Assembly (NCBI RefSeq): GCF_023264855.1
Contig: NZ_JAHFUW010000020.1
Coordinates: 538-64,537, forward strand
DNA length: 64,000 bases
From: Herbiconiux sp.
Lineage (GTDB): Bacteria > Actinomycetota > Actinomycetes > Actinomycetales > Microbacteriaceae
Direction: 5' to 3'
The position numbers and the translations under genes were made by a program. Positions 1 to 64,000 of this stretch are shown here, piece after piece (the first letter of the stretch is position 1; the number at the start of each line of letters is the position of its first letter). Below the pieces are notes generated by a model, which saw only the letters and a program-made list of their open reading frames with translations, made no database searches and was not told the DNA's origin.

Positions 1-263
1 GCAGGTCGCGCACAGCGAAACCCGATGAAGGCGGCGTACTGCACTCAGGTAGAGCAGCACCGATCTCCCGGATTCACGACGGAGCATCCTGAATCCAGCA
101 GATTCGCTCGAGAACGCGAGCAATGCTGTGCCGATGCTCACGGGCGGTCACGGTAAGCCGCGAGGGCGCAAGAGGGGCGCGCCATCGCACGAAGCTGGGC
201 GCGCCCACGCGCGAGGGCGCGGAACTGACGGCGCCGACGCGCGAGGGCGTTCGGGTGGCCGGC

Positions 264-2213
264 TCAGCTCGGGAGAACGACGATCCAGACGAACCAGACG
301 ATCATCGCGAGCCAGACGAGCGTGGCGGCGGCCGCCAGAGCAGCCGATCCACGACCGCCCAGACGCCACACCGGGATCAGGCCGAAGAAGCCGACTCCGA
401 GCAGGATGCCGAGCCACGGCAAGATCGTCGGCACGCCGACGAGCGTGAAGCCGGGGTACGCACTGAGCGTCGTGGCGATCACGATCCAGACCGCGCCGAG
501 GAAGACGGCGCCGGTGACCGGCGCGATACCGCTGGCCAGCAGCAAGCCGAAGGGCTCGCGGCGGAGCGTCTGTACGAGCACCGCGATGATCCAGCCGATC
601 AGCCACAGGGCCACGAATACGCCGAAGATCAGCGGCACGGTCAGCTCGAACGCGTTCTTCTGATCGACCGCGGTCACCACCGAGGCGAAGCGCGACGTCG
701 GGTGCACCGAGTCGGCGCTCACCAGCGGGTACGCCGCAGCGCCATCGGTGCACGTCGTCTGCACCGCCGCTCCGGGCGCGGCCAGCCAGGTGGCCAGCTG
801 ATCCATCGCGCAGACATCTGCCGTGGCGCCCGCGCGGCCGTTCGCCCCGACGATCACCAACTGGTTCGAGGGGAACGCCGCCTGCCCCGACTGCGCCGCA
901 CCGACCGAGATCAGCGGGTCGCTGTCGGAGGCGAAGATCAGCGTCGGCTGCGGCGCCGGCGCGGTGGCCCGGTTCTCGGTGGGCGACGGCGGCAGACCGA
1001 GCGATCCGCAGATCGCATCGGCCGCCGTCAGGTAGGTGAGAACCGGGAGCGGCACCGGATCCGTGCTCTCCGAGCCCTCGGCCGCCGGCACCGTGGGGTC
1101 GGCCGACCAGAACGGCTGCTCGTCGCGGCAGGTCTCCAGCCAGTACAGCCCGAGGCTCGTGTCGGCGACGTGCTGCAGGGCGATCGGGATGAAGGGGTTC
1201 AGTGCGCCGGTGTCGCCGTCCGCCAGGCGCGACAGCAGGTACGGCACAGCGGCGGCGGTAGCCGGGTCGTACAGCGCCTGCTGCACGATCGTGACGACAT
1301 CCGACCCGGTCAGCGAGTAGTAGCGCTGCTTTCCGGTGATCGGGTTGGTCATCAGCCCGTTGACCGGCTCGTCGCTGAACAGGGCCGCGGCGGCCGCGAG
1401 ATCCGCGTTCAGATCGGGATACTCCCCGTCGGAGCGCGCCGACAGGGCGGTGAGCGTGTCGCTGAGGGCGAGGTAGGCATCGCCCTTGATGTCACGGTCC
1501 ACCGGGCTGAACGCGTTCAGCACCACGGCATCCACGCCGCCGGAGTCCCGCGAGGCGACGAGCTGCATCACCTTGGTCGACCAGGAGTCGCCGTAGAGCG
1601 TCCAGGTGGGATAGGCCAGAACCTGGCGCAGGTCGATCACGTCGCCCGCGGCATCCGCCTTCGTGTAGGCCGTGGTGTCGCCGCCCGCCGTCGAGAACTC
1701 CGTCAGGCAGTCCTTCAGCGCGAGCCCGACGTCGGCCATCTCCTCGGACGGCGTGTCATCGGTCGTGAAGGTGTTGACGTACGCCGAGGAGGCCGCAGGG
1801 CAGTCCAGGGAGTTGCTGGAATCGACGCCACCGCGCTGCCCAAGCACCACGATGTCGCGGGTTCCGCCGATCCGCGGGTCAGCCGCCAGAGCGAGCGCTG
1901 CATCGGTCGACGTCTGGCCGGGCCCACCCGCCATGGTGACGATCGGCGTGCCCGTCGCCGGCTGGGTCGACGCGGGAATCACCACGTACGGCAGCTCGAT
2001 CGCCCGGCTGGACGGATTCGCCCGGTTCTCCGGAACGGTCAAGGTGGCGCACACCGCGGCGGAGGGGAGTCCGGGATCGCAGGATCGCTCTGTGCTCGTA
2101 GCGGCGCCTGCGCCGGATACCGGTCCGGCCACCAGAACGGCGGCGACGGCGGCACCCAACGCGAACTGCGCAATTATTCGACGGCCCACGTCTCCCTTTC
2201 GACTTCGGGTCAC
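264..2213 (-). CDS. secreted alpha/beta hydrolase (peptidase S33 / tripeptidyl-aminopeptidase-like) fused to a C-terminal polytopic membrane region
   Basis: 649-aa ORF with a GTG start. Signal-like N-terminus (AAVAAVLVAGPVSGAGA), GGPG motif (TMAGGPGQTS) and nucleophile-elbow-like GDSWS. The last ~150 aa form 4-5 hydrophobic helices. The + strand ORF 123..2240 is its antisense shadow. Confidence 0.75.
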   Translation of the reverse strand: MTRSRKGDVGRRIIAQFALGAAVAAVLVAGPVSGAGAATSTERSCDPGLPSAAVCATLTVPENRANPSSRAIELPYVVIPASTQPATGTPIVTMAGGPGQTSTDAALALAADPRIGGTRDIVVLGQRGGVDSSNSLDCPAASSAYVNTFTTDDTPSEEMADVGLALKDCLTEFSTAGGDTTAYTKADAAGDVIDLRQVLAYPTWTLYGDSWSTKVMQLVASRDSGGVDAVVLNAFSPVDRDIKGDAYLALSDTLTALSARSDGEYPDLNADLAAAAALFSDEPVNGLMTNPITGKQRYYSLTGSDVVTIVQQALYDPATAAAVPYLLSRLADGDTGALNPFIPIALQHVADTSLGLYWLETCRDEQPFWSADPTVPAAEGSESTDPVPLPVLTYLTAADAICGSLGLPPSPTENRATAPAPQPTLIFASDSDPLISVGAAQSGQAAFPSNQLVIVGANGRAGATADVCAMDQLATWLAAPGAAVQTTCTDGAAAYPLVSADSVHPTSRFASVVTAVDQKNAFELTVPLIFGVFVALWLIGWIIAVLVQTLRREPFGLLLASGIAPVTGAVFLGAVWIVIATTLSAYPGFTLVGVPTILPWLGILLGVGFFGLIPVWRLGGRGSAALAAAATLVWLAMIVWFVWIVVLPS

Positions 2214-2325
2214 GATTCACGCATTCGGGTTACGTGGTAGCCAACCTAACGCATCCCCGGTTCAACTCCGGGGAGCCCGGCCCCGAGCATCCCTCGGGGC
2301 GGAGCACCGGAACTAGACTGGCCGC

Positions 2326-3159
2326 ATGCCAGAGCAGACGACGCCGTCGGACAAACCGGTCATCAAGCGGGTTCGCACCCGTCACTTCCAGAACGCGAAA
2401 GACACCGGGGTCAAGATCACCGGCCTCACCAGCTACGACATGCTCTCGGCGCAGATCTTCGACGAGGCGGGCATCGACTTCCTGCTCGTGGGCGACTCGG
2501 CCGGCAACAACGTGCTCGGCTACGACACCACCGTTCCCGTCACCGTCGACGAGCTGATCCCCCTGGCCCGCGGCGTGGCGGGCGCCGTGTCGCGCGCCTT
2601 CGTCGTGGCCGACATGCCGTTCGGATCCTACGAGAACAGCGCCGAGGAGGCGCTGCACACCGCCGTGCGCTTCATGAAGGAATCCCGCGCCCACGCCGTG
2701 AAGCTCGAGGGCGGCGTGCGCAGCGCCGACAAGATCCGCCGCATCGTCGACGCCGGCATCCCCGTGATGGCCCACATCGGCTTCACCCCGCAGAGCGAGC
2801 ACGGCCTCGGCGGCCACATCATCCAGGGCCGAGGCGAGGGCGAGGAGCAGCTGCTGGCCGACGCGCTGGCCATCGAGGAGGCCGGCGCCTTCGCCGTGGT
2901 GCTCGAGATGGTTCCCGCCAAAGCGGCCCAGCGGGTCACCGAGGCCCTGCGCATCCCCACCATCGGTGTCGGCGCCGGGCCCCACGTCGACGGCCAGCTC
3001 CTGGTCTGGACCGACTTCGCCGGTTTCTCCACCGGCCGCATCCCCAAATTCGTGAAGCAGTACGCCGACCTGCGCGGTGTGCTGACGGATGCGGTGACCC
3101 GGTTCCGTGGCGACGTCGCCGATGCCCGCTATCCTGGCCCCGAACACAGCTACGAATGA
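2326..3159 (+). CDS. panB: 3-methyl-2-oxobutanoate hydroxymethyltransferase
   Basis: 277 aa. Family-typical KITGLTSYD...LLVGDSAGNNVLGYDTT...VKLEGG...HIGFTPQS. Confidence 0.95.
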   Translation: MPEQTTPSDKPVIKRVRTRHFQNAKDTGVKITGLTSYDMLSAQIFDEAGIDFLLVGDSAGNNVLGYDTTVPVTVDELIPLARGVAGAVSRAFVVADMPFGSYENSAEEALHTAVRFMKESRAHAVKLEGGVRSADKIRRIVDAGIPVMAHIGFTPQSEHGLGGHIIQGRGEGEEQLLADALAIEEAGAFAVVLEMVPAKAAQRVTEALRIPTIGVGAGPHVDGQLLVWTDFAGFSTGRIPKFVKQYADLRGVLTDAVTRFRGDVADARYPGPEHSYE

Positions 3160-3214
3160 CAGCGGCGCTCCCCCTGCCGGCACAGCTACGAATGCTGACA
3201 GCACAGCTACGAAT
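3145..3214 (+). repeat. three direct copies of CACAGCTACGAAT (3145, 3181, 3202)
   Basis: Read directly. The first copy is the last codons and stop of panB. Copies 2 and 3 lie in the spacer before the small ORF at 3233. Confidence 0.8.
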
Positions 3215-3232
3215 CACGAAGGAACGATTGAC

Positions 3233-3421
3233 ATGAGCGAAGACCCCTCGACGCAGTTCTGGTACAACACGAAGACCGGCGAGGTCGAGAAGGGGTACGT
3301 CACGAATTCCGCCGATCGTGTCGGGCCCTTCCCCACGCACGAGGAGGCCGAGCACGCGCTCGAGAAGCTGCGCGCCAACAGCGCGAAGTGGGCCGAGGAA
3401 GACGCGCGCGATGACCGCTGA
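3233..3421 (+). CDS. small conserved-looking hypothetical protein (62 aa)
   Basis: Internal ATG of ORF 3107..3421, chosen because the upstream part overlaps panB and the repeat spacer. Balanced composition (MSEDPSTQFWYNTKTGEVEKGYV...HEEAEHALEKLRANSAKWAEED). The stop overlaps the ppgK start region. Confidence 0.55.
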   Translation: MSEDPSTQFWYNTKTGEVEKGYVTNSADRVGPFPTHEEAEHALEKLRANSAKWAEEDARDDR

Positions 3422-4256
3422 CGCCGCGCCCGAGGCTGTCACCGAGGGCAAAGACGTGACCGGCGCCGACACGCACGAGCAGCCCAAGGAGCCGGGCACC
3501 GTGGCGGTGGGCATCGACATCGGCGGTACCGGCATCAAGGGTGCGATCGTGGATGTGGGCACCGGCGAGCTGCTCACCGAGCGCAAGAAGATCGCCACGC
3601 CCGAGGGCGGTGAGCCGGATGCGATCGCCCAGACGGTGCTCGATCTGGTCAACTCGCTCGGCGAGATCCCGGCCTCCGCGTCGGTGGGCATCTGCTTCCC
3701 GGCCGTCGTGCGCCGGGGCGTCACCATGTCGGCGGCGAACGTCTCAAAGAAGTGGATCGGCTTCGAGGCCGAGAAGCTGTTCGAGAAGACCCTCGGCCGT
3801 GACATCACGTTCGTCAACGACGCCGATGCGGCGGGTTTCGGCGAGGTGCGCTACGGCGCGGCCGTGGGCCGTCAGGGCCTGGTGCTGATGACCACGCTCG
3901 GCACCGGCATCGGCACGGCGATCATCTACGACGGCGTGCTCATCCCGAACGCCGAGCTCGGGCACCTCGAGATCGGCGGCGTCGACTACGAGACGAAGGC
4001 CTCGTACGCGGCGAAGGAAAGGGAAGACCTCAGCTGGAAGAAGTGGGCGCACCGTCTGCAGAAGTACTACGACCAGCTCGAGATGCTGTTCTCGCCCGAC
4101 CTGTTCATCGTGGGCGGCGGTGTCTCGAAGAGCTTCGAGGAGTTCATCCCGCTGCTGGACCTGCAGACGGAGATCGTGCCGGCCACCCTGCGCAACAACG
4201 CGGGCATCCTCGGGGCGGCCTGCCTGTCGACGATGCGGACGACCTTCCTCGAGTAG
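3411..4256 (+). CDS. ppgK: polyphosphate glucokinase (ROK family)
   Basis: ROK motifs GIDIGGTGIKGAIVD and NDADAAG..E, plus GTGIGTA. ATG at 3411 is an internal start of ORF 3318..4256. Confidence 0.9.
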   Translation: MTADAAPEAVTEGKDVTGADTHEQPKEPGTVAVGIDIGGTGIKGAIVDVGTGELLTERKKIATPEGGEPDAIAQTVLDLVNSLGEIPASASVGICFPAVVRRGVTMSAANVSKKWIGFEAEKLFEKTLGRDITFVNDADAAGFGEVRYGAAVGRQGLVLMTTLGTGIGTAIIYDGVLIPNAELGHLEIGGVDYETKASYAAKEREDLSWKKWAHRLQKYYDQLEMLFSPDLFIVGGGVSKSFEEFIPLLDLQTEIVPATLRNNAGILGAACLSTMRTTFLE

Positions 4257-4273
4257 CCGTGCCGTAAGCTGGC

Positions 4274-4668
4274 CGGAGTGAATGGGCCGGCAGACGGTCG
4301 CGTCGCCGCATCCGGGGCTCAGGCCTCGACTGCGGTGCCGAGGAACGTCCGGGCTCCACAGAGCAGGGCGGTGGGTAACACCCACCCGGGGCAACCCGCG
4401 AGATAGTGCCACAGAAAGTAGACCGCCACGGGCCGCAAGGCCCGGGGTAAGGGTGAAACGGTGGTGTAAGAGACCACCAGAGGCCGCGGTGACGCGGTCG
4501 GCTCGGTAAACCTCGCCCGGAGCAAGGTCAGACAGGATGCGCTAACGCTGCTCGCTCAGCATCCGGGTAGACCGCTTGAGGGTTGCGGTGACGCAACTCC
4601 TAGATAGATGGCCGTCAGGGAGCTCGCTCCCCCACAGAACCCGGCGTATCGCCGGCCCATTCACCTCA
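4274..4668 (+). ncRNA. rnpB: RNase P RNA, bacterial type A
   Basis: Universally conserved blocks in canonical order: GAGGAACGTCCGGGCTCCACAGAGCAGGG, ACAGAAAGTAGACCGCC, GGGTAAGGGTGAAACGGTGGTGTAAGAGACCACCAG, GGTAAACCTCGCCCGGAGCAAGGTCAGA, CTAGATAGATGGCCGTC, ACAGAACCCGGCGTATCGCCGGCC. The 5' GAGTGAATGGGCCGGC pairs with the 3' GCCGGCCCATTCAC. The ends are approximate, within about 5 nt. Confidence 0.9.
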
Positions 4669-4691
4669 CGCCGGCCGGCTCGCAGACCTGC

Positions 4692-5426
4692 TCACAGACC
4701 CGATTCGTCGGTGCGCACCAGGATGCAGGTGCCCTCGGGGTCGATCAGCACCTCGTCGGGGTCGGCGGCACGGATGGCCGCCAGGTCGGTGCCGGTGAGC
4801 GCCACGTTGCTGCCCTTGGACACGCCGTGCTGGAGCAGGGCAGCACCCACGCCGTACCGGCCGCGGATGCGCTCGTAGAGCTCCACCAGGTCGGCCTGGA
4901 TGCCGCCGGCGATGGCGGATCGCTCCGACTCGGCCACGGTGAGCTGCGTGGCGATGCGTCCCTTCTGCTCGTCACGCTGGGCCACCAGCAGGCGCTCCTC
5001 GGTGGCGATGTCATCGCGGCGCGCGGTGATCGCGGCCAGACGCGCCTCGATCTCCTCCATCCGCTCCATCACGCCGAGCTCGATGTCCTCGAGGTTCGAG
5101 CGGCGCACCCGGAGCGATTCGAGCTCGTGCTCGAGACCCTGGATGTCCTTCGACGAGGAGGAGGCCTGCAGCCGCTCCTGGTCGCGCTTCTCGCGCGCGG
5201 CCACGGTCTGGATGTCGCCCTCGACCCGGCCGATCTCGGCCTTGGCGTCTTCGAGTTCGCCCGACACCCCGCCGAACTCCTGCCGGGCGGCGATCGAGTC
5301 GCGCTGCAGTTCGGCCAGCCGAGCCTCCTGCGGCAGGGTGCGCAGGGAGTGCTGCAGCTGCGCGATGCGGTTGTCGGCCGCCTGAAGGTCGAGCAGCTTC
5401 TTCTGTTCGAGGGCCGGAGCCTTCAT
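4692..5426 (-). CDS. COG1579-type coiled-coil protein (zinc-ribbon family, ribbon apparently degenerate)
   Basis: 244 aa. Long heptad-like coiled coil (LLDLQAADNRIAQLQHSL...). Sits immediately downstream of the Nif3-like gene, as in other actinobacteria. The C-terminus has only one Cys. Confidence 0.7.
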   Translation of the reverse strand: MKAPALEQKKLLDLQAADNRIAQLQHSLRTLPQEARLAELQRDSIAARQEFGGVSGELEDAKAEIGRVEGDIQTVAAREKRDQERLQASSSSKDIQGLEHELESLRVRRSNLEDIELGVMERMEEIEARLAAITARRDDIATEERLLVAQRDEQKGRIATQLTVAESERSAIAGGIQADLVELYERIRGRYGVGAALLQHGVSKGSNVALTGTDLAAIRAADPDEVLIDPEGTCILVRTDESGL

Positions 5427-5493
5427 CTGGTTCCTTCGTGTTCGGTGCGGGTGTGCGGGCGCCAGGGGCGCTGGCGGTGGTCGGCGCGGGTGG

Positions 5494-6312
5494 TCACTGC
5501 GTGACGGTGAAATCCCAGGGATCGGTTCGCAACTCGCTCACCACGAACTCCACCTCGGGCAGCCGTTCGGCGAGCTGCCGGGCCGCGGTGTCGAGCCAGA
5601 GCCACTCACTCGCCCAGTGTGACACGTCGATCAGCGCGGGGCCGCCGCCCAGCAGCGACTGCTCGCGGGATTCCGACGCCGGATGGTGTCGAAGATCCGA
5701 GGTGATGTAGACATCGGATGCCCGCACGGCGGCCTCCCCGAGCAGCGAGTCCCCGGCCCCACCGCACAGGGCGACCGTCGACACCTCCTGCTCGAACTCC
5801 CCCGCCGCGCGGATGCCGGTGGCCGTGGCGGGCAGGATCTCGCCGAGGGCGAGCGCCAGGCGTCCGAGCGTGGTGGGCTCGGGCAGGCGCCCTACCCGGC
5901 CGAGGCCCGTTCCGGACCGCGCGCCGGCGACGATCGGCCGCTGTTCGATCAGTCCCAGCCGGCCGGCGATCACCGAGGAGGTTCCGTCGTCGACGATGTC
6001 GGCGTTCGTGTGCGCAGCGATGAGCGCGCACCGGGATCGGATCAGCTTCGCGAGCAGCGCTCCCTTGTAGCCCGTCTCGGCCACGGTGGTGACGCCGCGC
6101 ATCAGCAGCGGATGGTGCACGAGCAGCACGTCGGCCCCCGTCGCGACGGCCTGACCGACCGTCTCGGCCACGGCGTCGACGGCCAGCAGAACGCGGGAGA
6201 CCTCGTCGTCCGGCGCCCCGCTCAACAGCCCCGGAGCATCCCATCCTTCGGCGAACTCCGTGGGCCACAGTCCTTCGACGGCGCTGGTGAATTCTGCAAG
6301 CGTGTGAGGCAC
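5494..6312 (-). CDS. Nif3-like dinuclear metal centre protein (GTP cyclohydrolase 1 type 2 family)
   Basis: 272 aa with a GTG start. Family motifs LLVHHPLLMRG, AAHTNAD and ITSDLRHH. Confidence 0.9.
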   Translation of the reverse strand: MPHTLAEFTSAVEGLWPTEFAEGWDAPGLLSGAPDDEVSRVLLAVDAVAETVGQAVATGADVLLVHHPLLMRGVTTVAETGYKGALLAKLIRSRCALIAAHTNADIVDDGTSSVIAGRLGLIEQRPIVAGARSGTGLGRVGRLPEPTTLGRLALALGEILPATATGIRAAGEFEQEVSTVALCGGAGDSLLGEAAVRASDVYITSDLRHHPASESREQSLLGGGPALIDVSHWASEWLWLDTAARQLAERLPEVEFVVSELRTDPWDFTVTQ

Positions 6313-6464
6313 GCGACCAGACTACTTGCCCGGCCCACCGGCGTGCCCGGCCCGGCGCCGCCCGCCGCCCGCCAGGCGACCCCCGATTCCGTGATTCCTA
6401 CTTCCGTTGAGTACGGCCACCGCCGTCTACTAGTGTCGAGACGGGGACAGACGGGGGACAGAGG

Positions 6465-8882
6465 ATGACACGATCGACTACGGCGGGATCTAAGGCACCG
6501 AGGCGGGTACTCGCGGCACTGATGGGGTTCGCCCTGGTGGCGGGCGCGATCGTGTCCGGGCAGAGCGCGGCGATGGCCGGGGAGACCGTGCAGGCGACCG
6601 GAACGGTGACCCTGGACACGGCCGATGGCACGCCCGCTGCCGGAATCGTGGTCCAGGCCTACACGTACAGTTCGGATCCGCTCTGGATCGCCGAGGCGGA
6701 CTATCCGGCGGCCGACACCACCACCGATGCCGACGGAAGCTACAGCTTCGACGCCCTGACGCCCGGTGCTTACATGCTCGTGGCCGTTCCCGCCTCGGGT
6801 GACGACAGCGCACCCGGACTGATCACCGACGTCGTCGTGAACACCGACACCGACGGTCTCGACTTCGTGCTCGTCCCGGGTGCTGCGGTGTCGGGTACCG
6901 TCGTGTCGCCGGCGTCCGAGCCGGTCTCCGGCGCCGTCCAGTGGTTGCAGTACCCCGGCACCGGAGGGCGGTTCGATCAGTTCGCCACGACCGGAGCAGA
7001 CGGCGCCTTCGCCTTCGGATCGCTGCCTCCCGGCGACTACTCCCTCGTCACGAACAGCACCGCCTTCGATCCGGTGACGGTGCCGCTCTCGCTCGCCGCG
7101 TCGCAGGTGGTCTCCGATCTCACGGTGCAGGTGCTCCCCTACGCCTCGATCTCGGGCCGCGTCACCTCCTCGACTGACCTCGAACAGGGCCTGGAAGGGA
7201 TCGTCGTCACGCGCAACGGGGTGAGCACCACCACGGCGGCCGACGGCACGTGGACTCTAACCGACGACCAGTACCCGACTACGGCATCGCTGGCGTTCTC
7301 CGACCCCACCCAGACCTACCTGCCTCAGTGGTGGAAAAATCAGTCCGATGAGCGCTTGGCGAAGGACATCCGCCTCACCGCCGGCCAGCAGGCCACGGGA
7401 TACGATGCCGCTCTCGTCCCGGCGGCGACGGTCACCGGCACTGTGACCTCGTTCGGCGATGGGCTTCCGATGTCCGGCGTGGCCGTAACCGTGGGGGTGC
7501 CCAATTCCGGTTCGAGCAGCCCTGTCGTGTACACCGACTCCGCCGGCCGGTACTCCGTCAAGGGCATCACCGCCGGCACCTACTCCGTCTGGTTCAGCGC
7601 CCCCGGTTCGACGTTCGTGCCGAAGAGGGTGCCGAATGTCGTGGTGCTGCGTGGCAAGTCCGTGACGACGGATGCGGTTCTGGATCGCGCTTCCGCGATC
7701 GTCGGCAAGGTCACCTTCGAGGGAGACGGCCCCGTCGACCTCACCGCGGTCCGCCTGCGGATGACGGGGCAGACCGTGAGGCCCGACGCCCAGGGCAACT
7801 TCACGTTCACCGGCCTGGCCGGCGGCACCTACAAGTTCGAGGTGATCCCGGACGACCAGACCACGTACGTCAGCCGCTGGTACGTCAACGGCACCGACCC
7901 GAGCAACGCCACCCCCGTGGTCGTGAAGGCGAACGAGCCTCCGACACGCGCGGACGTCGTCGTGCCGCTGCAGGTGTATCCGAAGACCACTCGGGTGTCC
8001 GGCGCCGACCGGTACGCCGTCGCGGTGTCCGTGTCGAAGAAGACGTTCCCGAACGGCGCCCCCACGGTCTATGTCGCGACGGGTGAGACCTACCCGGATG
8101 CGCTATCGGCCGGCGCCGCCGCGGTCACGCAGGGCGGCCCCCTGCTGATGACCCCAAAGAACACCCTTCCCGCCGAGGTGAAAGCCGAGATCCAGCGTCT
8201 GAAGCCGGCGAACATCGTGGTGGTCGGCGGCCCGAACTCCGTCTCCCCCGCCGTGTTCGACGCACTGAAGAAGCTGCAGTCCAAGACCACCCGGGTCGAC
8301 GGCGCAGACCGTTTCGCGGTGTCGCGGGAACTCGCCCTGGACGTCTTCGGTGACGGCGGAGCCGACGTCGTCTACATCGCGACCGGCCTGAACTTCCCCG
8401 ATGCACTCGGCGCCAGCGGCGCCGCCGGATTCCAGGGCGGCCCCGTCCTCCTGGTCAACGGCCAAGCCGGAACCCTCGATGCCGCCACCAAAACGGCACT
8501 GGACACCCTCGATCCCGGCAAGATCGTCATCGCCGGCGGACCCGCATCCGTCAGCACCGGCATCGAGAACGCCCTGAAGGCCTACGGCCCCGTGCAACGC
8601 CTCGGCGGCGCAGACCGCTACGAAGCCTCCGTCGCCATCAACCTCAACGCCTACACCAGCTCCGACGAAGCATTCCTCGTCACCGGCAGCACCTTTCCGG
8701 ATGCTCTCTCCGGCTCGGCCTGGGCCGGCCACCTCGGCGCCCCGCTCTACGTCAGCCGACCCGACTGCGTCCCGCAGGTCACCCTCGACGCCCTCCACAA
8801 GCAAGGCGTCAAGAAGCTCATCCTCATCGGCGGGCCCAACTCGCTCTCCGCCGACGTGCTCGCCCTCAAACCCTGCAGCTAG
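6465..8882 (+). CDS. secreted surface protein A: signal peptide + ~5 CarboxypepD_reg/Ig-like beta-sandwich repeats + 3 CWB2 cell-wall-binding repeats
   Basis: 805 aa. ATG preceded by GGGGACAGAGG. N-terminus RRVLAALMGFALVAGAIVSGQSAAMA. Repeats of pattern GTV..DG.P..G..V..DG.Y.F..L..G.Y. Three C-terminal modules carry GADR(Y/F), PDAL, GGP(L/V)L and (I/V)(I/V)GGP.S(V/L)S. Confidence 0.85.
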   Translation: MTRSTTAGSKAPRRVLAALMGFALVAGAIVSGQSAAMAGETVQATGTVTLDTADGTPAAGIVVQAYTYSSDPLWIAEADYPAADTTTDADGSYSFDALTPGAYMLVAVPASGDDSAPGLITDVVVNTDTDGLDFVLVPGAAVSGTVVSPASEPVSGAVQWLQYPGTGGRFDQFATTGADGAFAFGSLPPGDYSLVTNSTAFDPVTVPLSLAASQVVSDLTVQVLPYASISGRVTSSTDLEQGLEGIVVTRNGVSTTTAADGTWTLTDDQYPTTASLAFSDPTQTYLPQWWKNQSDERLAKDIRLTAGQQATGYDAALVPAATVTGTVTSFGDGLPMSGVAVTVGVPNSGSSSPVVYTDSAGRYSVKGITAGTYSVWFSAPGSTFVPKRVPNVVVLRGKSVTTDAVLDRASAIVGKVTFEGDGPVDLTAVRLRMTGQTVRPDAQGNFTFTGLAGGTYKFEVIPDDQTTYVSRWYVNGTDPSNATPVVVKANEPPTRADVVVPLQVYPKTTRVSGADRYAVAVSVSKKTFPNGAPTVYVATGETYPDALSAGAAAVTQGGPLLMTPKNTLPAEVKAEIQRLKPANIVVVGGPNSVSPAVFDALKKLQSKTTRVDGADRFAVSRELALDVFGDGGADVVYIATGLNFPDALGASGAAGFQGGPVLLVNGQAGTLDAATKTALDTLDPGKIVIAGGPASVSTGIENALKAYGPVQRLGGADRYEASVAINLNAYTSSDEAFLVTGSTFPDALSGSAWAGHLGAPLYVSRPDCVPQVTLDALHKQGVKKLILIGGPNSLSADVLALKPCS

Positions 8883-8994
8883 GAACCAGCCATGGTCTCG
8901 AACAACCCCCGAACACCCCCGGTTCTGAGACGAGCGCTCGCCACACTCGTGGGCCTGGCCCTCGTCATCGGCAGCACACTCACAGCACAAGGCG
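7647..8994 (+). repeat. copy 1 of a ~1.35-kb direct repeat (period 2415 bp)
   Basis: Manual alignment with 10062..11409. About 20 mismatches, almost all synonymous third positions, fall in 7647..8306. Identity is then perfect over 8307..8983, through the stop codon, the 9-nt spacer and the first ~92 nt of the next gene. Confidence 0.9.
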
Positions 8995-11297
8995 CAGCCA
9001 TGGCTTCCGGCCCTGCGCAGCTCTCGGGAACGGTGACGCTGGACAGTGCTGATGGCGCTCCGGCCGTGGGCGTCATCGTTCAAGCCTACGAAATCCTGGG
9101 CCCGGAAGACCTGGGCTTGATCGCCGACACGAGGACAGCCCCGGACGGTTCCTACTCGCTGGACCTCTACGCTCCGGGACGCTTTACGATCATCACCCGA
9201 CCCGCTGCGGGAGACGGCCGCGCTCCGGCGATCGTCGAGGATTTTCCGGTGACGTCCGATACGGACCTCGACCTGACTCAGGTTGTGGGGGCCACTTTGT
9301 CCGGTACGGTCCTCTCCCCATCGGCCTCGCCTGTTCCCGGCGCGGAAGTGTACGTGGCCCTCCACGGCACCGGTAGCACAGTGTCCCAGGAGACCACGAC
9401 CGACTCGGAAGGTGCGTTCCAGCTTGCCCAGCTTCCGGCCGGTGATTTCACGTTGACTGGGACTTCCGACGACTTCGACCCCGTGTGGGTGCCGGTGACT
9501 CTGGCGCCATCGGAGGCCAAGGCGGGCTTCTCGGTTCAGCTGCTCGCCCATGCGACGATCTCAGGCCGCGTCACGTCGTCGATCGATGCCGACCAGGGAA
9601 TCGGGGGAATCGTGGTCACCCGCGACGGAGTGAGCACGACCACGGCGACGGACGGATCCTGGATTCTGACGGGCGACCAGCGGCAGCCTTTCGGCAGCGG
9701 CACACTGGCGTTCTCGGATCCCACGCAGGCATACCTCCCACAGTGGTGGAAGGGAGCCTCGACGGAATCGGCTGCTAATGGGATCAGGCTTGATCCGGGC
9801 GAACAGGCGACCGGCTATGACGCCCGACTCGTTCCCGCTGGGACCGTCTCCGGCAAGGTGACCTCGTTCGGAGACGGGATCGGCATCGCCGGGGTGTCCG
9901 TATCGGTCACCGGGCCGGACTCTGCGATCGCCGGTAGCAGGGTGATCTCGGACGCCGCAGGCAACTATTCGGTGAGGGGCGTGCCGGCCGGTACGTACTC
10001 CGTCAACTTCTACAAGTCGGGTTCCGGCTTTCTGGGAACCTCCGTGGCAGGCGTAGTCGTCCTGCGTGGCAAGTCCGTGACGACGGATGCGGTTCTGGAT
10101 CGTGCTTCCGCGATTGTCGGCAAGGTCACCTTCGAGGGAGACGGCCCCGTCGACCTCACCGCGGTCCGCCTGCGGATGACGGGGCAGACCGTGAGGCCCG
10201 ATGCCCAGGGCAACTTCACGTTCACCGGCCTGGCCGGCGGCACCTACAAGTTCGAGGTGATCCCGGACGACCAGACCACGTATGTCAGTCGCTGGTACGT
10301 CAACGGCACCGACCCGAGCAACGCCACCCCCGTGGTCGTGAAGGCGAACGAGCCTCCGACACGCGCGGACGTCGTGGTGCCGCTGCAGGTGTATCCGAAG
10401 ACGACCCGGGTGTCCGGCGCCGACCGGTACGCGGTCGCGGTGTCCGTGTCGAAGAAGACGTTCCCGGGCGGCGCTCCCACGGTCTATGTCGCGACGGGTG
10501 AGACCTATCCGGATGCGCTGTCGGCCGGCGCGGCCGCGGTCACGCAGGGCGGCCCCCTGCTGATGACCCCAAAGAACACCCTTCCCGCCGAGGTGAAGGC
10601 AGAGATCCAGCGTCTGAAGCCGGCGAACATCGTGGTGGTCGGCGGCCCGAACTCCGTCTCCCCCGCCGTGTTCGACGCGCTGAAGAAGCTGCAGTCCAAG
10701 ACCACTCGGGTCGACGGCGCGGACCGTTTCGCGGTGTCGCGGGAACTCGCCCTGGACGTCTTCGGTGACGGCGGAGCCGACGTCGTCTACATCGCGACCG
10801 GCCTGAACTTCCCCGATGCACTCGGCGCCAGCGGCGCCGCCGGATTCCAGGGCGGCCCCGTCCTCCTGGTCAACGGCCAAGCCGGAACCCTCGATGCCGC
10901 CACCAAAACGGCACTGGACACCCTCGATCCCGGCAAGATCGTCATCGCCGGCGGACCCGCATCCGTCAGCACCGGCATCGAGAACGCCCTGAAGGCCTAC
11001 GGCCCCGTGCAACGCCTCGGCGGCGCAGACCGCTACGAAGCCTCCGTCGCCATCAACCTCAACGCCTACACCAGCTCCGACGAAGCATTCCTCGTCACCG
11101 GCAGCACCTTTCCGGATGCTCTCTCCGGCTCGGCCTGGGCCGGCCACCTCGGCGCCCCGCTCTACGTCAGCCGACCCGACTGCGTCCCGCAGGTCACCCT
11201 CGACGCCCTCCACAAGCAAGGCGTCAAGAAGCTCATCCTCATCGGCGGGCCCAACTCGCTCTCCGCCGACGTGCTCGCCCTCAAACCCTGCAGCTAG
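8892..11297 (+). CDS. secreted surface protein B (paralog; same architecture)
   Basis: 801 aa, starting 9 nt after gene A. The C-terminal ~410 aa are nearly identical to A. The N-terminal domains are divergent. Confidence 0.85.
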   Translation: MVSNNPRTPPVLRRALATLVGLALVIGSTLTAQGAAMASGPAQLSGTVTLDSADGAPAVGVIVQAYEILGPEDLGLIADTRTAPDGSYSLDLYAPGRFTIITRPAAGDGRAPAIVEDFPVTSDTDLDLTQVVGATLSGTVLSPSASPVPGAEVYVALHGTGSTVSQETTTDSEGAFQLAQLPAGDFTLTGTSDDFDPVWVPVTLAPSEAKAGFSVQLLAHATISGRVTSSIDADQGIGGIVVTRDGVSTTTATDGSWILTGDQRQPFGSGTLAFSDPTQAYLPQWWKGASTESAANGIRLDPGEQATGYDARLVPAGTVSGKVTSFGDGIGIAGVSVSVTGPDSAIAGSRVISDAAGNYSVRGVPAGTYSVNFYKSGSGFLGTSVAGVVVLRGKSVTTDAVLDRASAIVGKVTFEGDGPVDLTAVRLRMTGQTVRPDAQGNFTFTGLAGGTYKFEVIPDDQTTYVSRWYVNGTDPSNATPVVVKANEPPTRADVVVPLQVYPKTTRVSGADRYAVAVSVSKKTFPGGAPTVYVATGETYPDALSAGAAAVTQGGPLLMTPKNTLPAEVKAEIQRLKPANIVVVGGPNSVSPAVFDALKKLQSKTTRVDGADRFAVSRELALDVFGDGGADVVYIATGLNFPDALGASGAAGFQGGPVLLVNGQAGTLDAATKTALDTLDPGKIVIAGGPASVSTGIENALKAYGPVQRLGGADRYEASVAINLNAYTSSDEAFLVTGSTFPDALSGSAWAGHLGAPLYVSRPDCVPQVTLDALHKQGVKKLILIGGPNSLSADVLALKPCS

Positions 11298-11409
11298 GAA
11301 CCAGCCATGGTCTCGAACAACCCCCGAACACCCCCGGTTCTGAGACGAGCGCTCGCCACACTCGTGGGCCTGGCCCTCGTCATCGGCAGCACACTCACCG
11401 CACAAGGCA
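10062..11409 (+). repeat. copy 2 of the ~1.35-kb direct repeat
   Basis: See copy 1. 10722..11398 is identical to 8307..8983. Confidence 0.9.
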
Positions 11410-13727
11410 CAGCCACAGCCGCCGAGACCGTCCACGTGACCGGAACGGTGACGACGGACGCAGCCGATGGAACGCCCGCGGTGGACGTCACCGTCCAGGC
11501 GTACCCCTACAGGTCGGACCCGTTGTGGTTCGCCGACACGGACTTCCCGGAAGCGACCGCCACCACGAGCACCGACGGTTCGTACAGCTTCGACGGTCTG
11601 CACGCCGGCGCCTACATGATCGTGGCGGTGCCCGCGGCGGGCGACGACCGCGCACCGGCCTACATCACCGGCATCGACCTGAGCGCCGACACCGATAGCG
11701 TCGATCTTGTGCTCATGCCGGGCGCGAGCGTGTCGGGCACCGTCGTGTTGCCATCGGGCGCCCCCGTCGTCGGCGCTCTCCTCTGGTTCGAGTATCCGGG
11801 CACGGGAGGACGATTCGACCAGCACCTCGAGTCGGGTCAGGGTGGCACGTTCGCGCTCGCATCGCTCCCCGCGGGCGACTACTCCCTCGGCGCCAACGCC
11901 TCTCATCAGTCGCTGGACCCGGTCGAGCTGCCGCTCACGCTGGTTGCGGCTCAGGTCGTCACCGACCTTACGATCCAGATGCTCCCTCCCGCATCGATCT
12001 CAGGTCGGGTCACGTCGTCGACGGATGCTGACAAGGGACTGAGCGGGGTCATAGTGACCCGAAATGGAAAGAGCACGACCACCCGGGCCGACGGCACGTG
12101 GAGTCTCACCGGGCTCCAGTACGAGTGGGCCGGCAGGCTGTCGTTCTCGGATCCCTCCGAGAACTATCTCCCTCAGTGGTGGAAGGGCCACGCCACGGAA
12201 ACAGGCTCGAAGTACATCGAGCTGTCGCCCGGAGAGCAGGCGACGGGATATGACGCCCAGCTCATTCCAGCGGCGACCATAAGCGGCACAGTGACCTCGT
12301 TCGGCGATGGACAGCCCATCGCCGGTGTGACCGTAACCAGGTCAGGTCCCAACCCGAGCGATCCGGTCGTCACGGTGACTACCGACTCCGCAGGGAACTA
12401 CGCAGTGAAGAGCGTCCCGGCGGGCACATACACCCTCAGGTTCGACGCACCCGGCTCGACGTTCGTGCGGAAGACCATTCAGGACGTAGTCGTCTTGCGA
12501 GGGAAGTCCGTGACGACGGATGCCATCCTCGATCGCACCTCCGGAATCGTCGGCACAGTGACCTTCGAGGGTCCGGGGCCGGTCGATCTCACCAAGGTGC
12601 GCCTAGTGATGACGGGCCAGACCGTGCGCCCTGATGCCGATGGCACCTTCGCCTTCACCGGACTCGCAACAGGCAACTACAAGTTTCAGGTCCTGCCTGA
12701 TGACACCGCCGCGCATGTCAGCCGGTGGTATGTCAACGGCACCGAGCTGAAGAACGCGACGCCGGTCGCGGTCAAGGCCAACGAGCCGCCGGTCCGCATC
12801 GAGGTGACCGTGCCGCTCCAGAAGTATCCGAAGACCACGCGCGTGTCCGGGGCCGACCGGTACGCAGTGGCCGTCGCAGTCTCCCAAAAAGCCTTCCCCG
12901 GAGGGGCTCCGACGGTGTACATCGCAACCGGAGAGAACTATCCCGATGCCCTCTCGGCCGGCGCCGCTGCAGTTACGCAGGGCGGCCCTCTGCTCATGAC
13001 GCCGAAAGGCGCTCTTCCCGCGTCCGTGAAGGCCGAGATCCAGCGACTGAATCCGTCGAAGATCGTGGTCGTCGGCGGGCCGAACTCGGTGTCACCGGCG
13101 GTGTTCTCGGCGCTCACCGCACTGAAGAAGAACACGACCAGGGTGGAGGGTGCCGACCGGTTCGCCGTGTCGCGCAATCTGGCGACCGACGTGTTCGGCG
13201 CTGATACGGATGTGGTCTACATCGCCACCGGGCTGAACTTCCCCGACGCCCTCGGTGCGAGCGGCGCGGCCGGTTTCCAGGGTGGTCCCGTGCTGCTGGT
13301 GGACGGCCGGTCCGACACGCTCGACGCGGCGACGAAGACGGCACTGAGCACTCTGGCACCGGATCGGATCCTGATCGCGGGTGGACCGGCTTCAGTCAGC
13401 GCCGGCATTCAGAACGCCCTCAGCGCGTACGGGACCGTGGAACGACTCGACGGCGCCGACCGCTACGAGGCGTCCGTCGCCATCAACCTCGACGCCTACA
13501 CCAGCTCCGCCGAAGCGTTCCTGGTGACCGGCAGCACCTTCCCGGATGCCCTCTCCGGCTCAGCCTGGGCCGGACACCTCGGCGCCCCGCTGTACGTCAG
13601 CCGACCCGACTGCATCCCACAGGTCACCCTCGACGCCCTCCACCAGCAAGGCGTCAAGAAGCTCACCCTCATCGGCGGGCCCAATTCGCTCTCCGCCGAC
13701 GTGCTCGCCCTCAAGCCCTGTAGCTAG
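11307..13727 (+). CDS. secreted surface protein C (paralog; same architecture)
   Basis: 806 aa, starting 9 nt after gene B. The first 34 aa are identical to B. The N-terminal domains are closest to A. The CWB2 part is clearly diverged from that of A and B. Confidence 0.85.
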   Translation: MVSNNPRTPPVLRRALATLVGLALVIGSTLTAQGTATAAETVHVTGTVTTDAADGTPAVDVTVQAYPYRSDPLWFADTDFPEATATTSTDGSYSFDGLHAGAYMIVAVPAAGDDRAPAYITGIDLSADTDSVDLVLMPGASVSGTVVLPSGAPVVGALLWFEYPGTGGRFDQHLESGQGGTFALASLPAGDYSLGANASHQSLDPVELPLTLVAAQVVTDLTIQMLPPASISGRVTSSTDADKGLSGVIVTRNGKSTTTRADGTWSLTGLQYEWAGRLSFSDPSENYLPQWWKGHATETGSKYIELSPGEQATGYDAQLIPAATISGTVTSFGDGQPIAGVTVTRSGPNPSDPVVTVTTDSAGNYAVKSVPAGTYTLRFDAPGSTFVRKTIQDVVVLRGKSVTTDAILDRTSGIVGTVTFEGPGPVDLTKVRLVMTGQTVRPDADGTFAFTGLATGNYKFQVLPDDTAAHVSRWYVNGTELKNATPVAVKANEPPVRIEVTVPLQKYPKTTRVSGADRYAVAVAVSQKAFPGGAPTVYIATGENYPDALSAGAAAVTQGGPLLMTPKGALPASVKAEIQRLNPSKIVVVGGPNSVSPAVFSALTALKKNTTRVEGADRFAVSRNLATDVFGADTDVVYIATGLNFPDALGASGAAGFQGGPVLLVDGRSDTLDAATKTALSTLAPDRILIAGGPASVSAGIQNALSAYGTVERLDGADRYEASVAINLDAYTSSAEAFLVTGSTFPDALSGSAWAGHLGAPLYVSRPDCIPQVTLDALHQQGVKKLTLIGGPNSLSADVLALKPCS

Positions 13728-14647
13728 GGCAGGTCGACAGGGAGGCCGGTGAGCTCGGCACAGCGCTCCCAGAGACGGCGCTGAAGCGCGAGGTCGCCGG
13801 CCTGCGGGGCGGTGCGCCCGTCGGCGCGCATGCGGTCGAAGTAGGTGCCGCTGGGCGCCGGCACCGGTGAGGCTGAGGAGAGAGCGATCAGCGGGGCGGC
13901 GCCGACCTCGGCGCTCACACCCCAGCGGCTACCGGTGAGGGCGTTGCCGAGCCGGATGAGCGGCGAGCTCGCGCCGAAACTCGTGTTCACGGCACCCGGA
14001 TGCACCGAGTAGGCCTCCACGGCCGGGTCACCTGAGTGCCCGATCGCACCGGAGCCGGTGCCGGCACCGGCGCCGGATGCCGCGGTTCGGCGGGCCAGCT
14101 CGCGCGTGAACAGGATCACCGCGAGCTTCGCCGTGCCGTAGGCGCGCCAGCCGCCGAGCCAGCGGTGGTGCTCGAAGTCGAGGTCGTCGACGTCGAGCCG
14201 GCCGACCCGGTTCGCCACGCTGGAGGTGGTGATGACGCGGCCGTGCCCGGGCGCGTTCTCCTCAGCGGCCCTCTGCACCGACGGCAGGAGCAGGCGCGTG
14301 ATCAGGTAGTGCGAGAGCAGGTTGCTCTGGATGGTGGCCTCGTGGCCGTCGACCGTTCGGAGGCGCTTCGAGATGAGGCCGCCCGCATTGTTCAGCAGCA
14401 CGTCGATCCGCTCGTGCCTCTCGGTGAGCACGGCGGCCAGGGCGCGCACGTCGTCGAACCGGGTGAAGTCGGCGAGGTGGTATTCGGCCCCGATCCGGCG
14501 GGCGACGGCGCGGGTGCGCTCCGGATCGCGCCCCACCACCACGACGGTCTCCCCCTGCTGGGCGAAGTGGGTGGCGGCGACGGCGCCGATTCCGGAGCTG
14601 GCGCCGGTGACGACGATCGTGCGAGGGCTGGTGGTCATGCTGTTCAT
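13724..14647 (-). CDS. SDR family oxidoreductase
   Basis: 307 aa. TGASSGIG cofactor motif, NNAG, and a Y...K catalytic pair (YGTAK). Its 3' end overlaps surface gene C convergently by 4 nt. Confidence 0.85.
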   Translation of the reverse strand: MNSMTTSPRTIVVTGASSGIGAVAATHFAQQGETVVVVGRDPERTRAVARRIGAEYHLADFTRFDDVRALAAVLTERHERIDVLLNNAGGLISKRLRTVDGHEATIQSNLLSHYLITRLLLPSVQRAAEENAPGHGRVITTSSVANRVGRLDVDDLDFEHHRWLGGWRAYGTAKLAVILFTRELARRTAASGAGAGTGSGAIGHSGDPAVEAYSVHPGAVNTSFGASSPLIRLGNALTGSRWGVSAEVGAAPLIALSSASPVPAPSGTYFDRMRADGRTAPQAGDLALQRRLWERCAELTGLPVDLP

Positions 14648-14719
14648 CGTGGCATGCCGGGCCGCCGGTCACCCGGGGCGAGGGGGGATTCCCACCCGCC
14701 CCGGGCATCCGTCGGGCTG

Positions 14720-15160
14720 CTACTGCTCGAGTGCGGCGTCGAGGGTGATCTCGACCCCGGTGAGGGCCTTGCTCACGGGGCAGCTCGCCTTGGCGGCCGC
14801 GGCGGCCTCGGCGAAGGCGGCGGCGTCGATTCCGGAGACCTCTCCGCGCACCGTCAGGGCGATGCCGGAGAGGCGGAAGCCGCCCTCCGGGTCGGGCCCG
14901 AGGGTCACGTCGGCCTTGACGTCGAGCGCCTCGACCGTTCCGCCCGCGGCTCCCAGCAGGGCGGAGAACTGCATCGCGTAACAGGCCGAGTGCGCAGCGG
15001 CGAGCAATTCCTCGGGACTGGTCGATCCGTCGGCCTCGTCGGCGGCACGCTTCGGGAACGAGACGTCGAAGGTCGCGAGCTTCGAGCTGGTCAGTTCGAC
15101 CTGGCCTTCGCCGGTCTCCAGGCTGCCGTTCCAGGCGGTACGAGCGGTGCGAGTGGGCAT
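14720..15160 (-). CDS. osmC: OsmC family peroxiredoxin
   Basis: 146 aa. Aligns by eye to E. coli OsmC (A.W.G....G.G, NPEELLAAAHSACY, KASCPVSKAL). AGGAG lies upstream of the ATG. Confidence 0.9.
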   Translation of the reverse strand: MPTRTARTAWNGSLETGEGQVELTSSKLATFDVSFPKRAADEADGSTSPEELLAAAHSACYAMQFSALLGAAGGTVEALDVKADVTLGPDPEGGFRLSGIALTVRGEVSGIDAAAFAEAAAAAKASCPVSKALTGVEITLDAALEQ

Positions 15161-15206
15161 GATTCTCCTTGCGTTGTGATGGATGTGAGGGACGGAGGGA
15201 CGGTCG

Positions 15207-15668
15207 TCAGCGGCTCGCGAGGTCGAGCGAACCGCGCACGTTGCGGTTCAGCCGCGAAACCTGCTCGCGCAGGGCGGCGATGTCGGTGAGCTCGAGCCCG
15301 GTGGCGGCGCAGAGGCGTTCGGGGATGTCGGCCGCCTGCTCGCGGAGAGCGCGACCGGCGTCGGTGAGGTGCACGAGCACCGTTCGCTCATCGATGCCGG
15401 ATCGGCGCCGCTCGAGCAGGCCGGCCCTCTCCAGGCGGCGCAGCAACGGCGACACGGTTCCGCTGTCGAGTTCGAGGCGCTCGCCCAAGGCGCCGACCGT
15501 GCGCGGCTCGCCCTGCCAGAGCAGCTGCATCACCAGGTACTGGGGGTAGGTGATGCCGAGCGGCGCGAGGAGGTCGCGGTAGAGCGCGGTGAGTGAGCGC
15601 GAGGCGCTGTATAGAGCGAAGCAGATCTGCTGATCCACGGGGATCGATCCGGCGGTCGTCGTCTGCAT
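15207..15668 (-). CDS. MarR family (OhrR-like) transcriptional regulator
   Basis: Internal ATG at 15668 of ORF 15207..15764. Starts MQTTTAGSIPVDQQICFALYSASRSLTALYR...ITYPQYLVMQLLW, with a reactive-Cys-type N-terminal Cys. Lies directly upstream of osmC. Confidence 0.85.
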   Translation of the reverse strand: MQTTTAGSIPVDQQICFALYSASRSLTALYRDLLAPLGITYPQYLVMQLLWQGEPRTVGALGERLELDSGTVSPLLRRLERAGLLERRRSGIDERTVLVHLTDAGRALREQAADIPERLCAATGLELTDIAALREQVSRLNRNVRGSLDLASR

Positions 15669-15685
15669 GCTGCGAGCGTAGCACC

Positions 15686-15712
15686 ATTGTGCCCAATCAA
15701 GTTGTGCACAAC
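15686..15712. promoter_or_regulatory. two adjacent palindromic boxes, candidate MarR operator
   Basis: ATTGTGCCCAAT (15686-15697; 10 of 12 positions palindromic) and GTTGTGCACAAC (15701-15712; perfect 12-bp palindrome). They sit in the 94-nt divergent spacer between marR and the zf-UBP gene. Confidence 0.4.
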
Positions 15713-15762
15713 AGATCGGCGGATGCGACGCGCTCGGCGTCGACGCGCGGCATGATGGACGC

Positions 15763-16116
15763 ATGGCAGAACACGACGACTACATCGATCCCGCCGCCGC
15801 CCCGAGCGGGGCCGGCTGCCTAGAGTGCGACGAAACCGGCAGCTGGTGGGTGCACCTGCGGCGCTGTGCGAAATGCGGGCACGTCGGATGCTGCGACGAC
15901 TCGCTGAACAAGCACGGCACGGCGCACTTCCGCGCCACGGGACACCGCATCATGCAGAGCTTCGAACCGGGCGAGGACTGGTTCTGGGACTTCGGAACCG
16001 GCCGTTACGCCGAGACGGCGATCGCCCTGGCCGCCCCCACGTCGCATCCGGAGTCGCAGACGGTTCCCGGACCGGCCGAGCGAGTACCAGCAGATTGGCA
16101 GCAGCTGCTCGGCTGA
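15763..16116 (+). CDS. UBP-type zinc-finger domain protein
   Basis: 117 aa. Cys/His pattern C.EC....W.HLR.C..CGHVGCCD.S...H...H...TGH. Confidence 0.8.
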   Translation: MAEHDDYIDPAAAPSGAGCLECDETGSWWVHLRRCAKCGHVGCCDDSLNKHGTAHFRATGHRIMQSFEPGEDWFWDFGTGRYAETAIALAAPTSHPESQTVPGPAERVPADWQQLLG

Positions 16117-16141
16117 ACGACCGTCATTCCGGCGACCCCGC

Positions 16142-17197
16142 CTAGGCCGGGCCTCCGGGATTCACCCGGAAGCGCGGCGGCCGTGACACGAGGGCGATCA
16201 GCCGTTCGAGCGGCCCTTGGCCCATCGTGAGCCGCCAGACGGTGGCGAACACCAGACTGCACAGGGTGAGCACGACGAAAGGCTCCCAGGTGCCGTACCC
16301 GGGCGCGTCGGAGCTGTACCAGACCGTCAGGGCGAGCACATGAGCGGTGTAGACCGTGAGCGGCATCGAGCCGACGGCCCGGAGCGGCCAGAGCACGATG
16401 CCGAGCACCCGGGCGAGGGCGTTCCGGCCGGAGGTGAGCAGCAGCAGAACGCCCACCACCAGCAGCGCGGCGCCGATGGCGGCGATGTGCCGCAGCAGTT
16501 CCTGCGGGAACGTCAGCGGGGCGTCCCCGTCGGAGACCAGGGCCGCCACGACGGCGATCGTGAGCACCGCGCCGGAACCGGTGATGATCAGCTGACTGCG
16601 TCGCGTCGTCAGATCGAGCCGCGACACGGCGAAGCCGACGGCGAGGAAGGCCGCCCAGATCAGCAGCGGGTAGCTGCCGGTCGTGAACCAGTCCGACAGC
16701 TGCGCCAGTTCGGTGTGCTCGAGCACGAACGCGCTCGCCCGTCCTGACACGGCGACCCGGATGGCGGAGCCGATCACGAGCAGCACGGCCGCGCCGATCA
16801 GCAGCGCGCGCGACTTCGTCACGAGGAACGGCAGCGCGATCAGGAACAGCAGACCCCAGGTGTCGAGCACGATCGAGACGCCGGACGACATGGTCTGCAG
16901 GAACAGGCCCAGGGCCACCAGGAAGATGCCCCGGATGGCCACCGTGCGCCGCACCTCGCCCAGAAGCTGCCCCTCGCGTAGCCGGGACGCCACGAACAGC
17001 CCGAGCGCGATGCCGCCCGTGATCGCGAACAGCGTGCGCGGCCGCTCCCCGCCGCCGGCGACCGCGAGCAGCCGGCCGAAGAACCCGCCCTCGTCGTCGG
17101 GCTGGGTGTGGGCGATGAACATCGTCAGCACGGCCCACCCGCGCGCGATGTCGATCGCGGGTATGCGGTGCGCTTGGATCGCTCTCATCGTCCCCAT
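16142..17197 (-). CDS. integral membrane acyltransferase-like protein (DUF1624 / HGSNAT-domain type)
   Basis: 351 aa and about 10 hydrophobic helices. N-terminal IPAIDIARGWAVLTMFIAH. The start could instead be the ATG at 17188. Confidence 0.7.
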   Translation of the reverse strand: MGTMRAIQAHRIPAIDIARGWAVLTMFIAHTQPDDEGGFFGRLLAVAGGGERPRTLFAITGGIALGLFVASRLREGQLLGEVRRTVAIRGIFLVALGLFLQTMSSGVSIVLDTWGLLFLIALPFLVTKSRALLIGAAVLLVIGSAIRVAVSGRASAFVLEHTELAQLSDWFTTGSYPLLIWAAFLAVGFAVSRLDLTTRRSQLIITGSGAVLTIAVVAALVSDGDAPLTFPQELLRHIAAIGAALLVVGVLLLLTSGRNALARVLGIVLWPLRAVGSMPLTVYTAHVLALTVWYSSDAPGYGTWEPFVVLTLCSLVFATVWRLTMGQGPLERLIALVSRPPRFRVNPGGPA

Positions 17198-17304
17198 CCG
17201 ATTCGGCCGTCACAGCGGTGTCGCCTCCAATCCTACGAGCCGGCGCGCATCGGCCCGGAGGGCAAGGGGGTTGCCGCGATCCGGATCGGTCGTAGCGTCG
17301 GAGC

Positions 17305-17562
17305 ATGGCAGTTCAAAGCGGTAACGACGAAGGGACCGTCCGCAAGGACGAGTCCTACAGCCCGGCGAGCGGCCGGGAGACCGAATCGGCGCAGCAGGAT
17401 CCGCGATCCTCGGCGCACCTCGACGATCCCGAGATCGATGCCTCGGCGGTGAAATCCGTTCCCGGCGAGGGCGGCCCCGACGACGCGGGCGACATCGAGG
17501 TCGACGACGAGGGCATCCGTGAGGCGATCGCCCGCCGCTCGCGCGACGTGCGGGGGCGCTGA
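17305..17562 (+). CDS. small acidic hypothetical protein
   Basis: 85 aa. High third-position GC and non-shadow composition (D/E-rich). No recognisable motif. Confidence 0.4.
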   Translation: MAVQSGNDEGTVRKDESYSPASGRETESAQQDPRSSAHLDDPEIDASAVKSVPGEGGPDDAGDIEVDDEGIREAIARRSRDVRGR

Positions 17563-17605
17563 ACTCCGCACGCCGACCGGGAGCTGAACCGCACGCTGCT
17601 GCGAG

Positions 17606-17678
17606 TGGGCCCTACCGGGCTCGAACCGATGACATCCACGGTGTAAACGTGGCGCTCTACCAACTGAGCTAAAGGCCC
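17606..17678 (-). tRNA. tRNA-Val (anticodon TAC)
   Basis: The reverse complement folds as a cloverleaf: GGGCCTT/AGGGCCC acceptor stem, GCTC..GAGC D stem, CCACG-TTTACAC-CGTGG anticodon arm and ATCGG-TTCGAGC-CCGGT T arm. CCA is not encoded. Confidence 0.95.
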
Positions 17679-17727
17679 CCTCGCGCCGTGCGGCGCGTCA
17701 AAAGCATACAGGCTTAGGCTCAGGGAC

Positions 17728-18417
17728 ATGCCCGACGAGAAGCACGAGCGCGCCCAGGCCGAGCATCGCTGGCCGGCCGCCATCGGCGTGCTCGCCATCA
17801 TCCTGAGCTACGCCGTTCTGCCGAACGATCTGCTGGGCTACGGGCGCTACGCGGTGATCGCCGTGTGCGCCGCCCTGCTCGTGGCGGTGATCATCATCAA
17901 CCCGCACCGGATGGTGCGCCAGACCGCGTGGTCGCGACGGCTCGGCGTCATCCTGGTGCTGGTGATCGGCGCGACGAACCAGATCATCCTGGTCTTCCTC
18001 GTCTACCTGCTCGTCTCCAACACCGAAGACGGCCCGACCTTGCTGCTGGCCGCCCTGCAGGTGTGGCTCACCAACGTGATCGGCTTCGCGCTGCTCTACT
18101 GGGAGCTCGATCGCGGCGGCCCCGTCGTGCGCACGCAGCGCAGCCGCGATGCGCTCCCGCCGGCCGACTTCCGCTTTCCGCAGGACGAAGACCACGACGC
18201 CTCCCCCGAGGTCGCCGCCCACTCGAGCAAGTCGAGCAACTGGCTGCCCGGCTTCGTCGACTACTTCTACTTCTCGCTGTCGAACTCGATGGCGTTCAGC
18301 CCTACCGACACGATGCCGCTCACGCACCGCTCGAAGCTCCTGATGGGCCTCGAAGCCTTCGCCGGCTTCGTGCTGCTGGCCCTCGTCATAGCCCGCGGAG
18401 TCAGCCTCCTCGGCTGA
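17728..18417 (+). CDS. integral membrane protein (DUF1345-like; name from memory, unverified)
   Basis: 229 aa and 4-5 helices. Contains YWELDRGGP and DYFYFSLSNSMAFSPTDTMP. Confidence 0.65.
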   Translation: MPDEKHERAQAEHRWPAAIGVLAIILSYAVLPNDLLGYGRYAVIAVCAALLVAVIIINPHRMVRQTAWSRRLGVILVLVIGATNQIILVFLVYLLVSNTEDGPTLLLAALQVWLTNVIGFALLYWELDRGGPVVRTQRSRDALPPADFRFPQDEDHDASPEVAAHSSKSSNWLPGFVDYFYFSLSNSMAFSPTDTMPLTHRSKLLMGLEAFAGFVLLALVIARGVSLLG

Positions 18418-18460
18418 TTCCGGATGCGCGTGATCCCGGATGCGCGGAGGCGCACCGGCG

Positions 18461-18934
18461 TCAGACGCGCGCGGGCACCAGGTCTTCGAGGGCGGCGCGG
18501 TAGGCCGCGATCGAGCGGGCCTCGCCGGGGGCCGTGATGAAGGAGGCACGGATGATGCGGTTCTCGTCGATCAGGAAGGTCGCGCGGTTCGCGAAGCCCT
18601 TCTCGTCCAAGAACACGCCGTAGTCTTTCGCGACGTCGCCGTGCGGCCAGAAGTCGGCCACGAGGGTGAAGTCGTAGCCCTCCTTCTCGGCCCAGGCGCG
18701 CAGGGTGGCCTTCGAGTCGACCGAGATGCCGATGAGTTCGACGTTCGCATCCTTGAACAGGGCGAGGTTGTCTTCGAGCGTGCAGAGTTCGCTCGTGCAC
18801 ACGCCCGAGAAGGCGAGCGGGAAGAAGACGAGTGCGACGGGCTTCTTGCCCTGGAACTGACTCAGGCGGATCCGCTCCCCGTACTGGTTGGGAAGATCGA
18901 AGTCGGGTGCGAGAGTGTCGTTCTCCAAAGCCAT
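18461..18934 (-). CDS. ahpE: peroxiredoxin (AhpE/Bcp-type, 1-Cys/atypical)
   Basis: Internal ATG at 18934 of ORF 18461..19159. Contains APDFDLPNQ...VALVFFPLAFSGVCTSE. Divergent from aceE, as ahpE is in mycobacteria. Confidence 0.9.
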   Translation of the reverse strand: MALENDTLAPDFDLPNQYGERIRLSQFQGKKPVALVFFPLAFSGVCTSELCTLEDNLALFKDANVELIGISVDSKATLRAWAEKEGYDFTLVADFWPHGDVAKDYGVFLDEKGFANRATFLIDENRIIRASFITAPGEARSIAAYRAALEDLVPARV

Positions 18935-19185
18935 GGAGGCTTCCTTTCCACTGCCGGGACGTCTTTCCGGCAAACGCGTCCCCACACTAGACCTGATGTG
19001 GCGCTCCGCCAAGCGCCGGGCCCGTCCCGCACAGCTGCCGCCCAGCGGAAACCTCCATCCCAGTGGCGCGATCGTGGTGGAAATAGTCACTAGGCTGGTC
19101 TGTGGCGTTCGCCACCCCATCCCCGGTGCCTGCGCCTGACATCCCATCGTTCTGTACACAAACAGACAACAGAAAGAGGTCGCCG

Positions 19186-21912
<2,727 letters not shown>

Positions 21913-21990
21913 CGCCGACGCGCGGGAGCACAGCGATGATCGTGGTCGGGACGCCGCTGCCCCGAAGCCGTCGAGCCGGAGGTCATCCCG

Positions 21991-23220
21991 ATGGCCGCTA
22001 AGACGAAGGCGCAGACCCTCGCCTGGTTGCGCACCATCCAGGGCGAACTGTCCACGGCCACGATCAAGCGTCTCGACGCCACGCTGCCCTGGTACGGCGA
22101 CATGCCGCCAGGGCGGCGCTCGGCCGTCGGCCTGGTGGCGCAGGCCGGCATCAAGTCGTTCATCCAGTGGTACGACGACCCGACCACCACCACCTGGATC
22201 GCCGCCGACGTGTTCGGCTCGGCGCCCCGGGAACTTCTGCGCTCTGTGAGCCTGCAGCAGACGCTGCAGCTGATCCGGGTGGTCGTCGAGGTGGTCGAAG
22301 ACCGCGTGGCGGGCTCCGACCCCTCGCTGCGCGAGGCCATGCTGCTCTACTCGCGCGAGATCGCGTTCGCGGCGGCCGACGTCTACGCCCGCGCCGCCGA
22401 GGCCCGTGGTCTCTGGGACGCGCGCCTGGAGGCCCTCGTGGTCGACAGCATCCTGAGCGGGGAGTACGACGACGAGCTGCCGAGCCGGATCGCGGCCCTG
22501 GGCTGGCACGGGCACGGCGAGGTGAGCGTGCTGGTGGGCACGACGCCCCGTCAGGTCGACGTCGACCAGCTGCGCCGCACGGCGCGGCACCTCAACGCCG
22601 ACCTGCTGATCGGCGTGCAGGGCGGCCGTCTGGTGCTCGTGATCGGCCGGGCGCAGCCCGCCAACGGGCTGAACCCGCTGGACGCGGCCGTGCCCGAGGA
22701 GGAGACCTCGGCGGCGCCGCCCGAGACGGCGCTGTCGTTCCTGGACATCGCGACGAAGCTGGAGCCCGGCTTCGGGCCCGGCTACCTGGTGCTGGGCCAC
22801 GAGGTGCCGAGCCTCGTGGACGCGTCCCGCAGCGCGAAGGCGGCCCTCGCGGGCTTCGCCGTGGCGCGAGCCTGGCGCAACGCCCCGCGGCCGATGCTCG
22901 CCGACGACCTGCTGCCCGAGCGTGCGCTGGCGGGCGATCCCCTGGCTCGCTCCACCCTCGTCAACCGGGTGTACCGGCCGCTGCAAGACCAATCCCCCGA
23001 GCTGATGACCACGCTGTGGTGCTATCTCGACAACGGCCGCTCGCTCGAGGCGACCGCCCGGGAGCTGTTCGTGCATCCGAACACCGTGCGCTACCGGCTG
23101 AAGCGGGTCACCCAGGTGATCGGCTGGGATGCGACGGGTGCCCGGGAGGCCCTCATCCTGCAGTCGGCGCTCATCCTCGGGTCGATGAACGACCACGATT
23201 CCCCGGGGCCGCGCCGATGA
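21991..23220 (+). CDS. PucR-type transcriptional regulator, FasR/MabR-like (fatty-acid synthase II operon regulator)
   Basis: 409 aa. C-terminal PucR HTH (ELFVHPNTVRYRLKRV). Its position between aceE and fabD matches Rv2242 (MabR) and SCO2386 (FasR). Confidence 0.8.
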   Translation: MAAKTKAQTLAWLRTIQGELSTATIKRLDATLPWYGDMPPGRRSAVGLVAQAGIKSFIQWYDDPTTTTWIAADVFGSAPRELLRSVSLQQTLQLIRVVVEVVEDRVAGSDPSLREAMLLYSREIAFAAADVYARAAEARGLWDARLEALVVDSILSGEYDDELPSRIAALGWHGHGEVSVLVGTTPRQVDVDQLRRTARHLNADLLIGVQGGRLVLVIGRAQPANGLNPLDAAVPEEETSAAPPETALSFLDIATKLEPGFGPGYLVLGHEVPSLVDASRSAKAALAGFAVARAWRNAPRPMLADDLLPERALAGDPLARSTLVNRVYRPLQDQSPELMTTLWCYLDNGRSLEATARELFVHPNTVRYRLKRVTQVIGWDATGAREALILQSALILGSMNDHDSPGPRR

Positions 23221-23320
23221 CGGTGCGCCCCGACCGCTTGTCACTATCCTCCAGTGTCTTTCGCGATCTCTTGGTCACGATCGACACAGCCTCTGCTCGA
23301 ACTCTTGGGAGACTGAAGTC

Positions 23321-24241
23321 ATGATCGTCGTCGTATGCCCCGGCCAGGGGTCGCAGACCCCGGGATTCCTCGAACCCTGGATCGCCGAAGCCTCGTTCCG
23401 CGACACACTCGTCGAGCTCGGTGACAGCGCCGGCGTCGACCTGGTGGCGCACGGCACCACGAGCGACGCCGACACCATCCGCGACACCAAGGTGGCGCAG
23501 CCGCTGATCGTGGCAGCCGGCATCCTCACCCTCGACGCCCTGTTCGCCGACGGCCGTCGCGACCGGGTCGGCGGCATCGCCGGTCACTCGGTCGGCGAGA
23601 TCGCCGCGGCTGCCGGAGCCGGCATCCTCACCAATCCGGATGCGATGCGCCTGGTGGGCGAACGCGGCCGGGCGATGGCGGATGCCGCAGCCCTCACCTC
23701 GACCGGAATGGCGGCCGTCGTCGGCGGCGACCAGACCGAGCTGCTCACCCTCTTCCACGAGCAGGGCGTCTTGCCCGCGAACTACAACGGCGGCGGGCAG
23801 ATCGTGGTGGCCGGTGCTCCGGATGCGCTGGCGCGGCTCGCCGAGGCCGCCCCGCGTGGTGTGCGGGTCATCCCGCTGCAGGTGGCCGGAGCGTTCCACA
23901 CGCACTACATGGCCCCCGCGGTCGATCGCCTCGCGGCCGTCGCGTCGACCGTGCACCCGAGCGACCCGACGCTGCCGATCTGGACCAACCGCGACGGATC
24001 GCTGGTCACCAGTGGCGCCGAGTTCGTGCAGCTGCTCGTGGGCCAGGTGTCCAACCCCGTTCGCTGGGACCTCTGCATGGAGTCGTTCGCCGCCGCCGGC
24101 GTGACCGGCCTGATCGAGGTGGCTCCCGCCGGTGCCCTCACCGGACTCGCCAAGCGCGGCCTCAAGGGCGTGCCCGCGGTCGCGGTCAAGACGCCCGACG
24201 ACCTGCCCGCCGCCTTCGATCTGCTCGACCAGGCCGCCTGA
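23321..24241 (+). CDS. fabD: ACP S-malonyltransferase
   Basis: 306 aa. Contains PGQGSQ, the GHSVGE active-site Ser motif, and AFHT. Confidence 0.95.
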   Translation: MIVVVCPGQGSQTPGFLEPWIAEASFRDTLVELGDSAGVDLVAHGTTSDADTIRDTKVAQPLIVAAGILTLDALFADGRRDRVGGIAGHSVGEIAAAAGAGILTNPDAMRLVGERGRAMADAAALTSTGMAAVVGGDQTELLTLFHEQGVLPANYNGGGQIVVAGAPDALARLAEAAPRGVRVIPLQVAGAFHTHYMAPAVDRLAAVASTVHPSDPTLPIWTNRDGSLVTSGAEFVQLLVGQVSNPVRWDLCMESFAAAGVTGLIEVAPAGALTGLAKRGLKGVPAVAVKTPDDLPAAFDLLDQAA

Positions 24242-24296
24242 GCGACCGCCGCATCCGACACCCCCTACGACCACGGAAGGCCTCGCGGAACACGCC

Positions 24297-25301
24297 ATGA
24301 CCAAGCCCACACTCAAGCAGTCCACCGGACCCGAGTTCACCCGCATCTACGCCATCGGCGCCGCCCGGGGCGACCTCTCGGTCGTCAACGACGACCTGGT
24401 GGGCCCGATCGACTCCTCCGACGAGTGGATCCGCCAGCGCACCGGCATCGTCGAGCGCAAGCGTGCCTCGCACGACGTCTTCGCCGTCGACCTGGCCGAG
24501 GCCGCGGCCAAGGAGGCCATCGAGGGCGCCGGAATCGTGCCGTCGCAGATCGGCGCCATCCTGGTCTCCACGATCTCCAACCCGGTGATCACGCCCTCGC
24601 TGGCCACCCACGTGGCCGAGCGGATCGGCGCCCCCTTCGCCGCCGCCTACGACATCAGCGCGGCCTGCGCCGGCTACGCCTACGGCATCGGCCAGGCCGA
24701 CGCCCTGATCCGCTCCGGCATGGCCGAGTACGTGCTCGTGATCGGCGCCGAGAAGCTCTCGGAGTACGTCGAGCCCACCGACCGCTCCATCTCGTTCCTG
24801 CTCGGCGACGGCGCGGGAGCCGCGGTGGTAGGCCCGAGCGACACGGTGGGCATCGGCCCGACGGTGTGGGGCTCGGATGCCACCAAGCGCGACGAGATCC
24901 ACATGACCGGCACCAGCATCCAGTTCCGCGACCAGGAGACGGAGTGGCCGACGCTCTGGCAGAACGGCCAGGCCGTGTTCCGCTGGGCCGTGTGGGAGAT
25001 GGTGAAGGTCGCCAAGCAGGCCCTCGAGGCCGCCGGCGTCACGGTCGAAGACCTCGCCGCCTTCATCCCGCACCAGGCGAACATGCGCATCATCGACGAG
25101 TTCGCCAAGCAGCTGAAGCTGCCGGAGTCGGTCGCGATCGGCCGCGACATCGAGACCACCGGAAACACCTCGGCGGCATCGATCCCGCTCGCCACGCACC
25201 GGCTCCTGAACGAGCGGCCGGAGCTCTCGGGCGGCCTCGCCCTGCAGATCGGCTTCGGCGCGGGCCTCGTGTTCGGCGCGCAGGTCGTCGTTCTGCCATG
25301 A
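24297..25301 (+). CDS. fabH: beta-ketoacyl-ACP synthase III
   Basis: Internal ATG at 24297. Contains DISAACAGY (active Cys), HQAN and GNTSAASIP. Confidence 0.95.
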   Translation: MTKPTLKQSTGPEFTRIYAIGAARGDLSVVNDDLVGPIDSSDEWIRQRTGIVERKRASHDVFAVDLAEAAAKEAIEGAGIVPSQIGAILVSTISNPVITPSLATHVAERIGAPFAAAYDISAACAGYAYGIGQADALIRSGMAEYVLVIGAEKLSEYVEPTDRSISFLLGDGAGAAVVGPSDTVGIGPTVWGSDATKRDEIHMTGTSIQFRDQETEWPTLWQNGQAVFRWAVWEMVKVAKQALEAAGVTVEDLAAFIPHQANMRIIDEFAKQLKLPESVAIGRDIETTGNTSAASIPLATHRLLNERPELSGGLALQIGFGAGLVFGAQVVVLP

Positions 25302-25350
25302 GCAACCCTCTAAACTAAGTCTCGGTCAAACACACCCCAAGGAGAGAACA

Positions 25351-25599
25351 ATGGCATTGTCCACCGAAGAAGTACTGGCCGGACTGGCTGAGCTCATCAA
25401 CGACGAGACCGGCATCGCGACCGACACTGTCGAGCTGGACAAGTCCTTCACCGACGACCTCGACATCGACAGCATCTCGATGATGACGATCGTCGTGAAC
25501 GCCGAAGAGAAGTTCGACGTCAAGATCCCCGACGAAGAGGTCAAGAACCTGAAGACCGTCGGCGACGCCGTCACCTTCATCGTCGCCGCCCAGGCCTGA
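25351..25599 (+). CDS. acpP: acyl carrier protein
   Basis: 82 aa. DLDIDSISMM phosphopantetheine-Ser motif. AAGGAGAG lies upstream. Confidence 0.95.
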   Translation: MALSTEEVLAGLAELINDETGIATDTVELDKSFTDDLDIDSISMMTIVVNAEEKFDVKIPDEEVKNLKTVGDAVTFIVAAQA

Positions 25600-25612
25600 G
25601 ACGCGATCCGGC

Positions 25613-25685
25613 CCGGGAAGCGATTCCCGGCCCACCGCGGATGGCCGGCAGGATCGCCGCCCGAAGGCACACGATCCTGCCGGCC
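25613..25685 (+). other. two intercistronic hairpins between acpP and fabF
   Basis: CCGGGAA-gcga-TTCCCGG (25613-25630), and a 13-bp perfect stem GGCCGGCAGGATC...GATCCTGCCGGCC (25643-25685). No U-tract follows. Confidence 0.6.
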
Positions 25686-25754
25686 CCACAGCACACCCGT
25701 GCACACGGCGCCATCCCGGCGCACCTGGACTGACCACCCACAGAAAGTTTCACC

Positions 25755-26990
25755 ATGAGCAAGAAGATCGTCGTCACCGGTATCGGTGCCACCTCGCCCC
25801 TGGGCGGAACCGCTGCCGAGAGCTGGAAGAACCTGCTCGCCGGTGAGTCCGGAGCGACCACGCTCACGCAGGAGTGGGTGGCCGAACGCGAGTTGCCCGT
25901 CACCTTCGCCGCACAGGCCCGCGTGGCCGCCGCCGAGGTGCTCGAGCGCATCGAGACCAAGCGCCTCGACCCGGGCAGCCAGTTCGCCCTGATCGCCGCG
26001 CGCGACGCGTGGGCGGATGCCGGCTCCCCCGAGGTCGTGCCCGAGCGCTTCGGCGTCGACTGGGCCACCGGCATCGGCGGCGTCTGGACGCTGCTGGATG
26101 CCTGGGACACCCTGCGCGAGAAGGGCCCGCGCCGCGTTCTGCCGATGACGGTTCCCATGCTCATGCCCAACGGCCCCGCGGCCGCCATCGAGATGTCGCT
26201 CGGCGCCCGCGCCGGCGCCCGCACGGTCGTCTCGGCCTGCGCCTCGAGCACCGAGTCGATCGTCAACGCTTACGAGCACCTGCAGGCCGGCTACGCCGAC
26301 ATCATCATCGCCGGCGGCTCCGAGGCGGCCATCCACCCGCTGCCGATCGCCGCGTTCGCCTCGATGCAGGCGCTCTCCAAGCGCAACGACGACCCGGCCA
26401 CCGCCTCCCGCCCCTACGACCTCACCCGCGACGGCTTCGTGCTCGGCGAGGGCGCGGCCGCCCTCGTGCTCGAGACCGAAGAGCACGCGCTGGCCCGCGG
26501 CGCGAAGATCTACGCCGAGCTGCTCGGTGGCGCGGTCACCAGCGACGCGTACCACATCACCGCGCCCGACCCCGAGGGATCGGCTGCTGCGCGCGCCATG
26601 ATCGCCGCGGTCGAGAGCTCGGGCTTCCAGCTCTCCGACGTCGCCCACATCAACGCGCACGCCACCTCGACGCCCGTCGGCGACATCGCCGAGTACAAGG
26701 CGCTGCTGCACGTCTTCGGCGACCGCCTGCACGACATCCCGGTGTCGGCCACCAAGGCCTCCACGGGCCACCTCCTGGGTGGTGCGGGTGCGATCGAGGC
26801 CATCTTCACGGTGCTCGCCCTGCACGAGCGCACCGCTCCCCCCACGATCAACCTGTCCGAGCAAGACCCGGACATCCCGCTCGACGTCGTGCGCGAGCCG
26901 CGCCAGCTCCCCGAGGGCGAGCTTGTGGCGATCTCGAACTCGTTCGGCTTCGGCGGCCACAACGCGGTAGTAGCCTTCAAGACTGCCTGA
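25755..26990 (+). CDS. fabF: beta-ketoacyl-ACP synthase II (KasA/FabF)
   Basis: 411 aa. Contains ACASS (active Cys), HATSTPVGD and GHLLGGAG, and ends SNSFGFGGHN. Confidence 0.95.
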   Translation: MSKKIVVTGIGATSPLGGTAAESWKNLLAGESGATTLTQEWVAERELPVTFAAQARVAAAEVLERIETKRLDPGSQFALIAARDAWADAGSPEVVPERFGVDWATGIGGVWTLLDAWDTLREKGPRRVLPMTVPMLMPNGPAAAIEMSLGARAGARTVVSACASSTESIVNAYEHLQAGYADIIIAGGSEAAIHPLPIAAFASMQALSKRNDDPATASRPYDLTRDGFVLGEGAAALVLETEEHALARGAKIYAELLGGAVTSDAYHITAPDPEGSAAARAMIAAVESSGFQLSDVAHINAHATSTPVGDIAEYKALLHVFGDRLHDIPVSATKASTGHLLGGAGAIEAIFTVLALHERTAPPTINLSEQDPDIPLDVVREPRQLPEGELVAISNSFGFGGHNAVVAFKTA

Positions 26991-27103
26991 TCGGGCGGTA
27001 CAAGACCGAACGCAACGGGCCCTACTCGACGACCCAGGGTGAGCGTGTGGCCGGAGAGTGCGACCGCAGGCCGCGCTCTCCGACCGCATGATCACATGTC
27101 GCG

Positions 27104-27128
27104 CTTCGCCGGGCAGGGACCGGCGAAG
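27104..27128. terminator. hairpin between convergent fabF and the DUF3145 gene
   Basis: CTTCGCCGG-gcaggga-CCGGCGAAG, a 9-bp perfect stem. No clear U-tract on either side. Confidence 0.45.
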
Positions 27129-27160
27129 CAGGTGAGGGCCGAGCGTAGCCCGGCCCCCAC

Positions 27161-27664
27161 CTAACCAACCCGGTGGAGGTAGATGACCGGGGACATGTCG
27201 GAGGCGTAGCGGAAGGGCTCGAGCTCGTCGTCCCAGGCCTGGCCGAGGGCCAGACGGAGTTCGCGGTGCAGCTCGAGGGCGTTGGTGCCTGCCGCCTCCA
27301 TGGCGTTGCGGATGCGGTCTTCGGGGATGACGGTGTTGCCCGAGGCATCGACCTGGGCGTAGTAGATGCCGAGGTCGGGCGTGTGCATCCAGCGGCCGCC
27401 GTCGGTGCCTTCACTGGCGTCTTCGGTGACCTCGTAGCGCAGGTGCTCCCAGCCCCGCAGGGCCGAGGCGATGGCGGCACCCGTACCGGGCGCACCCTCC
27501 CAATAGAAGTCGGCCCGCTGGGAACCGCGAAGTACCGGCTGCTCGATCCAGTCGAAGTTCACGGCACGACCGATAGCGCGACCTGCGGCCCACTCGACGT
27601 GGGGGCAGAGCGCGCGGGGCGCGGAGTGGACGTAGACCACCCCGCGAGCAACGATTGCCGCCAT
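27161..27664 (-). CDS. DUF3145 domain protein
   Basis: ATG at 27664 preceded by GGAGAG. Starts MAAIVARGVVYVHSAPRALCPHVEWAAG. This family neighbours fabF in other actinomycetes. Confidence 0.8.
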   Translation of the reverse strand: MAAIVARGVVYVHSAPRALCPHVEWAAGRAIGRAVNFDWIEQPVLRGSQRADFYWEGAPGTGAAIASALRGWEHLRYEVTEDASEGTDGGRWMHTPDLGIYYAQVDASGNTVIPEDRIRNAMEAAGTNALELHRELRLALGQAWDDELEPFRYASDMSPVIYLHRVG

Positions 27665-27871
27665 TTTTCTCTCCATTCGTGAGGTACGTCTTCCCCAACG
27701 ACCTGTGAATGGATGAGCGCAAATGATGCGGCGGCACTATTCGGTTGTGCTCACATTATGCCGTCGCCGCACCGCGAATCACAACCGTGTCATCCCGGGT
27801 GTCGCGAACTCACAGATGTATACTGAGAGAGTATTTTCTGGCACCACCGCGAGGCCGAAGGATGGAGGGCG

Positions 27872-28450
27872 ATGTCGATCCGTTCCGGCATCCTGTTCCT
27901 GCTCGGCACGGCGGATGCGTACGGCCTGCAGATCCACGGCGAGCTCGAAGAGCGCACCGACCGCGTGGGCCGCATCAACGTCGGCCAGATCTACTCCACC
28001 CTCGATCGGCTCAGCACGGCCGGCCTGGTGCGCATCGCGGGGAGCACCGACGACGGGCTCCCGCTCTACGGCCTCACCACCGACGGACGACTGGTGCGCG
28101 ACGAGTGGCTCGCCGAGACGACCGTCGACACCGCATCCGCCTGGCCGGACATGGTGTTCAAAGTGCTGCTGGTCGGCAGCCTCGACGACGCGGCAGGCAG
28201 CACGCTGCTTCAGCGCTATCGCCGCGCCTGGCACGAGCACAGCGACGAGGCGGGGCCGAACTCGCCGGTCACGCAGAACTCCCCCACCGCCCTGGCGCAG
28301 GGCCGGCTCGCGGATGCGGCACTCGGCTGGCTCGACGACCTCGAGTTGCTTCCCGGCGGTCTCGCCGCGCTCGGCCGCCCGCTACGGAACGAGCGACCCC
28401 GGCGCGGACGTCGTCCGGCCACGGCGCCCGCGGAGACGGCTGAGCAGTGA
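27872..28450 (+). CDS. PadR family transcriptional regulator
   Basis: 192 aa. Winged-helix signature ILFLLGTADAYGLQIHGELEER...GQIYSTLDRLSTAGLV. GGAGGG lies upstream. Confidence 0.75.
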   Translation: MSIRSGILFLLGTADAYGLQIHGELEERTDRVGRINVGQIYSTLDRLSTAGLVRIAGSTDDGLPLYGLTTDGRLVRDEWLAETTVDTASAWPDMVFKVLLVGSLDDAAGSTLLQRYRRAWHEHSDEAGPNSPVTQNSPTALAQGRLADAALGWLDDLELLPGGLAALGRPLRNERPRRGRRPATAPAETAEQ

Positions 28451-30757
28451 GAACGGCAGCAGCCGGGCACGGGAGCGCTCGGCACGGCTCGCGCCGAGTT
28501 CCAGCGCCCTGATCAGCGCTTCGAGATCGCTCCGGATGCCGGCGCGCCGCACCGCATCCGTGCTCTCGGGATGCGCGTACTGCTCGAACTCCACCCGCAG
28601 CCGCAGTCGCTCGAGGGCGCCTTCGGGCAGCGTCAGCTCCTCCCGCACGCGCCGGTCGAGATCGTGCAGGGTGTCCCCCGCGGAGCGCTGCACCCGGTAG
28701 TCGTCGAGGGTGTCTTCGAGCTCGGTCCAGGCCAGGGTGCCCGGCAGAGCTGCGGTGTCGAGCTCGCGCAGACGCCGTCGCCGGAGCATCCGGCGCACTG
28801 AGAACGGCGCGAGGCCGATCACGGCGATCGCGCCCAGAATCGCGGCGAAGACCCCCCAGCCGCGTAGCTGACCGAGCGCGATCTGCTCGGGGCTCTGCGC
28901 GCCCTGCCCGTTCAGGATGTCGGGGCGTTCGTTGGGCGCGGCCGTCGAGGTGCTGCTCGGCTGAGATGTCGAGGCGCTGCCCGAGGCGCCGGCCTGCGCG
29001 TAGTCGGGGAGGCTGTAGTCGGGTGGGGTGATGTTCAGGCCCGGAGTGGGCTCGAAGGGCAGCCAGCCGATGCCGTCGAAGTACAGCTCGGGCCAAGCGT
29101 GCAGCTGATCGGTGTAGACCTCGTAGACGGGAAGGCCGTCGGCGGTGTCATCGGCCTGCTGCCCGGGTGCATAGCCCACGGCGATCCGTGACGGGATGCC
29201 GAGCGTGCGCGCCATCACGGCCATCGCGCCGGCGAAATGCACGCAGTAGCCCTCCTTCTGAGCCAGGAAGTCGGCGATGGCCAGCGCGTTGTCGCTGTCG
29301 TAGCCGTTGCTGACCGGAGCGGAGAGCGAATACCGGAACTCCCCTGACCGGAAGTACTCCTGCAGGGCCACGGCCTGGTCGTAGTTCGTGGCCGCTCCCC
29401 CGGCGACGGTGGCCGCGGTCTCGGCGATCACGGGCGGCAGATCCGGCGGCAGCGCCAGGAAGCCGCTGATCGCATCCGGCACCACGGCGCCCGCCGCTGC
29501 CAGCTGCTCGGCGGTCGGCTGGATGTCCAGGCCCGTGACCTGATAGTTCAAACCGCGCGTGTCGCCCCGCAGGTCGGTGACCGTGAAGGTGCCCGGGGTG
29601 AGCAGCCAGTCACCGCTCAGCTGCTCCACCTTCTGGGTCGGATACGGCAGCGGCAGCCAGTCGCTGCGCAGGGCCGCGATCGACACCGAGGTCGAGGACT
29701 GCACGGTGGGCACGTCGGCGGCCAGTCCGGGCGGCGTGCCGAAATCCTGCCCGTCGTAGCCCACCGCGTCGTAGGGCGACTCCGGCTCCCACAGGCCGGT
29801 CGAGAAATCGCCCAGGTTGACCATCTTGAGGTAGAGCCCCTCTTCGGAGGTCGTGCTGTAGGTCAGGGAGAGCAGGGGATCGCTGCGGCGCAGATCCCGG
29901 CCGAGCTGGATGGTGGGGTCGACCCCGGTGGCGTAGACCGAGGGGAATCGGCCGGTGCCCGACTCCTCGGCGAGTGAATCGGCGGTGAGGCCCGGCGTGA
30001 TCGCGGGCAGCACGACCATCGCGGCGATCGCGGCCACCGACATCCCGACCGCGAGCAGCGGGTTGCGACCGCCCCCGCCGCGCAGCCTCGGGCCGCGCGG
30101 CCCGTCGACACCGATCCGGGAGCCGCACCAGAGCATCAGCAGGAAGGCCGCCGCCGTGGCCACGTAGACCGGCACATTCGGGTCGACGTGCCGCACGAGC
30201 GGCGCCACCGCGAGCACGGCCAGCGGACCCAGCCCGCCGAGCACCGGCGCCCGCAGCCCGGTGGCGAGCCCGTCCGACACGATGGCGATCAGTCCGACCG
30301 CCATCACCATCAGCTGCAGGATGGGACCGTCGGCTACCGCCGGCACCTCCTGCTGGGCGATGGAGAGGCCCGCGTCGGCGAGATCGACCGAGAGGTCGGT
30401 GAGCGTGGCGGGTGTCGGGAAGACGAACCAGAGACTGTCACCGGCGTACAGCACCAGCACCAGGGCGGCCCACACCACCGCGCCCGCCGCGATCACCACC
30501 AACTCGGGTGCCCCCCAGGCCCGCAGCGCGGTCATCACCCCGAGCAGAAGCAGCACGATGCTCATCGTGGCGAACCACCAGCCGAGCCCCTGCAGCACGG
30601 GGGCGAGCCCGAGCAGGGCGGCCCCGAGGCACACGGCGACCGCCAGCGAGCTCTTCCAGGCGCCACTGCGGGCCTCGCGACGGATCTGGGGGGCGGGCCG
30701 GCGGTTGCCGGGGAGAGCACCGGAGGCGAACGGGCGGGCGGATCGGCGGGAGCTCAT
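28382..30757 (-). CDS. transglutaminase-domain membrane protein (TgpA/DUF3488-type)
   Basis: ATG at 30757 overlaps the DUF58 stop (ATGA). N-terminal multi-helix membrane domain. Transglutaminase core EGYCVHFAGAMAVMARTLGIPSRIAVGY...HAW. One further helix lies near the C-terminus. Confidence 0.85.
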   Translation of the reverse strand: MSSRRSARPFASGALPGNRRPAPQIRREARSGAWKSSLAVAVCLGAALLGLAPVLQGLGWWFATMSIVLLLLGVMTALRAWGAPELVVIAAGAVVWAALVLVLYAGDSLWFVFPTPATLTDLSVDLADAGLSIAQQEVPAVADGPILQLMVMAVGLIAIVSDGLATGLRAPVLGGLGPLAVLAVAPLVRHVDPNVPVYVATAAAFLLMLWCGSRIGVDGPRGPRLRGGGGRNPLLAVGMSVAAIAAMVVLPAITPGLTADSLAEESGTGRFPSVYATGVDPTIQLGRDLRRSDPLLSLTYSTTSEEGLYLKMVNLGDFSTGLWEPESPYDAVGYDGQDFGTPPGLAADVPTVQSSTSVSIAALRSDWLPLPYPTQKVEQLSGDWLLTPGTFTVTDLRGDTRGLNYQVTGLDIQPTAEQLAAAGAVVPDAISGFLALPPDLPPVIAETAATVAGGAATNYDQAVALQEYFRSGEFRYSLSAPVSNGYDSDNALAIADFLAQKEGYCVHFAGAMAVMARTLGIPSRIAVGYAPGQQADDTADGLPVYEVYTDQLHAWPELYFDGIGWLPFEPTPGLNITPPDYSLPDYAQAGASGSASTSQPSSTSTAAPNERPDILNGQGAQSPEQIALGQLRGWGVFAAILGAIAVIGLAPFSVRRMLRRRRLRELDTAALPGTLAWTELEDTLDDYRVQRSAGDTLHDLDRRVREELTLPEGALERLRLRVEFEQYAHPESTDAVRRAGIRSDLEALIRALELGASRAERSRARLLPFSLLSRLRGRRGRTTSAPGSLVP

Positions 30758-32094
30758 GCGATCCCCCGCGCCTCGCCGAGCGACCGCCACAGCTCCGCGA
30801 GCCGATCGGACGATCCCACGGGGACGACGTTCCAGCCGGCCTGCCGCAGTTCGAAACCGACGGCCCCCGGCCGGCCGACTACGAAGGCGACCGGATGCGA
30901 CGACATCGCCGCGAGATCGCGCAGCCGGGACGCGGCGAGCGGGCCGGCGCCGCCCCGGGGGCCGGGCCTCCCGGCGGGCTCGTCGCGCTCGGCGACCAGG
31001 GCGAACACGGGCGGCGCGTCGGGCGAGGTGAGGGAGGCCTCCGCGACGGCGGCGCGGAACGCATCCGCGTCGTCCGGCCCGTCGCTCCGCGCGAATGCCA
31101 GCTCACGCACCAGCGCCGACTGGCCGTGCGGGGCGAGGAACGAGCCGTCGGCCTGCGGCTCGTGCCGACCCAGGGAGTGCCCGACGATCCGCACGCCGTA
31201 GCCCTCGGTCACCAGGTGCACGCCGATCGACGCGGCGGCGCTCACCGCCCACTCGAAGGCCGCATCCGGTTCGCCGGCGCCCCGCTGGGAACGGCCGGCC
31301 GCCCTCTCCCGATCGGCGAAGGAGGCGGCGTCGAGCAGGATCACCGCGTCTTGGTCGTTGCGCTGATCGTCTTGCCGCACCATCAGCTCGCCGTGCTTGG
31401 CGGTGGCGGGCCAGTGCACCCGCCGGATGGAGTCGCCCGGCAGGTACTTGCGGGCGATCACGTCTTGCTCGCCGGCGCCGATGAGACGCCGGGAGACCTG
31501 CTCGGCGCCGTCGCCGGTGGCGAGCCGGAGGTCGATCCGGGCGAGCTCGAACACCTCGGGAGTCACCAGGACGGTGTCGGTCGAGCCGAAGGTCAAGCGC
31601 CGGAGGGCACAGCCGAAGGGATCGCTCAGCGTGAGGGTGAACGGCCCGATCTCGTGCGCTCCCCGCACCCGGGTGTCGAGCCGGTACCGCAGCTGCGTCA
31701 CGCCCGGCTCGTCCAGCGCCGAGGAGAGGTAGGCGGGCAGCGCGTCCAGCGCTGCCGGCGGGCTGGGCCGCACGGGGGCGGAGGCGCCCTCCGACCAGAC
31801 GGCGGCGGGGGTGCGCACGCTCCCCCAGTTCTGCAGGAAGGTGTTGACCACCACCAGCTGACCGACCGACCCCGACTCGGGGGCGAAGCGGCGGCGCACC
31901 GAGATGGCGATCCGGCGAAGCACCACCCAGGCGAACGAGAACACCGGTACGGCGAGCAGGAAGCAGGCGAGGTAGGCGAGCTCCTGGCGCCGGAACACCT
32001 GCGTGAGCACGAACACCACCACGGCGGCCGCGATCAGCCCCCAGCCGCGCGCGGTAGGCCGCGGAACGGAGCGAGGTGGGCGATGAGCGGCCAT
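30754..32094 (-). CDS. DUF58 domain protein (vWA-like partner of MoxR ATPases)
   Basis: Internal ATG at 32094, 10 nt after the MoxR stop. Two N-terminal helices. Contains RKYLPGDSIRRVHWPATAK. Confidence 0.8.
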   Translation of the reverse strand: MAAHRPPRSVPRPTARGWGLIAAAVVVFVLTQVFRRQELAYLACFLLAVPVFSFAWVVLRRIAISVRRRFAPESGSVGQLVVVNTFLQNWGSVRTPAAVWSEGASAPVRPSPPAALDALPAYLSSALDEPGVTQLRYRLDTRVRGAHEIGPFTLTLSDPFGCALRRLTFGSTDTVLVTPEVFELARIDLRLATGDGAEQVSRRLIGAGEQDVIARKYLPGDSIRRVHWPATAKHGELMVRQDDQRNDQDAVILLDAASFADRERAAGRSQRGAGEPDAAFEWAVSAAASIGVHLVTEGYGVRIVGHSLGRHEPQADGSFLAPHGQSALVRELAFARSDGPDDADAFRAAVAEASLTSPDAPPVFALVAERDEPAGRPGPRGGAGPLAASRLRDLAAMSSHPVAFVVGRPGAVGFELRQAGWNVVPVGSSDRLAELWRSLGEARGIA

Positions 32095-32104
32095 CGGCGC
32101 CGGA

Positions 32105-33124
32105 TCAGCTCGTGCGGGTTCTGCTGAGCGGCACCGGGGTGGCCGCCACGATCGCCCGCAGCGCGGTCGCGATGGCCTCGGCTCCGCCTCCGCGGGCGTC
32201 ACTGGCCGCTCGCCGCGTGGCGACGATGCGGTGGGCGAGCACGGGCACCACGAGCTGGTTCACGTCGTCGGGCACCACGAACTCGCGACCGCTCAGGGCG
32301 GCCAGCACCTTCGCGGCGCGCACCAGGTGCAGGGTGCCGCGCGGGCTGGATCCCAGACGGAACTCCGGGTGCCCCCGCGTGGCCTGCACGATCGACACCA
32401 CATACGACTCCACCGCACGGCTGACGTAGATGGAGCGGGCGGTGAGGATCATCGCCGCGAGTTGCGGCTTGTCGACCACCGGCCGCAGCGCATCCAGCGG
32501 GCTGACGCTCTCGCGGTTGTGCAGCATGATGAGCTCGGCGGCGGCATCCGGGTACCCCATCGAGATGCGGGCCATGAAACGGTCGCGCTGCGCCTCGGGG
32601 AGAGCGTAGGTGCCCTCCATCTCGATCGGGTTCTGGGTGGCCACCACGATGAACGGGGGTTCGAGCGGATGCGTGGTGCCATCGATCGACACCTGCCCCT
32701 CTTCCATGCACTCCAGGAGCGCCGACTGGGTCTTCGGCGAGGCGCGGTTGATCTCGTCGGCGATCACGATGTTGGCGAACACCGCGCCGCGCTTGAACTC
32801 GAAGGCGTGGTCGACCTGGTTGTAGATCGAGACGCCCGTGACGTCGGAGGGAAGCAGGTCGGGGGTGAACTGGATGCGGCTGACGGTGCATCCGACGCTC
32901 GTCGCCAACGCCTTGGCCAGGGTGGTCTTGCCCACGCCGGGCACGTCTTCGACCAGCAGGTGACCCTCGGCGATCAGCACGATCAGCGCGAGGGTCGCCG
33001 CCTCGGTCTTGCCGTCGATGACGCTCTCGAGGTTGGCCATGATCGCCGAGGTGTGACCGCCGAACTCCTCCAGCGTGAGCGGGGCGGCGGCGAACCCGGC
33101 CGCGGCGGCGGCTTCGGGCGTCAC
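32105..33124 (-). CDS. moxR: MoxR family AAA+ ATPase
   Basis: GTG at 33124 overlaps the upstream stop (GTGA). Walker A GVPGVGKT, Walker B VIADEINRA, and TQNPIEMEGTYALPEAQRDRF. Confidence 0.95.
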   Translation of the reverse strand: MTPEAAAAAGFAAAPLTLEEFGGHTSAIMANLESVIDGKTEAATLALIVLIAEGHLLVEDVPGVGKTTLAKALATSVGCTVSRIQFTPDLLPSDVTGVSIYNQVDHAFEFKRGAVFANIVIADEINRASPKTQSALLECMEEGQVSIDGTTHPLEPPFIVVATQNPIEMEGTYALPEAQRDRFMARISMGYPDAAAELIMLHNRESVSPLDALRPVVDKPQLAAMILTARSIYVSRAVESYVVSIVQATRGHPEFRLGSSPRGTLHLVRAAKVLAALSGREFVVPDDVNQLVVPVLAHRIVATRRAASDARGGGAEAIATALRAIVAATPVPLSRTRTS

Positions 33125-33564
33125 GGGCGGCGATCCGAGCGTCGGACCGCGCGACGGTCGGAGCGGGAGGCCAGCAGGAAGATGCTGCCCACGAGGGTGC
33201 CGAGGCCGAGCACGATCAGCCACGGCGAGAACTGCATGGCAACGATGGAGAAGTAGTCGGGGCCGCCGCCCTCGGTGCCGTAGTAGGAGCGGGCGCCATA
33301 GGCCATCCCGGCGATGCCGAAGACCACGAAGACGGCACCGGCGACCCAGATGGCGATCAGGAAGCGGTCGATGTACCGCACGGGCGCCTGCAGAGGCTCC
33401 TCCCCGTTCTGCTCGCCGTCGAACAGACGCGGGTCGTCGCGATCGGGAACGCTCAGGCCGAACGGATCGAACTCCTCGGATGCGGCCGGCCTGTCGTCGA
33501 ACCCGGGTTGGAAGGCCACGTCGAACCTCGAATCGAACCCGCGGTCACTGCTGGTCTCGCGCAC
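33121..33564 (-). CDS. hypothetical membrane protein (acidic N-terminus, 2 helices), translationally coupled to moxR
   Basis: 147 aa with a GTG start. Natural composition. Helices FLIAIWVAGAVFVVFGIAGMAY and WLIVLGLGTLVGSIFLLA. Confidence 0.6.
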   Translation of the reverse strand: MRETSSDRGFDSRFDVAFQPGFDDRPAASEEFDPFGLSVPDRDDPRLFDGEQNGEEPLQAPVRYIDRFLIAIWVAGAVFVVFGIAGMAYGARSYYGTEGGGPDYFSIVAMQFSPWLIVLGLGTLVGSIFLLASRSDRRAVRRSDRRP

Positions 33565-33671
33565 GCTGCTCCTTGAGTGTCGGATCGAGGCGCCGTCGTC
33601 GCCGCCGTCCTCCCACGATAGGCGGACCCTCCGTCATCCGCGACCCTGCGGATTCCCAGCTACGCCAGGGC

Positions 33672-34139
33672 TCAGGCCGCGAACTTGACGATCGCGAAGG
33701 CCACCAGGGCGGCGGTGCCGGCGATCAACGCCGTCCAGCCGAGAATCTGCACGAGGCGACGGCCGGTGAACCGCTCCCAGAACGAGTGCAGTTCGGGCCG
33801 GTAGAACTGCGCCTGCTCCGGCCGCACCGGTGCGCTCGGGAGTGCCGCTGCACGGCGACTCGGGAGTGCCTCTGCAGGGCGAGGCGCGAGTGCCTCTGCA
33901 GGGCGAGGCGCGAGTGCCTCTGCAGGGCGAGGCGCGAGTGCCTCTGCAGGGCGAGGCGCGTTCACGTGACGGGACGCGCGGAGGGGCAGCGCATCCGGAG
34001 CCTGTGCGCTGTCGCTCTCGGGCCGGATGCGGCTCAGACGGGCCGCCGATCGCGGGGAAGCCGCGCGCTCGGCAGTATCCGGTGCTCCCGCCGCGAAGTG
34101 TTCGAGGGCGTCGAAAGTGAGCGGGTCGGCGCTGGACAT
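33672..34139 (-). CDS. hypothetical tail-anchored protein with (APRPAEAL)n repeat
   Basis: Internal ATG at 34139 of ORF 33672..34382. One C-terminal helix, ILGWTALIAGTAALVAFAIV. Contains the 24-bp tandem repeat. Confidence 0.5.
   Translation of the reverse strand: MSSADPLTFDALEHFAAGAPDTAERAASPRSAARLSRIRPESDSAQAPDALPLRASRHVNAPRPAEALAPRPAEALAPRPAEALAPRPAEALPSRRAAALPSAPVRPEQAQFYRPELHSFWERFTGRRLVQILGWTALIAGTAALVAFAIVKFAA
33840..33959. repeat. 24-bp tandem repeat: 4 perfect units plus 1 degenerate unit
   Basis: Unit GAGTGCCTCTGCAGGGCGAGGCGC occupies 33864-33959 as four perfect copies. A degenerate unit lies at 33840-33863. Confidence 0.9.
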
Positions 34140-34399
34140 GTCTCTCCTCGTGCAGGGCTGCGGATCGCCTGCGCCGGGATGGGTGGTCCACGACTGTGCG
34201 GCCGAGCTGATCTTCGTCTGTAGCATAGCGATGGCCGACGGAGATGCGAAATTCATGCGCTGTTCACGCCCCGTGCACGCCCGCCGATTGGCGGCCGGGA
34301 GGGCCTCATCCGCGTGGGCTTGGCGGTTGAGTCGTGCTCGGCACGGTCTCAGGATGGGTGCAGGCCACAACGCCGTGGCCACGACCGATGGAGGTCAGC

Positions 34400-35374
34400 A
34401 TGACGACACACACCAACCCCGCTCCCCCGTTCGACGTCGAACTCCAAGCCGTGCTCGCCGCCGTCGGCGAGATGCTGCCGTCGACCGTCACCCCGGAGCT
34501 GATCGGCCCGCTGCGGCAGGGCGGGCTGGGCGCCCCGCCGATCTCCGACCTCATCGGAGACCGGCCGATCCGGCATGAGGAGCGCATCGTGGCAGGGCCC
34601 GAGGGCGCACCCGACATCACGGTGTCCATCTTCAGCCGCACCGATCACGTCGCCGGAGGCCCGGGGATCTACCACACGCACGGCGGCGGGATGATCATCG
34701 GCGACCGATTCACCGGTGCGGACGAATTCCTCTCCTGGGTGCTGGAGTTCGACGCCGTCGTCGTGTCGGTGGAGTACCGGCTCGCACCCGAGAACCCCGA
34801 CCCGGCGCCCGTCGACGACTGCTATGCCGGACTGGTGTGGTTCGCCGACCATGCCGAGGAGCTCGGTGTCGACCCGCACCGCGTCGTCATCGGCGGAGCC
34901 AGCGCCGGCGGCGGGCTCGCGGCGGGTGTGGCGCTGAAAGCCCGCGATCTCGGCGGCCCCGCACTCGCCGGGCAGCTGCTGATCTACCCGATGCTCGACG
35001 ACCGCAACGAGACGATCTCGAGCCGGCAGATCGACGGCTTCGGCGTGTGGGACCGCGGGAGCAACGACACGGGCTGGAACGCCTTGCTCGGAGACCGTCG
35101 GAAGACCGACGACGTATCGATCTATGCGGCGCCCGCTCGAGCATCCGACCTCAGCGGACTGGCTCCCGCCTTCATCGACGTGGCCACGGCCGAGGTGTTC
35201 CGCGACGAGGACGTCGCGTACGCGACCCGCATCTGGGAGCAGGGCGGCATCGCCGAGCTGCACGTCTGGCCGGGCGGATTCCACGGATTCGACGCCATGG
35301 CGCCGCAGGCGGCGCTCTCGCTGGAGGCCAGGGCGGCCCGCGTGGCGTGGCTGCGCCGCATCCTCGGCTCCTGA
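34400..35374 (+). CDS. alpha/beta hydrolase, hormone-sensitive-lipase-type esterase
   Basis: ATG at 34400, 5 nt after GGAGG. HGGG oxyanion motif (THGGGMIIG), nucleophile GASAGG and a downstream HGF. The alternative start at 34388 is less likely. Confidence 0.85.
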   Translation: MTTHTNPAPPFDVELQAVLAAVGEMLPSTVTPELIGPLRQGGLGAPPISDLIGDRPIRHEERIVAGPEGAPDITVSIFSRTDHVAGGPGIYHTHGGGMIIGDRFTGADEFLSWVLEFDAVVVSVEYRLAPENPDPAPVDDCYAGLVWFADHAEELGVDPHRVVIGGASAGGGLAAGVALKARDLGGPALAGQLLIYPMLDDRNETISSRQIDGFGVWDRGSNDTGWNALLGDRRKTDDVSIYAAPARASDLSGLAPAFIDVATAEVFRDEDVAYATRIWEQGGIAELHVWPGGFHGFDAMAPQAALSLEARAARVAWLRRILGS

Positions 35375-35458
35375 ACCGGTTCTCTGCCCCGCCCTCGCCC
35401 GCGCCCTCGCCGTCGCGGGTTAGGGTGGGGCAGACGACAGCTAGCGGGAACGGCGACG

Positions 35459-36475
35459 ATGCAGGAACTCGTGGGTCGACTGACGGCTCTAGACGCCACA
35501 GCGACGGAATCACTCAAGGTCATCTCGTACTTCGACGCGCTCGTCGACGGCCACGCGAACGTCGAGGTTCTGCTGCGTGGCGCCGCGATCCTGAGCGGAT
35601 GCGCCGCCGGCTTCAGCGTGGACGGGCGCACCGTGCGTGTCGACGACTCGGGCGCGCGCCGAGCCGGCCCGCCGGGCGACTGGGCCTCCCACGCCTTCGG
35701 CGACGGGGGCCGCGCCTGGATCGAGCGTGACGGAGCGCCCCACACCAACGACGCCATGATCCTGGAGCGGCTGGCGCTCGCGCTCGACATCGCCGTCGAG
35801 CGCACGTCCCCCACGGCGGCCTCTCGCCGCGCCCTCGAGTCCGTCCTGGATCCCGACAGCACCGCCGAGGCGCGGTCGTCCGCGATCGCGCGGTTGCGTC
35901 TGGACGCCGGATCGGCCTATCGGGCAGTCGCCGTGCCGGCCTCCACGGCCTGGAGCATGACCGATTCCCCGAGCGTCGTGCTGCGGACCCCGGTCGGATC
36001 GGTGCGCGCCCTGATTCTGGAAGCGCGCGCCGCAAACGCTCTCGACCGTGCGGGGCAGGAGCGGATGGGTATCGGCCCCGCCGTCGCACCGGAAGCGCTC
36101 GACACGTCGTGGGCATCGGCTCTGGTGGCTCTCCGTCTCACCTCGCTCCGGGAACCCGTGCAGGAGGCCGATCGGCTCGGCGTGATCCTGGCGCTGGCGG
36201 AGTCGGAGCACGCGGCCCGCACCGCTCCGGATGTCGATGCGGTGGCGGAGCTGATCCGCACGCAGCCCCAGCTGGAGCCGTTCCTGGATGCCCTGGCCGA
36301 GGCCGAGAGCGTGCGCGCGGCCGCCCAGCAGTTGCGGCTGCACCACTCCACGGTGCAGGCCAAGGTGACGGCCCTCGAGCACTCGCTCGGTTTCGACGTG
36401 CGCACCCCACGAGGCCGCGTGCGTCTCACTCTGGCGCTCGCCCTCCACCGCCTGGCCCAGAACCGCTTCGACTGA
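35459..36475 (+). CDS. PucR-like helix-turn-helix regulator
   Basis: 338 aa. C-terminal HTH LRLHHSTVQAKVTALEHSLGFDVRTPRGR. Confidence 0.65.
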   Translation: MQELVGRLTALDATATESLKVISYFDALVDGHANVEVLLRGAAILSGCAAGFSVDGRTVRVDDSGARRAGPPGDWASHAFGDGGRAWIERDGAPHTNDAMILERLALALDIAVERTSPTAASRRALESVLDPDSTAEARSSAIARLRLDAGSAYRAVAVPASTAWSMTDSPSVVLRTPVGSVRALILEARAANALDRAGQERMGIGPAVAPEALDTSWASALVALRLTSLREPVQEADRLGVILALAESEHAARTAPDVDAVAELIRTQPQLEPFLDALAEAESVRAAAQQLRLHHSTVQAKVTALEHSLGFDVRTPRGRVRLTLALALHRLAQNRFD

Positions 36476-36600
36476 CCGGCCCACGCCTACCGGCCAGACC
36501 GCCCCGACCGGTATTCCTTGTCGTCACGGCGCTGCACGCGGACGTGCTCCGGCTCTCGTCGGTCCCCCATGCGCACGACCGCACCCCTCGAGACCTCCGG

Positions 36601-36674
36601 TAGGGCGGACGGGACTTGAACCCGTGACCGACGGATTATGAGTCCGCTGCTCTAACCAGCTGAGCTACCGCCCC
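36601..36674 (-). tRNA. tRNA-Met (anticodon CAT), elongator type
   Basis: Reverse complement GGGGCGG..CCGCCCT acceptor stem and GCGGA-CTCATAA-TCCGT anticodon arm. It lacks the three G-C pairs and the 1-72 mismatch of initiator tRNA. An Ile2 (lysidine) identity cannot be excluded. Confidence 0.85.
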
Positions 36675-36757
36675 GTGGGCGCAGCATCCGGAACCCGGGG
36701 CGCGACCGCGAGACCACGATACCGTCTCGGGGAGGCCGTGCCGGGCAACGGGGCCGG

Positions 36758-37984
36758 TCAGGACGAGGGCGCGTCGGTGTCGGGCACGTGCGCCGGCGGC
36801 ACGACGCGGGGGTCGGTGACGGGCTCGCCTCGATAGAGGTGCTCGAACGTCGTGAGGGTGCGGTCGATGTCGTGAGCCGCGACGATCGAGAGCGACTCGT
36901 TCTTCATCGCGTCGAAGCCCTCTTGCGGAGCGCGGAGCACCGTCTCGAGTTTGGCGGCCAGATCCTTCGCATTACCCGGGGTGAACAGGTATCCGTTCTG
37001 GCCGTCGTGCACGAGGTGCGGCAACGCCATCGCGTCGGCGGCCACCACGGGCAGGCCACTGGCCATGGCCTCCATCGTGGCGATGCTCTGCAGCTCGGCG
37101 ATCGAGGGCATGGCGAACACCGTCGAGCGCGTGTAGGCGCGGCGCAGCTCCTCTTCGGTGACGTACCCCGTGAAGGTGGTGCGGTCGCCGATGCCGAGCT
37201 GGTTGGCCATCGTCTGCAGGTTCTTCAGCTGGTCGCCGCCGCCCACGATCTCGAGTTGCACGTTCAGGTCGGCCGGCAGAAGCTTCACCGCGTTCAGCAG
37301 CACGTCGATGTGCTTCTCACCGGTGACCCGGCCCACGAACAGGATGCGGTTCTCGGTGCGCGGAGTGAAATCGGCCTGGTAGTTGTCGACGTTGATGCCG
37401 CAGGAGATGGCGTAGATGTTCTGGATGCCGGTGGCCTTCTCGAAGAAGTCGGCCGCACGGCGTGTGGGAGCGGTCACGGCGTCGGCGCGGATGAACGACC
37501 GGCGGGCCGCCGCCCAGGCCAGGCCGATCGCCCAGTCCTGCAGGAACTTCGGGATGCCGGTGAAGGCCATCATGTTCTCGGGCATCACGTGATTGGTTCC
37601 GACGATGCGGATGCCGCGCTTCTTCGCCTCGCTCGAGACGCCGCGGCCCACGATGATGTGCGACTGGAAGTGCACCACATCCGGCTTCACCTCGTCGATG
37701 ATGCGGGCGCTGTTCTGCTGGATCCGCCACGGCAGCGCGAAGGTGAGCCAGTCGTGCGGGTACCAGCGCCAGCTGTAGAGCCGGTGCACGGTGATCTTCT
37801 GGCCGTCGTAGATCTCGGTGCGGGTGCCGACGGGCTGCTTGGCCGAGGGCGAAACCACGTGCACGTCGTGCCCGCGCGAGGCGAGGCCCGAGGCGAGGTG
37901 CTCGGAGAAGCGAGCGGATCCGTTCACGTCGGGCGAGAACGTGTCGGCTCCGATCAGGATGCGGAGCGGCCGGGAGTCTGTCAA
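36758..37984 (-). CDS. glycosyltransferase family 4 (GT-B, GT1/GT4)
   Basis: 408 aa with a TTG start. N-terminal RILIGADTFSPDVNG. C-terminal E...E region (PSIAELQSIATMEAMASGLPVV). Confidence 0.9.
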   Translation of the reverse strand: MTDSRPLRILIGADTFSPDVNGSARFSEHLASGLASRGHDVHVVSPSAKQPVGTRTEIYDGQKITVHRLYSWRWYPHDWLTFALPWRIQQNSARIIDEVKPDVVHFQSHIIVGRGVSSEAKKRGIRIVGTNHVMPENMMAFTGIPKFLQDWAIGLAWAAARRSFIRADAVTAPTRRAADFFEKATGIQNIYAISCGINVDNYQADFTPRTENRILFVGRVTGEKHIDVLLNAVKLLPADLNVQLEIVGGGDQLKNLQTMANQLGIGDRTTFTGYVTEEELRRAYTRSTVFAMPSIAELQSIATMEAMASGLPVVAADAMALPHLVHDGQNGYLFTPGNAKDLAAKLETVLRAPQEGFDAMKNESLSIVAAHDIDRTLTTFEHLYRGEPVTDPRVVPPAHVPDTDAPSS

Positions 37985-38057
37985 ACCGTGTCTTTCTCAG
38001 GGGTCTGGCTCAGGGTGGTCTGGCGGGGATTCGCCGAGGGCTAGCTACGAAACTACC

Positions 38058-38972
38058 TCAACGCTGGGCCTGAGGGTGGTAGCGGGCGAGTCCGAACACG
38101 CCCAGGATCGCCACGGCTCCGAACGCGAGGTAGGCGAAGAGCGCCCAGACCGGAGCCTGCGACGCCTCGCCGAGCACCAGGATGCCGATGCCGACCGCCA
38201 CCAGGGGGTCGATGACGGTGAGCCCGGCGATCACCAGGTCGGGCGGGCCCGAGCTGTAGGCGTTCTGCACGAAGTAGCCGCCGAGCGCGAAGGCGGCGAT
38301 CAGGCCGATCAGGGCGAGGATGGTGAGCGCATCGAACTGCCCCTGGAACAGCCGCGAGATGAGCACCTTGGCGAGCGTCGCGACGAAACCGTAGAGCACG
38401 CCAGCGCCCACGATGTAGGCGATCGCCTTGAAGCTCTTGCCGAGCACGATGAAGGCCACGGCGAACAGCACCAGCACGACCGCGAGGACGATCAGGATGG
38501 TCACCAGGTTGCCCGCGGTGACCGGCTTGTCGACGGCGGTGAATGCCGCGACGAGCACGAACAACCCCACTCCGCCCACGCACAGCACGATGGAGATCAC
38601 CGAGCTGCGGTTCAGCTTCACCTTGCTGATGCGGGAGTTGAGCACGGCCGTGATCACGAGGGCCACCGCGCCGAGCGGCTGCACCACGATGATCGGCGAG
38701 AAGCCGAGGCTGGTGAGCTGGAAGACGACGGCCAGGCCCAGCATGAGCGTGCCGAGCACCCAGGAGGGCCGGGCTAGCAGCGCGAACATCTGGCGGGAGC
38801 TGAGACCCTTCACGGCATCGCCGTGCTTGGCCTCGACCTTGGCGACCCCCCGATGCTGGAACTGGGCGCCGAGGCTGAGGAACACGGCGCCGACCAGCGC
38901 GATCGGGATGCCGATGAACTGCTTGGGATCGAGAGCTGTGGGCTCGCTGACGAGCAGCAGTTCGGGATGCAC
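38058..38972 (-). CDS. DMT-superfamily / NIPA-like membrane transporter
   Basis: 304 aa with a GTG start and about 9 helices. The family call is tentative. Confidence 0.65.
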   Translation of the reverse strand: MHPELLLVSEPTALDPKQFIGIPIALVGAVFLSLGAQFQHRGVAKVEAKHGDAVKGLSSRQMFALLARPSWVLGTLMLGLAVVFQLTSLGFSPIIVVQPLGAVALVITAVLNSRISKVKLNRSSVISIVLCVGGVGLFVLVAAFTAVDKPVTAGNLVTILIVLAVVLVLFAVAFIVLGKSFKAIAYIVGAGVLYGFVATLAKVLISRLFQGQFDALTILALIGLIAAFALGGYFVQNAYSSGPPDLVIAGLTVIDPLVAVGIGILVLGEASQAPVWALFAYLAFGAVAILGVFGLARYHPQAQR

Positions 38973-39014
38973 CCGACGACACTACCCCGCCGGCCTCGTG
39001 GATAGGCTTAGCGA

Positions 39015-39581
39015 ATGGCCGTTCTCCCGATCCGGATCTCCGGAGACCCCGTCCTGCACTCCCCCGCGTCGCCGGTGGCCGAGATCGACGACGACCTGCG
39101 CACCCTCGTGGCCGACATGTTCGACACGATGGATGCCGCACCGGGCGTCGGCCTGGCCGGTCCGCAGGTGGGCGTGGGCCTGCGCGTGTTCGTCTACGGC
39201 TGGACCGATGACGACGACGTCGAGTACCGCGGCGTGGCGATCAACCCGGAGCTGTTCATCACTCCCACCCGGCCCGAGCCGGCCGATCCCGACGACGAGT
39301 CCGAGGGCTGCCTGTCGTTCCCGGGCGAGCGGTTCCCGCTCGTGCGCGGCGACAAGGCGCTGCTGCGCGCCACCGATCTCGACGGGCAGCGCTACGAGAT
39401 CGAGGCCTCCGGCTGGCTGGCCCGCATCTTCCAGCACGAATTCGACCACCTCGACGGGCTGCTCTACGTCGACCGGATCGACCGGCCCTACGCCAAGGTC
39501 GCCGAGAAGATCGAGCGCAAGCGCGGCTGGGGCGTTCCCGGGTTCAGCTGGACCCCGGGCGTCGACGACGTCGAGCCCTGA
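39015..39581 (+). CDS. def: peptide deformylase
   Basis: 188 aa. The three family motifs are GVGLAGPQVG, EGCLSFPG and HEFDHLDG. Confidence 0.95.
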   Translation: MAVLPIRISGDPVLHSPASPVAEIDDDLRTLVADMFDTMDAAPGVGLAGPQVGVGLRVFVYGWTDDDDVEYRGVAINPELFITPTRPEPADPDDESEGCLSFPGERFPLVRGDKALLRATDLDGQRYEIEASGWLARIFQHEFDHLDGLLYVDRIDRPYAKVAEKIERKRGWGVPGFSWTPGVDDVEP

Positions 39582-39590
39582 TCCGCCGAT

Positions 39591-39658
39591 TCAGGTGGCG
39601 GCCTGGTTCCGGTGACGGCCGGGTTCAGGTGACGGCGCGGATCAGGTGACGGCGCGGA
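39591..39658. repeat. 17-nt tandem repeat x4 (two perfect, two degenerate) at the azlD 3' end
   Basis: Unit TCAGGTGACGGCGCGGA is perfect at 39625-39641 and 39642-39658. Degenerate units lie at 39591 and 39608. Each perfect unit carries the azlD stop codon and last codons. Confidence 0.85.
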
Positions 39659-39947
39659 TGAGCGCCGCCACGGCCGCCGCCGCGATCACCACCACCACGA
39701 AGGGCACCTTCAGGGCATAGAGCACGCCCGCCACGAGCACGGCGGGCAGGCGGGCGTCGATCTGGATCGACTGGCCGGCCCCGAAGGTCTGCACGGCGAT
39801 CAGCGCCGACAGCAGGGCCACCGTGAGCAGGCTCGCGATGCGCGCCACGGTGGGGTGCGAGAACGCGCGCTCCGGCACGATGTAGCCCACGGTCTTCAGC
39901 GCCACGCAGATGACGGCGGCCAGGATGACGATGTTCCAGGCATTCAT
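39642..39947 (-). CDS. azlD: AzlD family branched-chain amino-acid transport protein
   Basis: Internal ATG at 39947, overlapping the azlC stop (TGATG). 101 aa, 3-4 helices. Confidence 0.8.
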   Translation of the reverse strand: MNAWNIVILAAVICVALKTVGYIVPERAFSHPTVARIASLLTVALLSALIAVQTFGAGQSIQIDARLPAVLVAGVLYALKVPFVVVVIAAAAVAALIRAVT

Positions 39948-40678
39948 CAGGTCGCCTCCGCGTTGCCGCCGGGTGCGGCATCCGGTGTACCTTTCCGGCC
40001 GAGGATGTTGAAGCCGCCGACCACGATCGCGACCCCGGCCGCCACCAGCACGGGCAGCCCGGGCACCAGAACGGGCGTCAGCAGGGTCGCGACGAGTGCT
40101 GCGGCCACGGCGACCGCCTGCGTCTGCCGCTCCTTCAGGCGCGGCCACAGCAGTCCCAGGAAGGCGGCTGCGGCCGCCGCATCCAGCCCGTAGGCGCTGA
40201 CGTCGCCGATCAGGTCGCCGATCAGCGCTCCGATCAGCGTGGTGAGGTTCCAGCCGAGGTAGATGGCGATTCCGGTCACCCAGAAACCCATCCGCTGGGC
40301 CGCGAGGGTGGGCTGGGCGATCGCCACCGCAGTCGATTCGTCGATGGTCAACTGGGCTGCCGCCGCGCGCTTGAAGAAGCCCGGGCCCACGATCGGCGCC
40401 ATCCGGATCGAGTAGAACACGTTGCGGGTGCCGAGCAGGGCCGCGCTGGTGATGGCGGCGGGACCGGCCGCCAGGCCCCCCGAGGCGAGCACGCCGATCA
40501 GGGCGAACTGCGAGCCGCCGGTGAACATCACCAGGCTCAGGAAGCAGGTCTGCCAGACGTCGAGCCCCGAGAGCGTGGCCAGGGCGCCGAACGACACCCC
40601 GTAGACGGCGGTCGCGAGACCGACGGCGAGACCGTTGCGCAGGGCCGCTGTTTCGGCGGGGGTGCGCTCGGTCATCAT
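39947..40678 (-). CDS. azlC: AzlC family branched-chain amino-acid permease
   Basis: Internal ATG (MMTERTPAE...). Contains SFGALA...SLVMFTGGSQF. The start could also be 40675. Confidence 0.85.
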   Translation of the reverse strand: MMTERTPAETAALRNGLAVGLATAVYGVSFGALATLSGLDVWQTCFLSLVMFTGGSQFALIGVLASGGLAAGPAAITSAALLGTRNVFYSIRMAPIVGPGFFKRAAAAQLTIDESTAVAIAQPTLAAQRMGFWVTGIAIYLGWNLTTLIGALIGDLIGDVSAYGLDAAAAAAFLGLLWPRLKERQTQAVAVAAALVATLLTPVLVPGLPVLVAAGVAIVVGGFNILGRKGTPDAAPGGNAEAT

Positions 40679-40780
40679 CCGATGATGCCAGATGGCGTAT
40701 GCCCCACCGGATGCCACCCGGGTGCTAGTGGCCTCGGGTGCCGGCAGCCTTCTGCCCACCCCCGCACGGCCGCCGGCCGG

Positions 40781-40816
40781 AAACGAAAAAGGCCCGGAGG
40801 GTGGAGCCTCCGGACC
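40781..40816 (-). terminator. rho-independent terminator downstream of tRNA-Asn
   Basis: On the minus strand: GGTCCGGAGG-ctccac-CCTCCGGGCC followed by TTTTTCGTTT. Confidence 0.8.
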
Positions 40817-40820
40817 TTCG

Positions 40821-40893
40821 CTCCCCGACTTGGACTCGAACCAAGAACCTGCCGGTTAACAGCCGGCTGCTCTGCCAATTGAGCTATCGAGGA
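40821..40893 (-). tRNA. tRNA-Asn (anticodon GTT)
   Basis: Reverse complement TCCTCGA/TCGGGGA acceptor stem, GCCGG-CTGTTAA-CCGGC anticodon arm and CTTGG-TTCGAGT-CCAAG T arm. Confidence 0.95.
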
Positions 40894-40990
40894 ATGCTGC
40901 TGAATGAGCGTCAATACACTATCACGGAGTTCGGGGGCCCTTTGTCACGACGACGGCTTCGAGCCGTCGACGCCCGGTTCCGGGAGTCGG

Positions 40991-41929
40991 TCAGTAGCCG
41001 GCCGTGGGGTCGACGCGGCCCGTGAATTCGCCGGAGTCGAGGAAGGCGCGCACGTTCCGGCGGATGCGTTCCGCGAGCATCGGGGCGGTCATCTCGGGCG
41101 TGTCCGCCGAGTGCGGCGTGATGATCGCGTTCGGCGCCGACCAGAGCGGATGCCCCTCGGGAAGCGGCTCCGGATCGGTGACGTCGAGGCCGGCCCCGGC
41201 GATCGAACCCTCGTCGAGGGCAGTCACCAGAGCGTCGGTGTCGACCAGGCCGCCGCGGGCGACGTTGACCAGGAGAGCCGACCGCTTCATGCGCTCGAAC
41301 TCGGCTGCCCCGAACATCTTGGCCGTGCCCCCGGTGAAGGCGGCGGCGACCACGACGAGATTGGCGTCGGGGAGCACCTCGTGCAGCCGCTCGGCGGTCA
41401 CGGTTCGATCGGCACCCGGGACCGCGGCATCCTGGCGCCGCACGACGGTGCTGCGCACCTGGAACGGTTCGAGCAGGCGCAGCAGTTCGAGCGCGATGCC
41501 GCCCGCGCCGACGATCACCACGTCGAGCCCGTACAGCGAGGTCCCGGCCTTGCCGCCCCAGCTCGAGGCGCGCAGGCGGGTCGGCAGCTGCCGCAGCAGG
41601 GCGAGCGAGAGCGTGAGGGCGTGCTCGGCCACCGGCCGGGCGAAGGCGCCCTTCGCGCTGGTCCACACCAGGCCGGGGCGCGACTGCTCGCGGATGACCT
41701 CGGCGAAGGCGTCGACGCCCGCCCACGGCAATTGCACCCATTCGATCGACGGATGCTCGCGCAGGATCTGTCGCAACCCCTCCGGATCGCGATAGCTCAG
41801 CCAGACCAGACCCCGGGTCTCCGCCGAGAGCGGCGCGACGGTTCCGCCAGCCGATGCGACGGCCTCGGTGAACACCCGGTCGGCCTGCGGGAGCACGGCG
41901 ATCGGCCCGGGCGTGGGGTGGTCAGGCAC
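40991..41929 (-). CDS. D-isomer-specific 2-hydroxyacid dehydrogenase family protein
   Basis: GTG at 41929, just after the ABC ATPase stop. NAD motif VVIVGAGGIA. Contains NVARGGLVDTDAL and PHSA. The longer ORF to 42184 is the T/R-rich antisense shadow of the ABC tail. Confidence 0.8.
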   Translation of the reverse strand: MPDHPTPGPIAVLPQADRVFTEAVASAGGTVAPLSAETRGLVWLSYRDPEGLRQILREHPSIEWVQLPWAGVDAFAEVIREQSRPGLVWTSAKGAFARPVAEHALTLSLALLRQLPTRLRASSWGGKAGTSLYGLDVVIVGAGGIALELLRLLEPFQVRSTVVRRQDAAVPGADRTVTAERLHEVLPDANLVVVAAAFTGGTAKMFGAAEFERMKRSALLVNVARGGLVDTDALVTALDEGSIAGAGLDVTDPEPLPEGHPLWSAPNAIITPHSADTPEMTAPMLAERIRRNVRAFLDSGEFTGRVDPTAGY

Positions 41930-42854
41930 GGTCGGCGTCGTCGCCGGCTTCGCCGCGCTCGCCCTCGCCGTCGTAGCCCTCGCCGCCTTCGTCGTCGTAG
42001 CCGTCTTCGTCCGCGTCCTCGTCGTCGTAGTCGTCCTCGTCGACCTCGTCGACGTGCAGCTCCCGGGCCAGCCCGGCCACGTACGGATGCCGCGGGTCAC
42101 CGAGAACCTCGTCGATCGTGCCGAGACCCACCACGACGCCCTCGTGGATGACCGCGATGCGGTCCACCGAGCGCCGCAGGGCATCGAGATCGTGGCTCAC
42201 GATCAGCGCGCTGGCACCGCGGGAGCGCTGGAGCCCGGCGATCACGTCGATGACCGCGCCGCGCACCGACACGTCGACACCCGCGGTGGGCTCGTCGGCG
42301 ATCAGCAGCACCGGGTCGAGGATCAGCCCCCGGGCCACAGCCACGCGCTGCCGCTGGCCGCTGGAGAGCTCGTGCGGCTGCTTCAGCATCGTGCCGACGG
42401 GCAGCAGGAGCGCGTCGACCAGGGTGGCGGCCTTCAGGCCGGCCTCCCGTCGATCGAAACGGCGATCCCGCAGGAAGAGCGGTTCGGCGACCAGCTCGGC
42501 GACCGTCATGTTCGAGGTGAGCTTGGAGCCGGCATCCTGAGCCACGTACCCCACGCCGGCGGTGAGCTTGCTCACCTTCGACCGCTTGATGCCACGCATC
42601 GTGTAGCCGAGCACGTCGAGCGTGCCGCCGACGATCCGCGGCGAGTTGTCTTTGGAGGTGCGCAGCGCCGCCTGACCCGAGGCCACGTGGGCGAGGGTCG
42701 ACTTGCCCGAGCCGCTGGAGCCCACCAGACCGACGATCTCGCCGGGCGCGAGGGTGAGCGTGAAGCCTTTGACGGCGGTGAACGCCGAACTCACACTGTG
42801 TGCCGGGTATTCGATCGTCACGTCCGAAGCCGTGATCACATTTCGGTCAACCAT
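41922..42854 (-). CDS. ABC transporter ATP-binding protein (single NBD) with D/E/Y/G-rich C-terminal tail
   Basis: 310 aa. Walker A GSSGSGKST, signature LSSGQRQR, Walker B LLIADEPT and H-loop SHD. Tail: VDEVDEDDYDDEDADEDGYDDEGGEGYDGEGERGEAGDDADRA. Confidence 0.9.
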   Translation of the reverse strand: MVDRNVITASDVTIEYPAHSVSSAFTAVKGFTLTLAPGEIVGLVGSSGSGKSTLAHVASGQAALRTSKDNSPRIVGGTLDVLGYTMRGIKRSKVSKLTAGVGYVAQDAGSKLTSNMTVAELVAEPLFLRDRRFDRREAGLKAATLVDALLLPVGTMLKQPHELSSGQRQRVAVARGLILDPVLLIADEPTAGVDVSVRGAVIDVIAGLQRSRGASALIVSHDLDALRRSVDRIAVIHEGVVVGLGTIDEVLGDPRHPYVAGLARELHVDEVDEDDYDDEDADEDGYDDEGGEGYDGEGERGEAGDDADRA

Positions 42855-42880
42855 GAGGCTTCGAGCCTATGCGGAAGCTC

Positions 42881-44833
42881 TCATTCCGCTCGTAGGGCGC
42901 GGCGGTCGGCCTCGACTTGCACCAGTTGCACAGCGATCTCGCGGTAGGCGACGGGCTCGGCCACGGCATCGGTTCGCTGCAGACGGCCCTGCAGCTCTTC
43001 CTTTCGGCGGCGGAGGTGCCGCTCGATCAGCGACACGGTGATGCTGCGCAGGTAGATCTCGGGGGCGCGCTCGGGGCGCTCGGGGATGGGCGCGACGGCG
43101 AGCTGCTCCACCAGCGAGCGATACTCCTCGGGCACGTCGGCCTGCACCGTGCTCACCCAGTCGGCACGATCGAAGGACTCGATGTTGCGGCCGATCGAAT
43201 CACGAACGGCGGCCAGCGCCGGGTGGCTGAATCCGCAGCCGCTGGCCCGCTCGAGCAGGTCGCGGCCGACGACCGTGGGCGACTGGAGCATTGCCATCAG
43301 CGCGTCGCGCTCGGTGCGCACGGCGGTGGTGCCGGGCAGCTGGGTGATCGAGACCGACTGTCGCGGAGCCGCCGCGGGCGGGCCGTCTTGCGGTGCGGGG
43401 CCCGAGCCGTCGCGCGAACCGGAGGGGCGGGTGGCGCCTTGGTCCCCGGATGCTCCCGCGCCCGATTGGGCATCGGGTCGCGACGAGCGGCGCTCGTCCG
43501 GCGTACCGGCCGCACGGGTGCCGCCCCGGGCGACCGCTCGCTGCACCTCGTCGAGGTCCATGCCGAGCATCCCGGCCAGCTGGCGGGTGTAGCCCGGGCG
43601 CAAGGAGGGATCGCGGATGTCGGCGACGATCGGCGCCGCATCACGCAGGGCCGCCACCCGCCCCTCCACGGTCTCGAGGTTGTAGGCCGAGAGCTTCTGG
43701 CGGATCACGAACTCGAACATCGGCTTCTTGCCCTTGACCAGGCGCCGCACCGCGTCGTCGCCCTTGGCCAGCCGCAGGTCGCAGGGGTCGAGGCCGTCGG
43801 TGCCGACGGCCACATAGGTCTGGGCCGCGAAACGCTGCTCCTCGCTGAAGGCGCGCAGGGCGGCCTTCTGGCCGGCCGCATCCGGATCGAAGGTGAAGAT
43901 CACCTCGCCGAGCCCCGCCGAGTCGTCGGACAGCACCCGGCGCATGATCTTGATGTGGTCGACTCCGAAGGAGGTGCCGCAGGTGGCGACCGCGGTGGTG
44001 ACGCCGGCTAGGTGGCAGGCCATGACGTCGGTGTAGCCCTCGACCACCACGACCTGGCGACTGCGGGCGATGTCGCGTTTGGCGAGGTCGAGCCCGTACA
44101 GCACCTGCGCCTTGTGGTACACGACGGTCTCGGGGGTGTTGAGGTACTTGGGCCCCTTGTCGTCATCGAAGAGACGGCGGGCGCCGAAACCGACGGTCTG
44201 GCCGGTCTGGTCGCGGATGGGCCAGATCAGGCGACCCCGGAAGCGGTCGTAGGTGCCGCGGTCGCCGGCGCTCAGGAGGCCGGCGGCCGTGAGCTCGGCC
44301 TCGGTGAAGCCGCGGCCCTTCAGGTGCTTGCCCAGGTTGTCCCAGCCCTGCGGCGCATAGCCCACACCGAAGTGGGCGGCCACCGAGGCGTCGAAGCCGC
44401 GCTCACCGAGGAAGGCGCGGCCGGCGTCGGCGCCGGGAGCGACGAGCTGCTCGGCGAAGTACTCGCGGGCGGCCTCGTTCGCGGCCAGCAGGCGGGCACG
44501 GTTGCCCTGGTCGGCCGCCGCTCCCCCGTCTTCGTAGTGCAGCTGGAAGCCGATCTTGGCCGCCAGGCGCTCGACGGCCTCCGAGAACGTGACGTGGTCC
44601 ATCTTCTGCAGGAAGGTGAACACGTCGCCGCCCTCGCCGCAGCCGAAGCAGTGGTAGTAGCCCACCTGGGGCCGCACATGGAAGCTCGGCGACCGCTCGT
44701 CGTGGAAGGGGCACAGGCCCTTCATCGAGCCCACCCCGGCGCTCTTCAGGGTGACGAAATCACCCACCACGTCGGCGATGTTGATCCGCGACCGGACTTC
44801 GTCGATGTCGCCCCGACGGATCAGTCCTGCCAT
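42881..44833 (-). CDS. dnaG: DNA primase
   Basis: 650 aa. Zinc finger CPFHDERSPSF...CFGCG. TOPRIM EGYTDVM. Confidence 0.95.
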   Translation of the reverse strand: MAGLIRRGDIDEVRSRINIADVVGDFVTLKSAGVGSMKGLCPFHDERSPSFHVRPQVGYYHCFGCGEGGDVFTFLQKMDHVTFSEAVERLAAKIGFQLHYEDGGAAADQGNRARLLAANEAAREYFAEQLVAPGADAGRAFLGERGFDASVAAHFGVGYAPQGWDNLGKHLKGRGFTEAELTAAGLLSAGDRGTYDRFRGRLIWPIRDQTGQTVGFGARRLFDDDKGPKYLNTPETVVYHKAQVLYGLDLAKRDIARSRQVVVVEGYTDVMACHLAGVTTAVATCGTSFGVDHIKIMRRVLSDDSAGLGEVIFTFDPDAAGQKAALRAFSEEQRFAAQTYVAVGTDGLDPCDLRLAKGDDAVRRLVKGKKPMFEFVIRQKLSAYNLETVEGRVAALRDAAPIVADIRDPSLRPGYTRQLAGMLGMDLDEVQRAVARGGTRAAGTPDERRSSRPDAQSGAGASGDQGATRPSGSRDGSGPAPQDGPPAAAPRQSVSITQLPGTTAVRTERDALMAMLQSPTVVGRDLLERASGCGFSHPALAAVRDSIGRNIESFDRADWVSTVQADVPEEYRSLVEQLAVAPIPERPERAPEIYLRSITVSLIERHLRRRKEELQGRLQRTDAVAEPVAYREIAVQLVQVEADRRALRAE

Positions 44834-44837
44834 CTCT

Positions 44838-46169
44838 CTAGGATACGTTCCCGTGGTCGGAGCCGGTCACGGAGACGGACATCCGTGCGGGCTCCCCGCA
44901 GAGGAAGTCGTGCCGGGCGACGGCGGTCTGGTCGGTGAGGCTCGCCACCTGGTCGACCACCACGCGCTTGCGGGCGACGTCGTCGCCGGCCGCGCGCCAA
45001 TCGCTCGCGAAGGCCGTGTCGAGCGCCTGCCCGTCGGACTCCCACAGCGCGTCGGCGAGCTCGGAGAGCAGGCCGCGCTGGGTGGAGTAGAGGGGTTGGC
45101 GCGCATCGTTGCTCATCACGAACACCGAGACGATGCCCTTGAGGGTGGCGATCTCGGCGGCCACCCACTCCGGCACCACGACGTTCGCCTTGTAGCGGGT
45201 GATGCTGGGGGTCGGATAGGCCTCGCGGGTGGCTCGCGTGGCGGCGCCGGCGAAACGGCCGATCAGCTGACTCGTGAGGTTCTTCAGGCGAGCGTGATCG
45301 CGCCGCGAGTCGTCCCACTCCGAGAGCCACACCTTCAGCGAGTCGAGCCGGTCGAAGGCCTCGGTGAGCGCGTCGAGCGAGAAACCACCCCCGGCCCGGG
45401 CATGGATGCGCTGCACCAGATCGGCGTGGTCGACGCGCTCGCCGAGCACGCGAACGTCGATGTAGCCGTTCAGCACCGCGTCTTCGAAGTCGTGCACCGA
45501 ATAGGCGATGTCGTCGGAGAGGTCCATCACCTGCGCCTCGACGCAGAGGGTGCGCTCGGGGGCGCCGATCCGCAGCCAGCGGAACACCTCGACGTCGTCG
45601 TCGTACACCCCGTACTTCAGGCGGCCGCTGGGGTCTTTCACCGGGTCGTCATGCGTCCACGGGTATTTGCAGCTGGCGTCGAGGCTGGCCCGGGTGAGGT
45701 TGAGCCCCACGCTCCGCCCGCTCTCGTCGAACACCTTCGGCTCGAGCCGGCTCAGGATGCGCAGGCTCTGCGCGTTGCCCTCGAAGCCGCCGATGTCGGC
45801 CGCCCAGTCGTTGAGGGCGCGTTCGCCGTTGTGCCCGAACGGCGGATGCCCGAGGTCGTGGGCGAGGCACGCGCTGTCGACCACATCGGGATCGAGATCG
45901 AGGCTCGTGGCGAGCTCGCGCCCCACCTGCGCCACTTCGAGGGAGTGCGTGAGGCGGTTGCGCGCGAAGTCGGCGACGACGGCCGGGCTCAGCACCTGCG
46001 TCTTCGCCGCGAGTCGGCGAAGCGAGGAGGAATGCAGGATGCGTGCCCGGTCACGCGCGAAGTCGCTGCGGCGGGTGTAATGCTCTTCGGGCAGCAGACG
46101 CTCGGCGTCGGAATCGGAGTACCCCTTGGTGGGGGCGTAGGTGGAGACGTCGATCGCGTCTGCCACCAC
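44838..46169 (-). CDS. dgt: dGTP triphosphohydrolase-like HD-domain protein
   Basis: GTG at 46169 or 46166. Contains RSDFARDRARILHSSSLRRLAAKTQV, HSLEV and AHDLGHPPFGH. No other start codon lies upstream of the conserved N-terminal motif. Confidence 0.9.
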   Translation of the reverse strand: MVADAIDVSTYAPTKGYSDSDAERLLPEEHYTRRSDFARDRARILHSSSLRRLAAKTQVLSPAVVADFARNRLTHSLEVAQVGRELATSLDLDPDVVDSACLAHDLGHPPFGHNGERALNDWAADIGGFEGNAQSLRILSRLEPKVFDESGRSVGLNLTRASLDASCKYPWTHDDPVKDPSGRLKYGVYDDDVEVFRWLRIGAPERTLCVEAQVMDLSDDIAYSVHDFEDAVLNGYIDVRVLGERVDHADLVQRIHARAGGGFSLDALTEAFDRLDSLKVWLSEWDDSRRDHARLKNLTSQLIGRFAGAATRATREAYPTPSITRYKANVVVPEWVAAEIATLKGIVSVFVMSNDARQPLYSTQRGLLSELADALWESDGQALDTAFASDWRAAGDDVARKRVVVDQVASLTDQTAVARHDFLCGEPARMSVSVTGSDHGNVS

Positions 46170-47367
46170 TGTGTTCCAGTTCTGCCCCGGCGAGCTCGGC
46201 CCGGCCCGCGGCGTCGGCGAGCGAGCGCGACTCGAGCCAGTGCTCAGGCAGCGCCGTCTTCTTGGGGCTGCCGGCGCGCCCGCGGGGGCCCTCGGCGTCG
46301 GCGCCCGGGTAGGGCAGCGACCAGTCGAGGGTGGCGAGGATCTCGTCCATCGCCTCCAGCGTCTTGACGGTGCTGAGCGCGGCCCGCACTTCGTGCCCGG
46401 CCGGGTAGCCCTTGAGGTACCACGCCACGTGCTTGCGGATGTCACGGCAGGCACGGTCTTCGTCGCCGAAGAACTCGGCGAGCAGCTCGGTGTGCCGGCG
46501 GAGCGTGCGTGCCACGTCGCCGAGCGACGGGGCGGCGCGCAGCGCGGCGGCCTCGGCGGCGGAGAGCTCGCCCGCCCGCACGCGGAACGCGGCGGCCAGG
46601 TCGCCGAACAGCCACGGCCTGCCGAGGCAGCCGCGGCCGACCACCACGCCGTCACAGCCCGTCTCGTTCATCATCCGCACGCCGTCTTCACCCGACCAGA
46701 TGTCGCCGTTGCCGAGAACCGGCACGCTCGTGATGGTCTCTTTGAGAGTGGCGATGGCCGACCAATCGGCCTCGCCGCTGTAGAAGTCGGAGGCGGTGCG
46801 CGCGTGCAGCGCGATGGCCGCGACGCCCGCGCCCTCGGCGGCGCGGGCCGCCTCGAGATAGGTGAGGTGGTCGGAGTCGATGCCCTTGCGCATCTTGACC
46901 GTCACCGGGATGGGCCCGGCGGCCTCCACCACCTGCTCCACGATCTCGCGGAACAGATCGAGCTTCCACGGCAGAGCCGCACCACCGCCCTTGCGGGTGA
47001 CCTTGGGAACGGGGCATCCGAAGTTCATGTCGATGTGGTCGGTGCGGTCTTCGTCGACCAGGATGCGCGCCGCCTGTGCCATCGTGGCCGGGTCGACCCC
47101 GTAGAGCTGGATGGAACGGGGTGTCTCGGAGGGGTGGTGCGTGATGAGCCGCATCGTCTCGGGGGTGCGCTCGACGAGGGCGCGCGAGGTGATCATCTCG
47201 CTCACGTAGAGGCCGGCGCCGAACTCACGGCACAACCGCCGGAACGCGGTGTTGGTAATCCCCGCCATCGGCGCGAGCACCACGGGCACGTCGAGCTGAA
47301 TCGGCCCGATCGCGAGCTTGGGCCCGGGCGCTGTCTGAGCCGGAGCAGTGAGAGTTGAAGAGGACAT
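46051..47367 (-). CDS. dusB: tRNA dihydrouridine synthase
   Basis: 438 aa. Contains VLAPMAGITNTAFRRLCREFGAGLYVSEMI, DMNFGCP and HARTA. The last ~39 aa are Arg-rich and overlap dgt. Confidence 0.9.
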   Translation of the reverse strand: MSSSTLTAPAQTAPGPKLAIGPIQLDVPVVLAPMAGITNTAFRRLCREFGAGLYVSEMITSRALVERTPETMRLITHHPSETPRSIQLYGVDPATMAQAARILVDEDRTDHIDMNFGCPVPKVTRKGGGAALPWKLDLFREIVEQVVEAAGPIPVTVKMRKGIDSDHLTYLEAARAAEGAGVAAIALHARTASDFYSGEADWSAIATLKETITSVPVLGNGDIWSGEDGVRMMNETGCDGVVVGRGCLGRPWLFGDLAAAFRVRAGELSAAEAAALRAAPSLGDVARTLRRHTELLAEFFGDEDRACRDIRKHVAWYLKGYPAGHEVRAALSTVKTLEAMDEILATLDWSLPYPGADAEGPRGRAGSPKKTALPEHWLESRSLADAAGRAELAGAELEHSGGRRDRRLHLRPHQGVLRFRRRASAARRALHPPQRLRA

Positions 47368-47476
47368 CGTGCGTCAATTCTCCCAGACGGATGCCGCACA
47401 TCCGTCATCGGCGGGAATCCTGTGGAGAGATCACGGGTTGTGGAGGGATGTGAGTGAGACGAGCGGCCTGGACCGC

Positions 47477-47938
47477 ATGCAGCAGGATGCCACCGACCGC
47501 GGTCTCGACGTGGAGGTGGTGCAGCGCCCCGCCGCCGGTTCCCTCGAGGAGGCCGCGGAGCTGCTCGGGCTGACCCCGGGCGCCATCGTGAAGAGCCTCG
47601 TGGTGAAGCGGCACGACGGCGACTTCCTGTTCGCCCTCATCCCGGGAGACCGGCAGATCAGCTGGCCGAAGCTCCGTGCGGTCGTGGGCGTGAACCGGCT
47701 CTCGATGCCGCACCAGGACGTGGCGCTCGAGGCGACCGGCTACGAGCGCGGCACGATCACCCCGATCGGCAGCAGCACCGCGTGGCCGGTCTACCTCGAC
47801 GAGTCGGTGGCGGGCCGTCGCGTGGCGCTCGGCGCCGGCGCCCACGGCCACAGCGCCTTCGTCGAGGCCGATGCGCTGGCCGCGGCCTACGGCGCGGTGG
47901 TGGCCGACATCTCCGAGCCGCTCACGCCGAAGGCCTGA
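47477..47938 (+). CDS. YbaK/EbsC-type aminoacyl-tRNA editing (deacylase) domain protein
   Basis: ATG at 47477; a GTG at 47450 is also possible. Contains IVKSLVVK and GTITPIG. Confidence 0.75.
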   Translation: MQQDATDRGLDVEVVQRPAAGSLEEAAELLGLTPGAIVKSLVVKRHDGDFLFALIPGDRQISWPKLRAVVGVNRLSMPHQDVALEATGYERGTITPIGSSTAWPVYLDESVAGRRVALGAGAHGHSAFVEADALAAAYGAVVADISEPLTPKA

Positions 47939-48047
47939 TCCGGGATCTCGCAGGAGTCGCCCTCGCAGACGACGCCCGCGGAGCCCAGGAGGGTCAGCGG
48001 GGCGAGCATGCCAGGGGCAGGGGTGGCCGCACCGTCGGCGCGCCCGC

Positions 48048-48719
48048 TCACGCGCCCACCTCGGTGCGCTCGCCGGCGACCTGCTCGAGCACCTGCACGA
48101 ACGCGGCCGCATCCTGGGCCCCGGAGACGCCGTAGCGCCCGTCGATCACGAAGAACGGCACGCCCTGGATGCCGTAGGCCTGGGCCTGCCGCTGGTCGGC
48201 ATGCACCGCCTCGAGGTACTCGTCGGCCTCGAGCGAGCGCACGACGTCGTCGCGATCGAGCCCGATCTCGGCTGCCAGATCGGCCAGCTCGGCGACCCGC
48301 CCCACGTGCTCGCCGTCGACGAAGTAGGCCTTGAGCAGGCGCTCCTTCATCTGCAGCTGCACGCCGTGCGCCTTCGCGTAGTGGATGAGCTGGTGGGCCT
48401 TCACCGTGTTGGTGTGCTTCACCTTGTCGAAGTCGTAGTCCAGCCCGACCGAGGAGGCGATTCCCGTCACGCGCTCGAGCATCTGCTCGACCTGCGCGAC
48501 CGGCATGCCCTTGCGCTCGGCCAGGTAGCTGGTGGTGCTGCCTTCGAAGTCGACCGGCGTATCCGGCGACAGCTCGAAGCTGTGGTACTCGATCTCGACG
48601 GGCACGGAGCCCTCGATCGAGGCGAACTGCTCGAGTCCGTCTTCGAGTTTGCGCTTGCCGATGTAGCACCACGGGCAGGCGATGTCGGACCAGATGTCGA
48701 TCTTGATGGCGTCACTCAC
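48048..48719 (-). CDS. DsbA/FrnE-family thiol:disulfide oxidoreductase
   Basis: GTG at 48719 (VSDAIKIDIWSDIACPWCYIGKRKL). CPWC active site. Confidence 0.85.
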   Translation of the reverse strand: MSDAIKIDIWSDIACPWCYIGKRKLEDGLEQFASIEGSVPVEIEYHSFELSPDTPVDFEGSTTSYLAERKGMPVAQVEQMLERVTGIASSVGLDYDFDKVKHTNTVKAHQLIHYAKAHGVQLQMKERLLKAYFVDGEHVGRVAELADLAAEIGLDRDDVVRSLEADEYLEAVHADQRQAQAYGIQGVPFFVIDGRYGVSGAQDAAAFVQVLEQVAGERTEVGA

Positions 48720-48807
48720 GAAGGGCACAACCTCGAACCGGTCGCGTTCATTCCGACCCGGATGCGACGGAGTAGCGTGACGACGAGAACGGCGAGAGGG
48801 GCCACCC

Positions 48808-49614
48808 ATGAACGGCACACCGAGCGGCACGAGCGACGACGTCGAGGTGCGCGGGATCGACTTCGCGTACACCGATCTCGGGCACGGCCCGCTGGTTCTG
48901 AACGCGCACGGGCTCAGCTCCAGCCGCGCCTCGAACGCGGCACTGGGGCTCGCCGACTTCTCCCCCGTCGCCGAGGCCGGCCGGCGCCTGATCTCCTACG
49001 ACGCCCGCGGACACGGCGCGTCCACGGGCACGCCCGTCGAAGCGCACTACACCTGGGACTTCCTGGCAGAAGACCTGCTCGCCCTGGCCCAGCACTTCTC
49101 CGCCGACGCGCCGGTCTCGGCGATCGGCACCTCGATGGGCACCGGCACCATCCTGCACGCCGCCACCCGCAGGCCCGACCGTTTCTCGCGCCTCGTGCTC
49201 ACGGCCCCGCCGACCGCGTGGGAGACCCGAGCGGGCCAGGGCGAGGTGTATCGCACGATGGCCACCCTGTTCGAGACGACCGACCCCGGCACCCTCGCCG
49301 AGATGCAGGCGCAGGCACCCGTCCCACCGATCTTCTCCGGGTTGGAGGGCTACCCGCCCCGGCCCGACATCCGGCCCGAGCTGATCCCGACGGTGTTCCG
49401 CGGCGCTGCACAGACCGATCTGCCCGCGCCGGAGAGCATCGCCGGACTGCGGCAGCCCACGCTCATCCTCGCGTGGGCCGGCGACCCCGGGCATCCGGTG
49501 TCCACGTCCGAGAAGCTCGCGGAGGCCATCGCCGGCTCGCAGCTGCACGTCTCCGAGAGCCACGACGATCTGCTCACCTGGGGCGAGCGTGCCGCCGCGT
49601 TCCTCAGCGTGTGA
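48808..49614 (+). CDS. alpha/beta hydrolase
   Basis: 268 aa. HG oxyanion motif (LNAHGLSSS) and nucleophile elbow GTSMG. GAGAGGGG lies upstream. Confidence 0.8.
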   Translation: MNGTPSGTSDDVEVRGIDFAYTDLGHGPLVLNAHGLSSSRASNAALGLADFSPVAEAGRRLISYDARGHGASTGTPVEAHYTWDFLAEDLLALAQHFSADAPVSAIGTSMGTGTILHAATRRPDRFSRLVLTAPPTAWETRAGQGEVYRTMATLFETTDPGTLAEMQAQAPVPPIFSGLEGYPPRPDIRPELIPTVFRGAAQTDLPAPESIAGLRQPTLILAWAGDPGHPVSTSEKLAEAIAGSQLHVSESHDDLLTWGERAAAFLSV

Positions 49615-49617
49615 CGG

Positions 49618-50421
49618 TCACTCGGCGCTCGGTGCGTCGACCGCTCCCCCGAAGCGCCGTGACCGGCCGGCGTAGTGCTCGATGGCCTGCCACAGGTCGG
49701 TGCGGGTGAAGTCGGGCCACAGCCGGTCGAGGAACACCATCTCGGCGTAGGCCGACTGCCAGGGCAGGAAGTTGCTGGTGCGCTGCTCCCCCGAACTGCG
49801 GAGGAAGAGATCCACGTCCGGCAGGTCGGGCACGTAGAGGTGCTTCTGGATCAGTTTCTCCGACACGGCGGAGGGGCGGATGCGCCCGGCCGCCACCTCG
49901 TCGGCGATCGCGCGCACGGCATCCGAGATCTCGTTGCGGCCGCCGTAGTTCACGCACATCGTCAGAGTCAGCGTGGAATTGTGCGCCGTCATCCGCTCGG
50001 CGAACTGCAGTTCTTTGATGACCGAGGCCCACAGCCGGGGCTTGCGGCCGGCCCAGCGGATGCGCACGCCCCACTCGTTCAGCTGGTCGCGCCGGCGGTG
50101 CAGAACCTCGCGGTTGAACCCCATCAGGAAGCGCACCTCGTCGGGCGACCGCTTCCAGTTCTCGGTCGAGAAGGCGTACACCGAGAGGTGTTTGACGCCG
50201 ATCTGCACGGCCCCGGCCACCACGTCGAGCAGGGCGGCCTCGCCGGCGCGGTGCCCCTCCACCCGGGTGAGGCCTCGCTGGTTGGCCCAGCGGCCGTTGC
50301 CGTCCATCACGATGGCGACGTGCTCGGGCACGGCTCCGCGCGGGAGGGAGGGCGGCTGCAGGCCCGTCCAGTCCAACGGCCGGAACGGCTCCGCGCGGGG
50401 CGAGGTGGTGCGAGGGCTCAC
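49618..50421 (-). CDS. uppS: isoprenyl transferase (undecaprenyl/decaprenyl diphosphate synthase family)
   Basis: GTG at 50421 overlaps the recO stop (GTGA). Contains [21 protein letters not shown], and [14 protein letters not shown]. Confidence 0.9.
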
Positions 50422-51167
50422 GGGGCTCGGACTTTCTTCGTCTGCGACCTCTCCACGTGCTCCAGGGATCGGAGCCCGCGCTCGAGGTGCCATTGGGTGT
50501 ACGCGGCAACGATACCGCTCGCCCGGGAGCGCACGCCGGAGTCGGATGCATCCGCCACCGCCCAGTCGCCGGTGAGCAGCGCCGACAGCAGTTCGAGGGT
50601 GCCCGGGTCGAGCCGCGGTGTTCCGGGCGGCGCCACCTCGTCGGCCACCACCCCGCCCAGCTGCACCACGAACGCCGAGTGCGGGCCGGCCTCCCCCGTC
50701 ACCGCGCAGTCGTAGAAGCTCGGCGCCCACCCCGCCATCGACAGGGCCCGCAAGAGATAGGAGTCGAGCGTCATCCCGGAGCCGTGCTCGCCCCGCGAGA
50801 GCGAGCGCAGCGCACCCACCAGCAGCAGGTACTGCTGCAGCGAGGGCTCGTGCTCGGTGAGCTTGTCGGCCGTCTCCACCATGGCGCTGGCCGCGGTGTA
50901 GCTGGCGTAGTCGGCGGTGATCTCGGCGCCGTAGGAGCCGATCGTCACCGCCTGCGTGATCGTGTCGAGCGAGCGGCCCTCGTAGAACTGCACGTCGGCC
51001 ACCATGAACGGCTCGAGCCGCGCGCCGAACTTCGAGGCCGTGCGCCGCACGCCCCGGGCGACGGCGCGCACCTTGCCGTGCTGGCGGGTGAGCAGGGTGA
51101 CGATCCGGTCGGCCTCACCCAGCTTGTGGGTGCGCAGCACGACGGCTTCATCACGGTAGACGGGCAT
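50418..51167 (-). CDS. recO: DNA repair protein RecO
   Basis: 249 aa. Starts [42 protein letters not shown]. Confidence 0.9.
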
Positions 51168-51182
51168 CCGTCAATTATCCGC

Positions 51183-51860
51183 TCAGAACGCCTCGAAGGC
51201 CTTCCCCAGCTGCAGCGCGCCGAGAATCACGAACAGCACGGCCATGATCAGGTTGTTGTGCCGGATGAGCGAGGACTTCGCCGAGGCGAGCGCCCCGGAG
51301 ACCTTCGCTCCCCCGGTGCCGCCGACGAGCGTGATCACGATCAGGCCGAGCGAGGACAGGATCGCGAACACCGCCGAGCACACGAACACGAGCGACCAGG
51401 CCAGGTCGGCGCTGCCGATCTGCGCGCCAGCGGCGACGGCGATCGGGATGTTCTTCACATTGGCCACGCCGAGCAGCACGCCCAGGCCCGCGGATCTGGC
51501 GATGCCGAACGAATCCATCGCGGCCAGCCATTTCGGCTCGACGGGCTTCTGATCCTTCTTGGGCCGCTTCTTCCAGCTGCGATAGGCCAGGTAGAAGAAC
51601 AGCGCAGCGAAGGCGAAGCCGAGCACGATGTGCAGCACCTGCGCGAAGAACGAATCGTTCTGCGTGGTGCCCTTCGATCCGGATGCCAGACCGAGGATCA
51701 ACGCGAAGAACGCCACCGCGAAGGCGGCCGTGAACACCGCCGCATTGCCCTGCCCTTTCGGGCCGAGCAGCAGCGTGATCACGGCCACCAGCGGCAGCGG
51801 TGAGATGATCACCGCGAAGGCGAGAGGAAGCACCTCTCCGAGCACATGCCACACGATCAT
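51183..51860 (-). CDS. integral membrane protein (GAP/Sap-like family; name from memory)
   Basis: 225 aa and about 6 helices, with a KKRPKKDQK loop. Confidence 0.6.
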   Translation of the reverse strand: MIVWHVLGEVLPLAFAVIISPLPLVAVITLLLGPKGQGNAAVFTAAFAVAFFALILGLASGSKGTTQNDSFFAQVLHIVLGFAFAALFFYLAYRSWKKRPKKDQKPVEPKWLAAMDSFGIARSAGLGVLLGVANVKNIPIAVAAGAQIGSADLAWSLVFVCSAVFAILSSLGLIVITLVGGTGGAKVSGALASAKSSLIRHNNLIMAVLFVILGALQLGKAFEAF

Positions 51861-51876
51861 GTGCTCACCCTATCCG

Positions 51877-53728
<1,852 letters not shown>

Positions 53729-53744
<16 letters not shown>

Positions 53745-53773
53745 CAGCTAAGAAGGAGCAGACCGAAAAACAC
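53729..53773 (-). promoter_or_regulatory. candidate leuA leader peptide (V/M-FFGLLLLSCRDES-stop), possibly leaderless
   Basis: GTG TTT TTC GGT CTG CTC CTT CTT AGC TGC CGC GAC GAG TCC TAG, with four consecutive Leu codons. A TAGCCT -10-like hexamer ends 6 nt before the GTG. Confidence 0.45.
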
Positions 53774-53794
53774 GTGATCAGGCTAGCACGCCTC

Positions 53795-54523
53795 TCAGGG
53801 GGCTACTCGGCCGTTCGCGTTGAAGGCGTCGTAGGTGAGCGGCATCAGGGCGGCCCAGAGGTCTTCCATCTTCTCGGCGCACATCTCGATCTCGCGCTGC
53901 GGAAAGCTCGGGAAGTGGGTGTCGGCGCGCTTGGTGCGAAGCGACAGGAAGTTCATCAACGAGCGGGCATTCACCGTGACGTACATCGAGGAGTAGATGT
54001 TCAGCGGGAGCACGATGCGGGCGACCTCGCGTGCGACGCCGGCCGCCAGCATCCGCTCGTACGATTCGAAGGCGGCCGCGCTGGCGGTGCGCACCTCCTC
54101 GCTGGTGAGAGCGGTCTGCGCGGGCGTGCCGGGCAGGAAGTCGTAGGCACCGGGCTTGCCCACCTGCACCAGGTTGCGGTCGGGGCCGGGCACGTAGAAC
54201 ACCGGGCGGAGCTCCCGGTAGCGGCCCGACTCCTCGTTGTAGCTGGCGATCCGGTGCCGCATGAACTCGCGGAACACGAAGATCGGCGCCTGCACGTAGA
54301 AGGTCATTGAGTTGTGCTCGAAGGGCGAACCGTGCCGGTCGCGCATGAGGTAGTTGATCAGGCCGCGATCACGCTTCGGATCGGCCGCCGTCCCCGCCTC
54401 GGCATCCTCGAGCGTCTGCTCGCCCTGCGTCGAGACGCGCGCGGCGAACAGCACATCGGAGTCATGGGCGCTGGAGCGCACCAGCTCCACGGTCACGTCG
54501 GAACGGAAGAGGATCTCGGCCAC
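53795..54523 (-). CDS. thyX: FAD-dependent thymidylate synthase
   Basis: GTG at 54523. ThyX signature RHRIASYNEESGRY (RHR..S). Confidence 0.9.
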   Translation of the reverse strand: MAEILFRSDVTVELVRSSAHDSDVLFAARVSTQGEQTLEDAEAGTAADPKRDRGLINYLMRDRHGSPFEHNSMTFYVQAPIFVFREFMRHRIASYNEESGRYRELRPVFYVPGPDRNLVQVGKPGAYDFLPGTPAQTALTSEEVRTASAAAFESYERMLAAGVAREVARIVLPLNIYSSMYVTVNARSLMNFLSLRTKRADTHFPSFPQREIEMCAEKMEDLWAALMPLTYDAFNANGRVAP

Positions 54524-54660
54524 GCTGCCACGATATCGTCCCCGGCCGACACCGGCGCCGCCCGCTGCCTCCCGCACCCCTCCCCGCACCCCTCCTCCGG
54601 CCCGTAACAAACGTCACAGTTCGGCTGCGGGCTCCGGATGCGGCCTAGTGTGCGGTCATC

Positions 54661-55083
54661 ATGCATCCGCTCGCCGTCGTCCTCCTGCTGCTCGGTCTGG
54701 TCGCTCTCGCGACGGTGCTCGGGCTGGTGTGGCGTGTCCGCCAGGGCCGCCCGGCGTCGGTCGCGGAGACGGATGCGCTGCACCCGTCGCTCTTCGGCGA
54801 CGCCTCGGCGCTCGGCGCGCGCGCCACCCTCGTGCAGTTCTCGACGCAGCACTGCTCCACCTGCCCGGCCACGCACCGGCTGCTGAGCGAGGTGAGCCGG
54901 CGCACCACGGGGGTCGTGCATCTCGACGTGGATGTGACGGAGCGCGCCGATCTGATCCGCCGGTTCAGCATCCTGCAGACCCCGACCACCCTGATCCTGG
55001 ACCGCCACGGCGTGGTGCGCACCCGCATCGGCGGCTCCGTGCGGCGCGACGTCGTTGAGAGCCGACTGGAGGAACTCGTATGA
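54661..55083 (+). CDS. membrane-anchored thioredoxin-fold protein
   Basis: 140 aa. N-terminal helix, then LVQFSTQHCSTCP (CxxC) and a cis-Pro-type QTPT. Confidence 0.8.
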   Translation: MHPLAVVLLLLGLVALATVLGLVWRVRQGRPASVAETDALHPSLFGDASALGARATLVQFSTQHCSTCPATHRLLSEVSRRTTGVVHLDVDVTERADLIRRFSILQTPTTLILDRHGVVRTRIGGSVRRDVVESRLEELV

Positions 55084-55562
55084 TCGACCCCCGTTCACCG
55101 CGCTTCGGCGCCGGCATCACGGCGGTGCTGCTGCTGGTCACGATCGCGCTCGCTCTCGCGACCCCTCCCTCGGGCGCCGATGTGCTCGCCCGGGCCACGA
55201 ACCCCGCCGTGCTGCTGCTCACGGCCATCACCCTGCTATTCCTCTGGGGTGCAGCCGCCGGCATCCGCCGCCACCCCTACGGCTGGCTCTACCGCACGCT
55301 GATCAGGCCGCGGCTCGCGCCGCCGGCGGAACTCGAAGACCCGAAGCCGCCGACGTTCGCGCAGCTGGTCGGCTTCATCGTGACGGCGGCCGGGATCGCG
55401 CTCACGCTCGCCGGGATCCCCGCAGCCGCGGCGGTCGCCGCCGCTCTCGCGTTCGTCGCGGCCTTCCTCAACTCGGTCTTCGGCTACTGCATCGGCTGCC
55501 AGCTCTACCTGCTGCTCGCACGCGTGCGCGGCCGGTCCGCCGGATCGCGCGCCCGCGCCTGA
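55080..55562 (+). CDS. DUF4395 domain membrane protein
   Basis: 160 aa. Its start overlaps the thioredoxin stop (ATGA). 4 helices and a C-terminal GYCIGCQLY (CxxC). Confidence 0.75.
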   Translation: MIDPRSPRFGAGITAVLLLVTIALALATPPSGADVLARATNPAVLLLTAITLLFLWGAAAGIRRHPYGWLYRTLIRPRLAPPAELEDPKPPTFAQLVGFIVTAAGIALTLAGIPAAAAVAAALAFVAAFLNSVFGYCIGCQLYLLLARVRGRSAGSRARA

Positions 55563-55600
55563 GTGCTCGCTGCGCAGTCGCCGTCGCCCGCGCGTGACCG

Positions 55601-55619
55601 GTGCACTTTCGAAGTGCAC
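55601..55619 (+). terminator. short perfect hairpin after the DUF4395 gene
   Basis: GTGCACTT-tcg-AAGTGCAC. No U-tract follows. Confidence 0.35.
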
Positions 55620-55666
55620 GCCCTAGTCTGGAGCCACGCGTGAGCGCCATCGCGTCAACGCGCACA

Positions 55667-55704
55667 ACGGCAGCCCGCACCACGGCAGCCGGAAACACGG
55701 CAGC
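55667..55704 (+). repeat. three ACGGCAGC direct repeats with exact 15-nt phasing
   Basis: Copies start at 55667, 55682 and 55697, 40-77 nt upstream of the second osmC gene. Confidence 0.8.
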
Positions 55705-55743
55705 GATCACCAGCAGTGAGCACCGACACAGTGAGGATCACCC

Positions 55744-56169
55744 ATGACTGTGACCAGCGAAGCCACCACTCTGTGGCACGGCGACCTGATCAGCGGATCG
55801 GGCACCACCACCCTCGACAGCTCGGGAGCGGCGGGTGTCGCCGTGAACTGGCGGGCCCGCTCGGAGGGGACCGCCAGCGCCGCCACGCCTGAAGAGCTGC
55901 TCGGCGCAGCGCACGCCTCCTGCTTCTCGATGGGTCTCGCCTCGGCGCTGGCGGCGAACGGCACGCCGCTCGCGTCGGTGCAGACCACGGCGGCCGTCAC
56001 CTTAGACCCAGCCGAGGGCGTCACCGGAACCCAACTGCTCGTCAGCAGCGACATACCGGGCATCACCGAGGCCGACTTCCAGCGGATCGTGGAGGAGACC
56101 AATGCCGGATGCCCGGTCTACCGGGCACTCGCCGGCACCCCCATCACCCTCGAAGCGGGCCTCGTATGA
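55744..56169 (+). CDS. osmC: OsmC family peroxiredoxin (second paralog)
   Basis: 141 aa. Contains W.GDL..G.G, TPEELLGAAHASCF and NAGCPVYRAL. Confidence 0.9.
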   Translation: MTVTSEATTLWHGDLISGSGTTTLDSSGAAGVAVNWRARSEGTASAATPEELLGAAHASCFSMGLASALAANGTPLASVQTTAAVTLDPAEGVTGTQLLVSSDIPGITEADFQRIVEETNAGCPVYRALAGTPITLEAGLV

Positions 56170-57059
56170 GCGCGCCGCTGACCGTGCTGATCGCGGGCGG
56201 ATCCGGGTTCATCGGCACCGAGCTCTCGCGCCAGTTGACCGCCGACGGGCACACCGTGCTGACACTCGTGCGCCGGCCGGCGCGCACCGCGACCGAGCGC
56301 AGCTGGGACCCGGAGGCGCGCTGGCTCAAGACCTCCGTCGTCGATGGTGCAGACGCGATCATCAACCTCTCCGGCGCCTCCATCTCCCGGCTGCCGTGGA
56401 CGCTCCCGTACAAGCGCGAGATCCTGCAGTCGCGGGTGCTCGCCACCTCCACCATCGCCGAGGCGATCCTGCGCTCCGACTCGCCGCCCGACGTGCTGCT
56501 GAGCGGATCGGCGGTCGGCTTCTACGGCGACCGTCCCGGAGAGCTGCTCACCGAGAGCTCGCCCCAGGGCTCCGGCTTCCTGGCCAAGGTCACCGAGGCC
56601 TGGGAGCGGGCGGCCGCTCCAGCCGCCTCCCGCAGCCGGGTCGTCACGCTCCGCACGGGTCTCGTCGTCGGCAAGGGCGGCGGTGCGCTCAAGCCGCTGA
56701 CGCTGCTCACGAAGGCCGGCGTGTCCGGGCCGTTGGGCTCGGGCGAGCAGATCTGGCCCTGGATCAGCCTCTACGACGAGGCGGCCGCCATCCGTCACCT
56801 GCTCACCTCGTCGCTGGCGGGGCCCGTGAACCTCGCCGGACCGCGGCCCGTGCCGGCCGAGGTCGTAGGGCGCGAGCTCGCCGAGCGCCTGAACCGCCCC
56901 TACTGGCTGCCCGCCCCCGCCTGGGCGCTCAAGGCGGCGCTCGCGGATGCCGGTCGCGACCTGCTACTGGCCTCCCAAGACGTCTCCAGCCAGAAGCTGG
57001 TGGCGGATGGCTTCACCTTCCACGACGACACCTTCGAGAAGGCCCTCGCCGCGCTCTGA
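56166..57059 (+). CDS. TIGR01777/YfcH-type NAD-dependent epimerase-like oxidoreductase (SDR39U1)
   Basis: ATG at 56166 overlaps the osmC stop (ATGA). Contains GGSGFIG and the DUF1731-like C-terminus GFTFHDDTFEKAL. Confidence 0.85.
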   Translation: MSAPLTVLIAGGSGFIGTELSRQLTADGHTVLTLVRRPARTATERSWDPEARWLKTSVVDGADAIINLSGASISRLPWTLPYKREILQSRVLATSTIAEAILRSDSPPDVLLSGSAVGFYGDRPGELLTESSPQGSGFLAKVTEAWERAAAPAASRSRVVTLRTGLVVGKGGGALKPLTLLTKAGVSGPLGSGEQIWPWISLYDEAAAIRHLLTSSLAGPVNLAGPRPVPAEVVGRELAERLNRPYWLPAPAWALKAALADAGRDLLLASQDVSSQKLVADGFTFHDDTFEKALAAL

Positions 57060-57068
57060 CCCTGCCCG

Positions 57069-57524
57069 TCAGCGCGAGGCGCGGCGGGCCGTGCGCTCGA
57101 GGCGGATGGCGGTGTTGAGGGCGCCGCGCGCCCGGCGGCGGTCACCGCTCGCGTCGTAGGCGAGGCCCAGGCGGAACCAGGCGCGCCAGTCGGTGTCATC
57201 GGCTTCGACGGCCTCACGGTACTGCTCGAAGTCGGTGTCCGCGGCCTCGCGCACGGGCCGGCCGCTGGGGCGCTTGGGCAACTCGTCGACCGGCAGCTCG
57301 TCTTCCCGCTCGAGCTGCTGCACGAGCGACTGCGTTCGGAAGCCGAACTGCAGCTCGCGCCAGAGCGCCCAGGCGCCCACGATCGGCAGGATGATGAGTG
57401 CGGCGCCGATCCCGATGCCGATCGGCTCGCCCGTCCCCATGAACTGGAAGGCCCGCTGGGCCACCAGCACGATGTAGACGGCGAGCAGCACCGCCATGAT
57501 CAGGGCGGCGATCCGGCCTTTCAC
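57069..57524 (-). CDS. hypothetical membrane protein (2 helices plus a TPR-like C-terminus), coupled to dapB
   Basis: 151 aa. Its GTG overlaps the dapB stop. Natural composition. Confidence 0.6.
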   Translation of the reverse strand: MKGRIAALIMAVLLAVYIVLVAQRAFQFMGTGEPIGIGIGAALIILPIVGAWALWRELQFGFRTQSLVQQLEREDELPVDELPKRPSGRPVREAADTDFEQYREAVEADDTDWRAWFRLGLAYDASGDRRRARGALNTAIRLERTARRASR

Positions 57525-58357
57525 GGGCGCACGCTCGTGGCGGTGGCGGCCTGGCCGGAGACGTTCTCAGGGGCATCCGGAGCGTCGGTCTCGGAGGTCG
57601 TCGCGCTCGCGAACGCCTCCGACCCCGCACCGAGGTCGAGCAGCTTGTCGAGCCCCACCGTCACGCCGCGCGCCGTCGCCGCGGCCGCCAGCGCCACCCG
57701 GATGCCCGCCGCGTAGGCGCTGGGCGAGATCGTCTCGTGCGTGATGGTGAGAACCTCGCCCACGCCGCCGAAGACCACGTCCTGCTTCGCCACGATGCCG
57801 TTCAGCCGCAGACTGTGCACCGGGATGCTCGCCACCTGCTGGCCGCGGGCACGCTGGTCGGAGTGCGGCGCCGACACCGGACCGAGCGCGGCGCGGGCGG
57901 CCTGCATCAGCTCGGCGGTGCGCACGGCCGTGCCCGAGGGCGAGTCGACCTTCGTGGCGGCGTGCGCCTCGATCACCTCGATGGAGTCGTAGAACCGTGC
58001 CGCCATCGCGGCGAACGAGGTGGCCAGCACCGAGCCGAGCGAGAAGTTGGGCACGATCACCACGCCGGTCGACGGATGCTCGCCCAGGCTCCGCGTGAGC
58101 GTCACGATCCGTTCGGCCGACCAGCCCGAGGTGCCGATCAGCACGTTCTTGCCGTTCGCCACGGCGAACCCGACGACCTTCGGACTGACGCCGGGCACGG
58201 TGACATCGACCACGAGGTCGGCCGTGAGCATGTCGGCGAGGTCACTGCGCGAATCGAGCGAGGCGACGAGGTCGTACTCGTCCGACTCCTCGAGGATGCC
58301 CGCGAACAGCCGCCCCATCTTTCCTGTCGCACCGACGATGGCAACCTTCGTAGTCAT
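57521..58357 (-). CDS. dapB: 4-hydroxy-tetrahydrodipicolinate reductase
   Basis: 278 aa. Contains VAIVGATGKMG and EAHAATKVDSPSGTA. Has a ~35-aa low-complexity C-terminal extension. Confidence 0.95.
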   Translation of the reverse strand: MTTKVAIVGATGKMGRLFAGILEESDEYDLVASLDSRSDLADMLTADLVVDVTVPGVSPKVVGFAVANGKNVLIGTSGWSAERIVTLTRSLGEHPSTGVVIVPNFSLGSVLATSFAAMAARFYDSIEVIEAHAATKVDSPSGTAVRTAELMQAARAALGPVSAPHSDQRARGQQVASIPVHSLRLNGIVAKQDVVFGGVGEVLTITHETISPSAYAAGIRVALAAAATARGVTVGLDKLLDLGAGSEAFASATTSETDAPDAPENVSGQAATATSVRP

Positions 58358-58428
58358 GAGTCCAATCTACCCGGCGCGACGTGTCCGCCCGGCGGTGCCG
58401 GCGCAGCGCGCCTGTCTAGGCTGGAGGT

Positions 58429-58902
58429 ATGCGCATCCGGCCCGGCGACGTCACCTCCCCCGAGGTGCACGACCTGCTCAGCACGTATTTCGCGTTCCGG
58501 GCCGAGGCCTTCCCCGAGAACGATCGCGACTACGCCGTGACCTTCCCCGACCCGGCGAGCTTCACGGGCACGGCCGGGGTCTTCCTGGTCGTCGAAGACG
58601 ACGAGGGCCGGGCGGTGGGCTGCGGTGGCATCCGGATGCTCGCCACCCCCTCCGAGGGAACCGTCCGCTACGAGGTCAAGAACGTCTGGCTCGATCCCTC
58701 GACCCGAGGTCGAGGCTGGGCCGGCGACCTGATGGCCGACCTGGAGTCCCGCGCCCGCGCCTTCGGCGCAACCGAGCTCGTTCTCGACACCCACGACAGC
58801 CTCACGGCCGCCGCCCGCCTCTACGCCCGCCTCGGCTTCGAGCCGACACTCCCCTACAACGACAACCCCAACGCCACCCGCTGGTACCGCAAAGACCTGT
58901 GA
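58429..58902 (+). CDS. GNAT family N-acetyltransferase
   Basis: 157 aa. Motif A-like RGRGWAGDLM. GGAGG lies upstream. Confidence 0.85.
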   Translation: MRIRPGDVTSPEVHDLLSTYFAFRAEAFPENDRDYAVTFPDPASFTGTAGVFLVVEDDEGRAVGCGGIRMLATPSEGTVRYEVKNVWLDPSTRGRGWAGDLMADLESRARAFGATELVLDTHDSLTAAARLYARLGFEPTLPYNDNPNATRWYRKDL

Positions 58903-58942
58903 CCGCGCGGCAGGCGCCGCAGGGGCGGCGGCGCCGAATAGG

Positions 58943-59545
58943 TCAGTAGGGCTGCGGGTCGTTCACACCGGTGCGGAGCTCTACCGGGAGGTGTCCGAGG
59001 TCGTTGTGGGCGACGAGTTCGGGCAGGCGGCCGGCCTTGTAGCGGATGATCGTGAGTCCGCAGTGGGCCTGGTTGATGCCCGCCCAGCGCCACTCGGGCG
59101 CGCTCACCGCCTCACGCACGAACCAGGCGATCACGAAGTTGTGCGTGATGAGCAGGTCGTGCGTGGTGTCGCGGGCCGGGGTGAGGAACTCGGCCACGGC
59201 ATCCGACATCTGTGCCTGGCCCGCTTCGAGCTCGGCCTCGGAGACGGAGTTGAAGTAGGCCTCGAAGGTGTGCGGCATCTGCGGCGAATACCCGGTGGGC
59301 ACGCAATCGAACAGCAGCGCGCTCGGCTGCGGGTCGAGGGCCGGCAGATGCTCCGACATGATCTTGGCGGTCTGTTCGGCGCGCTGGAGGGGCGAGTGCC
59401 ACACGTTGTCGAACGGCACACCGCCGAGCCGGTCGGCGATCAGTCGCGCCTGACGCTGGCCGCGCGGTGAGAGCGGGCCGTCGTCGACACCGTGTTCGGC
59501 GTCGAGCTGCTCGCCGTGACGAACGAGGTAGAGGGTGTGGGCCAT
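58943..59545 (-). CDS. histidine phosphatase family protein
   Basis: 200 aa. Starts LYLVRHGE (RHG motif). Its start overlaps the M16 peptidase stop by 1 nt. Confidence 0.85.
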   Translation of the reverse strand: MAHTLYLVRHGEQLDAEHGVDDGPLSPRGQRQARLIADRLGGVPFDNVWHSPLQRAEQTAKIMSEHLPALDPQPSALLFDCVPTGYSPQMPHTFEAYFNSVSEAELEAGQAQMSDAVAEFLTPARDTTHDLLITHNFVIAWFVREAVSAPEWRWAGINQAHCGLTIIRYKAGRLPELVAHNDLGHLPVELRTGVNDPQPY

Positions 59546-60918
59546 CAGGTGCCCACCACTTCGAGAAAGGCGTCGTCGGCGAGCGGGCCGACGGCCGCGA
59601 TGCTCACGGGGCCTTCGAGGAGTTCGCGGGCGAGCTCCTGCACGTCGTCGCGGGTGACCGCCATCAGGCGCCGCACGCTCTCGTCGAGGTCGATGAACTC
59701 GCCCAGGGTGAGCTCGGCGCGGCCGAGCCGCGACATCCGGGTGTCGCTGTCCTCCAGGGCGAGGGCGGCAGAGCCGGAGAGCTGGCCGTGCGCGCGCGTC
59801 AGCTCCTCGGGGGTGATGCCGTCGTCGGCGAGTCGGCGCAGTTCGGAGAGCATGAGGTCGGTGACGGCTCCCTCGCGCCCCGGCGTGCAGCCCGCGTACA
59901 TGGCGAAGATGCCGGCATCCGAGTAACTGGGAGCGAAGGAGTACACCGAATATGCGAGCCCGCGCTTCTCGCGCACCTCCTGGAACAGGCGCGACGACAT
60001 GCCGCCGCCGAACACCGAGTTGAGCACGCCCATGGTGGTGCGACGGTCGTCGGAGGCCACGATGCCGGGCATGCCCACCATGATGCTGGCCTGCTCGGTG
60101 GGCTTCTCGGTGATCGAGACCGGGCGGCCGGCGGCCAGCACCGACGATCCGTCGAGAGCGACGGCAGGGCGGCGTGAACGCGGGGTGGCGGGCAGGTCGA
60201 GATCCCAGGTGGAGGCCGAGAGCGCCGCGGTGACCTGCTGCACGATCACGTCGTGGTCGACGGCGCCGGCGGCGGTCACCACGAGGTCGTTGGGGCGATA
60301 GGAGGCCAGGTAGTGCTCCCAGACGGCATCGCGGGTGACGGCGCGGATCGCGTCGGGCGTGCCTCCCACGGGACGGCCGAGCGGATGCGCCCCCAGCACG
60401 GCCTCGAACAGGCGCTCCCCCACGACGTCGCCCGGGTCGTCTTCGGCCATCGCCAGCTCTTCGAGGATGACGCCGCGTTCGGTCTCGAACTCATCGCGGT
60501 CGAGCACCGAGGAGGTGAGCATGTCGCAGAGCACGTCGACCGCCATGGGCAGGTCGGCGTCGCGCACCTTCGCGTAGTAGCAGGTGTACTCCTTGCTGGT
60601 GACGGCGTTGTGCTCACCGCCGACGGAGTCGAACGAGATCGCGATGTCCAGCGCCGAGCGCGTGGGCGTGCCCTTGAACAGCAGGTGCTCGAGGAAGTGG
60701 GTGGAGCCGTACCGCGACGGCATCCCGTCGACCGCGCCGAGCTCGTCGCGCGATCCGGCAGCCACCCAGTAGCCGATGGTCGCACTGCGCGAGCCGGGGA
60801 TGTGCTCGGTGAGGATGCGGACACCACTCGGGAGGATCGTTCGACGCACCAGACCCTCGGCGACAGTGCCGATGGACAGCTCAGGAAGATCGAGAGGAAG
60901 TGCGACGGCGCCGTTCAT
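59545..60918 (-). CDS. M16 family (pitrilysin-like) zinc peptidase
   Basis: Internal ATG at 60918. Inverted zincin motif HFLEH, with a downstream E. Confidence 0.9.
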   Translation of the reverse strand: MNGAVALPLDLPELSIGTVAEGLVRRTILPSGVRILTEHIPGSRSATIGYWVAAGSRDELGAVDGMPSRYGSTHFLEHLLFKGTPTRSALDIAISFDSVGGEHNAVTSKEYTCYYAKVRDADLPMAVDVLCDMLTSSVLDRDEFETERGVILEELAMAEDDPGDVVGERLFEAVLGAHPLGRPVGGTPDAIRAVTRDAVWEHYLASYRPNDLVVTAAGAVDHDVIVQQVTAALSASTWDLDLPATPRSRRPAVALDGSSVLAAGRPVSITEKPTEQASIMVGMPGIVASDDRRTTMGVLNSVFGGGMSSRLFQEVREKRGLAYSVYSFAPSYSDAGIFAMYAGCTPGREGAVTDLMLSELRRLADDGITPEELTRAHGQLSGSAALALEDSDTRMSRLGRAELTLGEFIDLDESVRRLMAVTRDDVQELARELLEGPVSIAAVGPLADDAFLEVVGT

Positions 60919-60960
60919 TTGATCCACCCTAGCGCGGTCGCCGCCGCCCTCCCTGGGCAT

Positions 60961-61749
60961 TCACCTCCGCGCGCCGCCACAGACCTCCCACCCGTCGGGC
61001 CAGCGCAGAGCCGGGGGCGGCCACGCACTGTCCTCGCGTCCGTCGACGTCACCCTCAGCCGGATCGCACACCACGAGATAGCCCGGACGCACCCAGAAAT
61101 GGTCGGTCACCCGGGCCGCTTCGACGAACGGTTGCCAGCCCTCGAGCCCGGGCACACCGAGTTCGGCCAGGATTCCGGCCCACCGCGAGTCGCACAGTCG
61201 GCTCACCGAGAAGACGTCCCGGTAGCCGTACCAGTCATCGGGCAGATCATTCTCGAGACCATCCATGATCGCCTCGTCCCACTGCAGGAAGTCTTGGTGG
61301 AACGTGGTGACGTAGCACTCCTCGGCCGCCTCTCGTCCGAGCGATTCCTCGACCGCTGCGTAGACCGCGCTCCAGAGTCGGTCTTCGGCGAGGTTCTCCC
61401 GGCCTCGAGGCAAGGCATGACGGACGAGCGGAATGCTCGCCGTCATCTGGCGATGGAGGTCTTCCACCAGCCCGGCCGGTGCCGCGGCCTCCGCGCCGAG
61501 GTCTGCCGGAGCCCGAGACACCCCCAGGGAGTCATTGTGGAACAGCGGAACGAGTCCGGCGGCGAACGCTCCGGCCAAAGGCGAAGACACGAACACCACG
61601 TGGTCGGGATCACCCGCGTACAGCGCGCGATAGACGGCCAGCATGGCCGCGCGCGTCTCCGCGCGATCCCGCCGACGGACCCCCAAACCCCGGGCGAACG
61701 AGGTGCGCAGTCGCTCGCACAGTTCATCCACCGACACGGATATCGACAT
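60961..61749 (-). CDS. hypothetical protein (possibly DUF6745-like; recollection only)
   Basis: 262 aa with natural composition. Contains VVFVSSPLAGAFAAGL and a C-terminal HFWVRPGYLVVCDP...LRWPDGWEV. No catalytic motif recognised. Confidence 0.55.
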   Translation of the reverse strand: MSISVSVDELCERLRTSFARGLGVRRRDRAETRAAMLAVYRALYAGDPDHVVFVSSPLAGAFAAGLVPLFHNDSLGVSRAPADLGAEAAAPAGLVEDLHRQMTASIPLVRHALPRGRENLAEDRLWSAVYAAVEESLGREAAEECYVTTFHQDFLQWDEAIMDGLENDLPDDWYGYRDVFSVSRLCDSRWAGILAELGVPGLEGWQPFVEAARVTDHFWVRPGYLVVCDPAEGDVDGREDSAWPPPALRWPDGWEVCGGARR

Positions 61750-61788
61750 ATCCTCATTCTACCGGTCTACGGGTGGTGCAGACAACGA

Positions 61789-61818
61789 ATGCCCGCCCCG
61801 ACGAATCGGGACGGGCAT
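61789..61818 (-). terminator. hairpin downstream of pnp
   Basis: ATGCCCG(C/T)CCCGA-loop-TCGGG(A)CGGGCAT. On the minus strand it is followed by TCGTTGTC, a weak U-tract. Confidence 0.5.
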
Positions 61819-61837
61819 CCGGAGTGGTGCGGGATGG

Positions 61838-64000
61838 CTAGCCTTCGGCGGGAGCCTCGGGGCCCTCGCTGTGAGCGGCGGAACCCTCGGTGTCGGCGGC
61901 TTCGGCGAGCACCGGAGCGAGCGACAGCTTTCCGCGGTCGTCGATCTTGGTGATCTCGACCAGGATCTTCTGGCCGACGCCGAGCACGTCTTCGACGTTC
62001 TCGACGCGCTTGCCACCGGCGAGCTTGCGTACCTCGGAGATGTGCAGCAGGCCGTCCTTGCCCGGGAGCAGCGAGACGAACGCGCCGAACGTGGCGAGCT
62101 TGACGACGGTTCCGAGGAACTGCTCGCCGATCTCGGGGTTCTGCGGGTTCGCGATCGCGTTGACCTGCTGGCGGGCGGCTTCGGCCGAGGGACCGTCGAC
62201 GGCGCCGATGTACACGGTGCCGTCTTCCTCGATCGAGATGTCGGCGCCGGTCTCGTCCTGGATGGCGTTGATCGTCTTGCCCTTGGGGCCGATCAGCTCG
62301 CCGATCTTGTCGACGGGGATGTTGACCGAGATCACGCGGGGCGCGGTCGGGGCCATCTCGTCCGGAGCGTCGATCGCCGAGTTGAGCACGGAGAGGATCG
62401 CGTCGCGCGCGGCCTTCGCCTGCTTCAGGGCGCCGTCCAGCACCGACGTCGGGATGCCGTCGAGCTTGGTGTCGAGCTGGATCGCGGTGATGAACTCGCT
62501 CGTTCCGGCCACCTTGAAGTCCATGTCGCCCAGAGCGTCTTCGGCGCCGAGGATGTCGGTGAGAGCCGCGTAACGGGTCTCGCCGTCGACCTCGTCGGAC
62601 ACCAGGCCCATGGCGATACCGGCGACCGGGGCGCGCAGCGGCACACCGGCGTTCAGCAGCGACAGGGTCGAGGCGCAGACGGAGCCCATCGAGGTGGATC
62701 CGTTGGACCCGAGGGCCTCGGACACCTGACGGATGGCGTAGGGGAACTCCTCGCGGCTCGGCAGCACCGGCACGAGGGCGCGCTCGGCCAGGAAGCCGTG
62801 CCCGATCTCGCGACGCTTCGGCGAACCCACGCGGCCGGTCTCACCGGTCGAGTAGGGCGGGAAGTTGTAGTGGTGCAGGTAGCGCTTCTTCGTGATGGGC
62901 GAGAGCGAGTCGATCTGCTGCTCCATCTTGAGCATGTTCAGCGTGGTGACGCCCAGGATCTGGGTCTCACCGCGCTGGAAGATGGCCGAACCGTGAACGC
63001 GGGGGATGACCGCGACCTCGGCGTCCAGCGGACGGATGTCGGCCAGCCCACGACCGTCGATGCGCACGCCGTCCTTCAGGATGCGGCCGCGGACGACCAC
63101 CTTGGTGACGGACTTGTACGCGGCGGAGAACTGCGCGAGCACCTCGGCGTCGAGCGATCCGGCCTCGACCTTGGCGGCGACCTCGGCCTTGACGCGGTCT
63201 TTCAGTGCGTCGTCGGCATCCTGGCGCTCGATCTTGTCGGCGATCTGGTAGATCGCGACGAGCTCGTCGTAGGCCAGCTCGGCCACGGCGTCGTACGACG
63301 CCTTGCTGTAGGGCAGGAACACGGGGTACTCGCGCACCGCCTTGTTCGCCTGCTGGGCCATCGAGGCCTGCGCCTCGACGAGCTGCTTGATGAACGGCTT
63401 CGAGGCCTCGAGGCCCTCGGCCACGACGGTCTCGTTCGGCTTGGTGGCACCGGCCTTGATCAGGTTCCAGGAACCCTCGGTGGCTTCCGCCTCGACCATC
63501 ATGATCGCCACGTCCTGCGAACCGTCGGCAGCGGTGACGACGCGACCGGCGACGACGATGTCGAAGACGGCCTCCTCGAGCTGCGAGGCCTTCGGGAAGG
63601 CGATCCACTGGTCCTTCTCCGTGCCGTAGCCGGGCATGAGCGCGAGGCGCACCGCACCGATCGGGCCCGAGAAGGGGATGCCGGAGATCTGCGACGAGGC
63701 CGAGGCCGCGTTGATCGCGAGCGAGTCGTAGAACTCGTCGGGAGCGATCGACAGAACGGTGATGACGACCTGCACCTCGTTGCGGAGGCCGGTGACGAAC
63801 GACGGGCGCAGCGGCCGGTCGATCAGACGGCAGACCAGGATGGCCTCGGTCGAGGGGCGTCCCTCGCGGCGGAAGAACGAGCCGGGGATCTTGCCGGCGG
63901 CGTAGGAACGCTCTTCGACGTCGATCGTCAGCGGGAAGAAGTCGAAGTTGTCTTTCGGGTGCTTCGAGACGCTCGTGGCGCTCAGCAGCATGGTGTCTTC
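61838..64000 (-). CDS. pnp: polyribonucleotide nucleotidyltransferase (PNPase), 5' end outside the window
   Basis: Contains FFRREGRPS, two RNase PH domains, KH (IGPKGKTIN) and S1 ([19 protein letters not shown]). The reading frame stays open to the window edge. Confidence 0.95.

What the first reader, a model, noticed from the sequence alone, without database searches (positions are those of the whole stretch)
6465..13727. Tandem array of three paralogous secreted proteins with a triple CWB2-type wall anchor
Seen in the sequence:
- Three same-strand ORFs of 805, 801 and 806 aa are separated by only 9 nt (TAG-gaaccagcc-ATG).
- Each has a signal-peptide-like N-terminus.
- Each has about five ~90-aa repeats with the beta-sandwich pattern GTV..DG.P..G..V ... 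DG.Y.F..L..G.Y.
- Each ends in three ~100-aa modules carrying GADR(Y/F), PDAL, GGP(L/V)L and (I/V)(I/V)GGP.S(V/L)S. I recognise these modules as cell-wall-binding repeat 2 (CWB2).

Established knowledge: a three-CWB2 module is the non-covalent anchor of the Clostridioides difficile S-layer and Cwp proteins, and it binds an anionic secondary wall polymer.

Inference: this may be a surface-coat or S-layer-like protein family in an actinobacterium, with a constant wall anchor and a variable outward-facing domain. This is the most accessory-looking locus in the window. Its function and wall ligand are unknown.
Basis: partly seen in the sequence, partly recalled or inferred. Interest (0 to 1): 0.7.

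Follow-up and report, generated by a model that had tools for sequence, protein, structure and literature searches.

The report
Three wall-anchored surface protein genes
A Herbiconiux-like groundwater actinobacterium carries three tandem genes for secreted proteins, each a stalk of five beta-sandwich domains on a triple CWB2 wall anchor; this is a real but fairly ordinary accessory surface-protein locus whose copy number differs between close relatives.

Summary
There are three same-strand genes (6465-8882, 8892-11297, 11307-13727) separated by 9-nt spacers. Each encodes a 38-aa signal peptide, five CarboxypepD_reg-type beta-sandwich domains and three CWB2 repeats (Pfam E about 1e-46).

The predicted anchor (pLDDT 97) superposes on C. 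difficile Cwp6 as a whole module (TM 0.90).

The host is a Herbiconiux-like Microbacteriaceae bacterium from groundwater. In about 11 Herbiconiux genomes the two flanking genes, an SDR and NIF3, are adjacent. Here 7.4 kb holding the array lies between them.

Contigs from closely related sequencing runs show one gene (organism B), probably two (organism A) and probably three (organism C) at this site.

A 1337-nt tract that runs from the 3' half of one gene across the spacer into the next signal peptide occurs twice. This points to gene conversion.

dN/dS is 0.07-0.13 in the anchors and 0.3-0.5 in the stalk domains, so all three genes are under purifying selection.

Triple-CWB2 proteins are abundant in Microbacteriaceae and already annotated. 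The same domain architecture exists in other MAGs (46% identity). I rate this a new member of a known kind.

S-layer formation, the wall ligand and expression remain untested.

The parts
5494..6312 (-). NIF3/DUF34 gene, left border of the insertion. It is divergent from gene A.
   Evidence: PF01784, E 4e-66. In Herbiconiux relatives it lies directly downstream of the SDR gene.
6335..6464 (+). Non-coding leader and presumed promoter region of the array, ending in a GGGGACAGAGG Shine-Dalgarno-like stretch. It is part of the inserted DNA.
   Evidence: The conserved NIF3 upstream motif AGTAGTCTGG ends near 6334. There is no Rfam match and no long inverted repeat. The E. coli-type promoter scan found nothing here. 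Short repeats here vary between strains.
6465..8882 (+). Gene A, 805 aa. Signal peptide 6465-6578; five CarboxypepD_reg-like domains 6579-7979; CWB2 x3 7980-8879.
   Evidence: The AF2 model of the anchor has pLDDT 97 and matches Cwp6 with TM 0.90.
8883..8891 (+). 9-nt spacer gaaccagcc; together with the preceding TAG it forms an AGGAA ribosome-binding motif.
8892..11297 (+). Gene B, 801 aa. Signal peptide 8892-9005; five beta-sandwich domains; CWB2 x3 10395-11294. D1-D2 are the most divergent of the three genes.
11298..11306 (+). Second 9-nt spacer, identical to the first.
11307..13727 (+). Gene C, 806 aa. Signal peptide 11307-11420; five beta-sandwich domains; CWB2 x3 12825-13724.
7647..8983 (+). 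Copy 1 of the 1337-nt recombination tract: D5 and the anchor of A, the spacer, and the signal peptide of B.
   Evidence: Copy 2 lies 2415 nt downstream. There are 20 mismatches, all within 7647-8306. The run 8307-8983 (677 nt) is a perfect match.
10062..11398 (+). Copy 2 of the tract: D5 and the anchor of B, the spacer, and the signal peptide of C.
   Evidence: Depth in the source run is 16.5-18.2 against 10.5-11.5 for unique DNA.
13724..14647 (-). Short-chain dehydrogenase gene, right border of the insertion. It converges on gene C, and the two stop codons overlap by 4 nt.
   Evidence: PF00106, E 4e-27. Its homologue is adjacent to NIF3 in about 11 Herbiconiux loci.

Best explanation
The three genes encode paralogous secreted cell-surface proteins, probably made from one transcript.

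Proposed mechanism:
1. Each precursor is exported through its 38-aa signal peptide. The route is most likely Sec, but a twin arginine leaves Tat open. Cleavage follows an AXA site.
2. The three C-terminal CWB2 repeats fold into one pseudo-trimeric module. This module holds the protein non-covalently on a secondary wall glycopolymer.
3. Five acidic (pI about 4.1-4.5) transthyretin-like beta-sandwich domains form a stalk of roughly 20 nm. It projects outward and has no enzymatic or distinct head domain. The N-terminal domains D1-D2, furthest from the anchor, are the most divergent between paralogues.
4. The likely role is a passive outer coat or adhesive fibril layer whose make-up can change.

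The locus is accessory DNA inserted between two core genes. It evolves by homologous recombination between the conserved anchor-coding segments. This gives gene conversion (the duplicated 1337-nt tract) and copy-number change (one to three genes in close relatives).

Shown here: domain content, fold, insertion site, recombination tracts, copy-number differences and purifying selection.
Inferred: export, wall binding, co-transcription, stalk geometry and the coat/adhesin role.
For: Domains: three PF04122 repeats at 154-158 bits and PF13620 at 123-130 bits in each protein. All five stalk domains best-hit PF13620.

Fold: the anchor model has pLDDT 97 and pTM 0.92. It superposes as a whole on Cwp6 5j72 (TMq 0.90, rmsd 2.6 A), on SlpA HMW chains and on Cwp8. 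The PDB sequence search finds only CWB2 proteins. The full-length model has five beta-sandwiches. These resemble the CnaB/SdrD-B/pilin stalk domains of Gram-positive surface proteins.

Anchor motifs: RxxGxDR[YF] occurs in each repeat, with arginines invariant across 82 relatives. PILL-like motifs, essential for anchoring in C. difficile, are present (Willing 2015, PMC4973711).

Extracytoplasmic signs: signal-peptide features. The only two cysteines form a pair that is co-conserved in 62 of 82 relatives.

Host compatibility: the anchor is 55-58% identical to many Herbiconiux 'cell wall-binding repeat-containing proteins' that carry other N-terminal domains. The host lineage therefore uses this anchor routinely.

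Operon signs: 9-nt spacers with AGGAA.

Selection: dN/dS is 0.07-0.13 in the anchors and 0.14-0.49 in D1-D4.

Insertion: SDR and NIF3 are adjacent in Herbiconiux relatives, and none of the 80 syntenic loci has a CWB2 gene there.

Recombination: tract limits. An in-frame A/C hybrid single gene occurs in organism B, with the joint 8627->13473 and 18 nt shared. Organism A has A-like and C-like genes only. Organism C has pieces of all three.
Against: - There is no expression evidence. Metatranscriptomes from the same study hold nothing real from the locus.
- No dedicated signal-peptide predictor was available.
- The Pfam and NCBIfam scans returned no Tat-signal match, but the RR motif leaves the export route open.
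- The PILL-like motif fits the strict pattern in repeat 2 only (PVLL). It deviates at one position in repeats 1 and 3 (PLLM, PLYV).
- The wall polymer of this organism is unknown, and no polymer-synthesis genes lie next to the array.
- Inter-domain geometry in the full-length model is uncertain (pTM 0.55).
- The two-gene state in organism A and the three-gene state in organism C rest on fragmented contigs.
Confidence: 0.75

Rival explanations
1. The proteins are true S-layer subunits. They would self-assemble into a paracrystalline lattice over the wall, as C. difficile SlpA does, and the three paralogues would be alternative or co-assembling lattice components.
For: The anchor is of the same type and fold as the SlpA HMW subunit. 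The proteins are acidic, about 78 kDa, and rich in T, S, G, A and V. The cassette-like variation between strains resembles S-layer cassette types.
Against: The SlpA equivalog model scores only 90-92 bits against a cut-off of 650, and only over the anchor. The ectodomain is a string of stalk-type domains with no lattice-forming domain recognised. There is no evidence of high expression; GC3 is lower than in neighbouring genes, and metatranscriptomes are empty. My literature searches found no report of an S-layer in Microbacteriaceae.
Confidence: 0.1
2. The proteins are specific adhesins or binding proteins for an environmental ligand, such as a polysaccharide, mineral surface or another cell. 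Each paralogue's tip domains (D1-D2) would give a different specificity.
For: The stalk resembles MSCRAMM and pilin B-type domains. There are weak hits to the polysaccharide-lyase fn3_3 domain. The greatest divergence between paralogues is in D1-D2, furthest from the anchor.
Against: No recognisable ligand-binding head domain is present. dN/dS stays below 0.5, so there is no sign of positive selection at this resolution. This reading overlaps with the best explanation rather than excluding it.
Confidence: 0.3
3. The array is a variable shield or decoy against phages or predators. Copy-number change and gene conversion would alter what is exposed on the wall.
For: Copy number is one to three among relatives whose flanking DNA is about 96% identical. 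The exposed domains are fast-evolving. The locus is accessory.
Against: There is no match to known defence families. No phase-variation switch was found: no long inverted repeats and no riboswitch. There are no phage data.
Confidence: 0.15
4. The three-gene arrangement is an assembly artefact that merges strain variants from a metagenome.
For: The contig comes from a groundwater metagenome. It contains a 677-nt perfect repeat that short reads cannot span.
Against: The three unique segments have equal depth (10.5-11.5), and the repeat has about 1.6 times that depth. Only one path uses each segment once. A separate run labelled organism C contains pieces specific to A, B and C.
Confidence: 0.05

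Closest known systems
Clostridioides difficile Cwp family (Cwp6, Cwp8, Cwp2, Cwp66, SlpA HMW subunit)
   Same: Both have a signal peptide, three tandem CWB2 repeats that fold into one pseudo-trimer (TM 0.90 to Cwp6), conserved arginines and a PILL-like motif, and a variable functional region. Both occur as multiple paralogues, partly clustered.
   Different: The anchor is only 22-26% identical. The phylum and wall chemistry differ, so the ligand cannot be assumed to be PSII. The ectodomain of five CarboxypepD_reg domains is unlike the solved Cwp ectodomains. A co-conserved Cys pair is present in CWB2-3.
'Cell wall-binding repeat-containing proteins' of Herbiconiux, Leifsonia, Rhodoglobus and other Microbacteriaceae
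   Same: The triple anchor is 45-66% identical, including the Cys pair. The host lineage is the same. Several such genes occur per genome and are sometimes adjacent.
   Different: Those listed are 320-520 aa with other N-terminal domains (CAP, Excalibur, M23, NlpC/P60, Big_9), or with none recognised. None of the listed Herbiconiux proteins has the five-domain stalk.
P0304 (825 aa, MAG GCA_030655295.1), P0004 (731 aa, soil metagenome) and P0008 (1267 aa, HGW-Actinobacteria-1)
   Same: All combine CarboxypepD_reg repeats with a C-terminal CWB2 triplet. P0304 is collinear with gene A over 787 aa at 46% identity, including the YLPQWW motif and the Cys pair.
   Different: These are single genes in unrelated genomic contexts, not tandem arrays.
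SLH-domain surface proteins (for example in Bacillus anthracis)
   Same: They use the same logic: three repeats form a pseudo-trimer that binds a secondary wall polysaccharide non-covalently (Willing 2015; review).
   Different: There is no sequence or fold relationship, and no SLH hit was found here.
Sortase-anchored MSCRAMM and pilin stalk regions (Cna B repeats, SdrD B domains, BcpA, SpaA)
   Same: They contain strings of prealbumin/CnaB-like beta-sandwich domains that project a surface protein away from the wall.
   Different: There is no LPXTG signal. Scores against the SdrD model are far below the cut-off. Anchoring here is non-covalent. Isopeptide bonds were not examined.

Membership tests
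CWB2-anchored cell wall proteins (PF04122 triple module, C. difficile Cwp type) | Three tandem CWB2 repeats | tested here: met
   Each protein has three stretches of PF04122 at 154-158 bits against a cut-off of 24.9.
CWB2-anchored cell wall proteins (PF04122 triple module, C. difficile Cwp type) | The repeats fold together into one pseudo-trimeric alpha/beta module | tested here: met
   The AF2 model has pLDDT 97. Foldseek matches it to Cwp6 5j72 with TMq 0.90 and rmsd 2.6 A over about 300 residues; it also matches SlpA and Cwp8.
CWB2-anchored cell wall proteins (PF04122 triple module, C. difficile Cwp type) | N-terminal export signal | tested here: met
   n-region charge +3/+4, 15-aa hydrophobic core and an AXA site at residue 38; helix at residues 14-30 in the model. 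These are manual criteria only; no SignalP or TatP was available.
CWB2-anchored cell wall proteins (PF04122 triple module, C. difficile Cwp type) | P[ILV][ILV][LV] motif in every repeat (needed for anchoring, Willing 2015) | tested here: inconclusive
   The motifs are PLLM, PVLL and PLYV. Repeat 2 fits strictly; repeats 1 and 3 each differ at one position. Y in repeat 3 is the majority residue among Microbacteriaceae relatives.
CWB2-anchored cell wall proteins (PF04122 triple module, C. difficile Cwp type) | Non-covalent binding to an anionic secondary wall polymer | not testable with these tools
   This needs wall-binding assays. The only indirect support is the conserved arginines.
S-layer protein SlpA (NCBIfam NF033435 equivalog) | Full-length match above the curated cut-off | tested here: not met
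   90-92 bits against a cut-off of 650; only the anchor region aligns.
S-layer protein SlpA (NCBIfam NF033435 equivalog) | Self-assembly into a two-dimensional lattice as a very abundant protein | not testable with these tools
   No imaging or proteomics is available. Metatranscriptomes gave no signal.
CarboxypepD_reg-like transthyretin-fold repeats (PF13620) | HMM match above the gathering score and a beta-sandwich fold | tested here: met
   123-130 bits per protein. D1, D2 and D4 score above the cut-off individually; D3 and D5 score below it but PF13620 is still their best hit. The model has five beta-sandwiches.
Sortase-anchored MSCRAMM/pilin proteins | C-terminal LPXTG sorting signal | tested here: not met
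   No C-terminal LPXTG motif in A, B or C; the only LPXTG-like string is an internal LPMSG in A. The SdrD model scores 15-23 bits against a cut-off of 2500.

The most novel reading that the evidence does not exclude
The array may encode the building blocks of a previously undescribed, recombination-variable outer protein layer in Microbacteriaceae. This could be a true S-layer or a dense fibril coat. Its composition would be reshuffled between strains by anchor-mediated recombination under phage or grazer pressure, and its CWB2 module would recognise an actinobacterial wall glycopolymer different from PSII.
Probability: 0.1. Interest if true: 0.6.

Novelty: new member of a known kind. Interest (0 to 1): 0.3.

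Why it matters
CWB2 anchoring has been studied experimentally almost only in C. difficile. Thousands of actinobacterial proteins carry the same module, and my literature searches found no experimental study of any of them.

This locus offers a compact natural system:
- three paralogues with one anchor type;
- natural one-, two- and three-gene variants in close relatives;
- a high-confidence anchor model.

It could be used to ask what wall polymer CWB2 recognises in Actinobacteria and what such stalk proteins do. It is also a clear example of how a conserved anchor-coding segment drives gene conversion and copy-number change in surface-protein arrays.

It does not reveal a new mechanism or a new kind of system.

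Tried and rejected
- Genome-collection scan with the A/B/C alignment: 57 pattern matches, none a relative.
- Metagenome-contig scan with the same alignment: none.
- Exact-sequence look-up of gene B's product: not on record.
- RNA evidence: three metatranscriptomes from the source study hold only matches of 35 nt or less, which I take to be chance.
- PADLOC defence models: no hit.
- Rfam on the upstream region: no hit. There are no long inverted repeats that would suggest an invertible promoter like cwpV.
- E. coli-type promoter and terminator scan: at background level and uninformative for a 69% GC actinobacterium.
- A single unequal crossover as the origin of gene B: rejected. B matches C only over the first ~90 nt of its coding sequence (its signal peptide) and matches A only from D5 onward. 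Its D1-D4 are 45-70% identical to both, so B is an old lineage later overwritten at both ends.
- Mobile element or prophage origin: rejected. There is no integrase or transposase, and the flanks are core housekeeping genes.
- Long antisense ORFs 8103-9551 and 9561-11906: rejected as genes by their codon-position GC pattern.
- Literature searches for experimental work on actinobacterial CWB2 proteins: they found only a review noting their presence in Micrococcales.
Full report
**Observation.** Each gap is TAG-gaaccagcc-ATG, 9 nt, with an AGGAA ribosome-binding motif. Gene A is preceded by GGGGACAGAGG. The proteins are 77% (A/B) and 71% (A/C) identical overall. Long ORFs on the opposite strand (8103-9551, 9561-11906) fail the codon-position GC test and are high-GC artefacts.

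**Domain content.** Pfam gives three CW_binding_2 (PF04122) stretches per protein at 154-158 bits (cut-off 24.9, E about 1e-46). It gives CarboxypepD_reg (PF13620) at 123-130 bits. Cut into the five units seen in the structure model, every unit has PF13620 as its best hit. D1, D2 and D4 score above the gathering score alone; D3 and D5 score below it. NCBIfam matches the C. difficile SlpA model only over the anchor (90-92 bits against a cut-off of 650). It matches SdrD only at noise level.

**Export signal.** The N-termini have a +3/+4 n-region containing RR, a 15-residue hydrophobic core and AXA sites after residue 38. The n-region pattern RRxLAxL is shared by all three proteins. This supports the ATG at 6465 as the start of gene A, rather than the shorter start used for the database copy (786 aa). 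There is no C-terminal LPXTG signal. The mature proteins are about 78 kDa and acidic (pI 4.5-4.75). The stalk has pI 4.1-4.5 and the anchor pI 6.2-7.2.

**Structure.**
- With an 82-sequence alignment, the anchor of A (residues 505-805) is predicted at pLDDT 97 and pTM 0.92.
- Foldseek places the whole module on Cwp6 (5j72, TMq 0.90, rmsd 2.6 A, E 7e-24), on SlpA HMW chains and on Cwp8. Nothing else is significant.
- A sequence search of the PDB finds only these CWB2 proteins.
- Each repeat carries RxxGxDR[YF], with arginines invariant or nearly so across the 82 relatives. Each also carries a PILL-like motif: PLLM, PVLL, PLYV. That motif is essential for anchoring in C. difficile (Willing 2015, PMC4973711).
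- The only two cysteines (C768 and C804 in A) lie in CWB2-3. Both are present in 62 of 82 relatives and only one in 2. This suggests a disulfide and hence an extracytoplasmic location.
- The full-length model (pLDDT 87, pTM 0.55) shows a signal helix, five beta-sandwiches (42-136, 140-222, 227-319, 321-406, 410-500) and the anchor.
- After the CWB2 proteins, its structural neighbours are stalk regions of Gram-positive surface proteins: the B. anthracis TIE protein, pilins, SdrD B domains and Cna B repeats.

**Organism and locus history.**
- The divergent upstream gene encodes NIF3 and the convergent downstream gene encodes a short-chain dehydrogenase.
- Scanning species-representative genomes with NIF3 shows the closest relatives are Herbiconiux species, at up to 85% amino-acid identity.
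- In about 11 Herbiconiux loci the SDR gene ends 0-50 nt before a conserved AGTAGTCTGG motif that precedes the NIF3 start. In the window the same two elements are separated by about 7.4 kb (roughly 6335-13723).
- None of the 80 syntenic loci contains a CWB2 or CarboxypepD_reg gene. The window holds no other CWB2 gene.
- The rest of the window is core housekeeping: panB, RNase P RNA, PDH E1, fabD/H/F, dnaG, uppS, leuA, thyX and PNPase. No integrase or transposase is present.
- GC3 of the three genes (0.82-0.87) is slightly below that of most neighbours (0.89-0.94).

**Recombination.**
- Sliding identity and an exact comparison at the 2415-nt period show that 7647-8983 equals 10062-11398. This 1337-nt tract runs from D5 through the anchor, stop codon and spacer into the next gene's signal peptide.
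- Its 20 mismatches all lie in the first 660 nt. The last 677 nt are identical.
- Gene C's last ~300 nt are 90-97% identical to A and B, whereas the rest of its anchor is 65-85% identical.
- Synonymous divergence tells the same story. dS is 0.7-1.7 in D1-D4 for all pairs. It is 0-0.13 for A/B from D5 onward. It is 0.25 for CWB2-3 of C against A and B, compared with 1.1-1.4 for CWB2-1 and CWB2-2.
- The three lineages are therefore old, but their 3' ends have been homogenised repeatedly.
- A single unequal crossover cannot produce B, because B's D1-D4 match neither neighbour.
- dN/dS is 0.07-0.13 in the anchors and 0.14-0.49 in D1-D4. All three genes are under purifying selection, and the exposed part evolves several times faster.

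**Relatives in public runs.**
- The locus is 94% present in one groundwater metagenome run, which is the source.
- In that run the three unique segments have equal depth (10.5-11.5) and the shared tract has depth 16.5-18.2. Contigs break exactly at the tract borders. Only the order A-B-C uses each segment once, so the arrangement is not an artefact.
- In two runs of organism B, only A-like and flanking pieces are found. In one of them (X4) a single contig runs from NIF3 through an A-like gene and joins 8627 to 13473, continuing into SDR. The joint is in frame (4845 nt skipped, 18 nt shared). This is one hybrid gene at the same site.
- Organism A has A-like and C-like genes, and nothing on B's specific half even at 80% identity.
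- Organism C has pieces specific to A, B and C.
- Because A, B and C diverged long before these strains did (the flanks differ by about 4%), the one- and two-gene states are best read as deletions by recombination between anchor segments.

**How common is this?**
- The anchor alone has 2246 hits at E<1e-10. The best named ones are 'cell wall-binding repeat-containing proteins' of many Herbiconiux species (55-58% identity), plus Leifsonia, Rhodoglobus, Salinibacterium and others. These are typically 320-520 aa and carry CAP, Excalibur, M23, NlpC/P60 or other N-terminal domains. Herbiconiux liukaitaii has two such genes side by side.
- A review already records that CWB2 is frequent in Micrococcales and usually occurs in threes (PMC5817068).
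- The stalk alone matches thousands of giant repeat proteins domain by domain (599 at E<=1e-30).
- Among the 150 best hits there is, apart from gene B's own product, only one collinear relative. P0304 (825 aa) is 46% identical over 787 residues, with the same architecture, the YLPQWW motif and the Cys pair. It occurs as a single gene in an unrelated context in a MAG.
- P0004 (34% identity) and P0008 (HGW-Actinobacteria-1, 1267 aa) share the architecture more loosely.

**Interpretation.** The best-supported reading is a set of secreted surface proteins held non-covalently on the wall. The CWB2 pseudo-trimer would bind a secondary wall polymer, and the five acidic beta-sandwich domains would project as a stalk without a catalytic or head domain. 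The three genes are probably co-transcribed.
- Whether they act as a protective coat, as adhesins or as a phage shield cannot be decided from sequence.
- A true S-layer is possible but unsupported.
- Expression could not be checked: metatranscriptomes are empty.
- No regulatory RNA or invertible element was found upstream.
- No defence-system match was found.

**Verdict.** This is a new member of a known and already annotated kind. Its informative features are the natural copy-number series and the clear conversion tracts. Interest is modest.

Noticed in passing
window 4282-4664 (+): Bacterial RNase P RNA class A, 292 bits, full-length match. It overlaps the start of the mechanical ORF 4608-5504, so that ORF is unlikely to be a gene.
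   Followed up: no
window 8766-8768 and 8874-8876 (A C768 and C804), with the equivalent codons in B and C: The only two cysteines of each protein lie in CWB2-3. Both are present in 62 of 82 relatives and only one in 2. This is probably a disulfide tying down the C-terminus in a Microbacteriaceae anchor subtype.
   Followed up: partly
window 6355-6392: Short repeats upstream of gene A differ between close relatives. Organism B has a 14-nt GC-rich insertion after 6355. Organism A has a 7-nt deletion at 6356 and an extra GATTCCGT after 6384. They could affect promoter spacing.
   Followed up: no
window 6313-6334 and loci L004-L016 around position 9985: An AGTAGTCTGG motif lies 4-6 nt before the GTG start of NIF3 and is conserved across Herbiconiux. 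It looks like a -10 element (TAGTCT) for a leaderless mRNA.
   Followed up: no
window 6465-6524: The database copy of gene A's product starts at Met20 (786 aa). The conserved RRxLAxL n-region shared with B and C argues for the ATG at 6465.
   Followed up: partly
window 6465-13727: GC3 of the three genes is 0.87, 0.82 and 0.82, below the 0.89-0.94 of most neighbouring genes. This is a mild compositional sign of accessory or weakly expressed DNA.
   Followed up: no
window 264-2213 (-) and 17728-18417 (+): Two ORFs with a good coding signature (649 and 229 aa) and no Pfam family at E<=1e-5.
   Followed up: no
window 28382-33223 (-): An operon-like run of TgpA-type transglutaminase, DUF58 and a MoxR-type AAA ATPase.
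   Followed up: no
L084 1-2923 (Herbiconiux liukaitaii): Two adjacent CWB2 genes, one fused to a PBP_like_2 domain. Clustering of CWB2 paralogues also occurs elsewhere in the genus.
   Followed up: no
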